Source: an uncultured Clostridium sp. (GTDB lineage: Bacteria; Bacillota; Clostridia; TANB77; CAG-465). From it: a stretch of DNA of 64,000 nucleotides. Positions 1 through 64,000 of the stretch are shown here, in pieces. Within the stretch, counting starts at the first letter, position 1. The number at the start of each line of letters is the position of its first letter. The position numbers and the translations under genes are program-made. The notes under the pieces are model-generated. The model ran no database searches, was not told the DNA's origin, and was given only the letters and a program-made list of their open reading frames with translations. Where the stretch lies: the NCBI GenBank assembly GCA_948470565.1, contig CAOKPF010000001.1:5866-69865 (forward strand), written 5' to 3'.

Positions 1-118
1 GAAAGTCCATTGATATTTATATCCTATATAAGTAATAAAATTAAATAGTATTATTTCAATAATATATATTAATCATAAATTATTTTATCAGTAGTATAAT
101 TTATTAGGAGTGAGATTC

Positions 119-457
119 ATGAAATCAAATAGTAAAGAAAAAAAGAAGTGGTATAAAAGTATTATTAAAAATATAAAACAAAAAGGAAATTTAGATGAAG
201 CCAAAAATAAATTTTCTGATTTTCTTGAATTACCTCCAGAGGTTGCAAATAATTCTACTAAAATATCTATTATTGAAGATTCAGATGTATTAATTGAGGG
301 TTATAAACAAATAATTGATTATTACGAAGATTATATAAAAATAAGAACACAAAATTTAGATGTAGTAATAGATGGTAAAGGCTTAGATATAAAGGAAATA
401 ACAGATTATGAATTAGTAATTAGTGGAACAATATATAGTTTAAATTATAAAAAATAA
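119..457 (+). CDS. yqfC: sporulation protein YqfC-like
   Basis: Roughly 110 aa with an ELPPEV...ITI...G-rich core typical of YqfC. Sits directly upstream of yqfD. AGGAG RBS 8 nt before ATG at 119 (ORF track start 110 is probably too early). Confidence 0.6.
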   Translation: MKSNSKEKKKWYKSIIKNIKQKGNLDEAKNKFSDFLELPPEVANNSTKISIIEDSDVLIEGYKQIIDYYEDYIKIRTQNLDVVIDGKGLDIKEITDYELVISGTIYSLNYKK

Positions 458-467
458 CGGAGGAATT

Positions 468-1664
468 ATGGGAATTGATAAAAACATTCAAAATATGATA
501 GGCATAGTAACAATTCAAATAGAGGGATTTTTTACAGAACGTTTTATAAATCTGTGTAAAATAAATAATATAAAAATTTGGGATATTAGAAATATAGTAA
601 AAGGCGTCATAAGATTTAAAATGAATATATCAGATTTTAAAAAATTAAGGAAGATTGCAAGAAAAACGAAGTGCAAAGTTAAAATAAAGGAAAAGAAAGG
701 ACTATATTTTAAATTTCATAAATATAGAAATAGAAAATTAATCTTTATACTAGTATTTCTTATGATATGTTTTAGTATTTTATTTTCAACTTTTGTATGG
801 AATATAGATATAAGGGGAAACGAATATGTAACTAATGAGCAAATTGAACAAGCCCTTAAAAATTCAGGGTTATATGTAGGTAGAAACAAATTAACACTTA
901 ATACTACAGAAGTAATAAATAATTTTAGAATAGAAATATCAGATATTACTTGGATAGGAATTGAACTAGATGGTACAAAAGCTATAGTAAATATTGTAGA
1001 AAAAACAAGGCTTGATAAGAGTGCGGTTCAGGAAACAAGTGTAGGAGATATTGTAGCGGATAAGTCAGGAATTATTACTAAAGTTGTACCAGAAAATGGT
1101 ACTTCAAAGTATAAAGTTGGAAGTTATATAGAAGAGGGAATGGTTGCAATTGAAGGCAAGATATATAGTGAACATTTTGAACCAATTGATGTAACTGCAA
1201 AAGGGATAGTAATGGTTGATACAGAATATAACTACGAAAAAGAGTATAATTATGAGGATATACAAAAAGAATATACAGGTAAAAAAAGATATTCTTTAGG
1301 AATTAGCATTAATTCTAAAGAATTTATGCTCAATTATTTGAATAAAAACAAAAAATATGATATAAATAAATATAGTAAATGTATTAACATATTTGGAAAC
1401 AGTATATCATTTGATTGGTACAGTTGTAATGAATATGTAGAAAATAGTATAATGTATAACAAGGAAGAGTTATTAAATATTGTAGAACAGGATACACAAA
1501 ATTATTTAGAAAATAATATATTTACTAATTGTAAAAATCCAACTTTGAAGAGTAAAGATGTTATGGTAGAGGATACAATAAATGGTATATTGGTAAAAAC
1601 AAAGTATGTTGTAAATGAACAAATTGGAAAATTTGTTGAAAGGGGAGAAAATGCACCAGAGTAA
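468..1664 (+). CDS. yqfD: stage IV sporulation protein YqfD
   Basis: 398 aa, the same length as B. subtilis YqfD. One TM segment near residue 90. Conserved yqfC-yqfD-ybeY neighbourhood. Confidence 0.6.
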   Translation: MGIDKNIQNMIGIVTIQIEGFFTERFINLCKINNIKIWDIRNIVKGVIRFKMNISDFKKLRKIARKTKCKVKIKEKKGLYFKFHKYRNRKLIFILVFLMICFSILFSTFVWNIDIRGNEYVTNEQIEQALKNSGLYVGRNKLTLNTTEVINNFRIEISDITWIGIELDGTKAIVNIVEKTRLDKSAVQETSVGDIVADKSGIITKVVPENGTSKYKVGSYIEEGMVAIEGKIYSEHFEPIDVTAKGIVMVDTEYNYEKEYNYEDIQKEYTGKKRYSLGISINSKEFMLNYLNKNKKYDINKYSKCINIFGNSISFDWYSCNEYVENSIMYNKEELLNIVEQDTQNYLENNIFTNCKNPTLKSKDVMVEDTINGILVKTKYVVNEQIGKFVERGENAPE

Positions 1665-2166
1665 TATACAAATAGATTTAGATGAATACTTAAATAAATA
1701 CATGTATAAAAATACAGGAAAAAGCGATATAACAAATAATGTGAAGAATATAGTATATTATGCACTTCAAGAAGAAAATATAAATATTGAAAATGTAAGT
1801 GTATCTATAAAAACAGTATCAGCAGAAGAAATAAAAGATATTAACAGAGAATATAGAGGAATTGATAGATCAACAGATGTTCTATCTTTTCCAATATTCG
1901 AAAAAGAAGAATTAGATATATTAAAAAATCAAGATAATAAAGGAAAAAAATTACATGAAATTGAACTGGGAGATATACTTCTTTGTTTAGATATAATAAA
2001 ACAGCATTCAATAGAATATGGAACTGGTATAGAAAGAGAAATATTATATATGATTACTCATGGAATTTGCCATTTACTAGGTTATGATCACATAAAAGAA
2101 GAGGATAAGAAAGAAATGAGGATATTGGAGGAAAAGATATTATCTAAAATTGAGGTGACTGAGTAA
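1651..2166 (+). CDS. ybeY: endoribonuclease YbeY (rRNA maturation factor)
   Basis: HGICHLLGYDH zinc-binding motif (HxxxHxxxxxH). About 150-170 aa. The start overlaps the yqfD 3' end; 1615 is an alternative start. Confidence 0.8.
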   Translation: MHQSNIQIDLDEYLNKYMYKNTGKSDITNNVKNIVYYALQEENINIENVSVSIKTVSAEEIKDINREYRGIDRSTDVLSFPIFEKEELDILKNQDNKGKKLHEIELGDILLCLDIIKQHSIEYGTGIEREILYMITHGICHLLGYDHIKEEDKKEMRILEEKILSKIEVTE

Positions 2167-2967
2167 ATGAAAAATAATAAGAAAGATGAAAAAAAAGTTG
2201 AAATAGACAACTATGAAAAATTAAAGAATGTAAAAAATAAGACTTTTTACACTGCCCTGGGACATGCTTTAGATGGAGTGATTAGAGCCTTTAAAACTGA
2301 GAGAAATTTAAGAATTGATTATATAATAGGGGTTGTAGTACTTATAAGTAGTTTGTTTTTTGATTTTACCAAGACAGAATTTGCATGTTTATGTTTAACA
2401 ATAGGATTTGTAATTTTTGCAGAAATGATTAATTCTACGGTAGAATATATAGTTGACTTGATTACAGATAAATATGATGATAGAGCAAAAGCTGCAAAAG
2501 ATATAGCAGCAGGTGGGGTCTTAATATCGAGTGCAGTAGCTGTAATTGTTGCATACTTTTTATTTGTAGATAAATTAGCTAATGCGACAACATCTGTTAT
2601 TTCATCTATACTTTCATCAAAATTGCACATATTGTTTACAATTATTTTCGTGATAATAATTTTAACAGTTATACTAAAAGGGATTTTTGGCAAGGGTGAT
2701 AAATTTGCACAAACATATCCTAGTGCAAGAGTAGCACTTGCATTTGCACTAACAACATATTCATATATAATAACGAGAAATATATTTGTTGGAGGAATTA
2801 CATTTTTGCTTAGTTTAATTATTGCTCAAATAAGAGTTGAGAATACAAAAATAGCCCCAGTTTATATGTTAATTAGTGCTATACTTGGTATATTAGTAGT
2901 ATTAATAATATATGAAATAGTATTAGTTGGTCCAGAAGTTGGTAATATAGTAAAAAATTTAATGTAA
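2167..2967 (+). CDS. diacylglycerol kinase family protein (DgkA-like N-terminal domain plus extra C-terminal membrane domain)
   Basis: N-terminal half matches the DgkA/undecaprenol kinase fold (ALGHALDG...AEMINSTVE...DIAAG). The C-terminal ~140 aa add further TM helices. Confidence 0.55.
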   Translation: MKNNKKDEKKVEIDNYEKLKNVKNKTFYTALGHALDGVIRAFKTERNLRIDYIIGVVVLISSLFFDFTKTEFACLCLTIGFVIFAEMINSTVEYIVDLITDKYDDRAKAAKDIAAGGVLISSAVAVIVAYFLFVDKLANATTSVISSILSSKLHILFTIIFVIIILTVILKGIFGKGDKFAQTYPSARVALAFALTTYSYIITRNIFVGGITFLLSLIIAQIRVENTKIAPVYMLISAILGILVVLIIYEIVLVGPEVGNIVKNLM

Positions 2968-2981
2968 TAAGGAGGAATATT

Positions 2982-3518
2982 ATGGAATATGAAGATTATG
3001 AAAAAATAATAGAAAAATTAGAAAAAGAGGAAATAGCAGAATTCCTATTAGACAGTTTAATGTCAAATAGCTCACTTAGAGATAGTTTTGAAATAACATT
3101 TTGTGAATATTGTTCTGATGGAACAAAAGATAGTATAAAAGAATTGTTGTATAATACTATAATGAGAATATCCGATAGAGGTTACATAGATGATGAAACA
3201 GGCAGTTTATTTATGGATATTATGTATGATTATGCTAATAAAGCTAAGGGTTATATAGAGAAAAATGATATAAAAAACGCTATTAATATAGTTGAATCAA
3301 CATTAGAAACAATAGGAGAATTTTATATAGATGGTTCTAATGGTGAACATGGCGATGTTCAAGATATGTTTCTGGAAATAATAGAAGATTTATTAAGTAA
3401 AAGTTCGGCTAGTGAGAAAGAACAATTCCTTATATGGTTAAAAGAATATATAGAAGTTAGCGATGAATTTGTAGATTATAAAGATGAGTTTAAAAATGTG
3501 TATGATAAATATAAATAA
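2982..3518 (+). CDS. hypothetical acidic protein
   Basis: Intact 178-aa ORF with an RBS (aggagg). No motif recognised. Confidence 0.4.
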   Translation: MEYEDYEKIIEKLEKEEIAEFLLDSLMSNSSLRDSFEITFCEYCSDGTKDSIKELLYNTIMRISDRGYIDDETGSLFMDIMYDYANKAKGYIEKNDIKNAINIVESTLETIGEFYIDGSNGEHGDVQDMFLEIIEDLLSKSSASEKEQFLIWLKEYIEVSDEFVDYKDEFKNVYDKYK

Positions 3519-3527
3519 TAATATATT

Positions 3528-3953
3528 ATGGAGGTCGTTATGGATAATGAGAGTTTACTAAAAATTGCAATAAATGCAAGAAAAAATGCTTTAGCAGAAG
3601 TATCGCAATATACAGTAGGTGCAGCACTTCTTGCAAGTTCAGGAACAGTATATATTGGGGCTAATGTAGAAGAGTACAGTATACTAGGTTTATCTAATTG
3701 TGCAGAAAGAGTTGCAATACAAAATGCAATTTCACATGGTGAAAGAAATTTTGTAAAAATTGCAATAGTTGGTGGTAAAAAAGCTTCTGATAAGTTAGAT
3801 GAAATAGCTCCATGTGGAGTATGTTTGCAATATATACTTGATATGTGTAAAAATATTGATATAATTACAATAAAATCAGGAGAAATTGTATCAAATAATA
3901 TTGAAGATTATTTAAAAGTCCCATATGAATTAAATAGTATAGATAATAAATGA
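3528..3953 (+). CDS. cdd: cytidine deaminase
   Basis: CAERVAI...PCGVCLQ zinc-binding motifs of the cytidine deaminase family. Conserved position after ybeY-dgkA. Confidence 0.8.
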   Translation: MEVVMDNESLLKIAINARKNALAEVSQYTVGAALLASSGTVYIGANVEEYSILGLSNCAERVAIQNAISHGERNFVKIAIVGGKKASDKLDEIAPCGVCLQYILDMCKNIDIITIKSGEIVSNNIEDYLKVPYELNSIDNK

Positions 3954-3995
3954 ATAAAAAAACAATTAAGTGCATAACAATTATTAGGTGATAAT

Positions 3996-4706
3996 ATGAC
4001 AAAAAAGTATGCCTTAGTTGTTTTTTTATTCTTATTTCTTATAATTTCGACATATTATATTTCAAGTGGAGTAGATGGAACTGTTTTTGAAGTAAGGGCA
4101 GTAAATTCAAGTTGTAATTATAAAGTTAAAGAAATAAAAGAAGAGGGAAAAAACTATGTTATAGGAGGATATATACCTGATACAGAGTACGAGGTTTTAA
4201 ATAAAAAGGTAAATAATATAACTATTGACTATATAAATGACTTTAAGGAAAATATAGAGGGATTAACACCACTTAGTGAAGATGCTAAATTTGAATTGCA
4301 ATTTACATTTAATTCTTATGAAATGGAAAATTACATATCATTTGAAATAGAAATATATTCATATACTGGTGGAGCCCATCCAAATACTCTTATTGAAACT
4401 GTTGTATATAATAAAAAAGAAAATAATTTTGTAACTATTGAAGATTTAGAAAAACTAGATAATAATATATTGAATAAATTATCTGAATATTCATATAATA
4501 AGCTTAAACAAAACAAAATACTAATTGAAGTAAATGATGAAGGAATGCTAAAAGATGGTTTAAAGCCAGACGACGAAAATTTTGATAAGTTCGTTTTTTC
4601 AGATGAGGGACTAATAGTATTTTTTGAAAGGTATAGTATTGCACCATATTTTGCAGGAGATTTTAGTATATTAGTTCCATACGATGTTATAAATCTTAAT
4701 ATATAA
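3996..4706 (+). CDS. secreted DUF3298/DUF4163-like (RsiV-like fold) protein
   Basis: N-terminal signal/TM segment. YSYTGGAHPNT motif resembles the GGAH motif of DUF3298. Confidence 0.4.
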   Translation: MTKKYALVVFLFLFLIISTYYISSGVDGTVFEVRAVNSSCNYKVKEIKEEGKNYVIGGYIPDTEYEVLNKKVNNITIDYINDFKENIEGLTPLSEDAKFELQFTFNSYEMENYISFEIEIYSYTGGAHPNTLIETVVYNKKENNFVTIEDLEKLDNNILNKLSEYSYNKLKQNKILIEVNDEGMLKDGLKPDDENFDKFVFSDEGLIVFFERYSIAPYFAGDFSILVPYDVINLNI

Positions 4707-4717
4707 ATATTTATTAA

Positions 4718-4758
4718 AACAGTAAACATATATATTTATAAGTTTACTGTCTATTTAA
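4718..4758 (+). terminator. rho-independent terminator
   Basis: Hairpin aacagtaaac...gtttactgt followed by a T-rich tract. Confidence 0.5.
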
Positions 4759-4823
4759 TAAAAAATATATAATTGTAATTGAAAAAGTATTTAGTATTTG
4801 GTATAATAATAAACATATGAGGG

Positions 4824-7676
4824 ATGGATATGAAAATAAATAGAAATAAAGATTTTGATTCAACGCTTAATCTTCCAAAAGAAACTATATCTATAATAAG
4901 TGATTTAATAAAGAAAGAAAAATATTTTTTAAATAGCATACAAGATTATAAAAAATATAATAATGCTATCGAGAAGAATAAATTAAATGGCAAAAATTAT
5001 AATTTAGCAAGTATTCCTTTTGAAATAAATGATAAAAGTACTCCAACCCAATTAATTAACTCAATTTACAAAGATATATATATAAGACATCAGATAATGA
5101 TGGGTAACATTATAACTCATCATATAAGTTTTATTGAAAAAGGTAGTACTAATAATGAAAAGGTCAATGGTTTAAAATTAAAAGAGCAAGTAAAATATAA
5201 AAATATAAAAGAAGATGAATTAAAAGATACTACTAAAAATATTATACATGAAATAAAAAAAATGGGGGTAGTTAGCAACTATAATAATAATATAGAAAGT
5301 AGTTTTGATGAAAATACTGAAGAAAGAGTAGTTGAAAATTTTTTTAAATCATATAAAAATGGTAATATATACAAGCAGATAAGACCTGTTCATTGGTGTA
5401 CTAAATGTAAAAGTGAAATTTCACAAAGTGATGTTATAATACAAAAGGCTAGAAAAAATAATGTATATATAAAATATCGAATTAAAAATTGTGGAGAGAT
5501 TTATGAGGCAATAAATCCAAATGAAGAGATGTATTTTATTGTTGCAACAATAAGACCTTGGGTTCTTGAATCTAGTGATAGTATAGTTGCATGTAAGAAT
5601 ATGGAATATAGTATAGTAAATGTAACAGAAAATAACAAGAGTATTTACTATATTATAGCTTCTGAATGTGTAGATACTGTAATGGAAAATGCATTCTTTC
5701 TTAGATATAATATTATAAAAAAAATAGATGCAAGTAAGCTACAAAATATTATATGTTATAATCCATTAGATGAAAATAGAGAAGTAAAATTAATATATTC
5801 AACTCGTGAAAAAATAATGATAAATGATAATGATTTTACAGGGATAAATGTTGTTTCTAATACACATACATATATTGATTATTTAATAGAATTAGAAAAT
5901 AATATTGATAATTTAAAATCAATTATAGATGGTGAAGGAAATGTATATCCAAGTACTATAAAATTTAATGGTAAATTTTATAAAGATGTACAAAAAGATG
6001 TAGTAGATTACTTGAAAGAAAAGGGACTAATTTTATCTGTAATGCCAATAACTACATCTATAAATAAATGTAGTACATGCAAAACTGAACTTGTATATAA
6101 AATTGCTAATGAATGGTATATAAAAAGAGATAATGAGGTAAAAGATGAATTAAAAAATGCAATTTCTAATATAAAAAATGTGCTGAAAATACAGGATAAT
6201 AGTTTAAAAAATAATGTATTTGATATGCTTGATAAAATAAGTTTGAAAGATGAACTAAAAATTTCAGTTAATAAAAAAATTGGTATACCAATTCCTATGT
6301 TTTTCTGCGCTGATTGTGGTAAATATTTAAGTGGTGATAAATATTTTGAAATAATAAGGGATTGTATTGGGAAAAATGGTATATCTTCATTGTACAATAT
6401 GACACCTGATCAAATTTTAGGTAAAGAAATAGTATGTGAGTGCGGTAGTAATTTTTTCTTTAAAGATGATGGGGTATTTAATAATACATTTATATTATCA
6501 TCAATGCAATTTTTAAGTAAGAGTGAACAACAAAAAAGTGATGCAAATATATGTATAGCAAGTTCAAAGGAATTTTTAAAGCAAGTTTATAGTTTAAGTT
6601 ATAATAAAACAGGAGTAGAAAATTTAAGTAAATTAGATTTAATTTTAGTACATTCTGGAATTAATGAGAATATAAAAATTGTAACAATACCAATATTTTT
6701 TGATAAGTACGATGAAAATTCGTTAAGTGATTTAATTACACAAAATATAGGAATAAATGATGTAGTAAAAAAATATAGTACAGATGTATTAAGATTATGG
6801 GCAATGTCTGTTTTTAATGAAAATAATGTAAAATTAGAGGAACAAGATATTGTAAAAATAAATTCAGATTATTTAAATATAAGAAGATGTTTAAAGTATA
6901 TTTTATCAAATTTATATGATTTTATACCAGTAAGAAATTACATAGAAATAAATGATAGAACTGATTTAGATAAGTATATATATACAAAATTATATGATTT
7001 GAATGTTAATATAGATTTATGGTATGAAGATGGAATGTATAATAAAGTATATAAAGAAGTTTTTAATTTTTGTAAAAATTTCTTAACACGAGACTATTTT
7101 TCAACTTTAAAATATAGGTTATATATCTTAAGTGAAGATGATAAGATAAGAAGAAGTACACAGTCAACTTTACATGATATTTTAAATGCTTTGGTATTAT
7201 GGTTATCGCCAGTAATTCCATTTACCATAGAGGAGATATGGCCTTTCGTATGGAATAAAAATAATGATGAACAAATAAATGTACTTATGTATAGAAATGA
7301 ATTAAAAGAATACGATTTTAGAGATGTAATAGATAAATGGGATAAAATATTTGATTTTAAAAGAAAAATTACAAGGTATATAGAAAATGCCAAAAAAGAT
7401 AAAGTGATAGAAAATACATTTCAAGCTAATGTTTTGTTACAAACAACACCAAAGTCAGTTGAATTTATAAATGATAATAAAGATGAAATAGTGAGGGCTT
7501 TAAATATTTCTGAAATTGAGGCAGAAGAAAGTAATAAAAGATCTGTGAAAATTACAAAAACGACAGCACAGATGTGTCCTAGGTGTCGTAATTATACTGA
7601 TTCAATTGGTAAGTTATTGGAGTATAGATATTTGTGTGAAGATTGTGCTAAAATTTTAGTTAGCAAGAAAAGCTAG
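4824..7676 (+). CDS. isoleucyl-tRNA synthetase paralogue lacking HIGH and KMSKS motifs (predicted non-catalytic)
   Basis: Collinear similarity to IleRS along the full length: STLNLPKE N-terminus; KQIRPVHWCTKCKSEISQSDV versus the PVHWC.xC zinc-knuckle region; RPWVLE versus TTPWTLP; IGIPIP versus WGVPIP; TDVLRLWAMS versus GADILRLWVAS; ALVLWLSPVIPFTIEEIW; C-terminal CPRC...CEDC zinc finger. In place of HIGH the sequence reads KSTPTQL, and in place of KMSKS it reads DENSLSD. Confidence 0.75.
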   Translation: MDMKINRNKDFDSTLNLPKETISIISDLIKKEKYFLNSIQDYKKYNNAIEKNKLNGKNYNLASIPFEINDKSTPTQLINSIYKDIYIRHQIMMGNIITHHISFIEKGSTNNEKVNGLKLKEQVKYKNIKEDELKDTTKNIIHEIKKMGVVSNYNNNIESSFDENTEERVVENFFKSYKNGNIYKQIRPVHWCTKCKSEISQSDVIIQKARKNNVYIKYRIKNCGEIYEAINPNEEMYFIVATIRPWVLESSDSIVACKNMEYSIVNVTENNKSIYYIIASECVDTVMENAFFLRYNIIKKIDASKLQNIICYNPLDENREVKLIYSTREKIMINDNDFTGINVVSNTHTYIDYLIELENNIDNLKSIIDGEGNVYPSTIKFNGKFYKDVQKDVVDYLKEKGLILSVMPITTSINKCSTCKTELVYKIANEWYIKRDNEVKDELKNAISNIKNVLKIQDNSLKNNVFDMLDKISLKDELKISVNKKIGIPIPMFFCADCGKYLSGDKYFEIIRDCIGKNGISSLYNMTPDQILGKEIVCECGSNFFFKDDGVFNNTFILSSMQFLSKSEQQKSDANICIASSKEFLKQVYSLSYNKTGVENLSKLDLILVHSGINENIKIVTIPIFFDKYDENSLSDLITQNIGINDVVKKYSTDVLRLWAMSVFNENNVKLEEQDIVKINSDYLNIRRCLKYILSNLYDFIPVRNYIEINDRTDLDKYIYTKLYDLNVNIDLWYEDGMYNKVYKEVFNFCKNFLTRDYFSTLKYRLYILSEDDKIRRSTQSTLHDILNALVLWLSPVIPFTIEEIWPFVWNKNNDEQINVLMYRNELKEYDFRDVIDKWDKIFDFKRKITRYIENAKKDKVIENTFQANVLLQTTPKSVEFINDNKDEIVRALNISEIEAEESNKRSVKITKTTAQMCPRCRNYTDSIGKLLEYRYLCEDCAKILVSKKS

Positions 7677-7719
7677 AATATGTAATTTTGTATAAATTTT
7701 TTAAAAATTACATAATCTA

Positions 7720-7750
7720 CTTGACATAATATGTTGTTTTATATATAATA
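7720..7750 (+). promoter_or_regulatory. sigma-A-like promoter
   Basis: cTTGACAtaatatgttgttttataTATAAT, 17-nt spacer. Confidence 0.4.
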
Positions 7751-7801
7751 TTAAGTAGATAATAGTTGTAATACTTTAATAATTTAAAGGAGGAATTTTG
7801 T

Positions 7802-8199
7802 ATGATTATACAGGAAAAAGGTGGAAATATTTTAGAAAGTGGCGAAACTCGGATAGCTTTTGCAGTTAATATTGAAGGATTTAATGATGCAGGATTTGCC
7901 GGAACTGTTCAAGTAAGTATTGGCCAGAACTTGCAAACTATGGAAAATGTGAACTAGGTACAGTTTTGACTAAGTCTGTTAAAGGAATAACATTTTATGC
8001 ATTAGTATGTCATTCTTTGAAAACTGGCTGGAATAGTCAAATTGAAACTATAAGGAAATGTTTTGACTCTATAGAAACAGATGAGCCTATTGCAAGTATA
8101 TCCATTGGTACAGGATTGATAGGAGTATTAAGTGGAGCTGATTTTAATTTGATTAGAAGGGGGATGGAGCTTTCTAAAAAGAAAATTATACTTTATTAA
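7802..8199 (+). pseudogene. macro-domain (ADP-ribose binding/hydrolase-like) gene disrupted by a stop/frameshift
   Basis: Two adjacent frames (7802-7951 and 7966-8199) together resemble a macro domain: AGFAGTV...GxxLT...FYALVCHS...ASISIGTGLIGVLSGADF, compare SVAFPAISTGVYGYP. There is a stop codon at 7952 and a frame change before 7966. Confidence 0.45.
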
Positions 8200-8540
8200 A
8201 ATAAAAATCACTTTATAGTTAAAATGGAAATAGTAAAAGATAAATCAATATATTACTATTTTCATTTTTTGTTATTAAAAATCATTTTCTCTTTGTTGTA
8301 TAAATAATATTAAATTTTATGTATAAAGATGTATAGTCTTATAATATATTATACTAGTATATATTAATTTTATATTTTTATCATCAGGAATTAAGAGTAA
8401 CAAAATAATGTTTAGAAAATAGATGGTGACTGGTGCAAAAATGTAAAAATAAAATTGAAAATAGCTTTTTCGAATAAAATATAGCAAAAAAAGTCCGAAA
8501 ATAGAGCAAAGCAACACAATTAATATTATGTTAATTTTTA

Positions 8541-8570
8541 CTTAAGCTATTGACACCAACCTAATATGTA
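8541..8570 (+). promoter_or_regulatory. strong consensus promoter in a long noncoding region
   Basis: TTGACAccaacctaatatgtaTAAATAT (perfect -35, 17-nt spacer). No ORF downstream. Confidence 0.4.
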
Positions 8571-9252
8571 TAAATATAGCATACATTAACGTCATCTATA
8601 AATCTTAATTGAACTGTGTGTTCGTTAAAGTTGGTTAGTTTTTTTGATACTCAATACGCCTTTAAATCCATGTTGGATAAGATGGTACTTCGGGCTGTGA
8701 GGGTAAGAACCTTATTGCAAAAAACTGACAATATACACTAAGAAGTAAGACTTAAAAATACCTAAACTTTTTATTGTTTTTTATTCATTTGTTATAATTT
8801 ATACCAAAAAGAGAAGATAAATTTTCCCCTTTATCTTCTCGACATTTCAATGAAACTATAATCTTTACAAATAGAAGAAAAGAAATATAAAGTAACTTAC
8901 TTCCTATTTGTTATTTACATTATACAACACTTATTTTATTTGTCAATATTAGTTTACAATAAAAATACTAACTTTTATTGTTTAACTATCGTTATATGTC
9001 TGCTTTGTATATTTATATGGCTCTTCTGGAAAGTACGTGATGTTTATCATAATTAAAATAACTTACTTAATATTATTATTTTTATACTCTTATTTCTATA
9101 TGTTTATTATCTAATAAGAATTAATTGTCATACATTTTTTGTAAGAGCCATTTATATTTTACTACTAACAACAGTACAAGCTAAGTATATTAATTTTAAA
9201 CTTTTATCATTAAATTTCTTGCAATTTTTAAGTTTATATTGTATAATTAACG

Positions 9253-9338
9253 TATCACCAAGCGATAGAAAGCTATGAACCTTGTCAGGTCTGGAAGGAA
9301 GCAGCAATAAGTAGTTATTTCTATGTGTTTGGTGTATT
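9253..9338 (+). ncRNA. ffs: signal recognition particle RNA (small 4.5S-type, domain IV)
   Basis: ccttgtcaggtctggaaggaagcagcaataag matches the SRP domain IV consensus (CAGGUCCGGAAGGAAGCAGC, GGAA tetraloop). 5' atcaccaagcgatagaaa pairs with 3' tttctatgtgtttggtgtat. Promoter TTGCAA-17-TATAAT at 9219-9247. Conserved position immediately upstream of dnaX. Confidence 0.7.
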
Positions 9339-9357
9339 ATTGTATAAGGGTGAGAAT

Positions 9358-10920
9358 ATGTCATATATATCATTGTATAGAAAATATAGACCTAGTACAT
9401 TTGATACAATAGTAGGTCAAGATAGTGTAACTAAGATTTTAAAAAATCAAATAAAATCAGATAAAATATCTCATGCGTATATATTTAGTGGTAGTAGAGG
9501 AACAGGAAAGACAAGTGCAGCCAAGGTATTTTCAAGAGCAATAAACTGTTTAAATCCTAGAGATGGAGAACCTTGTAATGAGTGTGAAGTATGTAAAAAT
9601 ATATTAGAGGGAAATACAACTGATGTAATTGAAATGGACGCAGCTTCTAACAATAGTGTCGAGAATATACGTCAAATAAGGCAAGAAGTAGTATACGCAA
9701 CTATTGATGTAAAATATAGAGTTTATATAATAGATGAAGCACACATGTTAACAACTAGCGCATTTAATGCACTTCTAAAAACACTTGAAGAACCACCAGA
9801 AAATGTCGTATTTATATTAGCAACAACAGAACAGCATAAGATACCTGTAACAATTCTTTCAAGATGTTTAAGATTTGAATTTAGAAGAATATCAGATGAT
9901 GCAATTATCAAAAGATTAAATTATGTACTAGAACAAGAAAATATAAAGTTTGAAGATGAAGCAATCTCATATATAGCTAAACTTGCTGACGGAGGACTAA
10001 GAGATGCATTAAGTATACTAGAAAGGTGTATTTCTGAATATTCAGATATTTTAAAGAAAAGTGATGTTGAAAGAATTGTTGGAGCTATAAATACGGACTT
10101 AGTAAATAATATTGCTGATAGTATAATCAATTTTGATGCAATTAAAGCTGTGGAATATGTTGATAATGTTATTCAAAGTGGTAAGGATTTAAGACAATTA
10201 GTTTCAGAAGTTACAGAAGAATTTTTAAATAGATTACTTAAAAATAATGATAAGAAAGATGATAATAAAAGAATAATTTCAATAATTGATAGATTATCAA
10301 AATTAGATAATGACTTAAGATTATCTACAAATCCTGAAATTGTTGTAAAAGCCTGTTTTGTTGAATTATGTAATAATGTTACTAGCATAATTTCAAATAA
10401 TGGTAATAATAATGATAATAGCGAACTAATTTCATATATGCAAAATTTGAATAATAAAATAATTGAATTGGAAAATAAAATAAAATCTGGAGTAGTGGTA
10501 AAAAGTAATGCAACGAAAGTACCAGTAAAATCAAAAAGTGATGATGCTAATATTGATGTTTCACCAGAAAAAATTACATCACAAAAATCAAGTTTTTCAA
10601 AATTTGCAGAGTTTGATGGACTAAAGAATGCAATAGCAGAAAAAGGAAAATTAAAATTATATTCAGCACTTGCAAGTTCTGAGTTATATATAGCTGATAT
10701 TTTAAGTGTTATAATTACAAATAATAGTTTTGCATATAATATATTAAAATCAGATGACAATGCTCAAATTATAAGTTCAGTGTTATCTGAAAAATATGGT
10801 ATAAATAACAGATTATTATTTGAATTAAATGAAAAGAATGAAGATACAATGAGTAAACTAGAACAATTATTAGTTGAAAATAATATTGAATATACAAATA
10901 TTGATTGCAAAAAAGATTAA
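9358..10920 (+). CDS. dnaX: DNA polymerase III subunit gamma/tau
   Basis: MSYISLYRKYRP start, GSRGTGKTS Walker A, zinc module CxxC..CxxC, sensor motifs. The ORF-track start at 9325 overlaps the SRP RNA; the real start is probably 9358, with RBS aagggtgag. Confidence 0.9.
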   Translation: MSYISLYRKYRPSTFDTIVGQDSVTKILKNQIKSDKISHAYIFSGSRGTGKTSAAKVFSRAINCLNPRDGEPCNECEVCKNILEGNTTDVIEMDAASNNSVENIRQIRQEVVYATIDVKYRVYIIDEAHMLTTSAFNALLKTLEEPPENVVFILATTEQHKIPVTILSRCLRFEFRRISDDAIIKRLNYVLEQENIKFEDEAISYIAKLADGGLRDALSILERCISEYSDILKKSDVERIVGAINTDLVNNIADSIINFDAIKAVEYVDNVIQSGKDLRQLVSEVTEEFLNRLLKNNDKKDDNKRIISIIDRLSKLDNDLRLSTNPEIVVKACFVELCNNVTSIISNNGNNNDNSELISYMQNLNNKIIELENKIKSGVVVKSNATKVPVKSKSDDANIDVSPEKITSQKSSFSKFAEFDGLKNAIAEKGKLKLYSALASSELYIADILSVIITNNSFAYNILKSDDNAQIISSVLSEKYGINNRLLFELNEKNEDTMSKLEQLLVENNIEYTNIDCKKD

Positions 10921-10959
10921 ATTGATATATAATTTATAAAAAAAGAAAGGGTGATAATA

Positions 10960-11304
10960 ATGGCAAAATTTGGAGGATTTCCAGGAGGCGGAAATAGCTT
11001 TGGAAATATGCAAAATATATTAAAACAAGCACAAAAAATGCAAACTGAAATGCAAGAAAAACAAGAAGCAGTGGCTAAAAAAGAAATTGAAACATCAGCA
11101 GGTGGTGGAGCGGTTAAAGTTAAAGCTACTGGGGATAAAGTTATAAAAGAAATAATCTTAGAAAAAGAAGTTGTAAATGCTGATGATATAGAAATGCTAC
11201 AAGATTTAATACTTACAGCAGTAAATGAAGCATTAAATAAAGCAGATACAATGATGCAAGCAGAACTTGGTTCAATGAATATGAATATACCTGGATTATT
11301 TTAG
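10960..11304 (+). CDS. ybaB: nucleoid-associated protein YbaB/EbfC
   Basis: [20 protein letters not shown] motif. Conserved dnaX-ybaB-recR order. Confidence 0.9.
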
Positions 11305-11312
11305 GTGATATA

Positions 11313-11906
11313 ATGTATTCAGAAACGGTAACAAAATTAATAAATCAATTTGAAAAATTACCAGGAATAGGACACAAAACAGCAGTAAGACTTGCATTTT
11401 ATATTTTAGAAGCACCAAAAGAGGTAGCTTGTGAAATGTCCCAAACATTAATAGATGCAAAAGAAAAGGTAAAATTTTGTTCAACGTGTTATAATATAAC
11501 TGAAAGTGATCCTTGTAATATATGTTCAGATAGCAAAAGAGATGAATCTGTAATATGTGTAGTAGAAAATGTAAAAGATGTAATTGCAATGGAAAAAACA
11601 CATGAATACAAAGGGTATTATCATGTATTACATGGTTCAATCTCACCAATGAACAATATTACTGCTGGTGATATAAAAATAAAAGAATTATTGGAAAGAT
11701 TAAAAGATGATAAAATAAAAGAAGTAATACTTGCAACTAATCCAACAATTGAAGGAGAAGCAACAGCTATGTACATTTCTAGGTTAATAAAACCTCTTGG
11801 AATTTTAGTTTCTCGTATAGCACATGGTATACCTGTTGGTGGAGATCTAGAATATACTGATGAAATAACTTTAATAAAAGCATTAGAGGGAAGAAGAGAG
11901 ATGTAA
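11313..11906 (+). CDS. recR: recombination protein RecR
   Basis: N-terminal HhH ([10 protein letters not shown]). C4 zinc finger (CSTC...CNIC). Toprim domain. Confidence 0.9.
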
Positions 11907-11908
11907 AA

Positions 11909-11940
11909 AAATAGGTGTAGCGCTGCTCCACCTATTTTTG
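11909..11940 (+). terminator. rho-independent terminator after recR
   Basis: aggtg..agcgct..cacct hairpin followed by TTTTTG. Confidence 0.6.
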
Positions 11941-12055
11941 CCTTATCCATAGAAATGGAACCAAGGACTTAAAGATAAAATATATATTTGACTAATGAAT
12001 ATATTCATTAGTTATAAATAGTATATTCATTTTGTAAAAAAATATTCAAAAGGAA

Positions 12056-12865
12056 GTGAATTTTTTGAAAATTGGTTTTTTTGATTCTGGACTTGGAGGA
12101 ACAACAGTACTAGTTGAAGCTTTAAAAGAAATAAAAGCTGAATATATTTATCTTGCAGATAATAAGAATTCTCCATACGGGATAAAAGATGTAAATAAAG
12201 TAAAAAGTTACATATTTTCTAATATTGATACATTAGTCAATATGGGTTGTGAGATTATTGTAGTTGCTTGTAATACTGCTACTAGTATAGCAATAAATGA
12301 ATTAAGAGAAAAATATACTGATATTTGTATAATTGGAACTGAACCTGCTGTAAAAGTAGCAGTAGATAATAATAGAGATGATGAAAAAAGGATTTTAGTT
12401 TGTGCAACAACTATTACAACTAAGCAGAAGAAATTAACAGAGCTTGTAAATAAGTTAAATACGGCTAATAATATTGATATATTGGCAATGGATGGATTAG
12501 TACCGATTGCTGAGGAATATGATTGTAACGAAGATATGGCAAATGCATATATATTAGATAAATTAAAAGATTTTAATATAAAGAGCTATGGATATATTGT
12601 TTTAGGTTGTACTCATTTTCCACTATTTAGGTCTGTTTTTAGTGATATTTTCGGAAATGATGTTATGGTAATAGATGGAAGTAGAGGGATCGTTAAAAAT
12701 CTAAAAAATAAGCTAGATGGAATGAAAAAAAATAAAAATGATGTAAATGATACAGAAACTAAAATTACATTAGTACTTACTAGTAAAAGTAATGTATTTG
12801 AGGAAAATTTTAAAAAAATTACAGGAAGTTATAATATTGATGTAATTTACAATATTACAAATTAA
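12056..12865 (+). CDS. murI: glutamate racemase
   Basis: FFDSGLGG, ACNTAT and GCTHFP motifs. GTG start with RBS aaaggaag. Confidence 0.85.
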   Translation: MNFLKIGFFDSGLGGTTVLVEALKEIKAEYIYLADNKNSPYGIKDVNKVKSYIFSNIDTLVNMGCEIIVVACNTATSIAINELREKYTDICIIGTEPAVKVAVDNNRDDEKRILVCATTITTKQKKLTELVNKLNTANNIDILAMDGLVPIAEEYDCNEDMANAYILDKLKDFNIKSYGYIVLGCTHFPLFRSVFSDIFGNDVMVIDGSRGIVKNLKNKLDGMKKNKNDVNDTETKITLVLTSKSNVFEENFKKITGSYNIDVIYNITN

Positions 12866-12877
12866 TTGGAGAGAAAT

Positions 12878-14683
12878 ATGATAAAAAAAGAAAATATAAG
12901 AAATTTTAGTATAATAGCACATATTGATCATGGTAAATCAACTTTAGCAGATAGACTTATTCAATTAACTGGAAGTATAGATAATAGAAAAATGCAAGAA
13001 CAACTACTAGATAATATGGATATAGAGCGTGAAAGAGGTATAACAATAAAATCTCAATCTGTTAGAATGAAGTATAAAGCTAAAGATGGAGATGAGTATA
13101 TTTTAAACTTAATAGATACACCAGGGCATGTAGACTTTAATTATGAGGTTTCTAGGTCACTTGCAGCGTGTGAAGGTGCAGTACTTGTAGTAGATGCAGC
13201 ACAGGGAGTTGAAGCTCAAACACTTGCAAATGTATATTTAGCACTTGAAAATAATTTAGAAATATTACCAGTTATAAATAAAATTGATTTACCAAGTGCA
13301 AGACCAGAAGAGGTAAAAAAAGAAATTGAAGATACGATAGGACTTGATACTACCGATTGTCCATGTATTTCAGCAAAAACTGGTCTTAATGTAGAAGATG
13401 TATTAGAGAATATAGTAAAAAATGTTCCATATCCAAAAGGAGATGTTACAAAACCAACAGCTTGCTTAATTTTTGATTCTGTGTATGATAATTATAAAGG
13501 TGCAGTTGCTTATATTAAAGTTGTAAATGGTAAAATTAAAAAGAGTGATATAGCAATTACTATGTCTAATGGAAAAGAATATGATGTTGTTGAAGTAGGA
13601 TATTTTAAACCAGGAGCATACGAAGAATGTGAAGAATTACAAGCAGGAGAGGTAGGATATATATCTGCTAGTATAAAAAAAGTTTCTGATATAAGAGTAG
13701 GAGATACAATTACATTAAAATCAAATCCAGTAAATGAAGCATTACCTGGATATAAGGAAGTAAAATCTATGGTATATTGCGGGATATTCCCAGCAGATGG
13801 TAGTGACTATGAAATGTTAAAAGAAGCATTAGAAAAATTAAAATTAAATGATGCTTCACTAAATTTTGAGTTAGAATCATCTACTGCACTTGGGCATGGA
13901 TTTAGATGTGGTTTCCTTGGTTTATTACATATGGAAATAATACAGGAAAGATTAGAAAGAGAATATAATTTAAATTTAATAACAACAGCTCCATCAGTTA
14001 TATATAAAGTTCATAAAAATAATGGTGAAATTTTAGAATTATATAATCCATCGGATTTACCAAGTCCACAAGAAATTGAGCATATAGAAGAGCCAATAGC
14101 AAAAACAGAGATAATTTCTCCAAAAGAATATGTTGGAAATATAATGGAACTTTGTCAAGAAAGACGTGGTAAATTTATTAACATGAAATATATTGATAAT
14201 TCAAGGGTAACATTGGAATATTTATTACCTTTAAATGAAATAATATATGATTTTTTTAATAGTTTGAAATCTAGAACAAAAGGATATGCGTCTTTTGATT
14301 ATGAATTAGAAAAATACGAAAAAGCAAATCTTGTAAAACTAGATATTTTACTAAATAATGAAATAGTTGATGCGTTATCTTTTATTGTAAATAGAGAGAA
14401 GGCAGAAACAAGAGGCAGAAAAATGACAGAAAAATTAAAGGAAATTATACCAAGACAATTATTTGAAGTTCCAATTCAAGCAGCAATAGGAGGAAAGGTT
14501 GTAGCTAGAGAAACTGTAAAGGCTATGAGAAAAGATGTACTAGCTAAATGTTATGGTGGAGATATTACTAGAAAGAAAAAGTTATTAGAAAAACAAAAAG
14601 AAGGTAAGAAGAAAATGAGGCAGGTGGGAAGTATTGAACTTCCACAAGATGCATTTATGAGTGTACTAAAATTAGATGAATAA
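12878..14683 (+). CDS. lepA: elongation factor 4 (LepA)
   Basis: [17 protein letters not shown]1 motif, DTPGHVDF motif, LepA C-terminal domain. ATG at 12878 after a GGAGAG RBS (ORF-track start 12866). Confidence 0.9.
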
Positions 14684-14706
14684 ATAAGTATTTTAGTAGT
14701 AAAAAT

Positions 14707-14724
14707 GAGGACAAATATGTCCTC
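14707..14724. terminator. bidirectional hairpin terminator
   Basis: gaggacaaatatgtcctc perfect hairpin flanked by A/T runs. Confidence 0.6.
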
Positions 14725-14960
14725 TAAAAATAATACAGTAATGTGTTTTATTTTCTTTTTTGTAATTTACAAAATATCTTTTTTATGAATTTACAAAAAA
14801 GAGTTAAAAGAAAACCAATCGTACTATATTCATCAAATAAGTCATCGAGTTTCATAATTATGTACCTCCTAGATGTTTTATAAATTTTTGTAAAACTTAA
14901 TAATACAGTGAAATTTTATTATAACATAAAAATTATTAAATGTAAAGGGAATGAGAAAAA

Positions 14961-15701
14961 ATGGGATTAATTTATGGTAGAAATACAGTAACAGAAGCAA
15001 TTGTTTCAGGTAAAACAATAAATAAAATATATATACAAAAATCAAGTAAAGAACTATATGATATAATACAACTTGCTAAAAAGAATAAAATTGTAATAGT
15101 TGAAGCTGATAAGCAAAAACTAGATAAAATGATTGAATATAAAAATTCTCAAGGAATTGTTGCAAGTATTACAGACTTTGAATATTCAACAATAGATGAA
15201 ATTTTAGAAAACGTAGAAAATTTAGCTAAAGATAAAAAGTCATCTATAATATTAATACTAGATAAAATAGAAGATCCACATAATTTAGGAGCAATAATAC
15301 GTACAGCAGAGTGTATGGGAGTTAGTGGAATTATAATTCAGAAAAGAAATGCGTGTCAAATAACAGATACTGTTGAAAAAGTTGCAGTTGGTGCTACACA
15401 GTATGTAAAAGTTGCAAGAGTTACTAATATAACTGAGAGTATAAAATATTTGCAAGAAAATGGATTTTGGATATATGGACTTGATATGAATGGTGAAAGC
15501 AAATTATATGATACAAAGTTTGAAGGAAAAATAGGAATTGTTGTAGGAAATGAGGGAAATGGTATATCTAGGTTGGTTAAGGAAAACTGTGACTTTATGC
15601 TAAATATACCTATGTATGGAAAAATAAATTCGCTTAATGCTTCTGTAAGTGTAGCAATGTGTTTATATGAAGTAAGAAAGAATTTAGACAATGATGTATA
15701 G
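14961..15701 (+). CDS. rlmB: TrmH/SpoU-family 23S rRNA (Gm2251) methyltransferase RlmB-like
   Basis: LDKIEDPHNLGAIIRTAE..., GNEGNGIS and NASVSVAMCLYE SPOUT motifs. Confidence 0.8.
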   Translation: MGLIYGRNTVTEAIVSGKTINKIYIQKSSKELYDIIQLAKKNKIVIVEADKQKLDKMIEYKNSQGIVASITDFEYSTIDEILENVENLAKDKKSSIILILDKIEDPHNLGAIIRTAECMGVSGIIIQKRNACQITDTVEKVAVGATQYVKVARVTNITESIKYLQENGFWIYGLDMNGESKLYDTKFEGKIGIVVGNEGNGISRLVKENCDFMLNIPMYGKINSLNASVSVAMCLYEVRKNLDNDV

Positions 15702-15747
15702 ATTTTTTATGATTATATTCCTTTCGATTGTTTATTTTAAATAAAAA

Positions 15748-15790
15748 ATTGCTATTATTCAGTTAGATAATAGCAAATTTTACTTTTAAA
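15748..15790. terminator. bidirectional terminator
   Basis: aattgctattat..ataatagcaaatt hairpin flanked by T runs. Lies between convergent rlmB and the membrane-protein array. Confidence 0.55.
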
Positions 15791-15809
15791 ATATTAATTT
15801 ATATAAAAC

Positions 15810-16145
15810 TTAAGTAACAAAAAAATTCCAAATTATCATACATACCATACCCATTGGAAATGAAAATGTATAAGTAGCAATAGGCAGCCAATAAACGATA
15901 TGTTTATATTGAGTATTGATTTTTTTATTTAATGCAACACAAATTGTAATAAAGGATATGAAAATAAAATGGTATACCCCAGCTTCAATATATGGACCAA
16001 ATAAGTAAGTAAAAAAATACCCATTTTCAAAACATTCTTGTTTAGCTTTTTCCAAATTACACTGTCCAATGAAAAATTCAAATAAAAATAATGATACAAT
16101 GTATAATAATATTATTAAAAGTTTATTCTTTGTTTTTTTTGACAT
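15810..16145 (-). CDS. small 3-TM membrane protein, paralogue copy 4 (diverged C-terminus)
   Basis: About 95% nucleotide identity to the three upstream copies. GGGAGG RBS then ATG (MSKKTKNK...). The last ~8 residues differ (IWNFFVT). Confidence 0.7.
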   Translation of the reverse strand: MSKKTKNKLLIILLYIVSLFLFEFFIGQCNLEKAKQECFENGYFFTYLFGPYIEAGVYHFIFISFITICVALNKKINTQYKHIVYWLPIATYTFSFPMGMVCMIIWNFFVT

Positions 16146-16235
16146 AGTCATACCTCCCAATTTTTAATGAATTTTATTGTAATAGCAAATTTATTGACGA
16201 CATTAAAAATAAATCTTTAATATTTTTGTTTTTAT

Positions 16236-16583
16236 TTATCCAATAATATATGTTTCAAAAAAATTACCGATTATCATACATACCATACCCATTGGAAATG
16301 AAAATGTATAGGTAGCAATAGGTAGCCAATAAATGATATGTTTATATTGAGTATCGATTTTTTTATTTAATGCAACACAAATTGCAATAAAGGATATGAA
16401 AATAAAATGATATACCCCAGCTTCAATATATGGATAAAATACGTAAAGTACAAAATATCCATTTTCACCATATTCTTGTACCGCTTTTTCAAAATTACAT
16501 TCTCCAACGAAAAATTCAAATAAAAATAATGATATAATGTATAATAATATTATTAAAAGTTTATTCTTTGTTTTTTTTGACAT
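16236..16583 (-). CDS. small 3-TM membrane protein, paralogue copy 3
   Basis: Tandem 438-bp unit. Start at MSKK after GGGAGG (ORF track extends to 16598). Confidence 0.7.
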   Translation of the reverse strand: MSKKTKNKLLIILLYIISLFLFEFFVGECNFEKAVQEYGENGYFVLYVFYPYIEAGVYHFIFISFIAICVALNKKIDTQYKHIIYWLPIATYTFSFPMGMVCMIIGNFFETYIIG

Positions 16584-16673
16584 AGTCATACCTCCCAATT
16601 TTTAATGAATTTTATTGTAATAGCAAATTTATTGACGACATTAAAAATAAATCTTTAATATTTTTGTTTTTAT

Positions 16674-17021
16674 TTATCCAATAATATATGTTTCAAAAAA
16701 ATTACCGATTATCATACATACCATACCCATTGGAAATGAAAATGTATAGGTAGCAATAGGTAGCCAATAAATGATATGTTTATATTGAGTATCGATTTTT
16801 TTATTTAATGCAACACAAATTGCAATAAAGGATATGAAAATAAAATGGTATACCCCAGCTTGAAAATATGGATAAAATAAGTAAGTAAAAGAGTACCCAT
16901 TTTCAAAACATTCTTGTTCAGCTTTTTCAAAATTACATTCTCCAATGAAAAATTCAAATAAAAATAATGATACAATGTATAATAATATTATTAAAAGTTT
17001 ATTCTTTGTTTTTTTTGACAT
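16674..17021 (-). CDS. small 3-TM membrane protein, paralogue copy 2
   Basis: Tandem 438-bp unit, identical RBS/start context. Confidence 0.7.
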   Translation of the reverse strand: MSKKTKNKLLIILLYIVSLFLFEFFIGECNFEKAEQECFENGYSFTYLFYPYFQAGVYHFIFISFIAICVALNKKIDTQYKHIIYWLPIATYTFSFPMGMVCMIIGNFFETYIIG

Positions 17022-17111
17022 AGTCATACCTCCCAATTTTTAATGAATTTTATTGTAATAGCAAATTTATTGACGACATTAAAAATAAATCTTTAATATT
17101 TTTGTTTTTAT

Positions 17112-17459
17112 TTATCCAATAATATATGTTTCAAAAAAATTACCGATTATCATACATACCATACCCATTGGAAATGAAAATGTATAGGTAGCAATAGGTA
17201 GCCAATAAACGATATGTTTATATTGAGTATCAATTTTTTTATTTAATGCAACACAAATTGCAATAAAGGATATAAAAATAAAATGGTATACTCCTGCTCC
17301 AATATATGGACCAAATATGTAAGTAAAAAAATACCCATTTTCAAAACATTCTTGTTCAGCTTTTTTAAAATTACATTGTCCAATGAAAAATTCAAATAAA
17401 AATAATGATATAATGTATAAAATTATAATTAAAAGTTTATTTTTTGTTTTTTTTGACAT
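17112..17459 (-). CDS. small 3-TM membrane protein, paralogue copy 1
   Basis: First copy. Its start abuts the stop of the upstream 342-aa gene, suggesting translational coupling. Confidence 0.7.
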   Translation of the reverse strand: MSKKTKNKLLIIILYIISLFLFEFFIGQCNFKKAEQECFENGYFFTYIFGPYIGAGVYHFIFISFIAICVALNKKIDTQYKHIVYWLPIATYTFSFPMGMVCMIIGNFFETYIIG

Positions 17460-17461
17460 AG

Positions 17462-18490
17462 TCATACCTCCCAATTTTTGATATTGAACTTAATTGTAAT
17501 AGCAAATTTATTAACAACTTTACATGAAGTACCTATCATTGCTAAATTATTACCAAAAGACGCAAAAAAAACTTTAGCATAATCATCATTGTTTATATAT
17601 TTTTCTATTTCTTGGAACTCTGTAAAATCATAAATATCTGATAATTCTATATCCAAATTCCAATTTCCGTTATTTTGTTTGTTTCCACAAATGTTTATAT
17701 AGCTATTGTGTAGTGCTAGAAACAGATCACCACTTTCAAAAGCTAATGATTCATTATTTTTACCTGTATTAAACTGTTCCTTATTACCATATTTTTTAAT
17801 AATTTCATTTACTTTATTTTTAAAATAAATATTTTCCTTTATTTTTTCTACAACTTTTCCCTCTGTAATAATTATATCACTAGGCTTTTTTTGTAATGAA
17901 TGATTTAAAAATTCAGAGGATATATCATAATTACCTAGTTTTAGAACTAGAACTGCACATTTTAATATATAATGTTGTAACATTTGGGTCATATCAGATA
18001 AATAAGGTTTTTTATTATAATATTTACTAAATGCAAAGTTAACAATGTTAAATGAAATATTTTGAATATCATCATATTCACCATTCATTACTTTTTCGAA
18101 AATTTCTTTATATTCCTTATATTTTTTATTAATTTCTGATGATTGTTTAAGCGTAATAGCATTATTACTATATAAATTTTTGGAAGTAGTAGTACTATTT
18201 ATTATATCAATATCTTTTTGTAATAATTTCTTATATTTATCATAACAACTCAAAGGTACTTCATTTAATAAATTTAAGGTTAAGTATCTATTTGTTAATA
18301 TTTGTCTTTGAGCAGTAGGCAAATTTTTCTTATTACATAATTTTAATATTTTTTTATTTAGTAACTCCTCACCTTTTAGATTTTTTACATCAGAAATATT
18401 TATAGAACAACACATTTTCTTTAAGCAACCTAAACCAAATGTATATTTGGTATTGCTAAGTTCTCTACCACATAGAGTACATCTTTTCAT
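17462..18490 (-). CDS. hypothetical cytoplasmic protein with N-terminal CxxC...C..C zinc-ribbon
   Basis: 342 aa, MKRCTLCGRELS...GLGCLKKMCC. Extended -10 (tggtataat) and GAGGTGA RBS upstream. No other motif recognised. Confidence 0.6.
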   Translation of the reverse strand: MKRCTLCGRELSNTKYTFGLGCLKKMCCSINISDVKNLKGEELLNKKILKLCNKKNLPTAQRQILTNRYLTLNLLNEVPLSCYDKYKKLLQKDIDIINSTTTSKNLYSNNAITLKQSSEINKKYKEYKEIFEKVMNGEYDDIQNISFNIVNFAFSKYYNKKPYLSDMTQMLQHYILKCAVLVLKLGNYDISSEFLNHSLQKKPSDIIITEGKVVEKIKENIYFKNKVNEIIKKYGNKEQFNTGKNNESLAFESGDLFLALHNSYINICGNKQNNGNWNLDIELSDIYDFTEFQEIEKYINNDDYAKVFFASFGNNLAMIGTSCKVVNKFAITIKFNIKNWEV

Positions 18491-18919
18491 ATATTATCAC
18501 CTCGAACAAACTTTCATTGTACAAATTATACCATAATTTTCCAGAAAAGTATATAATTATCACAAAATTTACACGATAAAATTACAAGAGTTTAAATCAA
18601 GAAAGAGAAGATGGCATAATGAAAAATCTGTTAAATATGATAAAATATATTAGAGATATATGAAATGTTAGATAAATTAAATAAATTGTTGTTTATGTAG
18701 AATATTTTAGAAGATAAGAATAAAACATTTACGAGAAATTTTCAAAAAAATATAAAAATAATAATGAAATTTTGTTTTCTAGAGTTAAGAATATTTAAAG
18801 AAAATAAATAGGACTTTTAAAATGAACTAGATAATATAATTTATTATATATAAACATAAAGAAAATGCCGATATTGTGTTTACAATATCAACATTTCCTT
18901 ATATTTTACTTTTTAAATA

Positions 18920-19822
18920 TTAGTTATCTGCAAATTTAGGTAATTCATCTTTTGGGTATTCTGTGAATTCTCCAGTTAACATATTTTGAAGAACATATTT
19001 GTCTAAAACTGGTATTTCCCAAAAATTCTTATTTTTTAAAATAGCATATTTTCCAAAAGGTACTTCATCATCAGAAATGACTACGTTTAAAATCTTTATA
19101 CGTGAAAATGGGTACTTGTTACGAAGTTTTAAACTCATATCACATTTAAAGTTGCATTTTATAAATTTTGCAGTTTCACTATTTGTTTTATCAACTATAA
19201 CTACGCCATTACCATTTGATGTAGAATTGATTGTATATAAATATTTCCCATTAGAAGAAATTGGCTCTGAAACATAGTATGCTTCAAATAACTCTTCAAT
19301 AGTTGAACTTGGTATTATAGGTTGACCTGTTTCTAAGTTTATTTTATCACCTGTTTTTGTAGAAATTACAATTTCTGTTTTTTGGTCATCTTTTTTTATC
19401 CCAATAATGTTACCTGATGACATTACTGCATCTGTTATTGAAATTCCTATACATATAATAGCAATACAAATAAGAAATGCAACTTTCAATTCTTTGTTAT
19501 TATTCCAGCCATCAAGAATGGTTAATCCTTGAAATAATAATATGAATAGTATTTGTGCTATCGCCCCATAAAAATTATACCGGGTCGATAATGGTAAATA
19601 AATAAGTAATGATATAACAAAAGTAAGGCAAAAATAAATAACTTGCAGTATGATAGAGTATTTTAATTCATCACTTTTTTCTGAAAATCCTCTTTGTTCT
19701 ACATCTCCTATTAATGATTTTAATTTAAAACCTTTCCGTTTTATATTTTTCCAAAACCATGGTTGTATTAATATGGTTGAACAAATTCCCCAAAAGAGAG
19801 ATAAAAAAATAGGTATTAGCAT
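18920..19822 (-). CDS. hypothetical membrane-anchored protein with extracytoplasmic C-terminal domain
   Basis: N-terminal TM helices; the C-terminal ~170 aa are hydrophilic. Hairpin terminator downstream. Confidence 0.5.
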   Translation of the reverse strand: MLIPIFLSLFWGICSTILIQPWFWKNIKRKGFKLKSLIGDVEQRGFSEKSDELKYSIILQVIYFCLTFVISLLIYLPLSTRYNFYGAIAQILFILLFQGLTILDGWNNNKELKVAFLICIAIICIGISITDAVMSSGNIIGIKKDDQKTEIVISTKTGDKINLETGQPIIPSSTIEELFEAYYVSEPISSNGKYLYTINSTSNGNGVVIVDKTNSETAKFIKCNFKCDMSLKLRNKYPFSRIKILNVVISDDEVPFGKYAILKNKNFWEIPVLDKYVLQNMLTGEFTEYPKDELPKFADN

Positions 19823-20068
19823 AAAAATTCCTCCTTTTAAATAATTATTTAAGTTTATTAATATAATACGTGTTTATTATATATCTTGAAATACTTTATG
19901 TCAAGTGATAAAGGAAATTTTCTTATATAAACCACAAAATATTACAAATTTTATGTAATTTTTGCAAATATTAAATAAAAATGGTAGAATAATCAATTAT
20001 TTATTTATATTATATTGAAATTTCAGTGAATTTATATTAAAATATATAGTAAAAAACAGGAGGGAAAA

Positions 20069-21274
20069 TTGAAAAAGTTAATAAAATTTTTCTTTACATG
20101 TGCAATATGTGTAGGAATTACATATTATTTATATTTAAATCCAGAAATTACAGTTTTAATTTCAGATAGAATTACTGATACTGTTGAAATAATTGGAACA
20201 TATTTTGAAAAGGACTTAGAAGAATATACATCAGATTTTCAAATAAATGAACTCGAAATTGAAAAAGATGATTATTATTATGGATTTCTTACTAGTAACC
20301 AAAAAACAGTATATAATTACATAGCACATGCAGTAAAGGATTTAAAAAAAGAATTTAAAGTAAAGGGGTATGAACTTAGTACTACTCCTGAGGCTATGTC
20401 TGATGTATCTGAAGCAATGGATGCCTTTTTTAATGATCATCCAGAAGTATTTTATTTAGAAACATCATATAGAGTTGCAATTAATAGTTGGATTACAGGA
20501 CAAGTATTGGAAATTCAGCTCGCATATACTGTAACTAATGAAATAGAATTACAAAATCAGATTAGAATAATTAATGCTAAGATAAATGACATGATAAAGA
20601 ATGTTCCTGTAAATAATATATTTGAAACAGAACTTGAATTACATGATAGGTTGTGTAAAAGTGCTTCATATTTTAAATATACAGATATAGACGATATTCC
20701 TATGGAATGTCATACCATATATGGAACATTTGTAAAAGATACTGCAGTATGCGATGGTTTTTCGAAAGCAATGCAAATATTATTAGATAGGGTAGGAATT
20801 GAAAGTATAATTACTGTTGGAAATTTACAAGGTGAATCACATGCTTGGAATATGGTACATTTAGATGATGAATGGTATCATTTAGATGTGACTTCTGACA
20901 AATCGTTATATAGAAATGATGAATTAAGTAATTATGTTATTCACTCATATTTTAATGTAACAACTGAGAATATAAAAGCTACACATAGTATAAAATATGA
21001 AAGGAAAATCCCAAGGGCAGTTGAAACTAAATATAATTATTATGTGTATATGAATAAATATATATCAAATAATGATTATTTTACGAGTAAGATAAAAAGT
21101 ATATTAGATAATAATAAAGATACACAATTAGTAGAATTTAGTGCTGATAATATAAATAAAGTTGCAGATAAGATGACAACTGTACTTGCAGATAAAAAAT
21201 ATAATGAGTATGTATCTAGTAATAACGTATTTAAATATTATATTGTACTTAATTCGTATATAATGGTTAAATAA
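20069..21274 (+). CDS. transglutaminase-like cysteine protease domain protein
   Basis: N-terminal TM segment. CDGFS...HAWNMV...D catalytic triad arrangement of transglutaminase-like proteins. Confidence 0.65.
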   Translation: MKKLIKFFFTCAICVGITYYLYLNPEITVLISDRITDTVEIIGTYFEKDLEEYTSDFQINELEIEKDDYYYGFLTSNQKTVYNYIAHAVKDLKKEFKVKGYELSTTPEAMSDVSEAMDAFFNDHPEVFYLETSYRVAINSWITGQVLEIQLAYTVTNEIELQNQIRIINAKINDMIKNVPVNNIFETELELHDRLCKSASYFKYTDIDDIPMECHTIYGTFVKDTAVCDGFSKAMQILLDRVGIESIITVGNLQGESHAWNMVHLDDEWYHLDVTSDKSLYRNDELSNYVIHSYFNVTTENIKATHSIKYERKIPRAVETKYNYYVYMNKYISNNDYFTSKIKSILDNNKDTQLVEFSADNINKVADKMTTVLADKKYNEYVSSNNVFKYYIVLNSYIMVK

Positions 21275-21302
21275 TTGGAAAAAAATAATATAGAGAGGAG
21301 AA

Positions 21303-23777
21303 ATGAAAATGGAGGATATAATTGACCTATTTAAAGATATATATAATGAGCATAAAAAAGTAATTATTGGAATGGTTATAGCAGCTTTAGTATTAGTCAT
21401 AGGTGTAAATGTTTTTAAAGCTGTATATAATCCAATAACAATTTCCTGGGGAGAAAATAGTGTAATAGCAACTAAGGAAAAAATTATAGTTTTAGATGCA
21501 ACAGCAACAGATAAATATGGTAAGGCTTATGACATAGAATGGGAAGTTAGTGATGGACAGATTAATACAAATTTTGGAAATGAAATAAAGTGGAGTTTGC
21601 CTGATAATCCAGGAGTATATACTGTTACAGTAAAATGCGAGGATAAAATAAAATCTAAAAATATAACAGTGTTAGATAATGAGTTATCCTTACAACTACA
21701 TGAAACACTAAAATATGATGAAAATAACGATGAAGATGCAGATGGTATTATTAATTCAAAAGAAGTAGAAAATAGTACAGCAATTAATTTAATAGATAGT
21801 GATGGAGATGGACTTTCTGATTATTACGAATTAAATGTTTCAAAAACCTCACCTACAATATCAGATTCAGATGAAGATGGTATAAATGATGGAAATGAAA
21901 TACTTTTACAACTTGATCCTTTAAGTAAGAATGAAGATACTAATTTAAAATATAATTTTTCCGATGAAAAAACAGGTACACAAATTGAAATTACAGGTAA
22001 AGAAAATATTGCAAGTACTACTGTTAATGAATATAAGTTAGATAATATTTCTAGTATTAATAAAAATATTAGTCCTGTATATCAAATCCATAGTGAGGGT
22101 GAAATTAGTGATGCGATTATTAAATTAAAGTACAATAAGGAAACTATTACTTCAGCTGGGATAAATGAAAGTAATTTAGGTATATACAGAGTTGATATGA
22201 AGGCTAATGAATTTGAAAAAATTGATTCAAACTTAGATACTCAAAATAGCATAATATCTTGTAATGTAAATGAACTTGGAATGTATTTTATAGGTGATAC
22301 AACTACAATTTCTAAATCAATTTCAACAGAGCTTATGTTTGTAATTGATAATTCAGGTTCTATGTATTCAAGTGAAGAGGTATCAGGTAGTGCAGAAAAT
22401 GATGTAGATTTTAAAAGAGTAGATTTATCAAATAAGATTATAGATAAATTAGAAGGACATTATAAATTTGGAGCAGGTAAATTTACATTTGAGTATACTA
22501 GTTTGAGTGGTATGACAGAAAATAAATCTCAGGTAAAAGAACAATTAAATTCTATAAAAAGTGTAGTAGAGAAGTTTACAGGTACATATATAGGTAATGC
22601 GATTAGTGAAGGTGTAAAGGCCTTTTCTAATCAAGATATTGCAAGAAAATATATGATATTACTTACTGATGGAAAGGATAGTACTGATGTACAAGGATAC
22701 GATAAAGATAAAATAACTAAAGCAATACAAGAAGCAAAAGATGCGAATGTGAAAATATTTACTATTGGATTAGGTCAGGAGATAGAGCAAAATACTTTGA
22801 AAAATATTTCTGAGCAAACTGGTGGGGAATATTATTATGCTACTAATGATGAAATTTTAGAAAGTATATTTGAATTAATATCTGCAAAAATAAATTACAA
22901 TTTAGTTGACAGTAATAGAGATAATTTAGATGATAGCATAGTATTAAATGATAGTAAGTTTATTACTAAAAGAGATGGTTTTCCATTTAATAATTTTGCA
23001 TCTACAAAAAATAATTATGGAGTAACCTATGGTATGACATTATTTGCAAAATTATATTACCAAGGTGATTTACCAAAAAGTTTAGATAGTATGACAATAA
23101 GGACAAATGCTAATAATGGAACTGTAAAAGCTGATGGATATAATTTGGGAAATAGTGTAATAGAAGATTCTCTTTCAAATTTAGAATTTGAAAATTTATA
23201 TTTCTTATCAAAAGAACCAAACGATTTTAGATATATGGTAGAAAATAATATATTATTAATTAATCCTACTTATTCTAATGAATATATTGAATATGGATTT
23301 AATACATATAATATTGACACAATTGTAGCGAATGCACCATTTAGAAAATATAATCAGTATTATTTAGATATGGATTCGGAAGCATTTTTAAATTCAGATT
23401 ATAATGAAAAAGAAATTATTAACGCTTTTTATAGGTTAGATATATTAAAGTATAGACAAGATGAGTATAATTTTAGTAGTATACCTGATGAGAGCTTTAA
23501 TAAATTAGTTGAAATGCTTAAAAATAATGAACCTGCATTACTAGTACTAAATGAAAATTACACAGTATGTGCTATAAAACTTTTAGCAGATAGTATTAAT
23601 CCAAATAAAATGTTAATAGAAGTATATGATAGTAATTATAGTAATAAAAATAAATTTATTGAAGTAACACGAACTAATCTTGTCAATGAGAAAAATAAAT
23701 ATCAGTATAAATTTAGTTATAATGGAAATGAGGTATATGTAAAAATTAGTATACCAAGTATAGAAACTAAGTTATAA
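21303..23777 (+). CDS. von Willebrand factor A domain protein with D-rich calcium-binding repeats
   Basis: N-terminal TM. DSDGDGLSDYYE / DSDEDGINDGNE thrombospondin-type-3-like repeats. vWA motifs: MFVIDNSGSM (MIDAS DxSxS), LLTDGKDST, TIGLG. Confidence 0.65.
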   Translation: MKMEDIIDLFKDIYNEHKKVIIGMVIAALVLVIGVNVFKAVYNPITISWGENSVIATKEKIIVLDATATDKYGKAYDIEWEVSDGQINTNFGNEIKWSLPDNPGVYTVTVKCEDKIKSKNITVLDNELSLQLHETLKYDENNDEDADGIINSKEVENSTAINLIDSDGDGLSDYYELNVSKTSPTISDSDEDGINDGNEILLQLDPLSKNEDTNLKYNFSDEKTGTQIEITGKENIASTTVNEYKLDNISSINKNISPVYQIHSEGEISDAIIKLKYNKETITSAGINESNLGIYRVDMKANEFEKIDSNLDTQNSIISCNVNELGMYFIGDTTTISKSISTELMFVIDNSGSMYSSEEVSGSAENDVDFKRVDLSNKIIDKLEGHYKFGAGKFTFEYTSLSGMTENKSQVKEQLNSIKSVVEKFTGTYIGNAISEGVKAFSNQDIARKYMILLTDGKDSTDVQGYDKDKITKAIQEAKDANVKIFTIGLGQEIEQNTLKNISEQTGGEYYYATNDEILESIFELISAKINYNLVDSNRDNLDDSIVLNDSKFITKRDGFPFNNFASTKNNYGVTYGMTLFAKLYYQGDLPKSLDSMTIRTNANNGTVKADGYNLGNSVIEDSLSNLEFENLYFLSKEPNDFRYMVENNILLINPTYSNEYIEYGFNTYNIDTIVANAPFRKYNQYYLDMDSEAFLNSDYNEKEIINAFYRLDILKYRQDEYNFSSIPDESFNKLVEMLKNNEPALLVLNENYTVCAIKLLADSINPNKMLIEVYDSNYSNKNKFIEVTRTNLVNEKNKYQYKFSYNGNEVYVKISIPSIETKL

Positions 23778-23869
23778 AATAGAGAGTACAGTTTTAACAC
23801 TGTACTTTTAAAATATATTGTTGATTTTTGTATATATAAGTAGTATAATATGTAATAAAAAGGAAAAAA

Positions 23870-25159
23870 ATGGTAATGGGTAAAATTTATTTAGAAAAAG
23901 ATGTAGTAACTGCTGCAATAGAGAGGTTAGAGTACGTTTTTAACAATTTTGACAATGTATATTTTAGTTTTAGTGGTGGGAAAGATAGTTCAGTAATGTT
24001 GCAGCTTGCAAATCAAATAGCAAAAAGATTAAAGAAAAAATTTGATGTATTATTCATAGACTTAGAAGCTCAGTATAAACTTACTATAGAGCATGTAGAA
24101 GAAATGAAAAAACTTTCAAGAATAAGATATTTTTATCATATAGCTTTACCACTTGCACTTAGAAATTCGGTATCTGTATTACAACCAAAATGGACATGCT
24201 GGGATGAAAATTCTAAAGATTTATGGGTTCGTGATTTACCTAAGGATAGTATAAATATTTACAATTGTCCTATAAAAGATTTTAGAGTTGGAGAGGAGTT
24301 TGAAGAATTTGTATTGCAATTTGCAAAATGGTATCAAAATGAGCATGGTGGAACTTGTGCTTGTGGTGTTGCAATACGTGCAAATGAAAGCTTAAATAGA
24401 TTTAGGACTGTTGCAAAAAAGATAAAAAAGAGAATGTATAAAAATATTATATGGACTACTGAGATAAAATATAGGAATTATTTAGATGTATATAACTTTT
24501 ATCCAATTTATGATTTTACAACAGAAGATATTTGGGGAATTGTAAGTAAATTTGATTTTGAGTATAATAAAGTTTATGAATTACTGTATAAAAATGGAGT
24601 TCCAATAGCTCAGCAAAGACTTTGTCAACCATATGGAGATGATCAAAGAAATGGTTTAGATCAATTTAGAGCTTTAGAACCAGAAACATGGGAGAAAATA
24701 TTAAATAGAGTAAATGGTGTAAATTTTGGAAATATATATTGTAAGACTACAGCATTAGGAAATTTAAGAACCTCTAAACCAGATTTTATGACATGGGAGG
24801 AATATTCGGTATATTTATTAGAAAGTATTGGAATATATAATAAAGAATTGATGATACATTATTACCATAAGATTAAAAAATTTATGAATTGGTATGAAAA
24901 AAAAGAAGGTATTACAGTAAAGGATATTCCTCAAGAAGCGGATATTAAACTTGAAGGTAGAAAAAAGGTTATAAGTTGGCGTAGAATTGCTAGAAGTTTA
25001 GAAAAAAATGATTTTTATATGAGAAGGCTTTGTTTTTCTCAGACTAAAGGTGATGAGGAAAAACTAAGAAAATTTATGAAAAAATATCAAAATTTCCTTA
25101 CTTCTGAAACTGATACAGATGAGGATTTAATACAAATTGCTATTGAGGAGGGATATTAA
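23870..25159 (+). CDS. PAPS-reductase-like PP-loop protein (IbrA-like)
   Basis: SFSGGKDSSVML PP-loop. Roughly 430 aa with a long C-terminal extension as in the IbrA/DUF3440 family. Paired with a ParB-like gene. Confidence 0.6.
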   Translation: MVMGKIYLEKDVVTAAIERLEYVFNNFDNVYFSFSGGKDSSVMLQLANQIAKRLKKKFDVLFIDLEAQYKLTIEHVEEMKKLSRIRYFYHIALPLALRNSVSVLQPKWTCWDENSKDLWVRDLPKDSINIYNCPIKDFRVGEEFEEFVLQFAKWYQNEHGGTCACGVAIRANESLNRFRTVAKKIKKRMYKNIIWTTEIKYRNYLDVYNFYPIYDFTTEDIWGIVSKFDFEYNKVYELLYKNGVPIAQQRLCQPYGDDQRNGLDQFRALEPETWEKILNRVNGVNFGNIYCKTTALGNLRTSKPDFMTWEEYSVYLLESIGIYNKELMIHYYHKIKKFMNWYEKKEGITVKDIPQEADIKLEGRKKVISWRRIARSLEKNDFYMRRLCFSQTKGDEEKLRKFMKKYQNFLTSETDTDEDLIQIAIEEGY

Positions 25160-25647
25160 TGAAAGATATAGAATTTCCAGTATTAGATGTAAAAATGGTC
25201 GATATTGACAAAGTAATTTCAAATGATTATAACCCAAATAGAGTTGCAACTCCTGAATTAGTACTATTAAGAAAATCAATTGAAGCAGATGGCTATACTC
25301 AGCCTATAGTTACATATTATGATAAGAAAAATGATAAATATATAGTAGTAGATGGGTTTCATAGATATAAGTGTGCCAAAGAGTATTTCTTTTTAAAGGA
25401 GATACCAGTTGTTACTATAAATAAAGATTTAAAGAATAGAATGGCGTCAACTATAAGGCATAATAGGGCACGTGGAACACATCAGATTGGAGATATGTCA
25501 AAGATAGTAGTAACATTATTAAAAAAAGGTTGGTCAGATGAAAAAATATGCATAGAACTTGGAATGGAATTAGATGAAGTTATAAGATTAAAACAAGTAA
25601 GTGGGTTAAAAGAAGCTTTTGCTGATCACAAATTTAGTAGAACATAG
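25159..25647 (+). CDS. ParB-like nuclease domain protein (IbrB-like)
   Basis: ParB/Srx fold motifs: DYNPNR...GYTQPI...DGFHRY. Start overlaps the stop of the upstream gene (ATGA). Confidence 0.6.
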   Translation: MKDIEFPVLDVKMVDIDKVISNDYNPNRVATPELVLLRKSIEADGYTQPIVTYYDKKNDKYIVVDGFHRYKCAKEYFFLKEIPVVTINKDLKNRMASTIRHNRARGTHQIGDMSKIVVTLLKKGWSDEKICIELGMELDEVIRLKQVSGLKEAFADHKFSRT

Positions 25648-25793
25648 GAAGAATTTGAAAATTCAATAAAAGATGATTTAGAAAAGGAACAAGAAGAAAT
25701 AAAGGAAGAAAAATTAAAGAAAAAACTAGAAAGAATAAAGCAAAATAATAATAATATTAAGTAGAATATATAGTTAAGAGTTGTAAAAATAAG

Positions 25794-25836
25794 AAATCAT
25801 TGAAATTGCATATGTATTTTCAATGATTTTTTATTG
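25794..25836 (+). terminator. rho-independent terminator
   Basis: aaatcattgaaa..tttcaatgattt hairpin followed by TTTTATT. Confidence 0.55.
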
Positions 25837-25876
25837 TATAATTAAAAATAATAATCTTTTTTAAAGTCCTCTTTTC

Positions 25877-26603
25877 TTAATTAAAATTAATTGAAAAATA
25901 ATTTTGCAATCCTAGAAAGATTCCCCAAGCAAGTTTATTTTGATAATTATCCGTTTTTAGTAAATTTGTCTCTTCTGCATTAGATAAAAATCCGCATTCT
26001 ATAATTACAGATGGTATTTTTACATGTTCCATTATATATACATTAGTAATTTTTAGAGGGACTCTATCGTTTTTAAATTCAATATTTTTATTTAGATTAT
26101 CCTGTATATATTGTGCTAGTATTTTGCTATTTTCATTATTTTCTTGGTAGAATGTCTGCCACCCTCTATAAATTTCGGATTCAGGATATTTATTTAAATG
26201 AATTGATACAAATACATCTGCATTACTGTTATTTCCAATTTCAACTCTGTTTTTTATGTCACTAACTTTTTTACTTTTAATACTTTTGCTATCTAATGAA
26301 TATATGCCATTTTCATCACTTCTAGTAAGAATTACACTAGCACCACTTTGTTCTATTAGTTTTTGTAGTTTTAATCCTATTGCTAAGTTTATTGCCTGTT
26401 CTGTTGTACCATAGTAGCCAACTGCTCCGTTCATCTGGAATACCATGTCCACTATCGATAATTATTACTTTATTTGTTATTGGAAGTGCATTTACCATTG
26501 CAACTTGATTAGGAATTTTGCGTATTATTCCATACGTTACAAGCGATATAACAATTAGTACAAGCGAAAATAATAATATTTTATTAAATTTAGTTAAATT
26601 CAT
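25877..26603 (-). pseudogene. N-acetylmuramoyl-L-alanine amidase (CwlD-like, Amidase_3) with +1 frameshift
   Basis: Signal peptide and IIIDSGHGIPDE in one frame; GAVGYYGTTEQAINL...VFVSIHLN in the next. Removing one nt near 26447 (gaaCgg) restores GHGIPDEGAVG, matching the GHGG.D.GAV family motif. Confidence 0.6.
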
Positions 26604-27084
26604 TGTATCACCTTATATATATATATGTTAATATATTTTAATATATCACATGTGAATTTAAATAATATTACTAAATTTAATTATAATTAAAAATTCGTAT
26701 AAAGATTAATAGGTTACATACTATTATTGGATTGCTTTAAACAAAAGTTGATATAATTTATCTTAAACACTGTTGAGAGAGAAAAAATCACTATGTATTC
26801 TAAGAAAAGGAATTGGAAGTCTCGGAATTTTAATAAAAAATGTATAAGATTTTTATTTATTATATCATAAAAAATATATAAACATATAATATCAATTATT
26901 TTAAGATAAAATAATTTTATAGTATAAAGTTAATATAAATATAAAAATACATATAAATGTAATATAAAGGAAAATAAATGTGAAAATTGCAAATTATTTG
27001 AGAATTTTTTGATTATAAAATTGACAAAAGAACATTGCATATATAAGGATTATATCAATCTAATACTATAAGAGTATTTAAGAT

Positions 27085-27470
27085 GTGAGTATATGCCATC
27101 TTTATTACTTCTAGTAAGAATACACTAGCACAACTTTATTCTATTATTTTTTGTAGGTTTAATTCTATTGTTAGGTTTATCGCTTGTTTTTTGTACCATA
27201 GTAGCAACAGCTCCGTTCATCTGGAATACCATGTCCACTATCTGTAATGATTAATTATTCGTTATTGGAAATACATTAATCATTCAACTTGACGAAAATT
27301 TGCGTATTATGCTATATGTTGCAATTGATATAATAATAGTAAAAATTAAATTTAGTTAAATTAATTGAATTATATACATTGATGTATTTTAATTTTACAT
27401 ACAAATCAAAAATTTGTATAAAGATTAATAGTCATTTTAGCTATTATTGATTATTTTTAAAAATCATATT
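27085..27470 (-). repeat. decayed partial tandem duplicate of the amidase 5' region and its upstream sequence
   Basis: About 85% identity with indels to 26296-26750. It includes the same gatgaacggagc frameshift context and no intact ORF. Confidence 0.6.
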
Positions 27471-27655
27471 AATTTTATACAATCAGAGATGTCGAAGTTT
27501 GTGATCAAAAATTAAAAAAAATAATATTATATTGTTTACAGATAAACAAAAGTTTGGTATAATGTATATATGAAAAATGTATTAACTAATTAGTTTTTAA
27601 AACCAAGAGTTAGAAATAGTATTTTTGTGTATAAATAAATTGTAAAGGAGTTATA

Positions 27656-28123
27656 ATGGACAAGTATATGAAAGAGGCATTAAAACAAGCCAAAAAGGCA
27701 TATATTAAAGAAGAAGTACCTGTTGGAGCTGTTATAGTAAAAGATGGAGTTATTATTTCTAAGGCATATAATTTAAGGGAATCAAAGCAAAGTAGTTTAG
27801 CACATGCAGAAATAATATGTATAAACAGAGCTTGTAAAAAAATGAATAGTTGGCGACTTGATGGTTGCGAAATGTATGTGACTTTAGAACCATGCGCTAT
27901 GTGTTCAGGTGCTATTTTGCAGGCTAGAATAAAAAAAGTGTATATAGGTGCATATGATTACAAAAATGGTTGTGTAGGTTCATTATGTAATATGTTTAAT
28001 GTAAATACTACTCATAAGGTAGAATATGAATATATGCAAGATTGTGAGGAATGCTCAAATATATTGAGTGAGTTTTTTGAACAACTTAGGAGTAGAAAAA
28101 AAGGCAAAAATAATTGCCTTTAA
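27656..28123 (+). CDS. tadA: tRNA-specific adenosine deaminase
   Basis: HAEIICI...(C)..LEPCAMCSGAI CDA zinc motif; 155 aa. Confidence 0.85.
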   Translation: MDKYMKEALKQAKKAYIKEEVPVGAVIVKDGVIISKAYNLRESKQSSLAHAEIICINRACKKMNSWRLDGCEMYVTLEPCAMCSGAILQARIKKVYIGAYDYKNGCVGSLCNMFNVNTTHKVEYEYMQDCEECSNILSEFFEQLRSRKKGKNNCL

Positions 28124-28151
28124 AGATGAATACCAAACTAAAAAATATAAT

Positions 28152-28499
28152 TTAAGAATTACCTCTGGATTTTTCTACTTCTTTGCAAAATTCAACAATA
28201 GCATTAAATTTTTCAGTTGAAATATTTTTAAGATAATTAGTTATACTATCATTTGTTTCTTTTGATATACAAAAGAAATCATGCAGATCTATTTTAAATT
28301 CTGTACATATTTTTAATATTAGCATAATAGAACAAGTATACTTACAGTTTTCAATTCGTGAAATATGTTCAATTGAAACTTCTAATTTTTCAGCAAACTT
28401 TTCTTGAGTTAGGTTATTTTCTAAACGAATTTTTTTTACACTTTTTGCAATACATTCTTTTAGTTTGTCTTCATTTGAGAAATAAGATAAATAATTCAT
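28152..28499 (-). CDS. XRE-family HTH transcriptional regulator
   Basis: LTQEKFAEKLEVSIEHISRIE helix-turn-helix. Divergent from the downstream operon. Confidence 0.7.
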   Translation of the reverse strand: MNYLSYFSNEDKLKECIAKSVKKIRLENNLTQEKFAEKLEVSIEHISRIENCKYTCSIMLILKICTEFKIDLHDFFCISKETNDSITNYLKNISTEKFNAIVEFCKEVEKSRGNS

Positions 28500-29041
28500 A
28501 TTTTCGTCCTTTCAATATATAGTTAATAATAAATTATATATATGATACATTATTTTAAAACAAAATTTAATGATTTAATGTACATATTATAAGTTATAAT
28601 CAGTCATCATATACATAATAAAATGCTAAAAGTTAATGTTTCCTAAGAGTGAAGTCATATAAATTTTTGTTAAAAGGTTACCATTCAAGGGGGTAAAATT
28701 ATATTTTTTATGTCATTAATACTTTTGCACTGCCTTAATTTAAGTAATAATTTTATTAAAAATATATAATAAAAATTAATACTAAAATTTATTTTTATGA
28801 TTAAAATACTATAAAATTAATGTTATTTTGTAAAAATCATTTTTTTACAAGATAATATATTTGCTGATATAACAGTGTTTCATTTACCTTACTATACCCG
28901 TGAATAGTAACGTTAAAAGATAGACTAGAAAAACATTTTTTATATTTTATTTAATATTTCTTGAATTATGTAAAGTAATATGATATAATATACGCGTATA
29001 TGATATTAAACCTAATATGATTATAGAAGGAGGAATTTTTT

Positions 29042-30331
29042 ATGGAAAAATTTTTTGGAGAGAAAAAAGAAAAAAATATATATTTAGATAATGGAGCAAG
29101 TACGTTAGCTTTATTAGAAGTAAAAAATACTACCGATGAGTTTTTAATGAATTATGGTTCAGTTCACAGAGGTAGTGGATATAACAGTGAAACTTCTACA
29201 ATGTTATATGAGCAAGCAAGAGATAATATTTTAGAGTGTATAGAAGGTACAAAACAAGATCATGCTGTTATATTTACTGCTAATACAACAGATGGAATTA
29301 ATAAATTTGCACTTATGAGTAATTTTAGAAAAATACTGGTATCAGATATAGAACATTCAAGTAATAGGCTACCATGGGAAAAAAATTTCCAAGTTGTAGA
29401 GTTAAAGACTGTAGATTTTAAAATAGATATTGAGGAATTAGAAAGTACATTAAGTAAGGAAAGAGATATAGAATTAGTAGCATTGACTGGTGCCAGTAAT
29501 ATAACAGGATATGTTACAGATATTCAAAAAGTTTATGAGATTTGTAAGAAATATAATGTAATTTTCTTTTTAGATGCTTCACAATATGCACCACATTTTA
29601 AACCATCACTTAATGATTGCGATGTTATGGTATATTGTGGTCATAAGATGTATGCACCATTTGGAGCTGGAGTATTAGCAGGCAAAAAATCTTTATTTAG
29701 AAATGATAGAAATGCTGTTACAGGTGGTGGAAATGTGGTGTATGCCAGAAATGATTTTACTATATATAAAGATGTACCATATATGCACGAAAGTGGAACA
29801 CCAAACGGAATTGGTTGTGTTGCAATTTCTAAAGCTCATGATATATTATATAAAAAGATTGGTGAGAAAAATTTATTAAAACATGCAAATGATTTATGTG
29901 ATGAAATAGATAAAATTTGTGATAGGTTAGAAGGGGCAGGCTATAAAATATATTTTGGTAGAAAAGTTAAGGGAGTACAAAGAACACCAGTTTTAGTACT
30001 ATCAAATACTAAGAAAAGTAATAAGGAAACTGTAGATTTACTAAATAAAAGTATTGGTAAGTATAAAAAGAATATATTTTGTAGAGAAGGTGCTTTTTGT
30101 GCTTATAGACTAATTGAAAAAATAAAGGAAATTGATGGACCTATTATACAAGATGAAAAAGGTCAAGTATTTTTAAATAATATGGTAAAAGTATCTAAAG
30201 GTAGGTATATAGCTGATGATGCATGTAGATTGGATGACAGATACTCACTTATCAGATTTTCAGCAGGGTTAATAAATGAAGTAGAGGATATACAGTATCT
30301 TGCAGGAAAACTTATTCAAATAAATTCATAA
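29042..30331 (+). CDS. aminotransferase class V / cysteine desulfurase-like PLP enzyme
   Basis: LDNGAST...FTANTTDGIN...HK(M)...SG(T)PN architecture of NifS/CsdA-like enzymes. Strong RBS. Confidence 0.6.
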   Translation: MEKFFGEKKEKNIYLDNGASTLALLEVKNTTDEFLMNYGSVHRGSGYNSETSTMLYEQARDNILECIEGTKQDHAVIFTANTTDGINKFALMSNFRKILVSDIEHSSNRLPWEKNFQVVELKTVDFKIDIEELESTLSKERDIELVALTGASNITGYVTDIQKVYEICKKYNVIFFLDASQYAPHFKPSLNDCDVMVYCGHKMYAPFGAGVLAGKKSLFRNDRNAVTGGGNVVYARNDFTIYKDVPYMHESGTPNGIGCVAISKAHDILYKKIGEKNLLKHANDLCDEIDKICDRLEGAGYKIYFGRKVKGVQRTPVLVLSNTKKSNKETVDLLNKSIGKYKKNIFCREGAFCAYRLIEKIKEIDGPIIQDEKGQVFLNNMVKVSKGRYIADDACRLDDRYSLIRFSAGLINEVEDIQYLAGKLIQINS

Positions 30332-30348
30332 ATAAAGGAGAATAAAAA

Positions 30349-31563
30349 ATGAATAAAAAAACTTTTTTTGATTATTTTGGAAATGTTCCTGTTAGTATAA
30401 ATAATCTATATGGAGATCCTTTTTTTTCATTACAGGTTAAAAATACTTTTGAAAAATTGGAGTCTTTGAAAAATACACAACATAAAGGTATTGTATCGAT
30501 AATAACGAAGTCTGAAATTACAGAAGAACAGGCAATAAAACTTTCAGAATATTCAAAAGCCTTGAAGCTAGTTGTACTAGTTTCAATTAGTGGTTTGACT
30601 AATAAGAAGGTAGAAGGAATGCCTTATGAATGTACAGCAAAGAATAGATATAATACATTATATTTATGTAAAAAATACAATATACCATCATTAGCCTACG
30701 TAAGACCATTTATACCACCATATAATACATCAAGACAATGTATTGAAGAAATTTTTAAGAACGTTTCTAAATCTGGTATAACTACGATGATTGTATCTGG
30801 ACTTAGAGGAAATGATGAAATTTTGTTAAATAGTGGAATTTCAAAAGAGGAAAAAGATAAATGGTCTTTTAGAGTAAAAATAATTCCATCAGATGTTAGA
30901 AAAATACTAAATGAGATGAAAGAGAAATATGCAATAACATTATTTGAAAGAACATCTTGTGGTGTGGCATATGTCTTAAATGAAAAAATCTCATATAATC
31001 CATATCAAGCAAGTCCACAGCTAGCAAAATGTTATAATTGTCCTTTAAAATCGACTTGTTTTGATAAAAGAGATGAGATAAAACCTACTAAAGATGATAT
31101 TGAATTTGTAAAATTGTTAGGCTATGATGCTCATTTAAATATATACGACAAAGGACAAATATGTAATGTAGATCCACAAAAGAGAACAGAATGTGAATCT
31201 TGTTGTACATCTTGTTATAAGCTTAAAAGAAATGCTATACAACTAGATAAAATCGAAAATGTGTCATTAGGAGATACAAGTGTTTTGAGGCTACTTACTA
31301 AGAAATTAGTATATGGAAATGGAGTAAGAGAAGTAGGAGATAAAAATGTAGCATATCCAACCTCAAGTATACTAACAGGACTTCCAATATATGTAGTAAA
31401 TTCTTGGTGGGTGTATGCAAGATCTATGCCAAAATGCTATAATTGCTCTTACTGTATGATAGGAAAGTATTACTCAGAGTGTTATAATACAGAAGAGATG
31501 GGGAGTAATCCAATAGAAGTTGCAAAAATGATTTGGAACAAATTGAATATTTCTGTTAAATAA
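30349..31563 (+). CDS. Cys-rich hypothetical protein (putative Fe-S protein)
   Basis: Three cysteine clusters: CYNCPLKSTC, CESCCTSC, CYNCSYC. Tightly linked to the flanking genes. Confidence 0.5.
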   Translation: MNKKTFFDYFGNVPVSINNLYGDPFFSLQVKNTFEKLESLKNTQHKGIVSIITKSEITEEQAIKLSEYSKALKLVVLVSISGLTNKKVEGMPYECTAKNRYNTLYLCKKYNIPSLAYVRPFIPPYNTSRQCIEEIFKNVSKSGITTMIVSGLRGNDEILLNSGISKEEKDKWSFRVKIIPSDVRKILNEMKEKYAITLFERTSCGVAYVLNEKISYNPYQASPQLAKCYNCPLKSTCFDKRDEIKPTKDDIEFVKLLGYDAHLNIYDKGQICNVDPQKRTECESCCTSCYKLKRNAIQLDKIENVSLGDTSVLRLLTKKLVYGNGVREVGDKNVAYPTSSILTGLPIYVVNSWWVYARSMPKCYNCSYCMIGKYYSECYNTEEMGSNPIEVAKMIWNKLNISVK

Positions 31564-31573
31564 GGAGGAGCTT

Positions 31574-32494
31574 ATGATAGTATGTAAAAATGGAGTACCA
31601 ACTTGTCCAGTTAACTGTATGTATTGTATGGCACAAAAAATTGATATACGTTCTAAATATTGGAAAAATACAGCAAGAATAGGAATGAATAAATCTTGTG
31701 TGTTTTTTAACAGACTTCCTCAAGATCCAAAACTTGAGGATATGAACTTACCATGGAATTTGTTAGATGGGGAATATTTGGGCTTTCAGGGGATAACTGA
31801 CTGTTTCTGGGATATATTCCTAGATGATCTAAAATTTTTAGTTAAAATGGTAAAAGAAAAAAATATAAGGAAATTATGTCTTATAAGTAAAATACCACTA
31901 ACTGATGAACAGTTAAAAATTTTGATAGAGATAAAGGAGAAACTTGTTGTATGTTATAGTGTAACAGGTTTGGACAAACTTGAAAAAACTTCTACAAAAG
32001 ATAGAATAAAGTCATTAGTAAATTTAAGAAATGCTGGTATTGATAGTTTCCCTGTAATTCATCCATATATTCATGGATATTGTGATATTGAATCCGTAAT
32101 GAAAGAGCTTTATATAAATAATTTCCATGAAGTAAATTGGAAGGGCTTTAGATACAATAGTCAAAATATGAAAATTCTTGAGAACTATATTCCAAAAGAA
32201 ATACTTAATCAGTATATTGGAAGTGGTGAAGAAGAGGAAATATTAATTGGAAATGACTATATTGAAAAAATCGCACAAAAGTATGATATAAAATTTGTTG
32301 ATTTGAAGGAATATTTACATAGACACACTAAAATTAAACTTAAAATAAATTCTACAAAAGAAGAGTATGAAGTAAAAATAAGAGAGCAGGTATTAGCTTT
32401 ATCTAAACAATGTGTTTTTTCTACTTCCGGAAAAAAAGAGGAGGTAATAGAAAACTGTATAAATAGAAGGTGTGATAATATAGAATTTATATAA
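31574..32494 (+). CDS. radical SAM-like protein (SplB/COG1533-like CxxxCxxC motif)
   Basis: N-terminal CPVNCMYCMA resembles the C.H.C.YCYA motif of SplB-like 'DNA repair photolyase' radical SAM proteins. Confidence 0.5.
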   Translation: MIVCKNGVPTCPVNCMYCMAQKIDIRSKYWKNTARIGMNKSCVFFNRLPQDPKLEDMNLPWNLLDGEYLGFQGITDCFWDIFLDDLKFLVKMVKEKNIRKLCLISKIPLTDEQLKILIEIKEKLVVCYSVTGLDKLEKTSTKDRIKSLVNLRNAGIDSFPVIHPYIHGYCDIESVMKELYINNFHEVNWKGFRYNSQNMKILENYIPKEILNQYIGSGEEEEILIGNDYIEKIAQKYDIKFVDLKEYLHRHTKIKLKINSTKEEYEVKIREQVLALSKQCVFSTSGKKEEVIENCINRRCDNIEFI

Positions 32495-32510
32495 ATCACA
32501 TAAATTACAA

Positions 32511-32538
32511 AAATAGGGGCTGAAAAAGCCCCTATTAT
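32511..32538. terminator. bidirectional terminator
   Basis: aaataggggctgaaaaagcccctatt hairpin between convergent genes. Confidence 0.7.
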
Positions 32539-32546
32539 ACAATTTA

Positions 32547-32759
32547 TTATTGGTTAGGTTGTTGAGATTGCATTTGGTTTGCAGTTTGAGCAACCATTTT
32601 TTTAACCATTTCACCACCGATAGAACCAGCTTGTTTTGATGTTAAATCACCATTATAACCTTGTTTTAAGTTAACACCTAATTCATTAGCAACTTCATAT
32701 TTGAATTTGTTAAGAGCTTGCTTTGCTTGTTTATTAGACATTTTACTATTTGATGCCAT
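32547..32759 (-). CDS. alpha/beta-type small acid-soluble spore protein
   Basis: KFKYEVANELGV...GGEMVKKMV SASP signature. GGAGGTG RBS before MASNS (ORF track start is 5 codons early). Confidence 0.85.
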   Translation of the reverse strand: MASNSKMSNKQAKQALNKFKYEVANELGVNLKQGYNGDLTSKQAGSIGGEMVKKMVAQTANQMQSQQPNQ

Positions 32760-33104
32760 TTGTTTCACCTCCAATTAATATTAATTTGTGAAGTTTTTAA
32801 ATAATTATACGAAGATATTATTTTTTTATAAAAATAAATTATATATTCTTTAAAAACAATTATAGCGTTATGATAATATTTTTTTGAATTTTAATATTAT
32901 TATGTATAATAAATATTATTTTGTTCTATATAGTACAATAAAAAGATTAAAGAAAATGAAAAAATATTATATATCTATTGGTTAAAAAATATTTCTAATA
33001 AAGAGATTTGCAAAATTTTGTTTTAGAAATACGAAGTTAATAAATAAAAATAGTGAGTACAGATAAAAAGTACTCACTATTGTAATAAACAACTGTTAAC
33101 TAAA

Positions 33105-33311
33105 TTATTGGTTAGGTTGTTGAGATTGCATTTGGTTAGCTGCTTGAGCAACCATTTTTTTAACCATTTCACCACCTATAGAACCAGCTTCTCTAGATGT
33201 TAAGTCACCATTATAACCTTGTTTTAAGTTAACACCTAATTCATTAGCAACTTCATATTTAAATTTGTTAAGAGCTTCCTTAGCTTGTTTGTTAGTCATT
33301 TTACTATTTGA
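33105..33311 (-). CDS. alpha/beta-type small acid-soluble spore protein (tandem paralogue)
   Basis: About 90% identical to the upstream copy; the flanking DNA is also duplicated. Terminator hairpin at 33052-33090. Confidence 0.85.
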   Translation of the reverse strand, partial: SNSKMTNKQAKEALNKFKYEVANELGVNLKQGYNGDLTSREAGSIGGEMVKKMVAQAANQMQSQQPNQ

Positions 33312-33433
33312 TGCCATTTGTTTCACCTCCGTTATTAAAATTAGTAAAACTAAAATAATGTTTTACACTAATAATTTGCGCGAATTTTGTAAAATAATAC
33401 TGGAAAAAAAAGGAATTTAATAAAAAATTAAAT

Positions 33434-33440
33434 TTCGACA
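33434..33440 (+). promoter_or_regulatory. Spo0A box (TTCGACA) upstream of spo0A
   Basis: Reverse complement of the TGTCGAA 0A-box consensus, about 100 nt upstream of the spo0A start. Confidence 0.4.
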
Positions 33441-33537
33441 AAACTCGATGACAAAATTACGCTAAAAGACTTGATTTTTTCAAAAAATTTTTGTATAATT
33501 GTCTTGCGTTGTTTTAGTAAGATAGATGGAGGATTAA

Positions 33538-34347
33538 ATGAGTGAGAAAACTAAAATTGTAATAGTAGACGATAACAAAGAATTTGTAAGATTGTTAAGT
33601 CTATATATGAATTCCCAGGAAGATATGGAAGTAGTTGGGGTTGCGTATGATGGTAAAGAAACTGTTGAATTAGTTAAAGAATATAACCCTGATATATTAT
33701 TATTAGATATAATTATGCCAGAAAGAGATGGTATATCAGTATTAGAAGATTTAATGAAACAAAACTTAAATCATGAATTACTTACAATAGTTATGTCTGC
33801 AATAGGACAAGAAAAAATTACACAAAAAGCAATATCGCTTGGTGCAACATATTATGTGGTAAAACCATTTGATATGTCAACACTAGCAAATCGATTAAGA
33901 GATTTACTTGAAAGCGATGATGATGATAGATGCACAATGCCAACGGCTTATTATTCAAAAGAGAGGGATATTCCCAAAAGTAATCTACCTGTAGAAGTTA
34001 GAGTTACTAATATCATTCATGATGTTGGGGTACCTGCACATATAAAAGGTTACCAATATATAAGGGAGGCAATAGTTCTTGCTATAGAAAATGAAGATAT
34101 TATAAATGCTATTACTAAGACTCTTTATCCTACACTTGCAAAGAAATTTTCAACAACTCCGTCAAGAGTTGAAAGAGCAATTCGTCATGCAATAGAAGTT
34201 GCATGGAATAGAGGACAAATTGAGATGCATGATAAGATATTTGGTTACACTGTAAATTCTAATAAAGGAAAACCTACTAATTCAGAATTTATTGCAATGA
34301 TTGCTGATAAAATTAGAATGGAAACAAAAGCAGTTGTAAATGTATAA
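33538..34347 (+). CDS. spo0A: stage 0 sporulation protein A
   Basis: REC domain (IVDDN...LLLDIIMP). Spo0A_C with [20 protein letters not shown] and ...[17 protein letters not shown]. Confidence 0.9.
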
Positions 34348-34458
34348 ATTAAAAAATACTTTATATTTATTAATTAGTTAATAAATGTGAGGTGTTTTTT
34401 TGATGTAAGTAATAAATTTATTGATTTTATATAGTATTGAGTATATAATATACACGAG

Positions 34459-34881
34459 GTGATACTTATAAAAAGATCAAAAAAGATATTAATAATCATA
34501 TTTGTATTGTTATTAATAATTTCAGTATTTATAGCAAAAAAATGTACAGTAGAAAAAAATGTAGATACAAAGCAAGCAACGAAAAAAGTTGAAATTAGAA
34601 ATCATGAATATAAAATATATTTTTTTATTACGGAAAACTGTCCAGCATGCAATTATATGTTACCAACGTATAATAAAATAAAAGAAACGTATAAAGATAT
34701 ACTTGATTTTGAAAAAATAGATGTTTCTTATAATATTAAACTTAGTAGTAAATATGTTATAAATGAAGTCCCTACTTTGATTATAGTTGATAGAGATGGT
34801 AAAGTAAAAAAACGAAAACTTGGAATTATAAAGGAAGAAGAACTTATAAATATGATTGAGGGAGTAATAAAAAATGATTGA
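34459..34881 (+). CDS. membrane-anchored thioredoxin-like protein (TlpA/ResA-like)
   Basis: N-terminal TM. CPAC active site in the context FFITENCPACNYMLP. Confidence 0.65.
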   Translation: MILIKRSKKILIIIFVLLLIISVFIAKKCTVEKNVDTKQATKKVEIRNHEYKIYFFITENCPACNYMLPTYNKIKETYKDILDFEKIDVSYNIKLSSKYVINEVPTLIIVDRDGKVKKRKLGIIKEEELINMIEGVIKND

Positions 34882-35566
34882 AATAATGATAAATCTATCT
34901 AATATGATTAATGACAATTATATAGTTTCATGTATAATAGCATTTATAGGTGGTATACTTTCTTCATTTAGTCCATGTATGATATCTACATTACCACTTA
35001 TAATTGCATATATAACTATTGATAACAAAGATAAAAAGGATAGATTTAATAATGTAATAATAAGCATGTATTTTTCGTTAGGTATTATAATTACATTTAT
35101 ATTGATTGGAGTTATATCAGTTATATTAGGAAATAAACTTAAGTTATTTGGAAATTGGTATTATCTATTTTTAGCGATAATTTTGCTAATTTCAGCTTTA
35201 AATTTGTTCGGAATATTTGCAGGTAAAAATGATGTATGTAAAAGACCTAAATTAAAAAAGAATATATTAGGAGCCTTTTTACTTGGAATTATAGGTGGCA
35301 TATTTGATTCACCTTGTAGTACTCCAATATTAATATCAATTCTTGCTATTGTAGCTACAAAATCTAGTCTTTTATATGGTGTAATGTTAATGATTATATA
35401 TTCAATAGGACATTGTATTATAGTAATAATAGCAGGAATTTCAGCAGATTTTATACAAAAAATTGCAAATAATCAAAAATATATAAAATTTTCAAATGTA
35501 ATTAAAATAATTATTGGAATTATCTTATTAGTAATATCATTATATCTGTTTTATTTAGGCTTCTAA
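34874..35566 (+). CDS. ccdA: cytochrome c-type biogenesis protein CcdA (DsbD-like TM domain)
   Basis: Six TM segments. FSPCMIST and SPCSTPIL conserved Cys motifs. Overlaps the upstream thioredoxin gene. Confidence 0.7.
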   Translation: MIEIMINLSNMINDNYIVSCIIAFIGGILSSFSPCMISTLPLIIAYITIDNKDKKDRFNNVIISMYFSLGIIITFILIGVISVILGNKLKLFGNWYYLFLAIILLISALNLFGIFAGKNDVCKRPKLKKNILGAFLLGIIGGIFDSPCSTPILISILAIVATKSSLLYGVMLMIIYSIGHCIIVIIAGISADFIQKIANNQKYIKFSNVIKIIIGIILLVISLYLFYLGF

Positions 35567-35728
35567 CATTTTATTGTAAATCTGTTTTATCAGTATATAA
35601 GTGTTAGTAATAATTCTTTTTTTGTTGAAGGTAATAAAAAAACATAAATTTTTGTCAAAAGTATTGACATATTTTATCTTTTATTGCATAATTATAGTAT
35701 AGAGTGATTTTTTAATAGGGGGTTGTAT

Positions 35729-36253
35729 ATGAGTGCGGTTTGGTTAAATAAACTGATGAAGGTGGTTGGGATTAATAGTGAAGAAGATGAATATGAATAC
35801 GATGATGAAGTAGAACAATATGATGAAGAAGATAATGATATGGAAGAAGAAATAGAGGAACCTATGCCAAGGAGTAGAAGATCATTTAGTGAAATAGAGG
35901 ATAGTAGCCCTTATTCTTCAAGGAATATGCAAAATAAAGTTATACCAATGAATACAGCAGTATCGTCATCTAAGATGGTAATAACACAACCTAATTGTTA
36001 TGAAGATGTTGCTGATATTGCAAGATATTTTAAAGAGAAAAAATCAGTAATTGTAAATCTTGAAAATGCAAATAAAGAGGATGCTAGAAGAATAGTAGAT
36101 TTTTTGTGTGGTTCAACTTTTATGGTAGATGGAACTATTCAAAGGGTGTCTAGTTTAATATATCTTATAACACCGCGTAATGTCGAAATACAAAATGATA
36201 TTGAGCAAAATCAAAATAAACAACAAAAGTCATCATTTTCATGGCTAAAATGA
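35729..36253 (+). CDS. sepF: cell division protein SepF
   Basis: Acidic linker followed by the SepF core (VIVNLENANKEDARRIVDFLCGSTFMVDGTIQRVS). GGGGG RBS before ATG at 35729 (ORF track TTG at 35723). Confidence 0.8.
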   Translation: MSAVWLNKLMKVVGINSEEDEYEYDDEVEQYDEEDNDMEEEIEEPMPRSRRSFSEIEDSSPYSSRNMQNKVIPMNTAVSSSKMVITQPNCYEDVADIARYFKEKKSVIVNLENANKEDARRIVDFLCGSTFMVDGTIQRVSSLIYLITPRNVEIQNDIEQNQNKQQKSSFSWLK

Positions 36254-36308
36254 CAAAGTGGGCAGGCTGGTGGTCTGTCTTTTTGATTTTTAAAGGGGGA
36301 TATGTGTA

Positions 36309-36761
36309 ATGCTTACACCAATTGATATTGAAAATAAGGTTTTTAAAAAAGTAAAAGTAAAAGGATATGATATACAAGATGTTGAAGATTTTATGGAGCA
36401 GATTATAAATGATTATGAAAGTTTATATAAAGAAAATTCTGAACTAAGAGATAAAGTAAATTTAATGCAAGATTCTGTTTCTTATTATAAATCAGTTGAA
36501 GAGGGAATTAATAAAACAATTGAGAATGCACAACATACGGCAGAAGATATAAGAGAGAATGCAAAACAGGAAGCATTAAATATAAAAAGAGAAGCAGAGA
36601 TAGAAGTTAAAGATGAGCTGATTAATTTAAGAAAAGAAATAACTAATGTTGAGGTTGAACTGGAAGAAAAGAAAAAACAAATGCAAATTTATAGAGTAAA
36701 AGTAAAGTCAATGCTTGAAGCACAATTAAAAATTTTAGATGAACAAGATATTGATTATTAG
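36309..36761 (+). CDS. divIVA: DivIVA-domain protein
   Basis: MLTPIDIENKVFKK..GYD...V..F N-terminal DivIVA motif followed by coiled coil. Confidence 0.8.
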   Translation: MLTPIDIENKVFKKVKVKGYDIQDVEDFMEQIINDYESLYKENSELRDKVNLMQDSVSYYKSVEEGINKTIENAQHTAEDIRENAKQEALNIKREAEIEVKDELINLRKEITNVEVELEEKKKQMQIYRVKVKSMLEAQLKILDEQDIDY

Positions 36762-37035
36762 TAGTATTTAATAAATTTTTCCCTAATATAAATTTTTATG
36801 CGAAAATTGTTACAATATATAATAAACTGTACAAGCTTGTAAAATAAGTACTGTAATGAAAAAATTATGTAAAAAAGCTTGCCATTTTTTTAATTTTATT
36901 ATATAATGAAATAGGTATATTATAAATTAATATATTTTAGTGTAGAGGTAAATATACTAGATTATAAATGTAAAGTAAATATATGCTTATATAATAATGT
37001 ACATTGAAAATTTTATAGAAGGGAGAAAAAAGGAA

Positions 37036-38580
37036 ATGACAATTGCTATTTGTGCTATTGGTTCGTTTTTGCTTGGCTCTTTAATTTTTTTCTTTGTTGG
37101 AATTATCTATAGAAAAAAAATAGCTGAGGCTAAAATAAAATCTGCAGAAGAACAATCAGAAAAAATAATTGAAGATAGTAAAAAAGATGCTGAACGTATA
37201 AAAAAAGAAGCTACTTTACAAGCAAAAGACGAAATGATAAAAAGAAAAGACGAGATTGATAGAGAAGAAAAAGCCAGAAAAAAAGAATTGCACGAAATAG
37301 AAAACAGAATCAATCAAAGACAAGATTTAATTGATAAAAGATCTGCATTAATAGAAGAAAAGGAAAATGCAGTTATAAAAAAATTAGAACAAGTTTCAGA
37401 AAAAGAAAAAGAACTGAAAAAATCTCATGAAAGAGAAATGGAAAAGCTAAGTGAAATATCTAAGATGACTATTGATGAGGCAAAAATACAATTAATGAAA
37501 AATCTGGAAGAGGAAATGAAACCAGAAATGGCAGAATATATTAGGACACAACAAGATAAGGCAAAAGAGGAGATAGATAAAAAAGCAAAAGAATTATTAG
37601 TTGTAGCTATACAAAAGTGTGCAACTGATCATACATCAGAGGCTACTGTAACAGTAGTAAGTTTACCAAATGATGATTTAAAGGGTAGAATAATTGGTAG
37701 AGAAGGAAGAAATATAAAGACAATAGAAACGTTAACTGGTATTGATTTAATTATTGATGATACGCCAGATGTAATTGTTTTGTCAAGTTTTGACCCTATA
37801 AGAAGAGAAGTTGCAAGAATTGCACTTGAAAGACTTATTGCTGATGGAAGAATTCATCCAGGAAAAATTGAAGAAATGATTCAGAAAGCTAAAGTTGAAG
37901 TTGAAAATACTATAAAAGAAGAAGGAGAAAGAGCATTACTAGAAACTGGGGTTGTAAATATTCACCCTGATTTATTAAAGCTATTAGGAAAACTTAGGTA
38001 TAGAACAAGTTATGGACAAAATGTTTTAAATCATTCTATTGAAGTATCAAATATAGCTGGAGTTTTAGCAGAAGAATTAGGACTTGATCCTACAATAGCC
38101 AAAAGAGCAGGATTGCTACATGATATAGGAAAGTCTTTTGATCATGATGTTGAAGGAACTCATGTAAGTTTAGGAATAGAATTATTAAAGAAATATAAAG
38201 AAAAAGATGAAGTTATTTGGGGAATGGAAGCACATCATGGTGATACAGATCCAAAAACAATTGAGGCAGTATTAGTACAGGCTGCTGATATAGTGTCTGC
38301 TTCAAGACCTGGTGCACGTAAAGAAACTGTTAGTACATATATTAAAAGATTACAAAAATTAGAAGAAATATGTAATTCATATGAAGGTGTTGAAAAATCT
38401 TATGCAATTCAAGCAGGTAGAGAAGTAAGAATTGTTGTAAAGCCTGAACAAGTTGATGATGATTCTATGGTAATTATGGCAAGAAATGTTGCTAAACAAA
38501 TAGAAAAAGAAATGGTATATCCAGGACAAATAAAAGTAAATGTTATAAGAGAGACAAGAGCCATAGAACTTGCAAAATAA
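37036..38580 (+). CDS. rny: ribonuclease Y
   Basis: N-terminal TM, coiled coil, KH domain ([12 protein letters not shown]), HD domain (HSIEVS...LLHDIGK). ATG at 37036 (ORF track begins 36997). Confidence 0.9.
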
Positions 38581-38657
38581 AATTTGAAAAGTGTATAAAA
38601 TTTATTGAATTTTATATGCTTTTTTTGTGTAATTTTAGCTAGTAAAAAAAGAAAAAT

Positions 38658-38702
38658 TCTAGTATAAAATAGAGTAAAATTTACTCTATTTTATACTAGA
38701 AT
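38658..38702. terminator. bidirectional terminator (long perfect palindrome)
   Basis: ttctagtataaaatagagtaaa|atttactctattttatactagaa. Confidence 0.6.
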
Positions 38703-39430
38703 ATGTTATATTCATTATTCATAAAAACAAGTTGTACATCTTTATTTTTAGGAAAAGAATTTATATAATCTATTTTGTTTAAATAAGCTTTTAAATGTGA
38801 TGCAAAAACCTTTTTTACATTGCAATTAAAGATGCTATTTACAATTTCAGTTGTTTGACCATGATAGTTTTTTAAAGATATACTAGTATATTTATATGGA
38901 TTACCACAGTCAATTAGTGCAATATCTGCATTATTAATAAATGTCTTAAGCTTATCGGTTACGTATGGTAGATCTGATGTATATACAAATATTTTTTTGT
39001 TTATACATATTTTTGTAGAGTAAGATTCACCACAGTGTGGAGTTCTGCAAAATGTAAAATCTGCATTATCAATACTAAAATGTGTAGTTTCATTTAATGT
39101 TTTTACGTCAAATACATTTCTAAATTTTTTAACTATGTCATATATTACGCTTTTATGAGGAATATATATAGTTAATTTCTTTTTATTTACTTTTAATACA
39201 TATGCTAGATTAATTAAATCTGCACAATGGTCAAAGTGGTTATGTGATATTATTATGGTTAATGATGATAAATCAATATGATTTTTCTTTATGTATTTCA
39301 ATAGATATCTTATAGTACCATTGCCGCAATCCAAGAGTATATTTTTACTAAGTCCTGTTATTAAGTAACTAGTACCAGGTTTAAATCGTAAATTTGGTGC
39401 ATAATTTCCCAGAACAATAAGTTTTAGCAT
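38696..39430 (-). CDS. MBL-fold metallo-hydrolase
   Basis: HNHFDHCADL (HxHxDH) motif. Confidence 0.7.
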   Translation of the reverse strand: MLKLIVLGNYAPNLRFKPGTSYLITGLSKNILLDCGNGTIRYLLKYIKKNHIDLSSLTIIISHNHFDHCADLINLAYVLKVNKKKLTIYIPHKSVIYDIVKKFRNVFDVKTLNETTHFSIDNADFTFCRTPHCGESYSTKICINKKIFVYTSDLPYVTDKLKTFINNADIALIDCGNPYKYTSISLKNYHGQTTEIVNSIFNCNVKKVFASHLKAYLNKIDYINSFPKNKDVQLVFMNNEYNIF

Positions 39431-39664
39431 TTTAACCCTTCTTTCTAATTATATTTTTAATTATTATTGTAAATTTGATAAATATTATACTATGGATAAG
39501 CAAAAATGTAAATAACTAAAAATTATTTTATAGAATAATATTAATTTATAGAATTTTTATTTGCAACTTTCTAGTAATTTAGACATTTCATTTATTTAAA
39601 TTATATTGACAGATTGAGTATTTTAAAGTATAATAAAGTGGTAAAAATAGGGAGGAGAATTTCA

Positions 39665-39952
39665 ATGAGTGTATCAATTGAAGAGGCAAAACATATTGCC
39701 AAACTTTCAAGACTTGAGTTTAATGATGAAAAATTACAAAAAATTACAGATGAATTATCAAATATAGTTGATTTTGCTAATACTTTATCAGAAATAAATG
39801 TTGAGGGAGTAAAACCCACAGCACATATATTAGATATAAAGAATGTATTTAGAAAAGATGAAGTAAAAGATTCTTATAATAGAGAAGAGATACTAAAAAA
39901 TGCTCCTGATAAAGAGTCAGGTTGTGTTAGTGTACCAAAGACAGTAGAATAG
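39665..39952 (+). CDS. gatC: Asp/Glu-tRNA amidotransferase subunit C
   Basis: IEEAKHIAKLSRLEF...VEGVKPTAH GatC signature. Promoter TTGACA-17-TATAAT at 39607. Real start 39665 after GGGAGG. Confidence 0.85.
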   Translation: MSVSIEEAKHIAKLSRLEFNDEKLQKITDELSNIVDFANTLSEINVEGVKPTAHILDIKNVFRKDEVKDSYNREEILKNAPDKESGCVSVPKTVE

Positions 39953-39959
39953 GAGGATA

Positions 39960-41423
39960 ATGATGGAGTTATATAATCAAACATTAAGCAATATTGCAAA
40001 TGATATAAAATCAAAAAAAATAACAATAAGAGAAGTTTTAGATAGTGTATATTCTCGTATTGATAATATTGAACCCAAAATAGATGCTTATATTACACTT
40101 ACAAAAGATAATGCGTATAAAAGAGCTGATGAGTTACAAGAAAAATTAAATTCTGGTGAAGATATAGGGATTCTTGGAGGAGTACCAATAGCGATAAAAG
40201 ATAACATATGTACTAATGGTGTGAAAACTACATGTGCATCAAAAATGTTAGAAAACTTTGTACCAATATATGATGCAACAGTAATTGAGAAATTAGAAAA
40301 TGCAGGTGCTATAATACTAGGAAAAACTAATATGGATGAATTTGCTATGGGATCTTCTACAGAAAGTTCATATATGAAAAAAACAAAAAATCCATGGAAT
40401 ACTAATCACGTTCCAGGTGGTTCTAGTGGAGGAAGTGCTGCATGTGTATCAGCTGATATGGCATATGCTTCCCTTGGTTCTGATACAGGTGGCTCAATTA
40501 GACAACCAGCGTCATACTGTTCAGTAGTAGGGCTAAAACCTACTTATGGTTTGGTATCAAGGTATGGTTTAATAGCTTATGCTTCATCACTTGATCAAAT
40601 AGGTCCGCTTACCAAAACTGTTGAAGATGCGGCTATAATGTTAAATGTTATATCAGGATATGATCCTAAAGATACTACTTCTGCCAATATAGAAAAGAAG
40701 GATTATATAAAGTCATTGAAAAATGATATAAAGGGTATTAAAATTGGTATTGATGAGAATTTTGTAAAAGATGGAGTAAATTTAGATGTAAAAACTGCAT
40801 ATGAAAATTCGTTAAATGTTTTAAAAGAATTAGGGGCAGAAATTGTAAATGTAGATTTAAAATATGCAAAATATAGTTTAGCAACATATTACATAATTGC
40901 TACTGCTGAGGCTTCTTCTAATTTAGGAAGATATGATGGAATAAGATTTGGTCATAGGGCTAGTGAATTTGATGATTTAACAGCTCTATATGTAAAATCT
41001 AGAACAGAAGGCTTTGGAGATGAGGTAAAAAGAAGAATTATGCTTGGTACTTACGTGCTTTCATCTGGATATTATGATGCATATTACAAAAGAGCACAAC
41101 AAGTAAGAACTTTAATAATTGAAAATTTTAAAAAGGCTTTTGAAATTTGTGATACAATATTAATTCCAACAGCTCCAAACACTTCATTTAAGTTTGGTGA
41201 GAAATCTACAAATCCAATTGAAATGTATTTAGAGGATATATATACTGTTCCTGTAAATATAACAGGGTTACCTGCAATATCAGTACCAGGTGGATTTGAT
41301 ACCAATGGAATGCCTATAGGTATGCAATTTATTTGTTCTGCATTTAATGAAGAAAAATTATTACAAATTGCATATACATATGAACAAAATACAGATTTTA
41401 GTAAGAATAAACCTATTTTGTAG
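39960..41423 (+). CDS. gatA: Asp/Glu-tRNA amidotransferase subunit A
   Basis: Amidase signature GGSSGGSAA..., 487 aa. Confidence 0.9.
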   Translation: MMELYNQTLSNIANDIKSKKITIREVLDSVYSRIDNIEPKIDAYITLTKDNAYKRADELQEKLNSGEDIGILGGVPIAIKDNICTNGVKTTCASKMLENFVPIYDATVIEKLENAGAIILGKTNMDEFAMGSSTESSYMKKTKNPWNTNHVPGGSSGGSAACVSADMAYASLGSDTGGSIRQPASYCSVVGLKPTYGLVSRYGLIAYASSLDQIGPLTKTVEDAAIMLNVISGYDPKDTTSANIEKKDYIKSLKNDIKGIKIGIDENFVKDGVNLDVKTAYENSLNVLKELGAEIVNVDLKYAKYSLATYYIIATAEASSNLGRYDGIRFGHRASEFDDLTALYVKSRTEGFGDEVKRRIMLGTYVLSSGYYDAYYKRAQQVRTLIIENFKKAFEICDTILIPTAPNTSFKFGEKSTNPIEMYLEDIYTVPVNITGLPAISVPGGFDTNGMPIGMQFICSAFNEEKLLQIAYTYEQNTDFSKNKPIL

Positions 41424-41452
41424 AATGTAGTGCAATAAATGGGAGTGAGTTT

Positions 41453-43171
41453 ATGTTACAATCAAAATTAATAGCAAATACAAAAAAAGAATGGCCAAAT
41501 GAGGCTTCTACAAAAAGTCATGGCATATTACTAAAAGGTGGATATGTAAAACAGATGGCTTCTGGAATTTATACTCTTTTGCCACTTGGAAAAAGGGTTA
41601 TATCAAAAATAGAAAATATAATAAGGGAAGAAATGAATGAGATTGGTTCTCAAGAAGTGTTTATGCCTGTTGTAGCTACTAGAAAACTATGGGATATGTG
41701 TGGTAGATATGATACAGTTGGCTCAGAGTTATTAAGATTTAAGGATAGAAATGATACTGATATGGTACTTTCTATGACACATGAAGAGGCTGTTGTGTTT
41801 AGTATGATGAATGAAATTACATCATATCAAAAATATCCATTTTCTGTGTATCAAATACAAACAAAATTTAGAGATGAAGCAAGACCTCGTGCAGGACTTA
41901 TACGTGTAAGAGAATTTACCATGAAAGATGCTTATTCATTTCATACTTCTAAGGAGAGTTTAGATGAAGAATACGACAAATTTTATAAAGCATATGAGAG
42001 AATTTATGAAAGAGTTGGTATTCCTGAAACAATAGCCGTTGCTGCTGATACTGGAATGATGGGTGGAAGTGGTGCTCATGAATTTATGCTTCTTTGTGAG
42101 GCTGGTGAAGATAAAATAGTAATTTGTAATGAATGCGGATATAGTGCTAATATGGAAGTTGCATATACTAATAACATAGAAGTTGAAACTAAAACTGAAG
42201 AAAAATTAGAAAAGATATATACACCAAATATAAAGACAATTGAGGCGTTGCATGAATTTACTAATGAGAGTATAACTCATATGGGAAAAGCAGTAATATA
42301 TGAAAGGCTAGATAATAAACAAACAATTATAGTATTTATAAGGGCTGATAGGGAGGTAAATGAAACTAAACTTAGACATTTATTAAACATAGATGATGAG
42401 GACTTAATACCTAAAAAGGCAGATGATACAGATGGTATAACATATGGTTTTGTTGGACCAGTAAATTTGAATGTAGATAATTGTATCGTTGTGTATGATA
42501 AATCTTTAGAAAATGAAAAGTCTTTAATATTTGGAGCAAATGAAAAAGATTATCATATAAAGGGTATATGTGTATCAAGAGATGTACCAAATGTAGAATT
42601 TGTGGATATTTCAAAAGTAGTTGAACATGATTTTTGCCCAATTTGTAATAAAAGAGCACTTAGTATTGCTAATGGAATTGAAGTTGGTAATATATTTAAA
42701 CTTGGTAAAAAATATACAGAGTTAATGAAAATGACATATTTAGATGAAAATGGTAAAGCTAATGTACCATTAATGGGCTGCTATGGTATAGGAGTTGGGC
42801 GTCTAATGGCATCTGTTCTAGAAGCAAAAGCCACTGAGAATGCGACTAATTGGCCTGTAGAAATAGCACCGTTTGATGTACATATATGTCCAATAGATTA
42901 TACTAAAAAGAAGGAAATAACTGAATTTTCTGATAAATTATACAATGACTTAAAAAAAGATGGATTAGATGTATTATTAGATGATAGAAATAAAAATGCA
43001 GGTGTAAAGTTTGCAGATGCAGACCTTATTGGTGCACCTATAAGAATAGTAGTTAGTCCAAGAAATTTAGTAAATAATCTAGTTGAAATAAAAGTTATTG
43101 GTAATGAGGCAAAATTAGTTAATATAAATGAAATTTATGAATATATAAAAATTGCTAGAAAAAAAATTTAA
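41453..43171 (+). CDS. proS: prolyl-tRNA synthetase (bacterial type with editing domain)
   Basis: Class II motifs FRDEARPRAGLIRVREFTMKDAYSF, ...GGYVKQMASGIYTLLPLG. 572 aa. Confidence 0.85.
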   Translation: MLQSKLIANTKKEWPNEASTKSHGILLKGGYVKQMASGIYTLLPLGKRVISKIENIIREEMNEIGSQEVFMPVVATRKLWDMCGRYDTVGSELLRFKDRNDTDMVLSMTHEEAVVFSMMNEITSYQKYPFSVYQIQTKFRDEARPRAGLIRVREFTMKDAYSFHTSKESLDEEYDKFYKAYERIYERVGIPETIAVAADTGMMGGSGAHEFMLLCEAGEDKIVICNECGYSANMEVAYTNNIEVETKTEEKLEKIYTPNIKTIEALHEFTNESITHMGKAVIYERLDNKQTIIVFIRADREVNETKLRHLLNIDDEDLIPKKADDTDGITYGFVGPVNLNVDNCIVVYDKSLENEKSLIFGANEKDYHIKGICVSRDVPNVEFVDISKVVEHDFCPICNKRALSIANGIEVGNIFKLGKKYTELMKMTYLDENGKANVPLMGCYGIGVGRLMASVLEAKATENATNWPVEIAPFDVHICPIDYTKKKEITEFSDKLYNDLKKDGLDVLLDDRNKNAGVKFADADLIGAPIRIVVSPRNLVNNLVEIKVIGNEAKLVNINEIYEYIKIARKKI

Positions 43172-43187
43172 AATGGGAGGAAAAATA

Positions 43188-44621
43188 ATGAAAGATTATG
43201 AAGTAATAATCGGTTTGGAAGTACACGCAGAATTGTCTACTAATACTAAAATATATTGTGGGTGTTCGACAGAGTTTGGAGCTGATCCCAATACTCATTG
43301 CTGTCCAATATGTACAGGAATGCCTGGTACACTTCCAGTATTAAATGAGAAAGTAGTAGAATATGCAGTAAAAGCAGGACTTGCTACAAATTGTGAAATT
43401 GCAAGATTTTCAAAGCAAGATAGAAAAAACTATTTTTATCCTGATTTGCCAAAGGCATATCAAACTTCACAATATGATTTACCACTATGTGAACATGGTT
43501 ATTTAGATATAAATGTAGAGGGAAATGTAAAAAGAATAGGTATAACAAGAATTCATATAGAAGAAGATGCAGGAAAACTAATACATGATGCGTATACAGG
43601 AGCTACACTTGTTGATATGAATAGATGTGCAGTACCACTTATAGAGATTGTATCAGAGCCTGATATAAGAAGTGCAAAAGAAGCTGTTGAATATATGCAA
43701 ACATTAAAAGGAATATTAGAATACTTAGAAGTATGTGATTGTAAAATGCAAGAGGGCTCACTTAGATGTGATGTAAATTTATCAGTAAGACCAGTGGGGC
43801 AAAAGGAATTTGGTACAAGAACAGAAACTAAAAATCTAAATTCATTTAGAGCAATTGAAAATTCCATAGAATTTGAGATAAAAAGACAAATTGAAGAGTT
43901 GGAAAATGGCGGAGTTATATATCAAGAAACAAGAAGATTTGATGATACAAAAGGTATAGGGTACGCTATGCGTTCAAAAGAAGATGCACATGATTATAGG
44001 TATTTTCCTGAACCTGATTTAGCACCTATTGTTTTAAGTGATGAATATATAAATAATGTAAAGGATAATTTGCCCGAAATGCCTCATGTAAAAAAGTCAA
44101 GATATATAGATGAATTTAATTTATCAGATTATGATGCAACTCAACTTACTAGTTCTAAATATACAGCAAGTTTCTTTGAAGAAGCGACTTGTGCTTGCAA
44201 CAATGCAAAAGCAGTTGCAAATTGGATAATGGGTGATTTATTTAGAATGCTTAATGAAAGTGAAATTACAATTACTGAATGTAAAATTACACCTAAGAAT
44301 TTGGCTGAATTGATAATGTTAATAGATAATGGTACTATAAGTTCAAAAATCGCAAAAGATGTATTTATTGATATGTTTGAGAGTGGAGAGAGTGCAAAGG
44401 CGATAGTAGACAAAAAAGGATTAGTACAGATGTCTGATGAAGGTGCAATAAAAGCTTTAGTTGAAAGTGTTGTAGAAAAAAATCCAAAATCAGTTGAGGA
44501 TTATAGGGCAGGAAAGGATAAAGCGTTAGGCTTTTTGGTTGGACAAATTATGAAAGAAACAAAAGGAAAAGCAAATCCTGCAATAGTAAATAAACTTTTA
44601 TTGGAAGTACTTAATAAGTAA
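43188..44621 (+). CDS. gatB: Asp/Glu-tRNA amidotransferase subunit B
   Basis: MKDYEVIIGLEVHAEL N-terminus; GatB/YqeY C-terminal domain. Confidence 0.9.
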   Translation: MKDYEVIIGLEVHAELSTNTKIYCGCSTEFGADPNTHCCPICTGMPGTLPVLNEKVVEYAVKAGLATNCEIARFSKQDRKNYFYPDLPKAYQTSQYDLPLCEHGYLDINVEGNVKRIGITRIHIEEDAGKLIHDAYTGATLVDMNRCAVPLIEIVSEPDIRSAKEAVEYMQTLKGILEYLEVCDCKMQEGSLRCDVNLSVRPVGQKEFGTRTETKNLNSFRAIENSIEFEIKRQIEELENGGVIYQETRRFDDTKGIGYAMRSKEDAHDYRYFPEPDLAPIVLSDEYINNVKDNLPEMPHVKKSRYIDEFNLSDYDATQLTSSKYTASFFEEATCACNNAKAVANWIMGDLFRMLNESEITITECKITPKNLAELIMLIDNGTISSKIAKDVFIDMFESGESAKAIVDKKGLVQMSDEGAIKALVESVVEKNPKSVEDYRAGKDKALGFLVGQIMKETKGKANPAIVNKLLLEVLNK

Positions 44622-44637
44622 TATGAAAAATAATACA

Positions 44638-44680
44638 AATAAACTGTATGATATTAATTGTTATGCAGTTTATTTTTGTA
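44638..44680 (+). terminator. rho-independent terminator after gatB
   Basis: aaataaactg..cagtttattt hairpin followed by TTG/T-rich sequence. Confidence 0.6.
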
Positions 44681-44750
44681 ATAATTTGAAAAACTATTGA
44701 AAAATTTCAGAGGAATATAGTATAATATGATTAAAAATTAGGAGGAATGT

Positions 44751-45812
44751 ATGGAAAATAAAAGAAGGAGTGTGACAATTTTATTAATTGTTATTGGGAT
44801 TGTTATAATAGGAGCAATATCAGTAATAGCATTTACTAAGGGAAAAGAAAAAAATATTATAAGCGAAGGAAATATATCAGATAATGATATGAATGTTTCA
44901 GACAAAAATGATCAAACAATTAATGAAAATAGTGTTCAAAATAAGAAAACAAATAAAAAATCAGAATTTGTAAAAAGGATATCAGGAAATGAGAAAGAAT
45001 ATTATGGGAAAGTAGTAAGTAATTATGTTACGGGTAATAGCGAAGTGGATAAAGAATTACAAAAGTATGGGATAGAGTGGATGATATTATATGCTGGTGA
45101 AAATCCAGGAACAGGTGATGAAAATATATATTTAATAGCTAGTGATTATGTACCAATTAGTACTTTGCCAAAAAATGATAAATTAAAGAAAAAAGAAGAT
45201 AGTTATGATATAGCCGCTTTTTCTGCTGATTTAGTTTCAGATTACGAAGGTTCATCAGACATACAAGATGAAAGAATTAAAGGACTTAATAATGATTATT
45301 TTAATATAAAGAAATATAAAAGTAGTAAATATAATATGAAAGTATTGGCGTATATGTTGGATATAAATGAATGGAATAGATATTATACGAATGTAGAGTA
45401 TGCAGAGTATGCAATAGGAGGACCAACTATTGAAATGTTAATTTCATCAAATAACCAATTATATGGTACAGAGTATGAATGTAAAGCAGAGAATGAAGAT
45501 GGATATATTAGTAGAAAATCAGGTTCAACAGCATGGAGTAAATATACTTTTATTCATTTAGAAAAAACAGACAAACTATATGTAAGTAATAGAACAGAAC
45601 CACTAAAACGTGCTGCTTGGATGGCCTCTACTCCATCAATATCATCAGCAATGGTTAATGGATTAGACGGGAATGGAGTTATTTCATCAAGCTTATGGGA
45701 TTCGGTAGCTATGAGCACTTTTGATGATATATGGAATGCATTTAGACCTGTTATATGCTTAAATTCAGATGTTGAATTAATTGCATCTGGTGGTGAATAT
45801 ATAATAAAATAA
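44751..45812 (+). CDS. hypothetical membrane-anchored protein
   Basis: Single N-terminal TM. No recognised motif. Terminator at 45830-45866. Confidence 0.45.
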   Translation: MENKRRSVTILLIVIGIVIIGAISVIAFTKGKEKNIISEGNISDNDMNVSDKNDQTINENSVQNKKTNKKSEFVKRISGNEKEYYGKVVSNYVTGNSEVDKELQKYGIEWMILYAGENPGTGDENIYLIASDYVPISTLPKNDKLKKKEDSYDIAAFSADLVSDYEGSSDIQDERIKGLNNDYFNIKKYKSSKYNMKVLAYMLDINEWNRYYTNVEYAEYAIGGPTIEMLISSNNQLYGTEYECKAENEDGYISRKSGSTAWSKYTFIHLEKTDKLYVSNRTEPLKRAAWMASTPSISSAMVNGLDGNGVISSSLWDSVAMSTFDDIWNAFRPVICLNSDVELIASGGEYIIK

Positions 45813-45974
45813 TAAATAGAGAATGTGGACTGGTAAAAAGAAAAATAAATTTTTACCAGTTATTTTGTGTGTAGAAACATTTTTCTTTAAGAGGATTTTA
45901 TATTAAAAGTTCTACAAAATATAGACAAATATAAGAAAAAATGATATAATCTTTTTCAAATAGGAGGCAATAAA

Positions 45975-46556
45975 TTGAGAATAATATCAGGAAGATTTAA
46001 GGCTAAAAAACTACAAAGTCCTAAGACAATTAAGACAAGACCAACACTAGATAGAGTAAAAGAAGCTTTGTTTTCAATATTAGGTTCAATGGAAGATAAA
46101 AAAGTACTTGATTTGTTTTCAGGAACAGGAAATCTTGCCTTGGAAAGTATAAGTAGAGGTGCAAATTTTGCTTGGATAAATGATATGGAAAATATTGCTA
46201 TTTCAACTATAATAGCTAATGTTAAGTTGACTAATGTTGCAGAATGTGTTAAAATAACAAAGAAAGATTATATCAAGTGTTTAAATCAAATATTAAATGA
46301 TGATATATTTTTTGATATTATATATTTAGATCCTCCATATGATAGTATGTATGGAATAAAATCACTTGAGTATATATCTAAATTGAATAATAAGATATTA
46401 TCTAAAAATGGTATAATAGTTTATGAAACTGATAAGGCATTTTTAGAAAAGGTTAATAAGAAGCAAAATGATGTTTTTAATAGTTTTTCTAACTTAGAAT
46501 GTTTTGATACAAGAAATTATGGAAATGTGATTTTGAAATTTTATAAATGGAGGTAG
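45975..46556 (+). CDS. rsmD: 16S rRNA (guanine966-N2)-methyltransferase RsmD
   Basis: RPTLDRVKEALF, VLDLFSGTGNLALE and YLDPPY motifs. TTG start after GGAGG. Confidence 0.8.
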   Translation: MRIISGRFKAKKLQSPKTIKTRPTLDRVKEALFSILGSMEDKKVLDLFSGTGNLALESISRGANFAWINDMENIAISTIIANVKLTNVAECVKITKKDYIKCLNQILNDDIFFDIIYLDPPYDSMYGIKSLEYISKLNNKILSKNGIIVYETDKAFLEKVNKKQNDVFNSFSNLECFDTRNYGNVILKFYKWR

Positions 46557-46560
46557 TAAG

Positions 46561-47001
46561 ATGGAGATTTTTTCACTTTTAGAGAATGTAGAAGAATTGC
46601 TTGAAAACGGAGCTAAGGTACCTTTTTCCAATAAAGTAATGATTGATGTAGATGAATTAAGAGATATATTAGAAGATATACGTTTAAAACTTCCAGATGA
46701 AATAAAGCAAGCAAAATGGGTAAAAGAGGAAAGACAAAGGATAATTGCAGATGCAGAACAAGAGGCTCAAAGCATATTAAAGCAGGCAGAAGGGCAAATT
46801 GTTACAATGCTAGATGAACATGTTATAACTCAACAAGCATTAGAACAAAAGGAAGAAATAATACAAAATGCTAATAAAGTGTCAAAGGAAATTAGTGTAG
46901 GAACTCGTGACTATGCTGATGCAGTTTTAGGAAAAGTTGAAGAAATATTAAATGAGTCAATAGATGTTATAAGGAAAAATAGGCAAGAATTAAATAGTTA
47001 A
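46561..47001 (+). CDS. hypothetical coiled-coil protein
   Basis: 146-aa acidic, helical ORF tightly following rsmD. Confidence 0.4.
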   Translation: MEIFSLLENVEELLENGAKVPFSNKVMIDVDELRDILEDIRLKLPDEIKQAKWVKEERQRIIADAEQEAQSILKQAEGQIVTMLDEHVITQQALEQKEEIIQNANKVSKEISVGTRDYADAVLGKVEEILNESIDVIRKNRQELNS

Positions 47002-47021
47002 ACACTAGAGGTTGGTGTGGA

Positions 47022-49574
47022 ATGGGAAAGAAAAAAAATAGTGTAAGAAGAAAAGGTGGAGTAAAAACAAAAAATAAAAAAGATCAAAAAAAATTAAGTT
47101 CTGATATGATTGGTGGTTTTTTAATTGCACTAGGACTTATTGTTATTGTATTTTTAACATTTAGTAATATTGGAATAGTCGCTGAAGTTTCAAAGAGTGT
47201 ATTAAAGGGAATTTTTGGTAACGTTGCTTTTGTATTTGCATTAGTTCTTATGTGGACAGGTGGTAGTATGATTGTATCTGAGAAGAAAGTAAATGCAATT
47301 GCTAAAATAGAGAGTGGAGTATTGCTTATGGTATTGTTATCAGTATTTTTAGCTTCATTTTTTAACACAAATTTTGAAATTAAGTATAATATTATAAAAT
47401 ATTTAGTAAATTCGTACAATAATGGTGTTAGCGGTGTTAATCCATACGGATTAGTAGGTATTGGTATTTCTTCGGTATTAGTAAAATTTGCAGGAGTAAT
47501 AGCTACTAGAATAATTACTTCGTTTGTGCTAATTATAACTTTGTTGGTTACATTTGATATTTCATTTAAACAATTATTTAGTGCACTTGCAGATGTTATA
47601 AAATTTATTGTAGAAAAAATAGGCAATATTTTTTCAGTGTTATTTAGAGAAGAAGAAAATGATATCACTAATATTAGACCACCTAGAAAAAGAGTTAATA
47701 AAGAATTGATTACTGAACCTATTGTTGAAGAAAAGAAATTATCTAAAAGACAACAAAAATTATTAGATAAGCAAAAGTTAAAAAGTTTAGAAATTGATGT
47801 TGATATGGCAGAAGAAAATAATGTATATACAGATGAAATTTTAAACGATGAAAATGATCAATTAGAATTTGATTTTTCTAAGTTAGATGCTCCAAAAAGC
47901 AAACTAGAAAATAAGCAAGAAGTAGAAAGTAAACAGAAACGAGATGAATATTTTAAACTGCAAAAAGAAAAGAAGGAAGATAAATCAGTAAAAGAAGTAA
48001 TGATGGTTGAACATACAGAGCATATAGAAGAAGACAATTATGAATTTCCTCCGCTTAGTATGTTAAATGAGCCAGTAAAAGGTAAAAACTTAGATAAAAG
48101 GGAAGTAAATTCAACAGCAATGAAACTTCAAAAAACATTACTAAGCTTTGGAGTAGATGCTAAAGTTGTAAATGTTACAAGAGGTCCTACAGTAACAAGA
48201 TATGAACTTAGTCCAAGCACTGGTGTAAAGGTAAGTAAAATAGTAAATTTAGCTGATGATATAGCATTAAATTTAGCTGCTAAGAGTATAAGAATTGAAG
48301 CTCCAATTCCTGGTAGGGCAGCTGTTGGTATAGAAGTACCAAATTTAACTCCTGAATCTGTTGCAATAAGGGAAGTTATTGAATCCGATAATTTCCAAAA
48401 TCATAAATCAAAGCTTGCATTTGCACTGGGAAAAGACGCAGCAGGAGAAATGATTGTTGCAGATATTGCAAAAATGCCTCATGTACTTATAGCTGGTGCA
48501 ACAGGTGCTGGAAAGAGTGTATGTATTAATTCATTAATAGTATCGCTTTTGTATCATTCAAAGCCTAGTGAAGTAAAGATGATTTTAATAGATCCCAAAA
48601 TGGTTGAGTTATCAGGATATAATGGTATACCTCACTTGCTTATACCAGTTGTTACAGATCCCAAAAAAGCGGCAGGAGCATTAAACTGGGCTGTACAGGA
48701 AATGGTTAATAGGTATAAATTATTTGCAGAAAAGGGAGTAAAAGACATAAAGAGCTATAATAATGCTATGGATAGAGAAAACGGAGCAAAATTACCTCAG
48801 ATAGTAGTTATAGTAGACGAACTTGCAGATCTTATGATGGTTGCACCAAATGATGTTGAAGATGCAATTTGTAGATTAGCTCAGATGGCAAGGGCTGCTG
48901 GTATGCATTTAGTTATAGCAACTCAAAGACCATCAGTTGATGTTATAACTGGAATAATTAAGGCTAATATTCCATCACGTATAGCTTGTACTGTTTCATC
49001 TCAAGTAGATTCAAGAACAATTTTGGATATGGCAGGAGCTGAAAAATTATTGGGAAAAGGGGATATGTTGTATTATCCAGTTGGAGAAACTAAACCATTA
49101 AGAGTTCAAGGTAATTTTATATCAGAAGAGGAAATTGAAGAAATTGTTGAATATATTAAAAGTAATACTGTTATAAATGAATATAGTGATGAAATAATGG
49201 CTACTATTGAAAATACAAAAGTAAAGATAAAGGGGGAAAAATCTAAACCAGATAATGAACCAGAAGAAACATCTGATGAGGACGAGTTACTAAATAAGGC
49301 AATTGATATAGTAGTAGATCTTGGACAAGCATCTGCTTCAATGCTACAAAGAAAATTAAAGATAGGCTTTTCGAGGGCAGGTAGAATAATAGATCAAATG
49401 GAAGAAAGAGGTATAATATCTGAATCAGAGGGAAGTAAGGCAAGAAAAGTCTTAATATCTAAATCAGAATGGCAGGAAATAAAACTTGGTGGAACATTAG
49501 CAAGTGATGAAAAATCAGATTATGTTAGTGATTTAGAAAACTCAGAAGAAACTAAAAGTAATAATGCAGAATAA
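47022..49574 (+). CDS. ftsK: DNA translocase FtsK/SpoIIIE
   Basis: N-terminal TM domain. Motor domain GATGAGKSVCIN (Walker A). C-terminal gamma winged-helix domain. Confidence 0.9.
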   Translation: MGKKKNSVRRKGGVKTKNKKDQKKLSSDMIGGFLIALGLIVIVFLTFSNIGIVAEVSKSVLKGIFGNVAFVFALVLMWTGGSMIVSEKKVNAIAKIESGVLLMVLLSVFLASFFNTNFEIKYNIIKYLVNSYNNGVSGVNPYGLVGIGISSVLVKFAGVIATRIITSFVLIITLLVTFDISFKQLFSALADVIKFIVEKIGNIFSVLFREEENDITNIRPPRKRVNKELITEPIVEEKKLSKRQQKLLDKQKLKSLEIDVDMAEENNVYTDEILNDENDQLEFDFSKLDAPKSKLENKQEVESKQKRDEYFKLQKEKKEDKSVKEVMMVEHTEHIEEDNYEFPPLSMLNEPVKGKNLDKREVNSTAMKLQKTLLSFGVDAKVVNVTRGPTVTRYELSPSTGVKVSKIVNLADDIALNLAAKSIRIEAPIPGRAAVGIEVPNLTPESVAIREVIESDNFQNHKSKLAFALGKDAAGEMIVADIAKMPHVLIAGATGAGKSVCINSLIVSLLYHSKPSEVKMILIDPKMVELSGYNGIPHLLIPVVTDPKKAAGALNWAVQEMVNRYKLFAEKGVKDIKSYNNAMDRENGAKLPQIVVIVDELADLMMVAPNDVEDAICRLAQMARAAGMHLVIATQRPSVDVITGIIKANIPSRIACTVSSQVDSRTILDMAGAEKLLGKGDMLYYPVGETKPLRVQGNFISEEEIEEIVEYIKSNTVINEYSDEIMATIENTKVKIKGEKSKPDNEPEETSDEDELLNKAIDIVVDLGQASASMLQRKLKIGFSRAGRIIDQMEERGIISESEGSKARKVLISKSEWQEIKLGGTLASDEKSDYVSDLENSEETKSNNAE

Positions 49575-49595
49575 TAGGAAAAAGGAGGATGTAAG

Positions 49596-50066
49596 ATGGC
49601 AATAAGGAAAATAAGGCTAGATGGAGATGAGATATTAAAAAAGAATGCTAGAAATGTAGATGTAATTGATAGTAAGATAAAAGAATTGGCACATGATATG
49701 TTAGATACAATGTATGCAAATGATGGTATTGGACTTGCAGCTTGCCAGGTTGGAATGTTAAAAGCCATGATTGTTTATGATGTACAATATATTGAGGAAG
49801 ATGAAATTAGGAAACCTATGGTATTAATAAATCCTAAAATTATATCTCGTTCTAAATCTATGTTACTTGTAGAAGAGGGGTGTCTTAGTTTTCCTAATAT
49901 ATATAATGATGTGAAAAGACATGAAAAAATAAAAGTAGAATATACGGATTTAAATGGGGAAAGAAAAGTATTATGTGCAAAGGGTATGGAAGCAATAGTT
50001 ATACAACATGAATGTGATCATTTAGAGGGAATTGTATTTTTAGATAGGGTAGAAAGAAAAAAATGA
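49596..50066 (+). CDS. def: peptide deformylase
   Basis: GIGLAA(C)Q, EGCLSFP and HECDHLEG motifs. Confidence 0.9.
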   Translation: MAIRKIRLDGDEILKKNARNVDVIDSKIKELAHDMLDTMYANDGIGLAACQVGMLKAMIVYDVQYIEEDEIRKPMVLINPKIISRSKSMLLVEEGCLSFPNIYNDVKRHEKIKVEYTDLNGERKVLCAKGMEAIVIQHECDHLEGIVFLDRVERKK

Positions 50067-51028
50067 AGCAAAAAGGGAAAAAAAATAAATTAAAAAAGAA
50101 AGTAATGAAAGTAAAAATAGAACAACCAGAAACTAAAATTTCTGATAATAGTAGCAGTAATGATACAGAAGTAATTAAAAAAAGTAATAAATATAAAAGA
50201 AGTATTCCCAAAAAAATATTTTATGCTATATTAATATGTATAATTCTTTCTATAATAGGAGCTGCAACATATTTTATACAGATATATTTAAATACTCCAA
50301 AGCAACTTACAAAAAAATACATTAAAGAATTAGGGGAAGAATTTAGCAGTGATTTAAATATATTTTATATAGAAAAGTATAATGTATATGGAGATGAAAA
50401 AGAAGATTATATATGTTTTATAAATAAAAATTATATATCAGATAAGATGTATGGTGATGTACAAATTCAGATAGTAGATGGAAATACAAGAGAAGTTATA
50501 ACATATGATACTAATAAAAATTTTGCAGAGGATTATCAAATATCTGTTATAAGGAATAATGAGCAAAATTATATATTTTTGCAAAGTGAAGAGGCTACTA
50601 ATGTTTCAATATTAACAATTCAAGATGGTCAGTTACATGACTTAATAAAAGAAAATTTTTCAGATGTTCCTAAAGGATATTATTATAGTTATAGTGTAAA
50701 TAATGAGGAAAATAAAATTGTAGTTACTTTAGATAAAAATGGAGTACCATATTTAGATTTAAATAATAATGTATTTGAATATAATTTGGATAATTTAAAT
50801 GTAGATTTATCACTTTATAGAAAGTCATATTTAAAGGAAAAGTACAATTACTATGAATTTGGTAATATAAATACTGAAAACCAATTGGAATTAGTTGGAA
50901 TTCAAAATATATTATACTTAAATGAGGTAACTACTGAAAATATTCCAAATACAATTGGAAAAATAAGAGTTACATTTGTAGTTAATGGAAATAAAATTAC
51001 ATTTAAAAATGTTGAAATAATTATATAA
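50063..51028 (+). CDS. hypothetical membrane-anchored protein
   Basis: Lys-rich N-terminus, one TM, extracytoplasmic domain. No recognised motif. Confidence 0.45.
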   Translation: MKQKGKKNKLKKKVMKVKIEQPETKISDNSSSNDTEVIKKSNKYKRSIPKKIFYAILICIILSIIGAATYFIQIYLNTPKQLTKKYIKELGEEFSSDLNIFYIEKYNVYGDEKEDYICFINKNYISDKMYGDVQIQIVDGNTREVITYDTNKNFAEDYQISVIRNNEQNYIFLQSEEATNVSILTIQDGQLHDLIKENFSDVPKGYYYSYSVNNEENKIVVTLDKNGVPYLDLNNNVFEYNLDNLNVDLSLYRKSYLKEKYNYYEFGNINTENQLELVGIQNILYLNEVTTENIPNTIGKIRVTFVVNGNKITFKNVEIII

Positions 51029-51062
51029 TAATAAGATAGTAATAAGATTATATTTTATTACT

Positions 51063-51740
51063 ATTTTATATGTATGACGGGCATGTCATAAATCTAGGGT
51101 GAAAGTCCCAAGAGGCGTATTTGTCGCGAACTCGATAGCAACTTGCAAAGCGTAAACCAGTAATGGAGCGTGAAAAGAAGCAATAGCGAAATCGTGGCTC
51201 TATGAATAAGAACTTGATATTAAGGCTTATTAGATGGATAAGTTGCCAAAACACAACAAAGTCCAAAAGACAAACGTAAATCTAATGGGTAAATCAAGAG
51301 AGTAAACGAGGAAAGAGTTATGACTTATCCCGTGAGGTCCTATAAGCGAATAAGTAGTAACAACGAATTATAGGAAGTCAGCAGAAGTCATAGTAGGTAG
51401 GAAACGAGCCAATAAAGGAAAGGAAGTCTCACGAATACTGAAGGACTGAACAATTTATAAGACTATGGAAGTCTTGAAATCTCTTGCAATTATCAGAATA
51501 AATAAAGATGAGAGGTTGAGCGTATCTTAATGGGTAATCCAAGAGATGATGTTGCAAGATAACGAAAAGAAAGGAAATAGACAAGCTATGAAAAAAAAAA
51601 ATAAAAAGCTAGGACGAAGAGGATTAGTTTTTGCCCTAGATTATTATTTAGCTTGAAATCAAACTTATAAATTGAACCGCCCATTGTCGAACAGAACGAT
51701 GCGGTGGTGTGATAGGGGATGAAAATTTTATTTTATAAAA
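51063..51740 (+). ncRNA. candidate large structured noncoding RNA (identity unresolved)
   Basis: About 700 nt with no credible ORF. GC content is markedly above the local background. The + strand is purine-rich. Internal near-repeats (cttaatgggtaa(a)tc(c)aagaga x2) and five RRAAGTCY motifs; several local hairpins. Confidence 0.4.
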
Positions 51741-51849
51741 TTTTCTACTCTACTCGATTAAAAAAAAAATTATAACACGCAGAGACAAGTATAATATAAG
51801 TGTTGATAATATTAACTAATAAAATAATTTTTTTAGGAGGACATAATTT

Positions 51850-52713
51850 ATGAATAAAAAAGAATTTGAAAATAGTCTATTAAGTAGAAATGTGGTAGAA
51901 GAGTACTTAAATAGTTCCAATGAAGAATTAGAAAAAACTTTTGGTAACCAATTTATGAGAACAGTAAATTTTGGTTCTCAGAATAATAAGGAGCATCAGT
52001 ATGATTTATTTGAACATATTTTACGAACTGTTGATAATATTCAAACAAATCATCTCTCAAGGCATGATGTTGTTATGATAAAGGTGGCAGCTTTTTTTCA
52101 TGATATAGGTAAACCAAATGTTGCAAAGGTTAATGAACAAACAGGTCAAACTCAGTATTTTAATCATGCTAAAGAGTCTGCAAAATTAGCAAAAGATATA
52201 TTAGAAAAGTTTGGCTTTAATAGTTTGGAAATAAAGGAAATAAGTTTTTTAATAGAAAGTCATGATGAGTTTATACAGATGAAAAATATTACAGATGCTA
52301 CACTTGCAAAAGTTTTAAATAAAAAAACAAAACTTGGTTTTACAATTTCCAATTTTAGGAAACTAATAATTTTATGTAGGGCTGATGTTATGGCGCAAAA
52401 AGATATTATAACAGAAAATGGAAATGTTATAGATACTAGAGTAAATAAGCTTGATAAACTTGAAATTATTGAAGCATTGTTGCCAAAATCAATTGTATTA
52501 ACACAGCAAAAAGAACTTAATAGATTAAAAAAACAGTTGAAGAATTTAGAAATTGTACCTAAACCTATAAATATTAATGGTAAAGTAGTAAATCAGGGGC
52601 AAATCGATAATTGGTATAGAATGAAAGATGAAGAAAAGATAAGTAGGGTAACAGATATTAAAGATAAAATTAATAAATTAAAAGAAGAGGTAAGATTTTT
52701 ATTAGAGAATTAA
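51850..52713 (+). CDS. HD-domain phosphohydrolase-like protein
   Basis: AAFFHDIGKP HD motif. 287 aa. Confidence 0.6.
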   Translation: MNKKEFENSLLSRNVVEEYLNSSNEELEKTFGNQFMRTVNFGSQNNKEHQYDLFEHILRTVDNIQTNHLSRHDVVMIKVAAFFHDIGKPNVAKVNEQTGQTQYFNHAKESAKLAKDILEKFGFNSLEIKEISFLIESHDEFIQMKNITDATLAKVLNKKTKLGFTISNFRKLIILCRADVMAQKDIITENGNVIDTRVNKLDKLEIIEALLPKSIVLTQQKELNRLKKQLKNLEIVPKPININGKVVNQGQIDNWYRMKDEEKISRVTDIKDKINKLKEEVRFLLEN

Positions 52714-52776
52714 TATAAAAATAAGCTTTAGTTAATTACATTGTATTAATTATTTTGTTATATAAAATAATTGTTT

Positions 52777-52813
52777 CTTATCAATTGGTCAGTTGTAACT
52801 GACCAATTGATAA
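52777..52813. terminator. bidirectional terminator (perfect palindrome)
   Basis: ttatcaattggtcagtt|gtaactgaccaattgataa. Confidence 0.6.
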
Positions 52814-52927
52814 ATATATTTCCAATACTTATTTTCAAGTTATATATATCTAATTTTTTGAGTAATTTCTGCTATTTTCATTTTACCATTAACAGTTAAA
52901 GTTTGAACGTAAAAATATATAGTTATA

Positions 52928-53638
52928 TTATTTAAAAGGATCATGTGATATTTTTTTATCATTTTTCGGAAAAACACTTAAATTTTCATTAAAATCATAT
53001 GTAGCAAGGAATACATCTTCTACTTTTTTGTAATTTTGTTCTTTTAAATTTTTATTTAACCATTCCTCGTTTTTTCCAGCAGATTTTAAATTATCTTGCA
53101 GTATTTTTCCGTCTATTATTAAATTAGTAACTACTCTATCTTGTGTAGGGACAATACTTAGATCTTCTGGATTTGCTGGTCTTTTGGTACTTTTTGGCAG
53201 AAAACTAATTTTTCCATTAGCTTCATATATAGCAGTTTGTATATCTGATATGTTAAAATATCCATTAATTCTACATTCCATTAAAAACTCATTTACATCA
53301 AGTCTTGTTTTTTTCAAGTTTTCATTGTAAATGTAACCATTATCGTATAGTATTAAGGCATGCCCTTCAACAAATCGTCGTATAGTAATAGATTTATTGG
53401 TACAGTATGATATTAAAAATATAACTGCTGCATATATTAGCATTGCTACAAGTGGTTGTAAAAAATTATCTTCAAGAGAAGTAGACATTTCAGCCGCAAT
53501 TGAACCAATAGTTATACTATTTATATAATCAAACATTGTAAGTTGAGCAAGTTCTCTATTACCAAGTATTTTCGTAATAATGAATAATACTGTTATAGAA
53601 CTTAAAGATAATATAATAATTTTAATAATTTCCTCCAT
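52928..53638 (-). CDS. DUF421 (YetF/YdfS-like) membrane protein
   Basis: N-terminal 3-TM region followed by the DUF421 soluble domain pattern. Confidence 0.5.
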   Translation of the reverse strand: MEEIIKIIILSLSSITVLFIITKILGNRELAQLTMFDYINSITIGSIAAEMSTSLEDNFLQPLVAMLIYAAVIFLISYCTNKSITIRRFVEGHALILYDNGYIYNENLKKTRLDVNEFLMECRINGYFNISDIQTAIYEANGKISFLPKSTKRPANPEDLSIVPTQDRVVTNLIIDGKILQDNLKSAGKNEEWLNKNLKEQNYKKVEDVFLATYDFNENLSVFPKNDKKISHDPFK

Positions 53639-53764
53639 ATTCTTTCTCCTTGAATAATTGTTTTTTAATATTTTGAGCTTATTATAAATTAATATACAAA
53701 TAATAAAAATAAATTTTAGAATAAATTTTATTTAGACAAGTATAATGTTAATGGAGGTAAAAGT

Positions 53765-54016
53765 ATGCAATATTTTGTACTTTTTTTGACAGTATTAGCA
53801 GTAATAATCATGGCTAAATTTTTATCATGGCCGTTTAAAAATATATTAAAACTAATATTTAATATATTAGTAGGATTAATTATGATATTATTAGTAAATT
53901 GTTTTGGAGCAAAAATTGGTATACATATAAATTTTAATGTAGTAACTGCTATTGTATCGGGAATTCTAGGAATACCAGGTGTCATATGTTTAATTATTTT
54001 AAATTATATATTTTAA
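53765..54016 (+). CDS. bofA: pro-sigma-K processing inhibitor BofA
   Basis: 83 aa, two TM. NFNVVTAIVSGILGIPG matches the BofA motif (INLVTTAISGILGIPG). Confidence 0.75.
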   Translation: MQYFVLFLTVLAVIIMAKFLSWPFKNILKLIFNILVGLIMILLVNCFGAKIGIHINFNVVTAIVSGILGIPGVICLIILNYIF

Positions 54017-54076
54017 AAAAATAATTTGTATATAAATTTTAAATCTACAAAAAATAATAAAAAAATGGAGGAAAAA

Positions 54077-54631
54077 ATGAAATTTGTAGATTTAAAAAAA
54101 TATATAATAGGTATTTTTAGTATATCAATTTTAACATTATTATTATATATATCTTTAAATACTAATAGTACAATAAATTATATTTTAGCAAATACAAAAA
54201 AACAAATATATGCAGCTGCAAAAACAGATCAGAGTTCTACTAGTACTAAAAAGGGTTCTGATGGGTCTGATATGACACAATTACTTGCAAGGTTAATAAA
54301 TGGTGAAGCAAGAGGTGAACCGTATAAAGGTCAAGTTGCAGTTGGGGCAGTCGTTATGAATAGGGTAAAAAGTTCACAATTTCCAAATACTGTTTCAGGT
54401 GTAATATATCAAAAAGGTCAATTTTCCTGCGTAAAAGATGGGCAGTTTGATAAACCAATTGCAGAAGGCTCTACTGTGTATAAAGCAGCAAAAGAAGCGA
54501 TAAGTGGAGTTGACCCTACCAATGGAGCACTATATTTTTATAATCCTAAAACTGCAAAAAGTAAATGGTTATTCTCACTTAAAACTGTAGCTACAATTGG
54601 AAACCATAGATTTGGAGTGGAGGGAAAATAA
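54077..54631 (+). CDS. sleB: spore cortex-lytic enzyme SleB/CwlJ-like (Hydrolase_2)
   Basis: LLARLINGEARGEPYKGQVAVGAVVMNRV...IYQKGQFSC. ATG at 54077 after GGAGG (ORF track begins 54026). Confidence 0.75.
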   Translation: MKFVDLKKYIIGIFSISILTLLLYISLNTNSTINYILANTKKQIYAAAKTDQSSTSTKKGSDGSDMTQLLARLINGEARGEPYKGQVAVGAVVMNRVKSSQFPNTVSGVIYQKGQFSCVKDGQFDKPIAEGSTVYKAAKEAISGVDPTNGALYFYNPKTAKSKWLFSLKTVATIGNHRFGVEGK

Positions 54632-56019
54632 TGATAGAGAAATTTGAAAAAAAAATAAACGAAATAAAAGGAAAAATAAATAGTAAATATGTAGGTGTAA
54701 TAATATTTATGGTAGTATCTTTCCTTATAGTATATGGTGTTGAAATGACTAATAACTTTAAAAGGCAAAAACAGATTTCTCAAGATGATTATAATAAATC
54801 TCTTTATGAAATAGTAGGATATATAAATACAGTAGAGGCAGAACTTGCAAAATTACAAGTTACTACAACACCAAATTTGACTTCAACAACTCTTGCTAAT
54901 ATTTGGCGACAATCAAATATGGCAAAGGAAAATTTAGAGCAGTTACCTGTAAATCAAAAAGCTATGTCAAATGCATCAAAGTATTTATCACAGCTTAGTG
55001 ATTTTTCATATGTATTAATGAAACAGACTATATCAGATCAAAAAATTACAGATGAAGAATATGAGCAAGTAGCATCACTTTATACTAGTTGTAAAGAATT
55101 ATCTGATGTTATGCAAGATATATATGATGATTTGAATAATGGAGCTATAAAATGGGACGAATTAAAGAATAGTGGAGATGAGAAATTGCCTAATGTAGAT
55201 GTAGAAGAGGCAGTATCAAATATTGATAAGATTGGGAAAACATTCCAAGATTATGAAGGGCTAATATATGATGGAGCTTTTTCGGAGCATTTACTTACAG
55301 AAAGTCCTAAATTTTTAACTGGTCAAGAGGTTAGTAAAGATGATGCAAGGAAATACATACAATCTATTTTTGGAGAAGAGAATATAGAATATATAAACGA
55401 TGGAGAAGATTCAGATGGTAGAATATATTTATATACTTTTGAAGTAAAGTTAAAAGAAGCTGAATCAGTTAGAACAATATATATAACAAAAAAAGATTGT
55501 AAACTATACCTAATGGTAAGTGATCGTAATGTTGAACAAACAAATATTGAAATGGATAAGGCAAAAGAAGAAGGAAAAGAGTTCTTAAAAAAATTAGGAA
55601 TAGAAAATGTTATAGATACTTATTATCTTAGAGCTGAGAATATGGCAATAATAAATTATGCAGCTGTACAAAATGATGTAACATTATATCCTGATTTAAT
55701 AAAAGTAAAAGTAGCTTTAGATAATGGAGAAATTTGTTCAGTGGAAAGTCAAGGGTATATATATAATCATACAAATAGAGAAAAAATAACAACCTCTCAT
55801 AGTTTTGAAGAAGCAAAAAAAGTTATTAATAATAAAATAGAAGTATCAAGTCAAAATATGGCAATTATTCCAACAGAGTCAAAAAATGAAATACTATGTT
55901 TTGAATTTAAAGGGAAAATAGACGAAAGAGAATTTATAATATATATAAACGCAGAAACACTTCAAGAAGAAAAAGTATTATTAATACTAGAAACTCAAGG
56001 TGGAGTTCTTACAATGTAA
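54631..56019 (+). CDS. ypeB: germination protein YpeB
   Basis: N-terminal TM, about 460 aa. Translationally coupled to sleB (ATGA overlap), the conserved sleB-ypeB operon. Confidence 0.7.
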   Translation: MIEKFEKKINEIKGKINSKYVGVIIFMVVSFLIVYGVEMTNNFKRQKQISQDDYNKSLYEIVGYINTVEAELAKLQVTTTPNLTSTTLANIWRQSNMAKENLEQLPVNQKAMSNASKYLSQLSDFSYVLMKQTISDQKITDEEYEQVASLYTSCKELSDVMQDIYDDLNNGAIKWDELKNSGDEKLPNVDVEEAVSNIDKIGKTFQDYEGLIYDGAFSEHLLTESPKFLTGQEVSKDDARKYIQSIFGEENIEYINDGEDSDGRIYLYTFEVKLKEAESVRTIYITKKDCKLYLMVSDRNVEQTNIEMDKAKEEGKEFLKKLGIENVIDTYYLRAENMAIINYAAVQNDVTLYPDLIKVKVALDNGEICSVESQGYIYNHTNREKITTSHSFEEAKKVINNKIEVSSQNMAIIPTESKNEILCFEFKGKIDEREFIIYINAETLQEEKVLLILETQGGVLTM

Positions 56020-56052
56020 AAACAAATAATAGGGATAAATTAAATATCTCTA

Positions 56053-56841
56053 TTATTTTTTTCTTTCTTTATAGTTTTTTCTTTTTTCGCTTAATTGAAG
56101 CTTTATATCTAAAAACTGTTTATTAATTTTTTCGAAATCTAAATTTGGAAATGCTTCAATAATTCTTTTCTTAAATATATTTCTCTTGTCAATTATATTT
56201 TGTCTAATAATTTGAAGCTGCTTTAATATTTCTAAGTCTTGTAATTTTTCATTATTTTTTTCATTTATAGAATTTGCAAGTTTGGCAAAAGTAATTAGTT
56301 TTTCCCTTAAACTAAAAATAGTTGCAATAGTAATAGTAAAGTCAATAAACATAAAAATAATTATAGTACTTATAACTAAATGCTTATATGTATTAGGAAT
56401 AAAATTTATAATATTATTTGCAAATGGTTCAAATATATATGTAACTGCAAGGCAAAGTATACCAAATTCAGTAGAATTTAATAAACAGATCCTACCATTT
56501 AAGTTAAATTTATGTTTAGAATAATCCCACCATTTTGCATTAAAAATTTTTTCCATCATATAGCTAGTTATATATTCTAAAATTGATGTAGCTATCATTC
56601 CAAACAAAAAAATTATTAAAGGGTTATAATAGTAATCTGATAAAAAAAAAGTAATTATTAGACCACCAAATCCATATATAGGACAATAGGGACCAAATAA
56701 AAAACCTCTATTAACAATTTTTCTGTCACATATTGAACAATAAATCATTTCACAAGTCCAGCCAAGAATACTATAAATAAAAAAGTATAAAAATATAGTG
56801 CTAAATTCCATAAAATCACTTCCACTGAAATTATATATCAA
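56053..56841 (-). CDS. polytopic membrane protein (DUF1113-like)
   Basis: Multiple TM helices, YGFGG motif. TTGACA..TATATAAT promoter just upstream. Confidence 0.45.
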   Translation of the reverse strand: MIYNFSGSDFMEFSTIFLYFFIYSILGWTCEMIYCSICDRKIVNRGFLFGPYCPIYGFGGLIITFFLSDYYYNPLIIFLFGMIATSILEYITSYMMEKIFNAKWWDYSKHKFNLNGRICLLNSTEFGILCLAVTYIFEPFANNIINFIPNTYKHLVISTIIIFMFIDFTITIATIFSLREKLITFAKLANSINEKNNEKLQDLEILKQLQIIRQNIIDKRNIFKKRIIEAFPNLDFEKINKQFLDIKLQLSEKRKNYKERKK

Positions 56842-56960
56842 ATTATATATTTTGTCAATAAAATTTATATAGTCAAATATAGCTATTTATAGGGGAATAT
56901 TAATAAATTACAGACAAAAAAATATATAAATTAATATATATTAATAATTAATTTATATTT

Positions 56961-57836
56961 TTATGAGAGTTTATTGGGCATAATTTTGTTATTGTTTAAT
57001 CTCTTCGGGTTTAATTCCCCGACGCTTGCGTCGTAACAAACTAGGCAAACATTACGAAGTTTTGTTTGCTGGGGCGAATACCCCGCTCTCGAAGAGAGGC
57101 AAACATCTTTTCTAGATGTTTGAGGGCTTGCCCCGGGGAAGTTTATTATATTAAACATTTCTGTGATAAAAATTTTTGAAGTTGGACGTGAATAGGGGAA
57201 AAAATCATTTAAAACACTAGGAGTTGTATACTTATTCATTGTTGAAATAGATTTATCAATTGCCCATTTTACATGTAGATTAGATTTGGCATTATTTTCA
57301 TTTGCTATTATTTTATATAATTCCTTTTCAAATGGAGTAATAAGAGAGTTTTTATTTAAACAAATCTTTATACATTCTACTATGTACAAATAACCAGGAC
57401 TGCTTTTATTAAAATAGAAATTATTTAAAAGTTCTGATATCTTTGTTATAAAATCATTATTTTTTATCTTTTCTTCTATTATATTTAATTTATCTATAAG
57501 TTTATCAAAATCAAAAGGTTTTGTTAAAATTTCAGATATAGGAATATTAAGTCTTACTAATTCTTGCATTAAATAGGGGTCTCCTGTAATGATTATTATT
57601 TCTGGAAAATTTTTAATATCCTTTATTTTATTAATAAGTTCTAATCCATTTAGTTTAGGCATTTTTAGATCTAGTATCATTATATCAAATGAATTTGTTA
57701 TTAAATTTTTATATGCCTCTTCACCATTAATTGATATATTACTTACTATGAATTTATTTCCAGTGCTATTGTTAATATAGTTGAATATATTTTTTACAAA
57801 GTTTAAATCATCATCAACTATTAAAATCTTCTTCAT
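56961..57836 (-). CDS. Spo0A-like response regulator paralogue (REC + divergent Spo0A_C)
   Basis: REC domain (ILIVDDD...DIMILDLKMP). C-terminal similarity to Spo0A_C: GYLYIVECI versus GYLYLREAI; ELYKIIANENN...VKWAIDKSI versus VLYPDIAKKYN...VERAIRHAI; F.Y....K......F. It lacks the [12 protein letters not shown] helix. The last ~55 codons read through a GC-rich hairpin element and are probably not native. Confidence 0.6.
   Translation of the reverse strand: MKKILIVDDDLNFVKNIFNYINNSTGNKFIVSNISINGEEAYKNLITNSFDIMILDLKMPKLNGLELINKIKDIKNFPEIIIITGDPYLMQELVRLNIPISEILTKPFDFDKLIDKLNIIEEKIKNNDFITKISELLNNFYFNKSSPGYLYIVECIKICLNKNSLITPFEKELYKIIANENNAKSNLHVKWAIDKSISTMNKYTTPSVLNDFFPYSRPTSKIFITEMFNIINFPGASPQTSRKDVCLSSRAGYSPQQTKLRNVCLVCYDASVGELNPKRLNNNKIMPNKLS
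56985..57165. other. GC-rich nested-hairpin element (two tandem ~45-nt hairpin modules)
   Basis: Hairpins cgacgcTTgcgtcg, gcaaac..gtttgc, ggggCGAATAcccc, ctctcGAAgagag, caaacatc..gatgtttg, ccccgggg. Two aggcaaacat modules. GC content far above surroundings. Confidence 0.45.
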
Positions 57837-57930
57837 AAAAAATCACCAAAATGATTATATAATAATTCTGCGGTAACTTCAATACGTGAAATATCGTTTA
57901 TTAACATTTCCTTCTACTTTTTTCTACTTT

Positions 57931-57959
57931 TTTCGACAAATTTTGCAAAATTGTCGAAA
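57931..57959. promoter_or_regulatory. palindromic pair of Spo0A boxes
   Basis: TTCGACAaattttgcaaaatTGTCGAA, about 95 nt upstream of the Spo0A-like regulator start. Confidence 0.45.
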
Positions 57960-58344
57960 ACCTAAATTATAAGTTTATAATTATATGTATAAAAATTGTA
58001 ATTTTGTATAGAATAAATGTTAAAATAGTATACTTTAATATGTTATTTAATAGTTGGTATTTTGTATATGTATTTTTTATTGCTAGTATTTTCATAATAT
58101 CCCCTCCTTTATTTATATTAAAAAAATTATACAATATTTTTAATCGTCATTCAAATATTATGGAAGAAAATAGAAAAAAATAGAAAAAAGTAGATATTTT
58201 CAATTATATATACATATGTAATATGCTAAAAATTACATTATTTTAAATGAGCTTAAATTTTATTTTCTAATTTGTTGCAAAAATAAATAAAAACTATTGA
58301 CAAATAGCAAAAAATATAGTATTATATATACGCAGATTGGTTAT

Positions 58345-58420
58345 GGGCTATTAGCTCAGTTGGCAGAGCACTTGACTTTTAATCAAGTTGTCCGCAGTTC
58401 GAACCTGCGATAGCTCACCA
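58345..58420 (+). tRNA. tRNA-Lys (anticodon UUU)
   Basis: Cloverleaf: acceptor GGGCTAT/ATAGCTC, anticodon stem cttga/tcaag with loop cTTTtaa, T-arm GTTCGAAC, 3' CCA encoded. Promoter TTGACA-17-TATTAT at 58291. Confidence 0.9.
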
Positions 58421-58518
58421 ATATACCTATATTTTAGGTAAATGTTATAGAACTTTTAGCATTTAGTAATAAATGTTGAAAGTTTTTTTAAATTTATTTT
58501 TTATTAAGGTGGAAAAGT

Positions 58519-59580
58519 ATGTTTGAAAAATTAGAAGAATTATTAAAAAAATATAATGATTTGACAGAAAAAATATCAGATCCAGATGTAATAGCAGATC
58601 AGGAAGTTTGGAAAAAGTATATGAAAGAGCAATCTGCTATGAAAGATGTAGTGGATAAATATATAGAGTATAAAAATATAGAGGATAATATGAAAGAAGC
58701 AAAGGAACTTTTAAATGATCCTGAAATGAAAGAAATTGCAGAAGAAGAATATTATTCAAGTAAAGAAAAATTAACAAGTATGGAAGATGAGTTAAAGATA
58801 TTACTTCTACCAAAAGATGTTAATGATGACAATAATGTAATTATAGAAATAAGAGGTGGAGCAGGTGGTGAAGAGGCTGCGTTGTTTGCATATAATTTAT
58901 ATAGAATGTATACAATGTATGCTGAACTTAAAAGATGGCAAATAGAAATAATTGACATGAATGAAACAGGAATTGGTGGTTTAAAAGAAGTGTCATTTAT
59001 GCTTAAAGGAAAAGGAGCATATAGTAGACTTAAATTTGAAAGTGGTGTTCATAGAGTACAACGTGTTCCTGAAACTGAAGCAAGTGGAAGAATTCATACT
59101 TCAACAGTTACAGTTGCGGTTTTACCTGAAGTAGAAGATGTTGAAGTGGAAATTAATCAAAACGACCTTAGGATAGATACATATAGGGCTAGTGGTGCAG
59201 GTGGCCAGCACGTAAATAAAACATCATCTGCTATAAGAATAACTCATATTCCTACTGGAATTGTTGTTGCTTGTCAAAATGAGCGTTCACAGTTGCAAAA
59301 TAAGGAAACTGCAATGAAAATGCTTAGATCGAAACTATATGAAAAAAAGCAGGAGGAACAAGATAGTAAACTTGCACAGACTAGAAGATTGCAAGTTGGA
59401 AGTGGTGATAGAAGCGAGAAAATTAGAACGTATAATTATCCTCAAAGTAGAGTAACAGATCATAGAATAAATGTCACTATATATCAATTAGAAAGTTTTT
59501 TAAATGGTAATATAGATGAAATGATTGAAGCGTTAATTGCAGCAGATAGAGCAGATAGATTAAAAGAAGGAAATATATAG
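58519..59580 (+). CDS. prfA: peptide chain release factor 1
   Basis: PET tripeptide (RF1 PxT), [23 protein letters not shown] motif. 353 aa. Confidence 0.9.
59490..59580 (+). repeat. direct repeat copy 1 (native 3' end of prfA)
   Basis: 91 bp identical to 60653-60743. Confidence 0.85.
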
Positions 59581-59907
59581 TGTATTATATGGATATAGAT
59601 TTTTTATAATTTACTCTAACTAAAAACAAATAAAAAATATAATAAAAATTATCTTGAGCGTAAAAAGCCCAAGATTTTATTTTTATGAAAAAAGAAAAAT
59701 TATCAATTGCTTCTTGAGAGTTAAATCTTCACTCCATTTAATTCATAGAAACGATATTAAAAATATGTATAATAAACGAATAATTAAAAAATTATTATAT
59801 TTTATATGAAGTTTCTGAAAAAGTCCTAAAAAATTTTATAACAATTTTTTCAAGGCTCATATTTGTACTTTAAAGGCTTATTCTTTATAAAATATTGGTG
59901 AAAATGA

Positions 59908-59936
59908 TTGACAAATAGTATAAAAATGGTTATAAT
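59908..59936 (+). promoter_or_regulatory. promoter of the toxIN-like module
   Basis: TTGACAaatagtataaaaatggtTATAAT (17-nt spacer). Confidence 0.55.
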
Positions 59937-59942
59937 GAATAT

Positions 59943-60065
59943 AATAGGAATAGATATTTAATATCTATTTACAGTTTACAGTAAAAAATCAGGTGAACCC
60001 TACCAATAAGTGGGAGCTGTAAAATCAAAAGGTGGAGATCTAGGTCTTTACCTTTATATTTTTTA
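59943..60065 (+). ncRNA. type III antitoxin RNA (ToxI-like repeats) with short terminator
   Basis: Repeat 1, AGGTGAACCCTACCAATAAGTGGGAGCTGTAAAATC (59991-60026), closely resembles the ToxI 36-nt repeat AGGTGATTTGCTACCTTTAAGTGCAGCTAGAAATTC. A degenerate second repeat AGGTGGAGATCTAGG follows, then the hairpin aggtCTTTacct plus T-run, directly upstream of toxN. Confidence 0.55.
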
Positions 60066-60075
60066 GGAGTAAAGA

Positions 60076-60606
60076 ATGAAATTATATGCAGTAACAGATG
60101 AATATATAGACTATTTAAGACAATTTGATTATAAAGTTTATGATAATAAAGAAGATAGAAGAAAAGTAATGAGAAAATATTTAGGTATAGTTTTAATAAT
60201 AAACGATATGAATTATTATATACCAATGTCATCTCCTAAAAAAAGTGATTATAAAGATAATCAAATAAGAAAATCTATTGTTCCTATTGTCAGAGTTGTG
60301 TCAAATGAAGAAATTTATAATGTACCAGTTTTAAAAGGAACATTAAGGATTAGTAATATGATACCTGTACCAGATAGTGAATTAATATTATATGAACCTA
60401 AATATGAAAAAAATAAAAATTATAAGATATTGGTTGAAAAGGAACTTGAATTTATTGGAAAAAATGAAGAAATGATAAAGAAGTATGCAAGTATTATATA
60501 TAATCAAAAAATTAATAATTATGATGTATCTTATATAAAAAATGTTGTTGATTTTAAGTTATTAGAAGAAAAATGTAGAGAATACCAAAAGGCTAAAAAC
60601 AACTAA
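60076..60606 (+). CDS. toxN: type III toxin-antitoxin endoribonuclease toxin ToxN/AbiQ family
   Basis: MKLYAVTDEYIDYLRQFDYKV...YLGIVLIINDMNYYIPMSSPK matches AbiQ/ToxN N-terminal conservation (MKFYTI..YI.YL..FD.KV...GIVLEI...Y.APLSSPK). 176 aa. Confidence 0.75.
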   Translation: MKLYAVTDEYIDYLRQFDYKVYDNKEDRRKVMRKYLGIVLIINDMNYYIPMSSPKKSDYKDNQIRKSIVPIVRVVSNEEIYNVPVLKGTLRISNMIPVPDSELILYEPKYEKNKNYKILVEKELEFIGKNEEMIKKYASIIYNQKINNYDVSYIKNVVDFKLLEEKCREYQKAKNN

Positions 60607-60652
60607 AATATTAATTAAATGTTTTCATTAAGAATTAGGCAATGTAGCTACA

Positions 60653-60743
60653 AGAAAGTTTTTTAAATGGTAATATAGATGAAATGATTGAAGCGTTAAT
60701 TGCAGCAGATAGAGCAGATAGATTAAAAGAAGGAAATATATAG
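60653..60743 (+). repeat. direct repeat copy 2 (orphan duplicate of prfA 3' end)
   Basis: Identical 91 bp encoding the last 30 codons of RF1, with no start codon. Followed by the terminator at 60755-60790 (ttggaataa..ttattccag + T7). Confidence 0.85.
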
Positions 60744-60846
60744 TAATATTAATATTGGAATAATTTAGTTTATTCCAGTATTTTTTTGAATACGTAGAAA
60801 ATTTTTCTGATTTATAGTATAATTTTTTCTAGTAGGAGGATAAAAG

Positions 60847-62124
60847 ATGTTGTATGAATTATTTATACTATGGTTTGTATTATTGTTTATTATGCAAATA
60901 GTTTATTTATTTAAATCTATTAAAACAAAGTATAATAAAAATTGGATAATTCTATTCATTTCTTGTATTTCATCAATATTTAGTGCTATATTACTTTGTA
61001 TTTATTCCTTATTTAATGCACCTTATCTTGGTTGGAATGTTTTGTTAAACTTTTTTCTAGGTGGGGGAGCAGTCATTAGTTATGTGATTGTATTATTAAT
61101 TAGTACAATATCAAAACTTGTAGAGAGAATAAAAGATAAAAAATTAAATATTAGTAGAGAAAAACTAGAAAAAAATGTTATTAAAAAAACTATATGCGGT
61201 ACATTTTTAACAATATTTTTAGTATCAACCTGTATATATGCAGTAGACTATTCTATATGTATAATTCAGGAAAAAATAGACTTAAAAAAAGAAGAGGAGC
61301 AAAAAATAAGTAAAGAAAAAGAAATGGTAGAATATATTAACAATAAATATGAACTTAGCCTTAGTATTAATGATATAATTTATTATAGAAAAGAAGATTA
61401 TAGTGCAGATATAGGATTGTTAGCAACAAGAAAAAATAATATCCCAAATATTGCTATATTTAAAAATAATACTCAAAAAATTACTGTTATTGATAGAAAG
61501 GGATTTTTTTCTGATGATGGACAACTAAAACAAATTAATTATTATATAGCAGATTATTTTAGCAAAATTGTTGGAACTGATATAGAATTTGTTCAAGTGA
61601 GAAAAACATATAATGGAAATATTGAAGATGGCACAATAAATGAAGTTTTACAGTATGGTTTTAATGAAAAGATAACAAGCTATAACATAAATAGATTTAT
61701 AGATTATTTACTTTCAGAAGAGGATTTAGAATTAATTTTCTATATTAAAGATAGCGAAAACAGAACGGACTTGATTAATTTACTTACTGATAAATTAAAT
61801 TATTTAAAAGAATACAAAAATATTGAGAGAGTAATGTTTTATATATACGATAAGAATGAAACTTTAATAGTAAATAATATTGAAAATGACTTAATAGCTC
61901 TTGATGGTAAAAAAGAACGTGATTTTAAATTTGATTATTATTACGTACCAAATAAGTATGAGTATTACTATCCAGAAACTAGTAGTACTGCCTATAAATT
62001 TAAAGATGAAAAATTTAATACTTTTTTAGTATCGGCTTATTTGACTTTAAATAGAGGATATGGAGCTGGTCAAGGAAATAGGCAATATAGTGTGAAAAAT
62101 GGTTGGTATGTATTTGTATACTAA
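60847..62124 (+). CDS. hypothetical membrane protein
   Basis: Four N-terminal TM helices plus a ~280-aa soluble domain. No recognised motif. Confidence 0.45.
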   Translation: MLYELFILWFVLLFIMQIVYLFKSIKTKYNKNWIILFISCISSIFSAILLCIYSLFNAPYLGWNVLLNFFLGGGAVISYVIVLLISTISKLVERIKDKKLNISREKLEKNVIKKTICGTFLTIFLVSTCIYAVDYSICIIQEKIDLKKEEEQKISKEKEMVEYINNKYELSLSINDIIYYRKEDYSADIGLLATRKNNIPNIAIFKNNTQKITVIDRKGFFSDDGQLKQINYYIADYFSKIVGTDIEFVQVRKTYNGNIEDGTINEVLQYGFNEKITSYNINRFIDYLLSEEDLELIFYIKDSENRTDLINLLTDKLNYLKEYKNIERVMFYIYDKNETLIVNNIENDLIALDGKKERDFKFDYYYVPNKYEYYYPETSSTAYKFKDEKFNTFLVSAYLTLNRGYGAGQGNRQYSVKNGWYVFVY

Positions 62125-62293
62125 GTAAAAGTTTAATAAAAAAATAAAATTATAATTGTAGAATTAAAAAACATATTTTGGTAGATTTTCCCTTTTTGAA
62201 AATTTTGTGTAAATATAGAAAAAATATTGAAATGATTTTTTGAATGTATTATAATAGCATTAATATTATTTTTGTAATTTAGGGGGAGTAAAT

Positions 62294-64000
62294 TTGAAAG
62301 AGAAAAAAGCAAAGTTAAAGATAGATTTTGTACAAATGAGTAAATTTTTTGTAATAATTCAGATTATAATGTCTGTAATTTTAATAGTATCAATTTTAAA
62401 TTTAAAAGTATTTCCTATAAAATATGTAATTTTGGTGTGTTTAGCTTTAATAGTATGTGCTGGAATTACGTTTATTGTAGGATTTCTAAAAAAGATAACT
62501 AATAGAAAAATAAAAGTTGCAGGTCTAATATTTTCAGTTATAATAGATATAATTTGTTGTATTGGAAGTATATATTGCTTTAAAACAGCCGATTTTATAA
62601 ATGATATTTCTTCATCTGAATATACAATACAAAATTATTCAGTTATAGTATTAAATGATAGTAAATATGATGAAATTGATGATTTGAGAGATAAAACTAT
62701 AGGATATTTTGATAATTCAGATGAGGGGACTGATAGTGCATTAGAAAAGCTTAAAGAAGTAGTATCAGCAAAGTTTAATTCTGTGCAAGATACTGGTGAA
62801 CTATATGATAGCTTAATGAGTAATAAGTCTGATGCAATTTTATTAGAAGAAACGTATATGAATATTTTAGGTGAAGAAATATCTGATTTTTCAGAAAAAA
62901 CAAAGGTTATATATACATTTAGTGTAGAAGTTAAAACTGAAGAGGTTTTAAAAGATGTTGGAAATATTACGAGTGAACCATTTAATGTGTATATTAGTGG
63001 AATTGATACATATGGAAAAATTGCAAAAGTTTCAAGAAGTGATGTAAATATTATTGCAACAGTTAATCCAAGTACTAATCAAGTACTACTTACAAATATA
63101 CCTAGAGATTATTATGTTCAATTAGATGGAACAACTGGTACTAAAGATAAATTAACTCATGCAGGTATATATGGAGTTGATAAATCATTAAAGACATTAG
63201 AAAATTTACTTGGTATAGATATAAATTATTATTTTAAAGTAAATTTCACATCTGTTGAAGACGCAGTAAATGCAATAGGTGGTGTTACTGCATATTCAAA
63301 ATATACATTTACTTCATATATAGGTAATTACTATTTTAAAGAAGGATATAACAATATGAATGGCGCACAAGCACTTGCTTTTGCAAGAGAGAGAAAATCT
63401 TTTGCAGAGGGTGATATAATGAGAGGGCAAAATCAACAAGCAATAATCGAGGCGTTTATTAGAAAAGCTACAAGTAAGACAATTATAACTAAATATACAA
63501 CTATATTAAATTCGCTTAGTGGAAAATTTGAAACTAATATGAGTTCAGATAATATAATAGAATTAGTAAGAAGTCAGCTAGATAAAGGAAAATCATGGAA
63601 TATTACCTCTATAACACTTAGGGGAACTGGTTCTAGTCAGTATACATATAGTTGTGGAAATCAAAAATTATCTGTTGTATTACCAAATGAAGAATCATTA
63701 GCAGAAGCTAAAAATAAAATCAAAGCTGTGTTAAATGGAGATGTATTGGAATCATCATATGGTGAAGTAACTAATCCTAGAGATACAACTCAAGTTGTAA
63801 CAAATAAACCTAGTAATAATAATGTACAGAATAATAACGTAAATAATGATACTAAAAAAGATGAGCCTAAAAAAGACGAAAATAAAACAACAGATAATAA
63901 TAAAACTAATGTTAAAGATAAAGAAGATGAAAATAAAAATACTAATAATAATGTTAATAATAGCAATACTACTAATAATAAGGATAAAGATGATAAGGAA
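62294..64000 (+). CDS. LytR-CpsA-Psr (LCP) family cell-envelope protein, 3'-truncated by window end
   Basis: TTG start after AGGGGGAG. N-terminal TM. LCP domain (ISGIDTYG...NIPRDYYVQL...HAGIYG...AIGGV). Low-complexity N/K/D-rich C-terminal tail running off the window. Confidence 0.7.
   Translation, partial: MKEKKAKLKIDFVQMSKFFVIIQIIMSVILIVSILNLKVFPIKYVILVCLALIVCAGITFIVGFLKKITNRKIKVAGLIFSVIIDIICCIGSIYCFKTADFINDISSSEYTIQNYSVIVLNDSKYDEIDDLRDKTIGYFDNSDEGTDSALEKLKEVVSAKFNSVQDTGELYDSLMSNKSDAILLEETYMNILGEEISDFSEKTKVIYTFSVEVKTEEVLKDVGNITSEPFNVYISGIDTYGKIAKVSRSDVNIIATVNPSTNQVLLTNIPRDYYVQLDGTTGTKDKLTHAGIYGVDKSLKTLENLLGIDINYYFKVNFTSVEDAVNAIGGVTAYSKYTFTSYIGNYYFKEGYNNMNGAQALAFARERKSFAEGDIMRGQNQQAIIEAFIRKATSKTIITKYTTILNSLSGKFETNMSSDNIIELVRSQLDKGKSWNITSITLRGTGSSQYTYSCGNQKLSVVLPNEESLAEAKNKIKAVLNGDVLESSYGEVTNPRDTTQVVTNKPSNNNVQNNNVNNDTKKDEPKKDENKTTDNNKTNVKDKEDENKNTNNNVNNSNTTNNKDKDDKE

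Follow-up and report, generated by a model that had tools for sequence, protein, structure and literature searches.

What does a gene do that resembles isoleucyl-tRNA synthetase (IleRS) along its whole length and in which the signature motifs of this enzyme are replaced? The question is raised by an intact ORF of 950 codons (4824..7676, + strand) in the window, the 64-kb stretch of DNA from an uncultured Clostridium sp. that was analysed here. The ORF, read from the sequence and the ORF list, is present exactly as claimed in the original prediction. By our own arithmetic, in which ~9 % of random codons are stops at ~23 % GC, an open frame of this length has a chance probability of ~4e-40. The true start of this pseudo-synthetase is probably ATG 4830 (MKIN...), which is preferred because all homologues start there, a ribosome-binding site (RBS) precedes it, and the database protein P0001 has the resulting length. 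The coding region and the signals in front of it are:

4720..4749, + strand: terminator-like hairpin CAGTAAAC ... GTTTACTG, then TCTATTT, weakly indicated from reading the sequence
4779..4807, + strand: sigma-A type promoter with extended -10, TTGAAA - 17 nt - (TG)G TATAAT, 11/12 consensus matches and with TG
4819..4824, + strand: RBS GAGGGA, 5 nt upstream of ATG 4830, read from the sequence
4830..7676, + strand: CDS of the pseudo-synthetase derived from IleRS1, 948 aa with ATG 4830 as start and 950 aa with the longest ORF, which opens at 4824

The hairpin directly follows the stop codon of the upstream DUF3298 gene and, as a weak terminator-like signal, may split the two genes into separate transcription units; it was not called by the terminator consensus scan because its loop is longer than 8 nt. 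A promoter of the form TTGAAW-N14-TGR-TATAAT is also found 25-40 nt upstream of the start at related loci (L001-L006, L008-L010, L086), and the homologues have an RBS (GGTGA or GAGG) at equal spacing. No T-box or other Rfam element was detected near the gene in the window and at six family loci, even at E <=1, whereas the canonical ileS of a related lineage is preceded by a T-box in L011 and L082. The gene thus appears to be uncoupled from canonical T-box regulation and to use a conserved housekeeping-type promoter instead.

The window protein matches the Pfam models tRNA-synt_1 (2e-20), Anticodon_1 (1e-18) and, weakly, zf-FPG_IleRS, and reaches 231.1 bits with the NCBIfam model ileS (TIGR00392), which is below the curated cutoff of 621.4. 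Its closest solved structures are the bacterial type-1 IleRS 8c9e/8c9f and 1ffy, aligned over residues 10-946, and its Pfam, NCBIfam and PDB matches are to IleRS only. The AlphaFold model is of only moderate confidence (pLDDT 74.8); compared by Foldseek with 8c9f, 8c9e and 1qu2 it gives TM scores of 0.62-0.66 over ~970 columns. The predicted fold is that of a complete type-1 IleRS, in the order N-extension with TLNLP, Rossmann fold split by CP1/CP2/CP3, stem-contact fold, anticodon-binding domain, C-terminal junction and Cys4 zinc domain. The end-to-end likeness that had been proposed is therefore found in domain models, structure matches and the predicted fold; structure prediction, of the active site, was among the checks suggested at the outset. 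Likewise, all motifs said to be retained are there, namely STLNLPK, PVHWCxxC, the PW in CP1, GIPIP, DVLRLW, PVIPFTIEEIW and the C-terminal CPRC...CEDC. In a Kimura-distance NJ tree the protein and its relatives are monophyletic in 100/100 bootstraps and group with low-GC clostridial IleRS in 87/100.

To place the motifs, 19 family members were aligned with 11 canonical IleRS by MAFFT. The equivalents of the catalytic signatures are:

5040..5051, + strand: T73-P74-T75-Q76 in place of HIGH (HxGH), from sequence alignments
6255..6275, + strand: L478-KISVNK484 in place of WCISRQR, from the alignment
6720..6734, + strand: S633-L-S-D-L637 in place of KMSKS, from alignments and the model

The claim that HIGH and KMSKS are replaced and that WCISRQR is degenerate thus holds, and it holds beyond the window: HIGH is present in 11/11 canonical IleRS and 0/19 family sequences. 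Together with the preceding PPYANG it aligns to IPFEINDKSTPTQ in the window protein, HDGPPYANG being gone as well. In the AlphaFold model the loop around the KMSKS position (residues 615-638) is predicted as disordered, and relatives have unrelated sequence there with K/N/E-rich inserts of 0 to ~70 aa. No family member has WCISRQR, PGWDxHGLP, DVWFDSG or EGxDQxRGWF; other residues stand in their place. The possibility that HIGH or KMSKS is shifted was considered and rejected; HMMER and MAFFT put non-matching residues opposite the motifs, with the flanks NKxLKD and GTDxLRLW well aligned, and the alignment to canonical IleRS that had been named as a check shows no displaced copy of either.

The family comprises ~20 orthologues at 31-39 % identity, every one without the catalytic signatures. 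They come from at least nine GTDB species and additional metagenome clusters (~13-15 representatives at 50 % clustering) and are confined to very AT-rich gut Clostridia MAGs. One orthologue, L007, has a single frameshift near codon 60. For the pair at 84 % identity dN/dS is 0.078, and no pair or region reaches 0.26 (0.078-0.255); the values are approximate since dS is near saturation (1.1-1.7). The substitution pattern indicates that the gene is under purifying selection, as had been argued from the length of the open frame, with dN/dS as the proposed check. That the gene is decaying, or is an artefact of assembly or sequencing, could be argued from the L007 frameshift, but this reading has a practically negligible probability and is refuted by the comparative data: the full-length ORFs are intact in ~20 independent assemblies from human, rabbit and other gut samples, dN/dS is ~0.08-0.25, promoter and RBS are conserved, and the zinc ligands are invariant. 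The central proposal of the original prediction, a retained non-catalytic protein derived from IleRS, is accordingly supported by the signature loss in all ~20 orthologues, by dN/dS ~0.08 and by the predicted fold, with sequencing error and recent pseudogenisation excluded.

Could the protein instead be the sole IleRS of its host organisms, charging tRNA via a radically non-canonical active site? A tblastn search of the 64-kb window and of the sequence flanking ten family loci gave no second IleRS, as this explanation would have it. Exact-sequence searches with the window protein (P0001) and with the ProRS of the window gave no record. The canonical IleRS matches of the closest low-GC lineage that were traced lie in other MAGs (CANRGE01, CASPMA01, CANQAB01) or in ENA/Logan assemblies that are unbinned, and they overlap with family loci at study level only (ONAT22-1 and BRZ cohorts). 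However, all residue blocks that bind ATP, isoleucine and the transition state are replaced, and T-box control as in canonical ileS is missing. Moreover, the family identity of 31-39 % compares with 73-82 % for canonical IleRS in comparable genomes and with 53-80 % for the family's own neighbour proteins, so that the pseudo-synthetase evolves at ~2x the rate of its neighbours and 2-3x that of canonical IleRS, a rate at odds with an essential role in translation. We therefore regard a sole IleRS as extremely improbable. Since IleRS is essential, a canonical ileS is inferred to be present in the same genome.

The editing site is as strongly altered as listed here:

5409..6068, + strand: remnant of the CP1 editing domain, from the alignment and the model (pLDDT ~80-88)

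WTTTPWT of CP1 has become ATIRPWV in the window protein (nt 5544-5564), and GTGxVHxAPGHGxxD has become TGINVVSNTHTYID (nt 5838-5882). The family-wide consensus is (S/T)TIxPW and (S/T)GIxIVSxGHxYxDY, where the first Thr and the last Asp are the only canonical residues left. According to the alignment, the editing-site Thr, His and Asn residues are gone and one editing-site Asp is retained; in E. coli numbering we take the kept Asp to be D342 and the missing residues to be His333, Thr243 and Asn250. As judged by alignment, the signatures for ATP and isoleucine binding, aminoacyl transfer and hydrolytic editing are all absent, and from these losses the window protein would not be expected to aminoacylate tRNA(Ile).

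New chemistry on the old scaffold, either an SbzA-like aminoacyl-tRNA-dependent transferase or a trans-acting hydrolase using the CP1 pocket, is an alternative to a non-catalytic role. It has a precedent in SbzA, by which Ile is moved from Ile-tRNA to a metabolite (PMC6331615; PMC9437257). D352, the equivalent of the editing-site amino-group anchor, is invariant together with Y350 and Y353, and the strongest constraint of the whole protein is found in the ex-catalytic N-terminal part (omega ~0.03). Against this, SbzA has HIGH, KMSKS and a biosynthetic cluster, and the family has none of these; the editing Thr, His and Asn are lost; and the family-specific invariant residues are chiefly hydrophobic or aromatic, with no new polar catalytic cluster of His, Asp, Glu, Cys, Ser or Lys apparent among them. 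We consider a new enzymatic activity improbable.

What has been kept lies mainly elsewhere in the protein. Only 20-28 % of the canonical-invariant residues are left in the Rossmann and CP1 regions (22-26 % in the Rossmann fold itself), chiefly Cys, Gly, Pro and Trp, compared with 15/25 (60 %) in the anticodon-binding domain and 44 % in the C-terminal part. The preserved elements are:

5397..5408, + strand: knuckle 1 of the CP1-hinge Cys4 zinc site, C192-x-x-C195, family-invariant and common to canonical clostridial IleRS
6069-6080, + strand: partner knuckle of the CP1-hinge Cys4 zinc site, C416-x-x-C419, family-invariant and common to canonical clostridial IleRS
6306..6443, + strand: second Cys4 zinc site, C495, C498, C538 and C540, in the CP2/CP3 region, family-invariant and common to canonical IleRS
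6894..7313, + strand: helical anticodon-binding domain, residues 691-830, the region of the Anticodon_1 match
7575..7646, + strand: Cys4 of the C-terminal zinc domain, C918, C921, C938 and C941, invariant in the alignment

The anticodon-binding domain, with RRSTQS and PVIPFTIEEIW, is the ancestral part preserved best. In IleRS of S. aureus, Arg888 and Trp890 of the zinc-domain motif CxRCW read N34 of tRNA(Ile), with Trp890 stacking on G34 (PMC11685878). The Arg888 equivalent is retained in the window protein (R920) and in 16/18 family members. The Trp890 equivalent is R922 in the window protein (nt 7587-7589) and Trp in 0/18 family members, which have R, K, G, N, L or H there, versus 16/17 canonical sequences. 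Since Trp890 is replaced in 18/18 members, canonical recognition of the tRNA(Ile) anticodon is not preserved. tRNA binding, one of the functions initially suggested, is plausible, but with this Trp lost it cannot take its canonical form. With Trp890 replaced mainly by Lys/Arg and with basic CP1 and zinc-domain surfaces, the protein could recognise a different tRNA(Ile) form or a structured RNA. In a more specific version, which we put forward tentatively as an improbable refinement, it would be a stoichiometric tRNA binder that still holds the tRNA body and anticodon stem as IleRS does but has a changed wobble-base reader, its ligand being another form of tRNA(Ile), e.g. the AUA-decoding tRNA(Ile2) in its precursor state with unmodified C34, or a structured RNA. 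If so, such a binder would control isoleucine/AUA decoding or tRNA maturation and availability in extreme-AT genomes, as a protein-based tRNA sensor or chaperone made from a dead synthetase, and P0159-type proteins, in which KMSKS is lost and the pocket kept, may mark the route by which it evolved.

The basic surfaces are a property of the family. Its pI is 8.5-9.2 (about 8.9) versus 5.4-5.7 (about 5.5) in canonical IleRS of equally AT-rich genomes, and the net charge on shared columns is +13.5 versus -19.6. The shift is located in CP1 (+12.3), in the C-terminal junction and zinc domain (+8.9) and in the N-extension (+4.9). No member is less basic than the window protein (net +1, pI 7.3), which counts against the proposal that a polyanion is bound.

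A pure protein-protein scaffold or adaptor without any RNA role, e.g. in sporulation, cell envelope or cell division, would use the IleRS fold as a rigid platform only. The loss of the wobble-reading Trp and the variable disordered inserts at the KMSKS position would agree with this. So would the tails of 324-426 aa of one subclade, which are long, disordered and of unrelated composition and all end with the docking-like sequence F(E/N)DSFRD; FxDDRLG repeats occur there as well. This common ending is a hint of an adaptor role, but the tails are restricted to that subclade. The sporulation and germination genes yabP, yqfD, GerA and PBP5 are often near the family gene; however, the neighbourhood is an ordinary yqfD-ybeY-dgkA-cdd housekeeping cluster that is absent from some loci. 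No universal partner gene that would point to a pathway was found beside the family loci: the upstream cdd-DUF3298 pair is frequent and not universal, and the downstream genes vary among subclades, with a protein of 517-612 aa without Pfam match confined to one of them and a ~190-aa protein or unrelated genes at the others. Furthermore, the ancestral constraint that survives is greatest in the anticodon-binding domain, and nucleic-acid binding is the simplest reading of the basic shift. A scaffold without RNA is thus a minority possibility that we judge unlikely.

A decoy or immunity protein against an inhibitor or toxin that targets IleRS had also been among the suggested functions. Duplicated aaRS genes often give resistance (PMC5388404; PMC9437257), and the retained IleRS surface could absorb a protein toxin or a tRNA-site ligand. 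However, the known resistance copies IleRS2 and MupM are active enzymes (PMC9437257), and a decoy of the mupirocin type is disfavoured because the whole adenylate pocket, the target of such inhibitors, is gone. There was also no match to defence-system models (PADLOC), and no toxin or biosynthetic genes were seen near family loci. This part of the original prediction is therefore very unlikely to be correct.

Taken together, clear descent from an aaRS, loss of the essential aminoacylation residues and purifying selection across species, which characterise a non-catalytic aaRS paralogue, all apply here. We believe, with somewhat better than even confidence, that the gene encodes a functional, catalytically dead paralogue of IleRS1 that acts as a non-catalytic RNA/tRNA-binding factor or adaptor, a stoichiometric role being the one that we infer as most likely. 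An ancestral low-GC clostridial IleRS1 would have been duplicated, and one copy would have shed its T-box leader, the entire aminoacylation site and the editing site while retaining the full multi-domain scaffold. The pseudo-synthetase may then bind a polyanionic, tRNA-shaped ligand without catalysis, with contacts made by the anticodon-binding and zinc domains and by a CP1 surface that has become basic; candidates are tRNA(Ile) or a variant, or some other structured RNA. It would act stoichiometrically as a sequestering factor, chaperone, regulator or adaptor, in one subclade possibly tethered to a partner via the C-terminal docking peptide, and isoleucine would be charged by the separate canonical ileS.

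No published description of a dead IleRS paralogue was found in the literature. IleRS has been ranked among the most evolutionarily stable synthetases (PMC5388404), and IleRS2 and SbzA are the only paralogues derived from IleRS that a 2022 review on aaRS gene duplication names (PMC9437257). That an IleRS of 950 residues, complete but with both active sites lost, is nevertheless selected shows that a class Ia scaffold can be reused whole; here the three zinc sites, the anticodon-binding domain and a housekeeping promoter have been kept throughout one clade of uncultured gut Clostridia. Such a protein would offer a natural system for roles of the synthetase body without catalysis, such as tRNA sequestration, chaperoning, sensing and tethering. 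Moreover, fold or Pfam searches will label such genes ileS, with possible errors in metabolic and completeness inference for MAGs.

The family shares domain order and fold over the full length with IleRS1 (S. aureus 1FFY/1QU2, Priestia megaterium 8C9E), and its three zinc sites are those of clostridial IleRS1. The family differs in lacking HIGH, KMSKS, WCISRQR, the isoleucine- and adenylate-pocket motifs, the G34-stacking Trp and the T-box leader, in its degenerate editing site, and in being basic instead of acidic. The mupirocin-resistant IleRS2/MupM/MupA are likewise a second IleRS-family gene in the genome, which is presumed for the pseudo-synthetase genomes, but they are active, eukaryote-like type 2 enzymes without the bacterial zinc domain, whereas the family is predicted to be inactive and is derived from type 1: its closest matches in sequence and fold are of type 1, and it has the zinc domain but not the signatures. 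SbzA, the Ile-tRNA-dependent aminoacyl transferase of altemicidin/SB-203208 biosynthesis, is also an IleRS-derived paralogue outside translation (PMC6331615). It has only slightly changed HIGH and KMSKS motifs, weak tRNA charging, a T. thermophilus-type IleRS origin and a biosynthetic cluster (PMC6331615), none of which applies to the family, in which HIGH and KMSKS are absent and the neighbours are housekeeping or sporulation genes. Non-catalytic aaRS descendants are already known in HisZ and in non-charging LeuRS duplicates. HisZ, the HisRS-like regulatory subunit of ATP phosphoribosyltransferase, is an inactive aaRS paralogue with a non-enzymatic function (PMC9437257); unlike the family, for which no partner was found and which is a complete class Ia protein, it is a class II core without anticodon domain and has HisG as partner. 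LeuRS-I of Sulfolobaceae and LeuRS2 of Halobacteria are class Ia duplicates that bind tRNA and charge it barely or not (PMC9437257). They differ from the family in parent enzyme (IleRS here), in domain of life and in lineage (here gut Clostridia), and LeuRS-I still makes leucyl-adenylate with an intact synthetic site, whereas the adenylate site of the IleRS-derived family is gone. Like them, the pseudo-synthetase is a full-length class Ia duplicate that has been retained by selection; its aminoacylation is presumably impaired, its CP1 editing domain is disrupted, and a tRNA-dependent function beyond translation is suspected (PMC9437257).

The window carries an open reading frame whose only match in Pfam, in NCBIfam and among solved structures is isoleucyl-tRNA synthetase (IleRS). 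This pseudo-IleRS gene and the elements preceding it are arranged as follows:

4720-4749: hairpin upstream of the start codon
4779-4807: promoter TTGAAA-17-TATAAT with an extended -10 element, upstream of the start and 3' of the hairpin
5 nt upstream of ATG 4830, + strand: ribosome-binding site GAGGGA
4824-7676, + strand: pseudo-IleRS ORF, uninterrupted, 950 codons

At the composition of the window (G+C about 23 %) stops make up about 9 % of random codons, so that an open frame of this length (probability about 4e-40) cannot have arisen by chance. ATG 4830 is the likely start, since it follows the GAGGGA motif, all homologues begin with MK(I/V) and the database entry of the protein has 948 aa. 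Pfam assigns tRNA-synt_1, Anticodon_1 and a weak zf-FPG_IleRS, and the NCBIfam ileS equivalog is matched with 231 bits, far under its cutoff of 621 bits. The IleRS likeness described in the original prediction holds over the intact frame, as residues 10-946 align with the closest solved structures, the bacterial type-1 enzymes 8c9e/8c9f and 1ffy (HMMER).

The same prediction had stated that both class I signatures are replaced and that WCISRQR is degenerate, which is borne out by the HMMER alignment to solved IleRS and by a second alignment, computed with MAFFT from 11 canonical enzymes and 19 members of the family. T73-PTQ76 occupies the position of HxGH, S633-LSDL637 that of KMSKS and LKISVNK that of WCISRQR. 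A mere shift of the signatures had been named as a possibility, but the flanking NKxLKD and GTDxLRLW motifs align cleanly, and therefore the signatures are truly absent. All family members lack HDGPPYANGxIHxGH, PGWDxHGLP, WCISRQR, DVWFDSG, EGxDQxRGWF and KMSKS as well as the editing motifs WTTTPWT and GTGxVHxAPGHG, and all contain NKxLKD, GTDxLRLW, RRSxQS, PIIPFTxEExW and three Cys4 zinc sites (C192/195/416/419, C495/498/538/540 and C918/921/938/941). Counted region by region, canonical-invariant residues are still present to 20-28 % in the Rossmann fold and CP1, largely Cys, Gly, Pro and Trp, to 60 % in the anticodon-binding helical domain and to 44 % in the C-terminal junction and zinc domain. 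Residues that are invariant specifically in the family are for the most part hydrophobic or aromatic, and no new cluster of catalytic appearance is seen among them. An AlphaFold model of the window protein (pLDDT 74.8, pTM 0.69) superimposes on type-1 IleRS, including the tRNA complex 1qu2, with TM 0.62-0.66 over about 970 columns, and is disordered exactly at the former KMSKS loop and the post-HIGH insert.

The window protein represents a small family that had not been described before and occurs in gut Clostridia of very high AT content. A search of 5.8 billion proteins returned it together with nine relatives of 34-39 % identity, followed by canonical IleRS at about 20 %. Among GTDB species representatives nine genomes carry a member (loci L002-L010, 31-36 % identity), which have a G+C content of 24-29 % and are all either uncultured Clostridia of the human and rabbit gut or Clostridium sp. 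CAG:921. MAGs with a family member are, besides the latter, CAKOYA01, CANPWO01, JAQUWH01, CAKPJL01, CAKPOO01, CANRQA01, CAZTVT01 and CANRGL01. In an exhaustive HMMER profile search over 1.84 billion cluster representatives about 13 reached at least 700 bits, next below came two more divergent members (P0157 and P0158), and the continuum of canonical IleRS starts below about 480 bits. One frameshift near codon 60 interrupts the otherwise intact family gene of a rabbit-gut MAG (CANRQA01, locus L007, about 1149-1320); the assembly may be wrong here, or the gene may have been inactivated recently.

The proposed retention of a non-catalytic IleRS-derived protein is supported by the motif loss in all members together with purifying selection. 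The closest pair with DNA available (loci L001 and L086, 84 % identical) gives dN 0.098, dS 1.26 and omega 0.078, and more distant pairs give 0.12-0.26; these values are approximate because dS is near saturation, but an omega well below 1 is robust. All regions are constrained, most of all the N-terminal 205 ex-catalytic residues (omega about 0.03). Nevertheless, the pseudo-IleRS evolves fast: its identity is 31-36 % between genomes in which the proteins encoded around it are much better conserved (YqfD 55-60 %, YbeY 53-58 %, DgkA 72-76 %, Cdd 56-65 %, RecR 80 %), and canonical IleRS of the comparable low-GC lineage are 73-82 % identical among themselves. In a neighbour-joining tree the family is monophyletic in 100/100 bootstraps and groups with low-GC clostridial IleRS1 in 87/100. 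This grouping fits a duplication within the low-GC clostridial lineage followed by acceleration, with long-branch or composition effects as a possible contribution.

No second IleRS is encoded in the window or in the flanks of the family loci. Since IleRS is essential and the substrate-binding residues are fully lost here, we infer that the genomes contain a separate active IleRS. Traced canonical matches belong to other MAGs or unbinned assemblies; in the cohorts ONAT22-1 and BRZ canonical IleRS of clostridial type and the family are both represented, and for the exact sequences looked up there no co-occurrence in the same sample was found. A different degenerate IleRS1 paralogue, P0159, is encoded on an ENA contig of 4.2 kb and 25 % GC (L096, 1353-4124). 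Its identity is 44-45 % with low-GC clostridial IleRS and 26-28 % with members of the family, and it retains WDTHGLP, WCISRQR, DVWFDSG and EGxDQxRGWF, with DITLGH for HIGH, GKKIVLD for KMSKS and degenerate editing motifs; its upstream spacer of 178 nt holds a terminator and a promoter and has no space for a T-box. P0159 is possibly an evolutionary intermediate or an independent case.

Canonical ileS of the related lineage is preceded by a T-box leader (L011, 144-376; L082, 9661-9889). Neither a T-box nor any other Rfam element was detected in the window (gathering threshold; E <=1) or in six family loci, and in eleven loci the motif TTGAAW-N14-TGR-TATAAT lies 25-40 nt upstream of the start. 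The upstream gene order yqfD-ybeY-dgkA-(178-aa ORF)-cdd-DUF3298 of the window recurs in five loci (L001, L004, L010, L086, L088) and partially elsewhere, but is not universal. The acidic 178-aa ORF (2982-3518, between dgkA and cdd) has no Pfam or PADLOC match and no homologue in ten related loci. As the genes 3' of the pseudo-IleRS vary between subclades, synteny names no partner. In one subclade a fast-evolving protein of 517-612 aa without Pfam or PADLOC match is encoded directly 3' (L001 13007-14560; L003 13056-14843; L007 4626-6464; in tandem duplicate in L086, 13020-14612 and 14799-16586); it does not follow the pseudo-IleRS in the window or in other subclades. At 7721-8199 the window has a small gene whose promoter (7721-7749) is a perfect TTGACA-17-TATAAT and whose ribosome-binding site reads AAGGAGG. 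A frameshift near 7915-7960 divides this gene into two ORFs (51 and 77 aa); it has no Pfam match, and the family loci lack a counterpart. The next 1 kb or so, until the SRP RNA at 9249-9346, contains no ORF of at least 80 aa.

Further observations concern other parts of the window and related contigs. proS, coding for a ProRS with editing domain (39960-44621), lies between gatA and gatB and overlaps the gatB start with its 3' end, an unusual position within the amidotransferase operon. Group II intron RNA domains are found at 51154-51446 (RF02001, 97.9 bits; RF01998, 38.8 bits) with no reverse-transcriptase ORF seen nearby, the next ORF (51850-52713) encoding an HD domain; the family locus L008 has a weaker match of the same kind. 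The low-GC clostridial contig L082, which has a canonical ileS, also carries an OLE RNA (19098-19698, 334 bits), and a tRNA gene lies immediately 3' of canonical ileS in two loci (L082 12998-13069; L089 3836-3907).

Regarding function, the family is basic, whereas canonical IleRS of equally AT-rich genomes are acidic: the pI is 8.5-9.2 against 5.4-5.7 and the net charge +10 to +34 (window protein +1, pI 7.3) against -18 to -25, or +13.5 against -19.6 on 890 shared columns. Most of this shift falls on CP1 (+12.3), the C-terminal junction together with the zinc domain (+8.9), and the N-extension (+4.9). As we read the descriptions in PMC11685878, these domains are turned towards the acceptor end and the anticodon in IleRS-tRNA complexes. 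The zinc domain of S. aureus IleRS reads G34 through Arg888 and Trp890 (PMC11685878). The Arg is retained in 16/18 family members, but the Trp, present in 16/17 canonical enzymes, is replaced in 18/18 (K, R, G, N, L or H), and therefore any tRNA binding would proceed without canonical wobble recognition. Members of one subclade (locus L008; proteins P0007, P0009, P0018, P0151) have C-terminal low-complexity tails of 324-426 aa and unrelated composition (N-rich or E/K-rich), all ending with F(E/N)DSFRD-COOH, a terminal peptide that is likely a docking motif for a partner. Internal FxDDRLG repeats and an LPPPP stretch also occur in this subclade (L008 tail at about 12900-14170). Taken together, charge, altered wobble reader, lack of a new cluster and tails favour a non-enzymatic factor binding polyanions (RNA or tRNA-like), possibly an adaptor.

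The evidence supports that the window protein is an IleRS1 paralogue that is dead as a catalyst but functional. In our judgement it is very probable that the pseudo-IleRS neither aminoacylates nor edits and that selection maintains it, while its working through RNA or tRNA binding has about even chances; the combined reading of a dead, selection-kept IleRS1 paralogue acting by such binding is slightly favoured. Full-text literature searches found no description of a dead IleRS of this sort, and the only paralogues derived from IleRS in a review of duplicated aaRS from 2022 are SbzA and IleRS2, the latter an enzyme that is active and resistant to mupirocin (PMC9437257). In SbzA, HIGH and KMSKS are still present, tRNA is charged weakly and the gene belongs to a biosynthetic cluster (PMC6331615); the family shares none of these features. 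Since most of the defining features tested are lacking, the family is not an isoleucine--tRNA ligase in the functional sense; it is a non-catalytic aaRS paralogue, a kind already known. In function the family comes closest to two class Ia duplicates, LeuRS-I of Sulfolobaceae, which binds tRNA and forms the adenylate without charging, and LeuRS2 of Halobacteria, with drastically reduced charging activity (PMC9437257); HisZ, a pseudo-synthetase of class II, is another analogue. The family goes beyond LeuRS-I, because its adenylate site is lost too.

Follow-up and report, generated by a model that had tools for sequence, protein, structure and literature searches.

The locus lies on the minus strand of the window, i.e., the whole 64-kb stretch of DNA analyzed here, and consists of a gene for a 342-aa protein (17462-18490), the toxin candidate, followed by four tandem genes for small membrane proteins, the putative immunity genes. 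Copy 1 (17112-17459) encodes 115 aa with three membrane helices, and its start sits at the end of the toxin gene. Copies 2 (16674-17021, 115 aa), 3 (16236-16583, 115 aa; the most divergent loop, with the replacements C38Y and F39G) and 4 (15810-16145, 111 aa; a different C-terminal tail) were delimited from the open reading frames (ORFs) and an alignment of the repeat units, lengths being counted from the ATG seven bases past the GGAGG site. The ORF list agreed with an earlier note on this DNA, which had given the layout as a 342-aa gene and four small three-helix genes.

A terminator-like hairpin (18859-18900) closes the gene upstream of the candidate toxin gene, which therefore needs a promoter of its own. 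A candidate extended -10 promoter element, TGGTATAAT, was read from the sequence at 18525-18533 (minus strand), and a ribosome-binding site (GAGGTGA) is located between TGGTATAAT and the ATG at 18490. After copy 4, RNA folding revealed a probable intrinsic terminator (15739-15776, minus strand; 10-bp stem, 8-nt loop and U-run; -13.6 kcal/mol, z = -4.0), and no stable RNA structure was found in the spacers between the units (z = +0.44). With unstructured spacers and a terminator after copy 4, the five genes probably share one transcript. The AT-rich region holds no more promoter-like matches than chance provides (39 found, 36.7 expected), which limits both the candidate -10 element and the internal promoter proposed earlier as a possibility; a breakpoint at toxin codon 325, which recurs in independent events in two species, would fit an internal promoter.

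The array (15818-17512) was resolved by Tandem Repeats Finder into 3.9 copies with a period of 438, 94% matches and no indels; the 438-bp tandem units reported before are thus recovered, except that the last unit measures 412 nt and carries a different, unalignable tail (13-mer spacing, unit alignment). The 13-mer AAATTTGCTATTA is found at every unit boundary (15768-15780 on the minus strand; further copies at 17497-17509, 17056-17068, 16618-16630 and 16180-16192), with spacings of 441, 438, 438 and 412 nt; an exact-match search yielded exactly five matches in the window, compared with 0.04 expected by chance. Every spacer contains, as the note had stated, a copy of the 3' end of the toxin gene (54 nt, corresponding to its last 18 codons) together with the GGGAGG site. 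According to the unit alignment these remnants are located on the minus strand at 17024-17077 (before copy 2) and at 16586-16639 and 16148-16201 (the other two spacers); they are mutually 100% identical and retain the reading frame VVNKFAITIKF-IKNWEV*, set apart from the true end of the gene by five synonymous changes and one deleted codon. Duplication in one step between two 13-mers was considered as the origin of the units and fits incompletely: the homology to the toxin 3' end already sets in 9 nt or more ahead of the 13-mer, and the tail of unit 4 is unalignable. An assembly artefact was rejected in view of the 18-42 differing sites per copy pair in the alignable segments. Short-read contigs of the same species from other samples break or collapse within the array, i.e., they end inside the first small gene or contain only copies 1 and 4.

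The 342-aa protein gave no significant match in scans against Pfam, NCBIfam, PADLOC and PHROGs, and its family comprises 145 clusters, all unannotated. The AlphaFold2 model reached a pLDDT of 87.9 and a pTM of 0.80. Neither a signal peptide nor a transmembrane segment was detected (top 19-residue hydropathy 1.05). The protein falls into two parts. The N-terminal part (codons 1-165; 17996-18490, minus strand) begins with four conserved cysteines (C4, C7, C22 and C27, each at least 90% conserved in 40 homologues), followed by helices (pLDDT about 90). These 165 residues showed no family match and include no LXG, WXG, PAAR or other trafficking family, and so the recognizable N-terminal secretion or trafficking domain that is a feature of polymorphic toxins was not found in the 342-aa protein; a role in trafficking or receptor binding is possible.

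The C-terminal domain (codons 166-342; 17465-17995, minus strand), approximately 175 residues, had its best structural matches in a DUF3289 effector and in the lipid II-degrading toxins of the colicin M type, the top five Foldseek matches all belonging to the colicin M family; the colicin M / DUF3289 fold is the one it appears to resemble most. Within the domain, the motif D285-I-Y287-D288-F289 (17624-17638, minus strand) is the counterpart of D226-K-Y228-D229-F of colicin M (sequence checked in PDB entries). The family alignment shows no variation at D285 and D288, and conservation of Y287 reaches at least 90%. The hhalign alignment with colicin M placed D-x-Y-D-F in register with DKYDF (P 0.0017-0.0058) and was collinear, with LxHSL opposite LAHYL and H197 aligned with H135 of ColM. 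The His-Arg pair of colicin M is absent, the positions five residues past D288 being E-I in the window protein and not conserved. Sequence searches of the PDB, run with one profile for the entire family and another for the C-terminal domain, returned chance matches only. Pfam PF14859 (Colicin_M), which is found in all true ColM relatives, did not match the window protein at E <= 1 or 16 diverse C-terminal domains of the family at E <= 10, and the Pfam model of DUF3289 matched neither the window protein nor these 16 domains.

A profile of the 342-aa family retrieved 791 representative proteins, in which the same C-terminal domain is carried by three scaffolds, namely RHS repeats (six proteins), PG_binding_1 (four) and the four-Cys N-terminal part. 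In the RHS-repeat proteins (541-2575 aa) it forms the extreme C-terminus, directly past the DPxG core-end motif. A single C-terminal toxin domain common to different N-terminal scaffolds is a feature of polymorphic toxins. Downstream of the toxin versions on RHS and PG_binding_1 scaffolds come proteins of 139-172 aa, each with one hydrophobic anchor, at the N-terminus. The earlier note saw no cognate toxin gene at the locus; the use of the domain as RHS C-terminal cargo and the invariant D-x-Y-D aligned with colicin M make the 342-aa protein itself the toxin candidate.

A membrane-anchored partner gene adjoins the toxin gene in 45 of 50 clustered related loci, belonging to the small three-helix family in 25 and to two other types in 11 and 9. 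The three types are mutually unrelated, and the RHS and PG_binding_1 versions have further types; an adjacent, putative immunity gene that varies with the toxin is likewise a feature of polymorphic toxins. None of the related loci showed a four-copy array of near-identical copies; a second, divergent copy of the small gene is present in two (L021 and L020), in L021 behind the toxin remnant FKLENWEV*. Some human-gut strains with flanks 97-98% identical (L058 and L059) retain the small gene and have no intact toxin gene, which has been precisely deleted in L058, leaving the small gene alone, and cut down to codons 325-342 in L059. Orphan immunity genes with toxin 3' remnants, as known from polymorphic toxins, are thus represented by units 2-4 of the window, L021 and L059, and in L058 the gene stands without a remnant. 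Loss of the toxin with retention of the small gene is the behavior of an immunity gene.

The mobile surroundings of some homologues bear on a different reading, in which the pair is an addiction (toxin-antitoxin-like) module that stabilizes a mobile element, the toxin striking its producer once the element and the immunity gene are lost. Large serine recombinases stand beside homologues in 14 loci and Bro-N genes in 8, and in L005-L008 the pair is nearly the sole cargo of a recombinase-bearing element of approximately 5.7 kb that splits a MurA-like gene. The window locus, however, is situated in the core chromosome with no recombinase nearby, all types of immunity partner are anchored in the membrane and face outward, and the domain occurs on RHS and peptidoglycan-binding proteins, which deliver toxins outside the cell. 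The strains that have lost the toxin and kept immunity likewise display the pattern expected for defense against neighbors. Such a module is considered quite improbable. A tRNA integration site beside L015-L018 was also considered and rejected: a tRNA-like 3' end is present, yet ARAGORN calls no tRNA.

Relatives of the locus were not found on 2.9 million viral contigs, and an origin as phage cargo was therefore dropped. The same result, the lack of a match to 5027 PADLOC defense models and the role of the C-terminal domain as RHS toxin cargo leave very little room for an anti-phage system (abortive infection or exclusion), in which the 342-aa protein would sense infection and the small proteins would serve as effectors or exclusion factors with loops matching phage proteins. 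An amplified array of membrane proteins that differ in an outward loop could in principle keep phages out, and defense-like genes, a PAPS-reductase/ParB pair, occur in the accessory neighborhood; the exchange of the partner, in other lineages, for unrelated membrane-anchored proteins, with the large protein staying in place, is a better fit to toxin-immunity co-evolution.

The small proteins are near-identical (89-91% protein identity), and all four reading frames are intact. Scans of the small protein against Pfam, NCBIfam, PADLOC and PHROGs produced no significant match, and a sequence search returned its own 90% cluster only, for which reason orthologues were gathered by synteny. The variation among the copies is mosaic, with 14 of the 20 variable amino-acid positions in residues 25-54 (Fisher p = 1.2e-5; four copies). 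This hypervariable segment, recognized from nucleotide differences per segment and dN/dS, corresponds to 17298-17387 in copy 1 (codons 25-54) and to the equivalent positions 16860-16949, 16422-16511 and 15984-16073 in copies 2-4 (all minus strand). The pooled pN/pS is 0.99 in the segment and 0.17 elsewhere; the clustering that had been claimed thus holds, and substitutions are non-uniform across the copies. The cysteines described as conserved in the loop are so only in part: the second (C38) is absent from copy 3, and the Cys pair is missing in many orthologues. In a low-confidence model built from the four near-identical sequences (pLDDT 54; helix limits rough only), the segment runs from the last part of helix 1 through a short helix in the loop to the outer half of helix 2; that it faces outward is suggested by the positively charged N-terminus (KKTKNK) and loop 73-82. 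Across species, too, the small protein is least conserved in this loop (identity 0.30 vs 0.46-0.48), and the loop tracks the C-terminal half of the toxin more closely (Spearman 0.70) than it does the N-terminal half (0.56). A diversity-generating retroelement was rejected as the source of the variation because neighboring ORFs include no reverse transcriptase (NCBIfam, PADLOC, PHROGs) and there is no template repeat; repeats of the variable segment beyond the four gene copies were not found.

Granting a toxin-immunity locus, the amplification could provide gene dosage only, in answer to a need for more immunity protein, the loop differences being neutral drift in a weakly constrained segment without any difference in specificity. 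Tandem amplification under dosage selection is common in bacteria, a loop pN/pS of about 1 (0.73-1.9 per copy pair) is equally what relaxed constraint would give, and the low conservation of the loop across species points the same way. Such amplifications are usually young and identical, however, and here synonymous divergence outside the loop reaches 0.08-0.25, with four intact frames and strong purifying selection outside the loop. Units 2 and 3 provide the sharpest contrast, as 16 of their 18 nucleotide differences fall inside the 90-nt segment (18% different), with just two differing sites in the remaining 351 nt, which requires either the import of a foreign loop or selection against homogenization of the loop. 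Dosage without specificity is accordingly rated as unlikely, although less so than the addiction and anti-phage readings.

The probable explanation as a whole is taken to be a toxin-immunity locus with which related gut Clostridia compete, its likely function being interbacterial antagonism on the outer side of the membrane, with a widened immunity repertoire. The idea put forward earlier, of an amplified immunity-gene array of polymorphic-toxin or bacteriocin type with one diversified loop, is supported in its core. The 342-aa protein would be the toxin, its C-terminal domain being the one that also rides on RHS-repeat and peptidoglycan-binding proteins. Lipid II, the cell-wall precursor that known members of the colicin M / DUF3289 fold cleave on the outer side of the cytoplasmic membrane, would by analogy be the target, attacked from outside the cell. 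The small three-helix proteins would neutralize toxin arriving from outside, probably via the outward residues 25-54, which would then determine specificity. Unequal recombination between 438-bp units may have raised the gene to four tandem copies, and later exchange between copies may have kept the flanks near-identical, with the outward stretch staying or becoming different. With a mosaic four-copy array on one transcript, the cell would make four immunity variants, and the likely benefit would be protection against toxin variants of competing strains. A more far-reaching joint reading is held only tentatively, its chance being put clearly below even: the family may represent, for Gram-positive gut anaerobes, the first protein toxins that cleave lipid II in the manner of colicin M, lacking a signal peptide and exported or delivered via the conserved module of four cysteines and helices, with immunity specificity residing in an outward loop of approximately 30 residues that is cassette-swapped between tandem copies by segmental gene conversion into an evolvable repertoire.

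Protein toxins among Gram-positive gut anaerobes are poorly charted, and this domain family, with at least 791 representative clusters, has no database model; it would add a probable weapon against cell-wall precursors to the uncultured gut Clostridia of humans, mice, rabbits and chickens. The array is a natural experiment in which near-identical frameworks differ in one short outward segment, so that residues for immunity specificity are directly testable with four genes and few toxin variants. The strains that keep immunity without the toxin offer producer/immune-cheater dynamics in real gut populations.

Among known systems, the colicin M family (ColM, PaeM, syringacin M and pectocins; PF14859; immunity proteins Cmi, PmiA/B/C and BmiA/B) is among the best fold matches in the PDB, and likeness extends to the collinear alignment, the D-x-Y-D-F motif in register, H197 with H135 of ColM, an adjacent immunity gene and the lack of a signal peptide in both ColM (PMC8469651) and the window toxin. 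Colicin M relatives have three-helix membrane immunity proteins, PmiA and BmiA, of which PmiA relies on a periplasm-exposed motif (PMC8469651, PMC5821083). The small proteins of the window are likened to PmiA by description and have no sequence similarity to Cmi. The colicin M domain is also cargo on other toxin scaffolds, as in the RHS-ColM fusions P0146 and P0147. The window toxin differs in having no Pfam match and no His-Arg pair of the catalytic signature DxYD(x5)HR (PMC8469651), in carrying four conserved cysteines and helices in place of a TonB box and receptor domain, and in its host, a Gram-positive spore-former; Firmicutes or Clostridia are not named in the 2018 review of the ColM family.

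The DUF3289 type VI effectors (e.g., BtpeA of Bacteroides, PDB 9jdi; an effector of Aeromonas jandaei) have DUF943 or small three-helix immunity proteins, one effector being paired with an immunity protein of 95 aa that spans the membrane in three helices (PMC12135965). Delivery by type VI secretion belongs to Gram-negative bacteria (PMC12135965, PMC11148199), and the window toxin, which has no DUF3289 Pfam match, is unlike these effectors in its N-terminal architecture. RHS/YD-repeat polymorphic toxins carry the same C-terminal domain at the RHS tip, directly past the core-end motif, and the repetition of a toxin 3' remnant with an immunity gene recalls their orphan modules; a preprint describes clusters of several immunity genes (poly-immunity) next to Rhs effectors (bioRxiv 10.64898/2026.07.13.738213). 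The window toxin, in contrast, has no RHS repeats, its remnants comprise only 54 nt, and its copies are near-identical cognate paralogues (89-91%) instead of a collection of unrelated immunity genes.

A Gram-positive parallel is TelC-TipC of Streptococcus intermedius, reportedly described by Whitney and colleagues in eLife in 2017. TelC is said to be an LXG toxin and lipid II phosphatase exported by type VII secretion and used against other bacteria, attacking lipid II from outside and causing no harm within the cytoplasm, and TipC is said to be its immunity protein on the outer side of the membrane. TelC differs from the window toxin, which has no LXG domain, and is absent from the fold matches; the window contains no LXG or WXG domain, holin, lysis gene or type VII secretion genes, and no signal peptide on the toxin. 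These absences, like that of the His-Arg pair, count against the toxin-immunity reading.

Loci in which a toxin gene precedes a membrane immunity gene, with orphan immunity copies and with strains retaining immunity alone, are well known as a kind, and the description of the locus as an undescribed system was therefore overstated. New are the toxin domain family, for which Pfam, NCBIfam and PDB sequences offered no match, the N-terminal part, which has no leader and carries four conserved cysteines, and the occurrence in gut Clostridia.

On the minus strand, a 342-aa open reading frame (17462-18490), the toxin candidate, is followed by four small open reading frames on the same strand (copies 1-4; 115, 115, 115 and 111 aa), whose products are taken to start with MSKKTKNK because a GGAGG site lies seven bases before an ATG. 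Tandem Repeats Finder reported one indel-free array at 15818-17512, with a period of 438, 3.9 copies and 94% matches. Within the 64-kb window there are exactly five copies of the 13-mer AAATTTGCTATTA (0.04 expected), one at each unit boundary, with spacings of 441, 438, 438 and 412 nt. Open reading frames, repeat call and 13-mer spacings together confirm the 342-aa gene and four tandem small-gene units of about 438 bp described in the earlier note. The first copy of the 13-mer lies within the 3' end of the 342-aa gene, and past copy 4 the last one makes up the 5' arm of a hairpin, with a U-run behind it (-13.6 kcal/mol, z = -4.0). The inter-unit spacers show no stable fold (z = +0.44), and the toxin gene and the four small genes are therefore probably a single transcript. 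The upstream 300-aa gene is closed by a terminator-like hairpin, and a TGGTATAAT element was read in the minus-strand sequence about 35 nt upstream of the toxin ATG. An imperfect 41-nt direct repeat (76%; 15777-15817 and 18903-18943) flanks the whole toxin and array module, its copies sitting just past the stop codons of copy 4 and of the 300-aa gene; it could be an old insertion boundary or chance in AT-rich DNA.

The family of the 342-aa protein comprises 145 clusters, none annotated and none with Pfam domains. A genome scan found it at 39 loci, all from uncultured gut bacteria (hosts: mouse, rabbit, chicken and Hadza human), labelled almost exclusively Clostridia, Clostridium or Clostridiaceae, with Lachnospiraceae and Bacilli as single records. 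The protein is conserved over its whole length, the top positions including C4, C7, C22, C27, H197, D255, D285, Y287 and D288. The family profile matched 791 proteins in a search of 1.84 billion representatives. Its C-terminal half (profile positions ~160-340) also forms the extreme C-terminus of 541-2575-aa proteins identified by Pfam as RHS-repeat proteins, in which it begins immediately past the DPxG core-end motif; in four further relatives it is preceded by a PG_binding_1 peptidoglycan-binding domain. By the accepted logic of polymorphic toxin systems, the domain that an RHS protein carries at its C-terminal tip is its toxin (PMC3482391). Because it is carried at such tips, the C-terminal half is read as a toxin domain and the 342-aa protein as a toxin candidate; the earlier view that no cognate toxin gene is visible was thus wrong.

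Two relatives show other domain combinations. In P0227 (224 aa), the N-terminal 86 residues, conserved Cys motif included, are fused to a non-toxin C-terminal half that is hydrophobic and probably a multi-helix membrane region, so that the Cys module may combine with other C-termini. Locus L057 (885-4623) encodes two adjoining proteins, both headed by PG_binding_1, one with a phospholipase-like C-terminus and the other with the toxin domain, each with a small gene 3' of it. The translated small gene (166 aa) begins with a hydrophobic anchor, and the translated toxin (370 aa) is without a signal peptide; this arrangement resembles a second polymorphic scaffold on which the domain is carried.

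At 25 related loci, one member of the three-helix family lies directly 3' of the toxin gene, often overlapping it. Eleven loci have in its place a protein of 199-267 aa that combines N-terminal membrane helices with an outward domain, and the nine most distant loci have one of 213-280 aa, whose full-length forms carry a single N-terminal membrane helix. Behind the RHS and PG_binding_1 versions lie other proteins of 139-172 aa that start with a single hydrophobic anchor. This predicted membrane anchoring of every partner type fits a toxin that works on the membrane's outer face. The single strongest evidence for an immunity role is toxin loss with retention of the small gene in three human-gut metagenome contigs of one species (flanks 97-98% identical): L061 has both genes, in L058 a clean 1.5-kb deletion removed the toxin gene, and in L059 the toxin is reduced to codons 325-342, the small gene being kept in both. 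Immune non-producers are expected companions of bacteriocin producers. The small proteins thus appear to behave as immunity proteins, and the earlier reading of the locus as an immunity array is supported by the adjacent membrane-anchored partners and by these two deletions.

Differences among the four copies cluster in the loop, as had been claimed: 14 of the 20 variable amino-acid positions fall in residues 25-54 (Fisher p = 1.2e-5), and the dN/dS check across copies gave a pooled pN/pS of 0.99 there (pairs 0.73 to 1.9) and of 0.17 elsewhere. Along the unit, units 2 and 3 differ at 0/50, 1/72, 16/90, 1/153 and 0/76 positions, the 90-nt loop segment holding 16 of the 18 differences, synonymous ones included (dS 0.26 in the loop, 0.02 elsewhere). 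Unit 1 differs from the other units in its 5' part (6/50 and 4-5/72), and its tail is identical. The nucleotide sequence of the array is a mosaic. Since such a mosaic is beyond the reach of point mutation and selection alone, exchange between copies or alleles is needed, the loop segment having been either imported or spared homogenisation. The spacers each contain a 54-nt remnant of the last 18 codons of the toxin gene; the three remnants are mutually identical, and relative to the true end of the gene each carries five synonymous changes and has lost one codon. Judged by the positive-inside rule and by the helix limits of a low-confidence model (pLDDT 54), the outside stretch spans residues 28 to ~54: the end of helix 1, then a short helix, then the outer half of helix 2. 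The conserved Cys reported for the loop held up only in part: C38 is absent from copy 3, many orthologues are without Cys at that place, and the Cys pair is no family feature.

No array of four near-identical copies was seen at any of the 49 other loci or nine metagenome loci examined. A second, more divergent small-gene copy is present in two genomes, in tandem behind a remnant encoding FKLENWEV* (L021) or ~1 kb upstream (L020). Two toxin homologues that are apparently truncated (L024 and L030, matching residues 1-290 and 110-342, respectively) are each followed by the second, divergent type of small immunity gene that L020 and L021 also have. Short-read contigs of the window species break off either at the stop codon of the toxin gene or no more than ~180 nt into the first small gene; in one, a copy-1-like gene has an exact copy 4 behind it. 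Two further small-protein variants occur in the protein collection, one of which is a copy 1/copy 2 mosaic. No part of the small protein is less conserved across species than the loop (mean identity 0.30 vs 0.46-0.48). Loop identity appears to track the C-terminal half of the toxin (Spearman 0.70) more than the N-terminal half (0.56), which is weak evidence because the pairs compared are not independent. The four copies may widen protection, or may only raise the dosage.

In the window units the remnant begins with codon V325 of the toxin gene, or up to two codons before it, and in the L059 deletion, an independent event in a different species, it likewise begins exactly at codon 325. Because two events struck the same few codons of a 342-codon gene, the last ~54 nt may be required upstream of the immunity gene, for example as an internal promoter. 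A TCGTCA-18-TAAAAT match is present in each spacer, and the L059/L061 remnant has a perfect TATAAT; the internal promoter stays a lead, since promoter-like matches in this 22% G+C DNA are in no excess over chance.

The window is core chromosome of a spore-forming Clostridium (26% G+C), with genes including YqfD, YpeB, RNase Y, GatB, ProRS, FtsK, LepA and RlmB. No type VII secretion genes were found among ten large window ORFs scanned, nothing similar to a holin or lysis gene in the family scans, and no toxin relatives on 2.9 million viral contigs. In other genomes the toxin pair is often mobile (serine recombinases in 14 loci, Bro-N genes in 8). At L005-L008 (~2745-9692) and L025-L027, an element of ~5.7 kb sits between same-strand fragments (127 aa and 284 aa) of a MurA-like gene of the EPSP_synthase family. 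It carries genes for Bro-N, for a toxin homologue with a type-B membrane partner and for a large serine recombinase, and resembles an excisable intervening element with the toxin pair as main cargo. At L015-L018, a tRNA 3'-end-like stretch on the reverse strand (~7540-7600, no tRNA called by ARAGORN) lies just past the immunity gene and may be an integration-site remnant; three of these contigs stop there, and L018 runs on into small membrane-protein genes that may be part of a conjugative element. Two adjoining plus-strand genes of the window encode, in this order, a PAPS-reductase-like protein (23870-25159; phrog_2302, 2.6e-81) and a ParB-like protein (25159-25647; phrog_2159, 1.5e-63). They form an IbrA/IbrB-like pair, as is typical of DNA that is mobile or related to defence. 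Between this pair and the toxin locus lie plus-strand genes for a transglutaminase-related protein (20069-21274) and an 824-aa VWA-domain protein with thrombospondin-type repeats (21303-23777).

The AlphaFold2 model of the 342-aa protein is confident (pLDDT 87.9, pTM 0.80). Profile-profile comparison with colicin M relatives gave P = 0.0058 for the whole family; a C-terminal alignment of greater diversity brought this to P = 0.0025 (local) and 0.0017 (global). The global alignment is collinear: LEHSLQ of the toxin lies opposite LAHYLWG, D-x-Y-D-F is in register with D226-K-Y228-D229-F of a verified colicin M sequence, and the final strand PY-I-V-F is opposite EYQILL. The colicin M signature is DxYD(x5)HR (PMC8469651), whose His-Arg pair is missing in the toxin. 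Membership in the colicin M or DUF3289 families was rejected on that ground and for want of any sequence match in Pfam, NCBIfam or PDB. The lines of evidence for a resemblance, singly weak and concordant, make the domain a probable distant relative of the colicin M/DUF3289 fold, two families linked by structure only, in 2024 (PMC11148199). Colicin M attacks lipid II solely from outside the cytoplasm, its overproduction inside being harmless (PMC8469651). Its relatives have the same kind of partner as the window small proteins: PmiA has a signal sequence and three membrane segments and needs a periplasm-exposed motif for function, and BmiA has three membrane segments without a signal sequence (PMC8469651, PMC5821083). 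For a DUF3289 effector of Aeromonas, the immunity protein is 95 aa long and also has three membrane helices (PMC12135965). Systems of this kind are already known; the new details are the family of the toxin domain, the N-terminal part that lacks a leader and has four conserved Cys, the occurrence in Gram-positive gut bacteria, and a mosaic variation that is finely localised within a tandem immunity array.

Follow-up and report, generated by a model that had tools for sequence, protein, structure and literature searches.

Gene organization of the locus

In an uncultured Clostridium sp., three tightly spaced genes coding for a cysteine-desulfurase-like enzyme and two cysteine-rich proteins run towards two genes for alpha/beta-type SASPs, and the question is whether they act on spore DNA or serve a pathway of another kind. 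The window analyzed here is the 64,000-nucleotide stretch of contig CAOKPF010000001.1 that holds this locus. The original prediction, an XRE-regulated pathway for spore-DNA repair or Fe-S/thio-modification, was right about the genes: every one described was found in its place, and Pfam confirmed the XRE, Aminotran_5 and SASP identities. The XRE/Cro-C1-type HTH regulator (28152-28499, minus strand; Pfam HTH_3, 9.6e-10) is divergent from the operon, across an AT-rich intergenic region of 542 bp (28500-29041) that presumably holds divergent promoters. The operon, on the plus strand, comprises a 429-aa Aminotran_5 protein of the cysteine-desulfurase type II (SufS/CsdA-like; 29042-30331; Pfam 8.1e-54), a 404-aa protein (30349-31563) and a 306-aa radical SAM enzyme with a CPVxCxYC motif (31574-32494), with gaps of 17 nt and 10 nt. 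Both SASP genes (32547-32774 and 33105-33326, minus strand; Pfam SASP, 2.1e-27 and 3.2e-28) are oriented convergent to it. They are tandem duplicates (a 227-nt direct repeat, 94% identical), and translation of each probably begins at an ATG preceded by GGAGGTG, at 32759 and 33317 respectively. A terminator-like scan placed a GC-rich hairpin of 10 pairs followed by a T-run at 32512-32536 (minus strand), between the operon and the first SASP gene, with the T-run on the SASP strand.

In the intergenic region, a promoter scan that did not rise above shuffled sequences picked out a TG-extended TTGAAT-17-TATAAT at 28961-28989 as a candidate. A search of 28500-29041 against Rfam gave zero matches even at E≤1, and a small-ORF scan of the same region yielded no plausible candidate. 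The gene tadA adjoins the module in the window, and Spo0A is nearby.

The SASP and XRE genes are not part of the conserved unit

A spore-DNA repair or modification pathway would be consistent with the convergent position next to two SASP genes, the nearby Spo0A and a remote spore photoproduct lyase (SPL)-like fold described below. However, when SASP, XRE, IbrA and IbrB were compared by tblastn with 54 related loci (L001-L054; 719 kb, about 20 independent contexts), zero matches were obtained. The SASP and XRE adjacency recurs only in L062, a locus outside this set that comes from the same organism in another sample. The closest homologous triad (70% identity), in another Clostridia MAG, sits at a different chromosomal site, between mecA and radC-mreBC. 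Moreover, many copies of the triad lie in DNA resembling phages or conjugative elements and in TGA=Gly recoded lineages, which are presumably non-sporulating, and the SPL equivalog model is unmatched. A strict sigma-G/F consensus scan found zero sites upstream of the operon, and it is uninformative because the regions upstream of the SASP genes also gave none. Since no SASP gene lies near the triad across the 54 related loci, the proposed co-occurrence fails: the SASP genes are mere neighbours outside the module, and the adjacency is a coincidence that gives no sign of spore-DNA repair. That pathway is thus largely refuted and retains hardly any probability. Regulation of the triad by XRE is likewise not conserved, as no XRE homologue stands beside any other triad; the regulator is locus-specific and outside the conserved module.

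The triad is a rare mobile module

Of 50 scanned sequences (49 loci and the window), 38 carry all three genes complete and side by side; the remainder are cut off at contig ends, fused or recoded, apart from two degraded copies of one group, G1 (L027 and L048). They occupy about 19 dereplicated contexts in two gene orders, and the 306-aa gene always follows the 404-aa gene directly and contiguously. The desulfurase is fused to the 404-aa protein in L014 (844 aa), P0188 and P0194, and in P0201 a relative of the 404-aa protein (A4-type) is fused to a 306-type protein (A1 profile, iE 3e-29). Because the unit recurs in about 19 contexts and is welded by gene fusions, it is far beyond chance.

The family is very rare: about 50 and 130 clusters out of 5.8 billion represent it, and it occurs in 3 of 185,579 species genomes. 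Pfam lacks a model for it, and a literature search found no paper on it. Its carriers are phage-like replicons of ~175 kb, islands resembling conjugative elements and various chromosomal sites, some of them adjoining housekeeping genes without an island. The ~175-kb replicons are known as phage-like only, no capsid or terminase gene having been seen in the 20 kb available and neither IMG/VR nor GenBank phages having given a match. The triad is thus a rare, horizontally mobile enzyme module. Beyond its own genes, any one neighbour is shared by 3-4 groups at most, and the triad has no conserved nuclease, DNA-binding partner or substrate-recognition domain at its side.

The desulfurase retains its catalytic residues

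The best NCBIfam match of the desulfurase is sufS (3.2e-52; 178 bits against a cutoff of 475), followed by CsdA at 126 bits, and from its sequence it is classified as a divergent class-V PLP enzyme of the cysteine-desulfurase type II. The predicted PLP lysine is K202 (nt 29645-29647), and the predicted persulfide cysteine, C353 (nt 30098-30100), lies in an invariant RxGxFC motif. Among 7 triad desulfurases sharing 33-70% identity, H105, D178, Q181, H201-K202, R348, G350 and C353 are invariant. With HK and RxGxFC both invariant, the enzyme is predicted to be competent.

A 306-aa radical SAM enzyme and its circularly permuted 404-aa paralogue

The CPVNCMYC motif of the 306-aa protein spans residues 11-18 (nt 31604-31627). 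In 23 homologues CPVxCxYC, C77 (in GITDCFW) and H163 (in a conserved HPYI motif) are invariant. Although the match to Pfam Radical_SAM is below cutoff (0.0064), the AF2 model (pLDDT 87) finds SPL (4fhc) as its top Foldseek PDB match, a weak one (E 1.2e-4, TM 0.45) that is only slightly ahead of the PFL-AE, HydE and SkfB matches that follow. The protein is a radical SAM enzyme, and the remote SplB/COG1533 flavour first read from its motif was borne out. The resemblance to that family (PA0069, Rv2578c) comprises the partial TIM barrel, the CX3CX2C motif, the best PDB fold and the nearest HMMs, and one homologue carries the JGI auto-annotation 'DNA repair photolyase'. Nevertheless, the module scores far under the family cutoffs (25 bits against 360), the motif stands at residue 11 rather than ~90, the partners are a permuted paralogue and a desulfurase, and there is no tie to spores or to SOS/mutagenesis neighbourhoods. 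As had been anticipated, neither downstream protein is a canonical SplB.

The 404-aa protein was initially described as a cysteine-rich protein. Its three cysteine clusters are present, namely CYNCPLKSTC (C228/231/237), CESCCTSC (C282/285/286/289) and CYNCSYC (C363/366/369), but its radical-SAM paralogy, its permutation and the nature of the third cluster had been missed. It has zero Pfam matches; in NCBIfam it matches the PA0069 COG1533-type radical-SAM model (6e-6), and PA0069/Rv2578c are the sole matches of this protein and its relatives there. Alignment of the 404-aa and 306-aa families with hhalign (prob 96.7%, E 4e-10) indicates that the two are paralogues. The AF2 model (pLDDT 86) has NifB, SkfB and viperin as its best folds.

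The order of its parts shows a circular permutation. The N-terminus begins at the 'PVSINNLYGDPF' strand and loop. Positions 3-40 of the A4 profile, built from non-permuted relatives, match residues ~340-380 of the 404-aa family in 25 of 26 members (iE 1e-4 to 1e-8), and positions 55-360 match residues 8-324. When the sequences were duplicated in tandem, 23 of those 25 gave one continuous domain covering A4 positions 3-362, and all 23 scored higher than before (e.g., 247 versus 228). Relatives with a canonical GCPLxCxYC and relatives with CxxCxYC align at the site of the displaced motif. The strand and loop of the SAM cluster (CYxCSYC) were thus relocated to the C-terminus, where C363-x2-C366-x2-C369 (nt 31435-31455) is the displaced motif and the strand would complete the barrel. 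Besides this motif, nine cysteines are invariant in the family and likely form two auxiliary Fe-S clusters: C204 with C228/C231/C237 (nt 30958-31059), and C272/C282/C285/C286/C289 (nt 31162-31215). RKTSC and CxxCxnC are common to the whole clan. The CX2CX2C spacing of the displaced motif differs from that of the canonical SAM-cluster motif.

A proposed sulfur-insertion machine

We tentatively propose that the module is a heteromeric radical-SAM machine that inserts sulfur into DNA or nucleotides and serves mobile elements in conflicts with their hosts. The general idea of an uncharacterised sulfur-mobilizing Fe-S/thio-modification pathway stays the best reading. L-cysteine would give up its sulfur to the desulfurase, forming a persulfide on C353, and the desulfurase would hand that sulfur to the 404-aa protein, its occasional fusion partner. 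This subunit, with its two likely auxiliary clusters, would act as a heteromer with the canonical 306-aa enzyme, an association suggested by fusions and synteny. 5'-deoxyadenosyl radicals would remove a substrate hydrogen, and sulfur from an auxiliary cluster would be inserted, the cluster then being refilled by the desulfurase; the dedicated desulfurase and the auxiliary cysteine sets argue for this step. The logic would be that of BioB, LipA, MiaB/RimO and LipS1/LipS2, in which a radical SAM cluster is combined with auxiliary cluster(s) able to donate sulfur that depends on a cysteine desulfurase; LipS1 and LipS2 are two cooperating radical-SAM paralogues that jointly insert sulfur (PMC10332631). 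Unlike these enzymes, to none of which its proteins show HMM similarity, the module has a dedicated desulfurase as its neighbour, in some cases as a fusion partner, as well as one circularly permuted subunit and mobile-element carriage.

The remote affinities of the family and its neighbourhoods suggest a nucleic-acid target, with DNA or a (deoxy)nucleotide as the likeliest substrate. Two N6_N4 methyltransferase genes are directly upstream of the triad in G4, as are two Dam-type ones in L025. G2 has a methyltransferase, PcfJ, DUF262 proteins, TopA and TnpB as neighbours, G1 has DnaB, and L045 a DUF2726 nuclease-like protein; one relative lies two genes downstream of a Dam methyltransferase. 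Methyltransferases, which are common in mobile DNA, adjoin the triad in 3 of ~19 contexts and in that relative. The non-permuted relatives belong to modules that combine a radical SAM protein with a DEDDh exonuclease and a P-loop ATPase, joined in Streptomyces by thymidylate-synthase-like and NDK-like genes; these modules stand in defence-island surroundings on conjugative plasmids. The role would be DNA marking/anti-restriction, or another conflict function, for phage-like replicons, conjugative elements and small chromosomal islets. Phage M6, compared below, gives a precedent for a DNA modification put in place by a radical SAM enzyme (PMC8989533). The DNA phosphorothioation systems DndABCDE/SspABCD also have a dedicated cysteine desulfurase in a mobile DNA sulfur-modification module, and DndA and SspA are matched in PADLOC (4e-23 and 9e-24), but with generic class-V similarity (62 bits against the DndA cutoff of 480). 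Moreover, the triad lacks the DndC/SspD PP-loop ATPase, DndD/SspC and DndE, and its chemistry would be radical in place of PP-loop based.

The radical-SAM enzymes known to insert sulfur into nucleic acid mostly do so in RNA, which, together with the neighbouring tadA and the P-loop kinase (AAA_33)/RNA-ligase-like proteins a few kb from the triad in the G0 replicon, would fit MiaB/RimO/TtuA-like thiolation of tRNA or rRNA that tunes translation for the carrier element. Such a role is improbable: the MiaB/RimO/MtaB, TtuA and ThiI models are unmatched, there is no TRAM, THUMP or PUA RNA-binding domain, and the tadA adjacency was found in the window only.

Alternatively, the radical SAM pair could perform non-sulfur DNA chemistry, either SPL-like lesion repair or rearrangement of an appended group as by phage M6 gp53, while the desulfurase would only keep its partners supplied with their four Fe-S clusters, by assembly or repair, so that the module works in whatever host it enters. 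The non-permuted remote relatives have no dedicated desulfurase, and therefore that of the triad could merely support cluster assembly. NifS/NifB is a precedent in which a dedicated desulfurase feeds a multi-cluster radical SAM protein, with three clusters, and NifB is the top, although weak (TMq 0.30), fold of the 404-aa protein; the module differs in having no nitrogenase context and in being on mobile elements. SPL is the top PDB fold of the 306-aa protein. Phage M6 likewise pairs a PLP enzyme, gp52, with an SPL-like radical SAM protein, gp53, on mobile DNA, and both act on polymeric DNA, which they hypermodify at thymidine (PMC8989533). However, the M6 PLP enzyme is reported to be tryptophan-synthase-beta-like (PMC8989533), whereas that of the module is no decarboxylase but a desulfurase of class V in which the persulfide cysteine is conserved. 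The module also has a second, permuted radical-SAM subunit, and its sequences gave zero matches in GenBank phages. Thymidine hypermodification clusters are defined by genes for a 5-hmdU kinase and aGPT-Pplase, neither of which was found among the subset of triad neighbours scanned. Housekeeping cluster-assembly genes for one enzyme are rare on mobile elements, and where the desulfurase is fused, it is joined straight to the multi-cluster subunit without a U-type scaffold, which points to a stoichiometric supply of sulfur. We therefore consider this chemistry unlikely.

A sactipeptide- or ranthipeptide-like thioether pathway (RiPP), or a small-molecule or thio-cofactor pathway, is very improbable. 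The fold matches include SkfB, SuiB and anSME, and the several auxiliary cysteine sets recall SPASM/twitch maturases. On the other hand, no small ORF is conserved within 1.2 kb of the triad in 18 groups, an ORF scan of the window gave zero candidate precursors, transporter, protease and immunity genes are not conserved, and thioethers made from peptide cysteines need no desulfurase.

Anti-phage defence or counter-defence, with a modified (thio-)nucleotide or small molecule as the product and no marking of self DNA, also has a modest claim, although we hold it to be unlikely. Viperins, which make chain terminators, would be the model. The defence-island surroundings of the relatives, whose modules were described above, include dGTPase, GIY-YIG, TIR, WYL, HNH and TA genes. 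Neighbours in G2 match PADLOC NsnA (DUF262) and a pVip-like radical SAM protein, in G0 and L047 the triad has a CARF-associated small protein beside it (PADLOC Unk_01, 1.5e-20), and the XRE protein of the window resembles defence-system and restriction-modification regulators (HTH_VI, 3.9e-16; 'control protein', 5e-9). Nonetheless, neither radical-SAM protein matches a PADLOC model, no sensor or effector partner is conserved, and the module also occurs beside housekeeping genes. Furthermore, the ~175-kb replicons and the orphan methyltransferase neighbours fit self-marking at least equally.

Under the sulfur-insertion reading, the window genome would carry the module as a cassette that brings an XRE regulator of its own and has tadA on one side of its insertion site and the SASP genes on the other.

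Gene content of the locus

All the genes listed in the original prediction were found. An XRE-type HTH gene (window 28152-28499, minus strand; HTH_3, 9.6e-10) is separated by an AT-rich gap of 542 bp from three co-directional plus-strand genes with spacers of 17 nt and 10 nt. These code for a 429-aa class-V PLP enzyme (29042-30331; Aminotran_5, 8.1e-54), a 404-aa protein with three cysteine motifs (30349-31563), and a 306-aa protein carrying CPVNCMYC at residues 11-18 (31574-32494). The triad is compact (3.4 kb), and two alpha/beta SASP genes (minus strand; Pfam SASP, 2e-27 and 3e-28) are convergent with it. The SASP pair is a recent tandem duplication of 227 nt with 94% identity (32546-32772 and 33104-33330). 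The true SASP starts are likely the ATGs at 32759 and 33317, each preceded by GGAGGTG, rather than the TTG/GTG codons further upstream that a mechanical ORF list gives. Spo0A (33538-34347) follows the SASP genes, and the window, which has SRP RNA, lepA and tadA, belongs to the chromosome of a sporulating Firmicute with 25% GC.

Neither a riboswitch nor a T-box was found when the 542-bp leader was searched against Rfam. When insertion scars and flanking repeats were sought around the cassette, only chance-level AT-rich repeats and the SASP duplication were observed. A scan for the sigma-G/F consensus detected no site upstream of the triad operon, nor upstream of the SASP genes, and was therefore uninformative. 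An IbrA-like gene coding for a PAPS-reductase/PP-loop protein with DUF3440 (23870-25159, plus strand; weak DndC/BrxP PADLOC matches) overlaps a gene for a ParB_N, IbrB-like protein (25159-25647, plus strand). This pair, 3.9 kb upstream of the triad and absent near any other triad examined, is a candidate for another DNA-modification or mobile cassette.

The 306-aa protein is a divergent radical SAM enzyme

Residues C11, C15 and C18 of the 306-aa protein, which form a CX3CX2C motif, were invariant in 23 sequences, down to 36% identity, as were C77 (in GITDCFW) and H163. Pfam PF04055 scored 17.1 bits, below the gathering score of 29.5, and no NCBIfam model matched. An AlphaFold (AF2) model was obtained with a pLDDT of 87, and in a Foldseek search of the PDB the top 8 matches were all radical SAM proteins with a probability of 1.00, in keeping with the partial (beta/alpha)6 TIM barrel of this superfamily. 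Spore photoproduct lyase (SPL, 4fhc) came first (E 1.2e-4, TM 0.45), followed by PFL-AE, HydE, SkfB and SuiB. From the weak HMM scores together with the modelled fold, we conclude that the 306-aa protein is a divergent radical SAM enzyme, with an affinity to SPL/COG1533 that is at most remote.

The view that neither downstream protein is a canonical SplB was borne out: the NCBIfam hits at E<=0.1 included no SPL model, and PDB sequence searches, with single sequences and with family profiles, gave nothing meaningful for either protein. With regard to the catalytic Cys/Tyr radical relay and the DNA-flipping beta-hairpin of SPL, one invariant cysteine, C77, was observed in the 306-aa family. The COG1533-type PA0069 model matched the 404-aa protein weakly (6e-6; 25.4 bits against a cutoff of 360), and a second model, Rv2578c, scored 13.7 against 430. 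With these scores far below the cutoffs, and with no match for the 306-aa protein, homology to both families is only remote.

The 404-aa protein as a paralogue with a probable circular permutation

Profile-profile comparison revealed that the 404-aa and 306-aa families are paralogues (96.7% probability, E 4e-10). The structural model of the 404-aa protein (pLDDT 86) matches the cores of NifB, SkfB and viperin, and the N-terminal cluster motif is missing from the protein. Motif-based annotation that searches for an N-terminal CX3CX2C misses this protein, which is also without a Pfam model. An exhaustive profile search gave 531 representatives at E<=1e-3, 44 of them at <=1e-30. The remote relatives, collected in the A4 alignment, keep the core of the 404-aa protein (PVxINNxxGDP; H-G-P..IITK; RP.I.G.N(D/T); FRKTSC; DYN.HY; CxxCx5C) and have in addition 'KSFW..(G)C-x2/3-C-x-Y-C' at the N-terminus, a segment that lies at the C-terminus in the 404-aa family (NSWWVYARSMPKCYNCSYCMI in the window protein, compared with KSFWVYANSKESGCFNCGYCVL in the representative protein P0213).

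The A4 profile (373 positions) aligned to single 404-aa sequences in two pieces: positions 55-360 matched residues 8-324, and positions 3-40 matched residues ~340-380. The latter piece was recovered in 25 of 26 members (iE 1e-4 to 1e-8), the exception being a truncated sequence. When the 404-aa sequences were duplicated in tandem, 23 of 25 gave one continuous domain covering positions 3-362, which ran from residue ~340 of the first copy into the second, and in each of the 23 the score was higher than with the duplicate absent (e.g., 247 vs 228 bits). Members with a canonical GCPLxCxYC (P0224 and plasmid proteins) and those with CxxCxYC align at the same site as CYxCSYC. The C-terminal CYxCSYC, with CX2CX2C spacing and homologous to the N-terminal C(x2-3)CxYC of the non-permuted relatives, was therefore assigned by homology as the displaced SAM-cluster motif. 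Such a permutation fits the modelled secondary structure, which has a strand at 353-359, a Cys loop and helices, and an N-terminal strand at 15-17.

As judged from these alignments, the 404-aa protein is probably a circularly permuted radical-SAM subunit with a predicted SAM-cluster motif. Its other invariant cysteines fall into two sets, C204 with C228/231/237 (whole clan) and C272/282/285/286/289 (common to the closer relatives), as would be anticipated if the protein held two auxiliary clusters. In the searchable literature no account of a permuted radical-SAM core was found, and to our knowledge this would be the first circularly permuted radical-SAM domain. Whatever the substrate, a natural circular permutation of this core bears on how the fold is assembled.

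A dedicated desulfurase and synteny of the triad

The best NCBIfam model for the 429-aa enzyme was SufS (177.8 bits against a cutoff of 475), and CsdA scored 126 against 607; the protein is thus below both HMM cutoffs for SufS/CsdA proper, and fits the generic definition of a class-V desulfurase. Among seven triad desulfurases with 33-70% identity, H105, D178, Q181, H201-K202 and R348-x-G350-x-F352-C353 were invariant. Among them are the lysine that binds PLP and the persulfide cysteine loop of type II, i.e., the class-V, HK and RxGxxC features of the SufS/CsdA type. The PADLOC matches of the desulfurase were limited to SspA/DndA and were generic.

Both radical-SAM families are sparsely represented: the 404-aa family accounts for 49 of 5.8 billion protein clusters and the 306-aa family for 132, and the 306-aa protein was present in 3 of 185,579 GTDB species representatives (two uncultured Clostridia MAGs and one Eubacteriales MAG). 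Precomputed Pfam domains were absent from the 404-aa family, PF04055 was assigned to only one of the listed 306-aa homologues, and the sole name given by any source to either family was one automatic 'DNA repair photolyase'. We assembled 54 loci (719 kb) from assemblies and metagenomes, and scanned their ORFs with the family profiles. The 404-aa and 306-aa genes were always adjacent, in that order, and a homologous desulfurase gene immediately preceded or followed the pair wherever there was room on the contig. The loci dereplicate into about 19 contexts, and no neighbour beyond the triad was common to more than 3-4 of them. The closest triad (70% identity), from another Clostridia MAG, lies between mecA and radC-mreB-mreC; other triads adjoin rpsF-ssb-rpsR or xseA-nusB.

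Gene fusions were also observed. At locus L014 an 844-aa protein joins a desulfurase (residues 3-429) to a 404-aa family domain (residues 428-842), and among the 50%-identity representatives P0188 and P0194 are fusions of the same type. P0201 (820 aa) combines two domains, one related to the 404-aa protein and non-permuted (A4 profile, 404 bits), the other of the 306-aa type (positions 5-262 of the A1 profile of that family, iE 3e-29). From the fusions and the strict synteny we argue that the three proteins act as one complex; we are highly confident that the triad is a real conserved module whose products would work together in this way. Among the neighbours scanned, none was recognised as SufE/SufU/CsdE-like, and from the fusions the partner of the desulfurase appears to be the 404-aa protein. 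Two copies of locus group G1, on 484-kb and 406-kb contigs (L027, 8800-10900; L048, 8879-10400), are frameshifted or truncated pseudogenes; the module is therefore dispensable and decays in some hosts.

The SASP genes are not part of the module

The original prediction linked the triad to the repair of SASP-bound spore DNA, and described the operon as XRE-regulated. When the SASP, XRE, IbrA-like and IbrB-like proteins of the window were compared by tblastn with the 54 loci (719 kb), no match was observed. SASP genes are therefore near 0 of 54 related loci, and the closest triad has mecA and radC-mreB-mreC as its neighbours instead. Such a lack of co-conservation had been named in the original prediction itself as an outcome that would refute it. 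The SASP neighbourhood is very likely irrelevant to the module; the spore-repair idea is essentially refuted, the proximity of the SASP genes gives no hint of function, and the locus offers no lead to the repair of spore DNA. The other half of that proposal, an uncharacterised sulfur/Fe-S radical pathway, is still likely.

Mobile elements and divergent hosts carry the triad

About twenty clusters of a 292-aa homologue (locus group G0) lie on contigs of 165-181 kb. The metagenome loci of this group are at differing offsets in 169-180-kb contigs, which fits permuted assemblies of one ~175-kb replicon. The genes of this replicon run in one direction and most are orphans, and TerD and P-loop/RNA-ligase-like proteins are among the products; PHROG scans of 18 of its proteins gave only TerD and weak P-loop/RNA-ligase-like matches. 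No phage match was obtained for a large neighbour protein, and no match to the replicon in IMG/VR or GenBank phages. It looks phage-like and may represent a large lineage of phages or plasmids not yet described. The replicon (L004/L037-L044; examples of complete contigs are ODTJ01000031.1 and QWBZ01000003.1) recurs in many gut/anaerobe metagenomes, and a large paralogous protein family is present on it in about 8 copies per 20 kb.

The remaining groups have other surroundings. Group G2 resembles a conjugative element, with PcfJ, two DUF262/GmrSD_N proteins (PADLOC NsnA-like), a small pVip-like radical SAM protein, an N6_N4 methyltransferase, an S26 peptidase, a topoisomerase and TnpB. PcfJ pairs neighbour G3; two N6_N4 DNA methyltransferases lie immediately upstream of G4 on the same strand, together with TnpB; and DnaB, an AAA ATPase and DUF1828 neighbour G1. 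At locus L025 two genes for Dam-type methyltransferases directly precede the triad, which is followed by a DEAD helicase gene, and L045 has a DUF2726 nuclease-like gene. Upstream of the L001 triad is a 343-aa protein with no Pfam or PDB match, which is not conserved elsewhere.

In L013 (2708-3574) and in the proteins P0004, P0057 and P0058, triad homologues with 56-64% identity to the window, an in-frame TGA (or a called W) occurs exactly at conserved glycine columns. The source of these copies is therefore code-25 (TGA=Gly) lineages or elements of such lineages, and the module must have passed between hosts that are very far apart.

The non-permuted relatives (GCPLDCGYC) have a module of their own (L057, 6740-9985; L058, 4635-9886; L059, 5743-8038; L061, 3655-8874; L060, 5773-7581). 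In it, the radical SAM protein is accompanied by a ~195-aa P-loop ATPase, usually by a DEDDh 3′-5′ exonuclease (for which the Nostoc locus, L060, has no annotated gene) and sometimes by an aldo/keto reductase. Conjugative plasmids of Agrobacterium, Gluconobacter, Streptomyces and Nostoc carry the module; thymidylate-synthase-like and NDK-like genes precede it in Streptomyces, and anti-phage dGTPase, GIY-YIG, TIR, WYL, HNH and toxin-antitoxin genes surround it. A Dam methyltransferase gene precedes a further relative by two genes. PADLOC (2023) has no model for such a radical SAM-exonuclease-ATPase module, and the module is in itself a candidate for a new system of defence or nucleotide modification. 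Across the clan, the associations are thus consistently with DNA/nucleotide metabolism and host-mobile element conflict.

These defence-island contexts raise the alternative that the triad is itself a defence or counter-defence system making a modified nucleotide. In two groups it also lies beside a small CARF-associated protein; PADLOC 2.0 has no defence model matching the 404-aa or the 306-aa protein, and we consider this alternative unlikely. The small protein (114 aa, MKxINLTPHAVTI...) directly flanks the triad on the ~175-kb replicon (L037, 12071-12415; L004, 11233-11577) and on an unrelated contig (L047, 3852-4199). Its PADLOC match is Unk_01, annotated as 'small protein sometimes fused to CARF' (1.5e-20), and the gene may be accessory or of anti-CRISPR type.

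Proposed chemistry and comparison with known systems

In BioB, LipA and MiaB a substrate radical captures sulfur from an auxiliary cluster. The two-protein lipoyl synthase LipS1/LipS2 works likewise (PMC10332631). We propose that the triad desulfurase would form a persulfide on C353 and pass the sulfur to the putative auxiliary clusters of the permuted 404-aa subunit, and that the two radical-SAM active sites would make substrate radicals capturing that sulfur. Tests of defining features excluded membership of the triad in the LipS1/LipS2 and MiaB types. The chances that the module inserts sulfur at all are evenly balanced. Relatives that lack a desulfurase exist, and support the alternative of a desulfurase that only matures the clusters, with the radical-SAM pair performing non-sulfur radical chemistry on DNA; such a division of labour seems rather improbable.

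The likeliest substrate class for sulfur insertion would be DNA or deoxynucleotides. In phage M6, the PLP enzyme and SPL-like radical SAM enzyme gp52/gp53 hypermodify thymidine in DNA (PMC8989533), and COG1533-type SplB-like enzymes are otherwise linked to DNA repair/mutagenesis neighbourhoods (PMC3765255). We favour this class because of the M6 precedent, the remote SPL/COG1533 affinity and the methyltransferase and mobile-element neighbourhoods. A nucleic acid or nucleotide target is put at slightly under an even chance, and the whole chain, from persulfide to modified substrate, is tentative. Thiolation of RNA by the same proteins is a poor candidate. RiPP or cofactor chemistry is very improbable, and is disfavoured by the search for RiPP precursors, which found no conserved small ORFs around the triad.

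A bolder form of the sulfur-insertion reading, which we regard as speculative and doubtful, is a DNA modification system of a kind not recognised before: a heteromeric radical SAM enzyme with a permuted subunit and its own desulfurase that would install a C-S modification on DNA or dNTP precursors and protect its carrier from restriction. Its carriers might be phages, conjugative elements, a few Clostridia, Eubacteriales-type and code-25 lineages, and its product would be chemically distinct from backbone phosphorothioation. If sulfur is inserted into DNA or nucleotides, sulfur-modified DNA would have a radical route of formation as its second, in addition to phosphorothioation by Dnd/Ssp, and the module would extend the very short list of DNA-acting radical SAM enzymes (SPL and phage M6 gp53). 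The module is self-contained and transferable, and hence directly testable by heterologous expression.

The triad was also compared with known systems. The three-gene module has no PP-loop protein (DndC/SspD), which in Dnd/Ssp phosphorothioation accompanies the desulfurase together with DndD/E or SspB/C; the IbrA-like PAPS-reductase 3.9 kb upstream is not conserved with the triad. The 5-hmdU DNA kinase and aGPT-Pplase/AADT of M6/ViI-type thymidine hypermodification did not show up among the Pfam-scanned neighbours, with Pfam coverage of both enzymes unconfirmed. SPL is associated with sporulation and SASP-bound DNA, whereas copies of the triad occur in phage-like, conjugative and code-25 contexts. 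A tblastn search of 50,697 GenBank phages with the 306-aa and 404-aa proteins gave no match, a scan of IMG/VR with the family alignment gave no confirmed locus, and Foldseek against the BFVD viral structures gave only generic radical SAM matches. In the searchable literature on the triad, on permuted radical SAM proteins, and on radical SAM with a desulfurase in anti-restriction, this system is not described. Radical SAM chemistry served by a dedicated desulfurase is the best description of the system, whose unusual traits are the probably permuted subunit, the pairing of paralogues in a presumed heteromer, its extreme rarity and its presence on mobile elements.

Other features of the window

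A tandem array at window 15818-17512 (3.9 copies, period 438 nt, 94% matches) contains four minus-strand ORFs (15810-16160, 16236-16598, 16674-17036 and 17112-17474), which code for hydrophobic paralogues of 116-120 aa that are 86-91% identical. A 342-aa ORF (17462-18490, minus strand) adjoins the array and overlaps the start of the 17112-17474 ORF. A Pfam domain was found neither in the four paralogues nor in the 342-aa ORF; the array has the look of one of immunity-gene type. At 51154-51446 on the plus strand, Rfam identified RNA domains of a group II intron (RF02001, 97.9 bits; RF01998, 38.8 bits).

Follow-up and report, generated by a model that had tools for sequence, protein, structure and literature searches.

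The intergenic gap of 821 nt at positions 51029-51849 of the window (the whole 64,000-nt stretch of DNA from an uncultured Clostridium sp. that was analyzed), which lies between the gene at 50063-51028 and the HD-domain gene at 51850-52713, contains a subgroup IIC (bacterial class C) group II intron. The intron is 687 nt long and is located on the plus strand at 51072-51758 (Table 1). Judging by its sequence, it has very probably lost its own protein (IEP) through an in-frame deletion in domain IV (D4) and is now most likely an immobile, impaired relic. A preliminary description had presented this region as a structured noncoding RNA (ncRNA) of unknown class; the large structured RNA, as opposed to a protein gene, is indeed there, but its class is a known one, represented in Rfam by RF02001 and RF01998. 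What had looked like an 800-nt "orphan structured RNA" is therefore best regarded as the remnant of a mobile element and not as a new ncRNA class to pursue.

Table 1. Features of the group IIC intron and its insertion site (window coordinates)
Feature	Position	Strand	Description
Terminator-like hairpin	51031..51069	+	18-bp stem, all A/T/G-U; perfect 10-bp core ATAGTAATAA/TTATTACTAT
IBS1 AUAU	51068..51071	+	Last 4 nt of the 5' exon; only -1 and -3 can pair with EBS1
Whole ORF-less IIC intron	51072..51758	+	5' GUAUGACGGGCAUG to CUCUACUCGAU 3'; from Rfam and end-to-end alignment with L074, L128, L217, L144, L138
Domain I (D1)	51078..51332	+	Closing helix 51078-81/51329-32; holds the RF02001 match 51154-51321
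Motif GGUGAAAGUCC			D1 hairpin
EBS1 loop GCCAAAACAC	51245..51254	+	EBS1 = AAAA at 51248-51251
Motif AAAGUCCAAA			3' side of the EBS1 stem
Domain II (D2)	51334..51379	+	Short hairpin; 10/10 pairs covarying or invariant
Motif GAAGUCAGCAGAAGUCAUAGUA			Spans D2, J2/3 and D3
J2/3 linker AGCAGA	51380..51385	+	Invariant in the 22-sequence-family alignment A4
Domain III (D3)	51386..51447	+	Terminal hairpin carries 30 nt (51404-51433) inserted in the window copy only
Domain IV (D4)	51451..51674	+	11-bp closing stem 51451-61/51664-74; fold -47.8 kcal/mol, z = -4.3; alignment to relatives
IEP gene remnant	51588..51656	+	ATG-AAA, A-run junction (~51591-51601), last 19 codons NKKLGRRGLVFALDYYLA, stop
Domain V (DV)	51676..51708	+	CGC triad 51678-80 intact, G51679.U51705 wobble; upper helix disrupted
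Domain VI (D6)	51710..51756	+	The bulged A at 51752 is the candidate branch point; the last intron base lies 6 nt further on
AT palindrome	51721-51745	+	Distal D6 stem
Expected ligated-exon junction			...TTTTATAT/TAAAAAAAAAA; TAAAAAAAAAA is the start of the 3' exon

The class of the element was settled by a cmscan search of the whole window against Rfam, as had been proposed in the preliminary description: RF02001 (group-II-D1D4-3) matched on the plus strand at 51154-51321 (97.9 bits, E = 1e-18) and RF01998 (group-II-D1D4-1) at 51347-51446 on the same strand (38.8 bits). A blastn search against plasmids revealed 72% identity over 51053-51397 to the intron of Streptococcus agalactiae plasmid pGB2002, which carries an annotated ltrA reverse transcriptase (RT)/maturase, has a DV/DVI that matches RF00029, and is located directly after a GC-rich terminator; its likeness to the window includes DV/DVI. 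The DV/DVI model RF00029 itself found no match in the window even at E<=10. However, the intact relatives L074, L128, and L091 escape this model too, because DV has one additional 1-nt bulge and D6 is long in this lineage, so the failure of RF00029 in the window is not evidence against the identity of the element, and the model was set aside as uninformative with respect to DV integrity. No other copies of the intron were detected by blastn within the 64-kb window.

A scan of 185,579 species genomes for the 5'-terminal motif of the intron yielded at least 119 loci. Among the matches listed (>100 loci), a hairpin followed by a T-run is found upstream of the motif in almost every case, which is the signature of subgroup IIC. 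Most of the listed matches are located at contig ends, where a multi-copy repeat would be expected to break assemblies, and the window's own genome is absent from the matches listed. RT-encoding relatives of ~1.87 kb, homologous to the window element from end to end, are abundant in gut and rumen members of Clostridia and Bacteroidales. Identity to the window copy is 89-91% for L074 and 80% for L128; over D1-D2, it reaches 98% for L163 and L217, 97% for L144 and L211, and 96% for L138.

The intron has the conserved group II termini (5' GUAUG and 3' AU) and the six-domain architecture with covarying helices in D1-D3. In an RNAalifold analysis of 22 sequences, the family structure of D1-D3 comprised 86 pairs, of which 50 showed compensatory double changes. 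The window sequence violates a single real pair in D1-D3, and this violation is common to its relatives. The AGC of the J2/3 linker (51380-82) is equivalent to A287-G288-C289, the residues of the catalytic triple helix in the Oceanobacillus iheyensis intron O.i.I1 (PMC3669008). In the RF01998 match, the window has a 36-nt insert at the place where the model has 13 nt. At the D3 tip (51404-51433), relatives instead carry GGUAGGAAUACUG or a hairpin with a GA/U-run. The D3 tip of the window is most like that of L128, but its D1-D2 region is like those of L163 and L217, a pattern suggesting that family members have recombined. Set against its five closest full-length relatives, the window shows not one unique substitution in the 326 nt of D1-D2; as D1-D3 bear no unique damage, this copy is either young or homogenized by recombination with active copies.

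The surroundings of the intron are also those of subgroup IIC. Introns of this subgroup are inserted behind intrinsic terminators and have no EBS2, relying solely on a short EBS1-IBS1 interaction (PMC8643678, PMC4424553, PMC4748821); their targeting, missing EBS2, catalytic triad, and bulge have been described previously (PMC8643678, PMC3669008, PMC4748821, PMC4424553). In the window, the hairpin at 51031-51069 (folding energy of -15.0 kcal/mol, z = -6.2) begins 3 nt past the stop codon of the gene at 50063-51028, and the intron starts 2 nt past the hairpin, i.e., in the sense orientation and immediately 3' of a terminator-type stem-loop. The IIC target motif consists of this stem-loop together with a 3- to 4-bp EBS1-IBS1 pairing. 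In 13 relatives, the EBS1 loop and the exon end covary (UAAA/UUUA, AAGA/UCUU, CAAA/UUUG, AAAA/UUUU, UAAG/CUUA, and AAAG/CUUU), with at least 4/4 pairs in 11 relatives and an imperfect 3/4 in two. In the window, AAAA faces AUAU and forms just 2/4 pairs, so the EBS1 element is present and yet misfits its present site. A 4-nt duplication was considered as the source of the poor IBS1 match and rejected, as no consistent scenario could be constructed.

In D4, the window intron retains the leader, the Shine-Dalgarno sequence, and the start-codon region (ATG 51588) of the lost RT gene; an upstream in-frame ATG at 51546 opens the 36-aa sense ORF, for which an exact look-up returned no record. Mapping against L217, L163, L144, and L138 revealed a single internal, in-frame deletion of ~1.2 kb that extends from codon 3 to a point 19 codons short of the stop and leaves a remnant of 22 codons. 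The full-length relatives are 1863-1881 nt long (L074, with 1782 nt, itself lacks the ORF start) and encode a ~425-aa protein that combines RVT_1 with GIIM and lacks an endonuclease domain, as seen in L128. When the L128 IEP was used as a tblastn query, the sole match in the 64-kb window was the remnant (residues 404-425, E = 0.001), and no intact IEP was found within the window. Accordingly, the idea that the whole region might be a decayed protein-coding sequence applies solely to this 22-codon RT leftover inside D4. An endonuclease-less RT/maturase, a feature of IIC introns, is encoded by the full-length L128 but not by the window copy, which instead shows the features of an ORF-less group II intron: the ribozyme domains are kept, the IEP is gone, and its remnants are detectable. 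The junction created by the deletion (AGACAAGCTATG N8-38 ACGNAGAGGATTA) had 0 matches in the metagenome scan, so there is no sign of spread for this particular derivative.

Changes specific to the window copy are found in the catalytic core. A column-by-column alignment with 12 relatives identified a DV with the CGC triad, alongside the J2/3 AGC. Compared to the five closest full-length relatives, DV contains four unique substitutions, namely, 51687 C>U, 51693 G>A, 51695 C>A, and one at 51702. The first three convert the 3-bp upper helix GCC/GGC into G-A, U.G, and C-A, and the fourth places a C in the 1-nt bulge that is occupied by a U in the relatives. With 51713 G>U, which is seen in the window only and breaks the pair 51713-51753 adjoining the branch A, there are four unique changes in DV and one at the base of D6, i.e., 5 in ~41 nt. 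Among 13 aligned DV-DVI sequences, DV pairs 16-25 and 18-23 and D6 pair 43-94 are broken in the window alone. The minimum-free-energy fold of the window DV absorbs the AC bulge into the helix, whereas those of L128, L002, and pGB2002 are canonical; the canonical DV fold, with a tetraloop-closed upper helix and a 2-nt bulge, is thus lacking in the window. A second metagenome scan, in whose search pattern the upper helix's 5' strand was specified save for one C/U position, recovered 92 genuine DVs of this sub-lineage. The C/U position was a C in 92/92 of these, and the unconstrained 3' strand was GGCA(C/U) in every one. The C bulge is shared by one of the 92, so the change at 51702 is a tolerated polymorphism. 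In D6, A51752, within CUCUACUCGAU, is identical in all relatives and provides the bulged A that group II introns have 7-8 nt from their 3' end; the G at intron position -3, as in the window, is usual for IIC introns (PMC4748821).

The broken upper helix of DV, the broken D6 pair, and the 2/4 EBS1-IBS1 match point to a relic that is probably impaired in both splicing and mobility. In the proposed scenario, the IEP would have been lost through one internal in-frame deletion of ~1.2 kb in D4, after which efficient splicing or movement could occur only via a related protein acting in trans. The window copy would most likely be an immobile, catalytically impaired relic that is carried passively in read-through transcripts from the upstream gene to the HD-domain gene and has no dedicated host function. 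Elsewhere the intron is preserved: this holds for D1-D3, the J2/3 AGC, the D4 base including the region where the protein starts, the CGC triad, and the context of the D6 branch A. The damage in DV may be incomplete, since G.A and A+.C pairs could partly maintain its upper helix. Release of the 5' exon by hydrolysis is possible in IIC introns despite imperfect D6 geometry. The element belongs to subgroup IIC by descent and in the way it works; as the window copy lacks both the endonuclease-less RT and the canonical DV fold, it is classified here as an ORF-less, probably degenerate IIC derivative.

A less likely reading, with a minor but real probability, is that of a functional non-autonomous ORF-less IIC intron that is spliced, and possibly retro-mobilized in a MITE-like manner, by the RT/maturase of a full-length relative in the same genome. 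It would account for the intact D1-D3, J2/3, D4 base (with its Shine-Dalgarno sequence and ATG), and triad and for the absence of unique changes in D1-D2, and it draws on what is seen in other ORF-less relatives (L189, 651 nt; L155, 647 nt; L160, L194, and L206, 594 nt; and L197, 591 nt; as well as L022, L063, and L107 in Bacteroidales). The deletion junctions of these copies differ, yet each of them cuts out almost exactly the coding part. In the independent deletions of the window, L189, L155, L160, L022, L063, and L107, the excised segment runs from the IEP start codon, or just after it, to just before the stop, and the flanking parts of D4 are kept. Of the 27 copies of the sub-lineage whose length could be determined in the metagenome set, ~6 are ORF-less, a share biased upward by the easier assembly of short copies; ORF-less copies are not rare among the sampled relatives and originated several times by ORF-precise deletion. 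The 594-nt copies L160/L206 and L194 are 96% identical and share one junction (ATGTTGGGTCTG/GAGTAGGATTGAACC) but are located behind two different terminators, and the similar L197 is found behind a third one. A shared junction at distinct terminators means that an ORF-less derivative has moved, presumably with the help of a protein supplied in trans, and this is direct evidence of trans-mobilization in subgroup IIC.

Functioning in trans would also fit the contigs L129, L003, and L004, which come from two ENA samples and carry a variant intron at the same site. Compared to 49812-52815 of the window, their flanks are 100% identical over ~2.4 kb; all differences fall inside the intron, within which the contigs end. 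L129 has four point changes and a different D3 tip, L004 has three changes in D6, and the intron part of these contigs resembles the full-length family. The intron copies may thus be mosaics or recombinants, or repeats may have collapsed during assembly; the pattern suggests that closely related intron copies coexist in the organism or community, by way of assembly collapse or gene conversion. The variant contigs are the sole hint of a putative helper IEP. No empty site was found among the short contigs retrieved through look-ups of the flanking proteins, all of which break inside the intron. In PMC4424553 (with Simon et al. 2008 as reviewed there), bacterial group II introns that lack an ORF are said to be rare and usually to coexist with related IEPs. 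Against a trans-dependent but functional intron stand the upper helix of DV and the base pair adjoining the branch A, broken in the window only, the 2/4 EBS1-IBS1 pairs, the metagenome scan and the ORF look-up, in which neither the deletion junction nor the mini-ORF was found, and the lack of an IEP within the 64-kb window. An impaired relic remains the preferred reading.

An improbable extension of these ideas combines two parts: that ORF-less IIC introns, far from being as rare as published accounts have it, form a common, MITE-like population moved in trans, and that the DV/D6 mutations of the window represent selected silencing of the ribozyme with retention of a protein-binding scaffold. 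With respect to the former, repeated ORF-precise D4 deletions in gut and rumen Clostridia and Bacteroidales may have been followed by terminator-to-terminator movement in trans; with respect to the latter, the scaffold may have been kept, e.g., to serve as a stable structure within a UTR or to act as an intron-protein decoy.

Exaptation as such, in which the ribozyme would have been silenced and the RNA kept in a regulatory or stabilizing role, as a long leader of the HD-domain gene or the upstream gene's 3' UTR, or else as an intron-protein decoy, is very improbable. The genes around the intron code for FtsK, peptide deformylase, an unannotated 321-aa protein, the HD-domain protein, YetF, a SleB-like protein, and YpeB, a set indicative of a spore-forming, low-GC Firmicute. 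The intron lies 91 nt upstream of the HD-domain gene on the same strand, and the unique mutations cluster in DV and the base of D6 (5 in ~41 nt) with none in the 326 nt of D1-D2, as would be expected if the ribozyme had been silenced and its scaffold retained. However, this clustering is a post hoc observation on few sites, conservation of the window copy was not seen beyond one species, and there are promoter-like sites, a kind of match that carries little weight, between the intron and the HD-domain gene. The earlier suggestion of a 5' leader dedicated to that gene is not supported, given the recurrence of the element behind >100 unrelated terminators elsewhere, with no link to HD-domain genes.

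The window element is closest to class C introns, such as O.i.I1, B.h.I1, and that of pGB2002, with which it shares the compact D1 matched by RF02001, the CGC triad with a G.U wobble, the J2/3 AGC and the G at -3 (PMC3669008, PMC4748821), a putative single short EBS1-IBS1 interaction without EBS2, and sense insertion after a terminator hairpin (PMC8643678). As in the relatives of the window intron, class C proteins consist of RT and maturase only; the window copy has no IEP. It further differs from O.i.I1, B.h.I1, and the pGB2002 intron in the extra 1-nt DV bulge and the long AT-rich D6 of its lineage, in its own broken DV upper helix and branch-A-adjoining pair, and in the all-A/T stem of its target hairpin.

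Among ORF-less introns, those of subgroup IIB in Thermosynechococcus elongatus are spliced and mobilized in trans (PMC2882425, PMC8643678). The window element is likewise an IEP-less ribozyme from an IEP-encoding family, in this case with visible IEP remnants. Just as ORF-less copies have spread in T. elongatus, the window's relatives L160 and L194 are found at different sites; in contrast to the T. elongatus introns, the window copy belongs to IIC rather than IIB/CL, has a damaged catalytic core, and could depend only on a putative helper IEP in the same genome. Like C.te.I1, the stand-alone intron of Clostridium tetani, it is a group II intron that lacks an ORF and resides in a genome of the low-GC, Clostridia type (PMC4424553, PMC4024640), but C.te.I1 resides in a coding context and shows robust self-splicing and alternative splicing, whereas the window element is intergenic, located behind a terminator, and probably impaired. 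As finders based on RF00029 or on RT genes would miss both this element and its sub-lineage, ORF-less IIC introns may be under-counted.

Several sequence properties that had drawn attention to the region are real. The GC content is 33.5% over 51040-51840 and 36.9% over 51073-51730, compared to 26.1% for the window, and the plus strand is 61-63% purine. The ORFs in the gap are all short (three antisense ones of 66, 51, and 32 aa and a sense one of 36 aa), but it is not the longest such stretch: 26604-27655 (1052 nt) is longer and has no ORF of >=50 aa, and at a cut-off of 80 aa, 7677-9324 and 32500-33537 also exceed it in length. The reported near-duplication covers 19 nt (51283-51301 versus 51528-51546, 17/19 identical), with one copy in D1 and the other in D4. 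This near-repeat (CUAAUGGGUAAAUCAAGAGA versus CUUAAUGGGUAAUCCAAGAGA) is recognizable also in L074, L128, and the relatives with 96-98% identity; it may have arisen by chance, go back to an ancient duplication, or imitate a protein-binding site. Three of the five RRAAGTCY motifs are strict matches (51101, 51422, and 51467; 0.15 expected from their density in the window), and the other two require a looser pattern. Both hairpins noted earlier are present in the sequence, but the 5' one (tatgac/gtcata) is probably not part of the native fold. Its bases join the covarying long-range D1 helices 51078-81/51329-32 and 51085-95/51314-24, which displace it as a structural element; the 3' palindrome is the distal extension of the D6 stem. 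All motifs in the preliminary description map onto conserved intron elements. The idea that the region, having no relation to mobile introns, is a large structured ncRNA of a new kind (OLE-, ROOL-, or GOLLD-like) or a protein sponge rich in GGA, to which the ORF-free, GC- and purine-enriched sequence with its many local motifs had lent some appeal, can be practically dismissed in view of the strong group II covariance-model matches, the origin of those motifs in conserved intron elements, and a GGA content that is barely above expectation (14 observed versus 10 expected). A permissive Rfam scan of 50900-51950 at E<=10 detected no families besides RF02001 and RF01998 and was empty for OLE, ROOL, GOLLD, raiA, RNase P, and tmRNA; ARAGORN found no tmRNA either.

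Some other features were noticed along the way. No OLE RNA was detected in the window; L074, a goat-ileum Clostridia MAG, carries a complete one (RF01071, 356.8 bits, model positions 1-616) at 1064-1656 on the minus strand, ~4.5 kb from its intron. The AT-rich region at 26404-27655 of the window, which matches no Rfam family at the gathering threshold, contains a degraded second copy (27193-27245) of the 5' end (26404-26460) of the gene at 25877-26452. Directly downstream of a 342-aa ORF (17462-18490), a locus on the minus strand (15810-17474, with the tandem array at 15818-17512) holds four copies with a 438-nt period and 94% identity, each encoding a predicted membrane protein of 116-120 aa; it looks like a set of immunity-type paralogues. 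Apart from the intron, just two RNA genes were detected in the window, those for the bacterial small SRP RNA at 9249-9346 (+), with 66.3 bits, and tRNA-Lys(UUU) at 58345-58420 (+).
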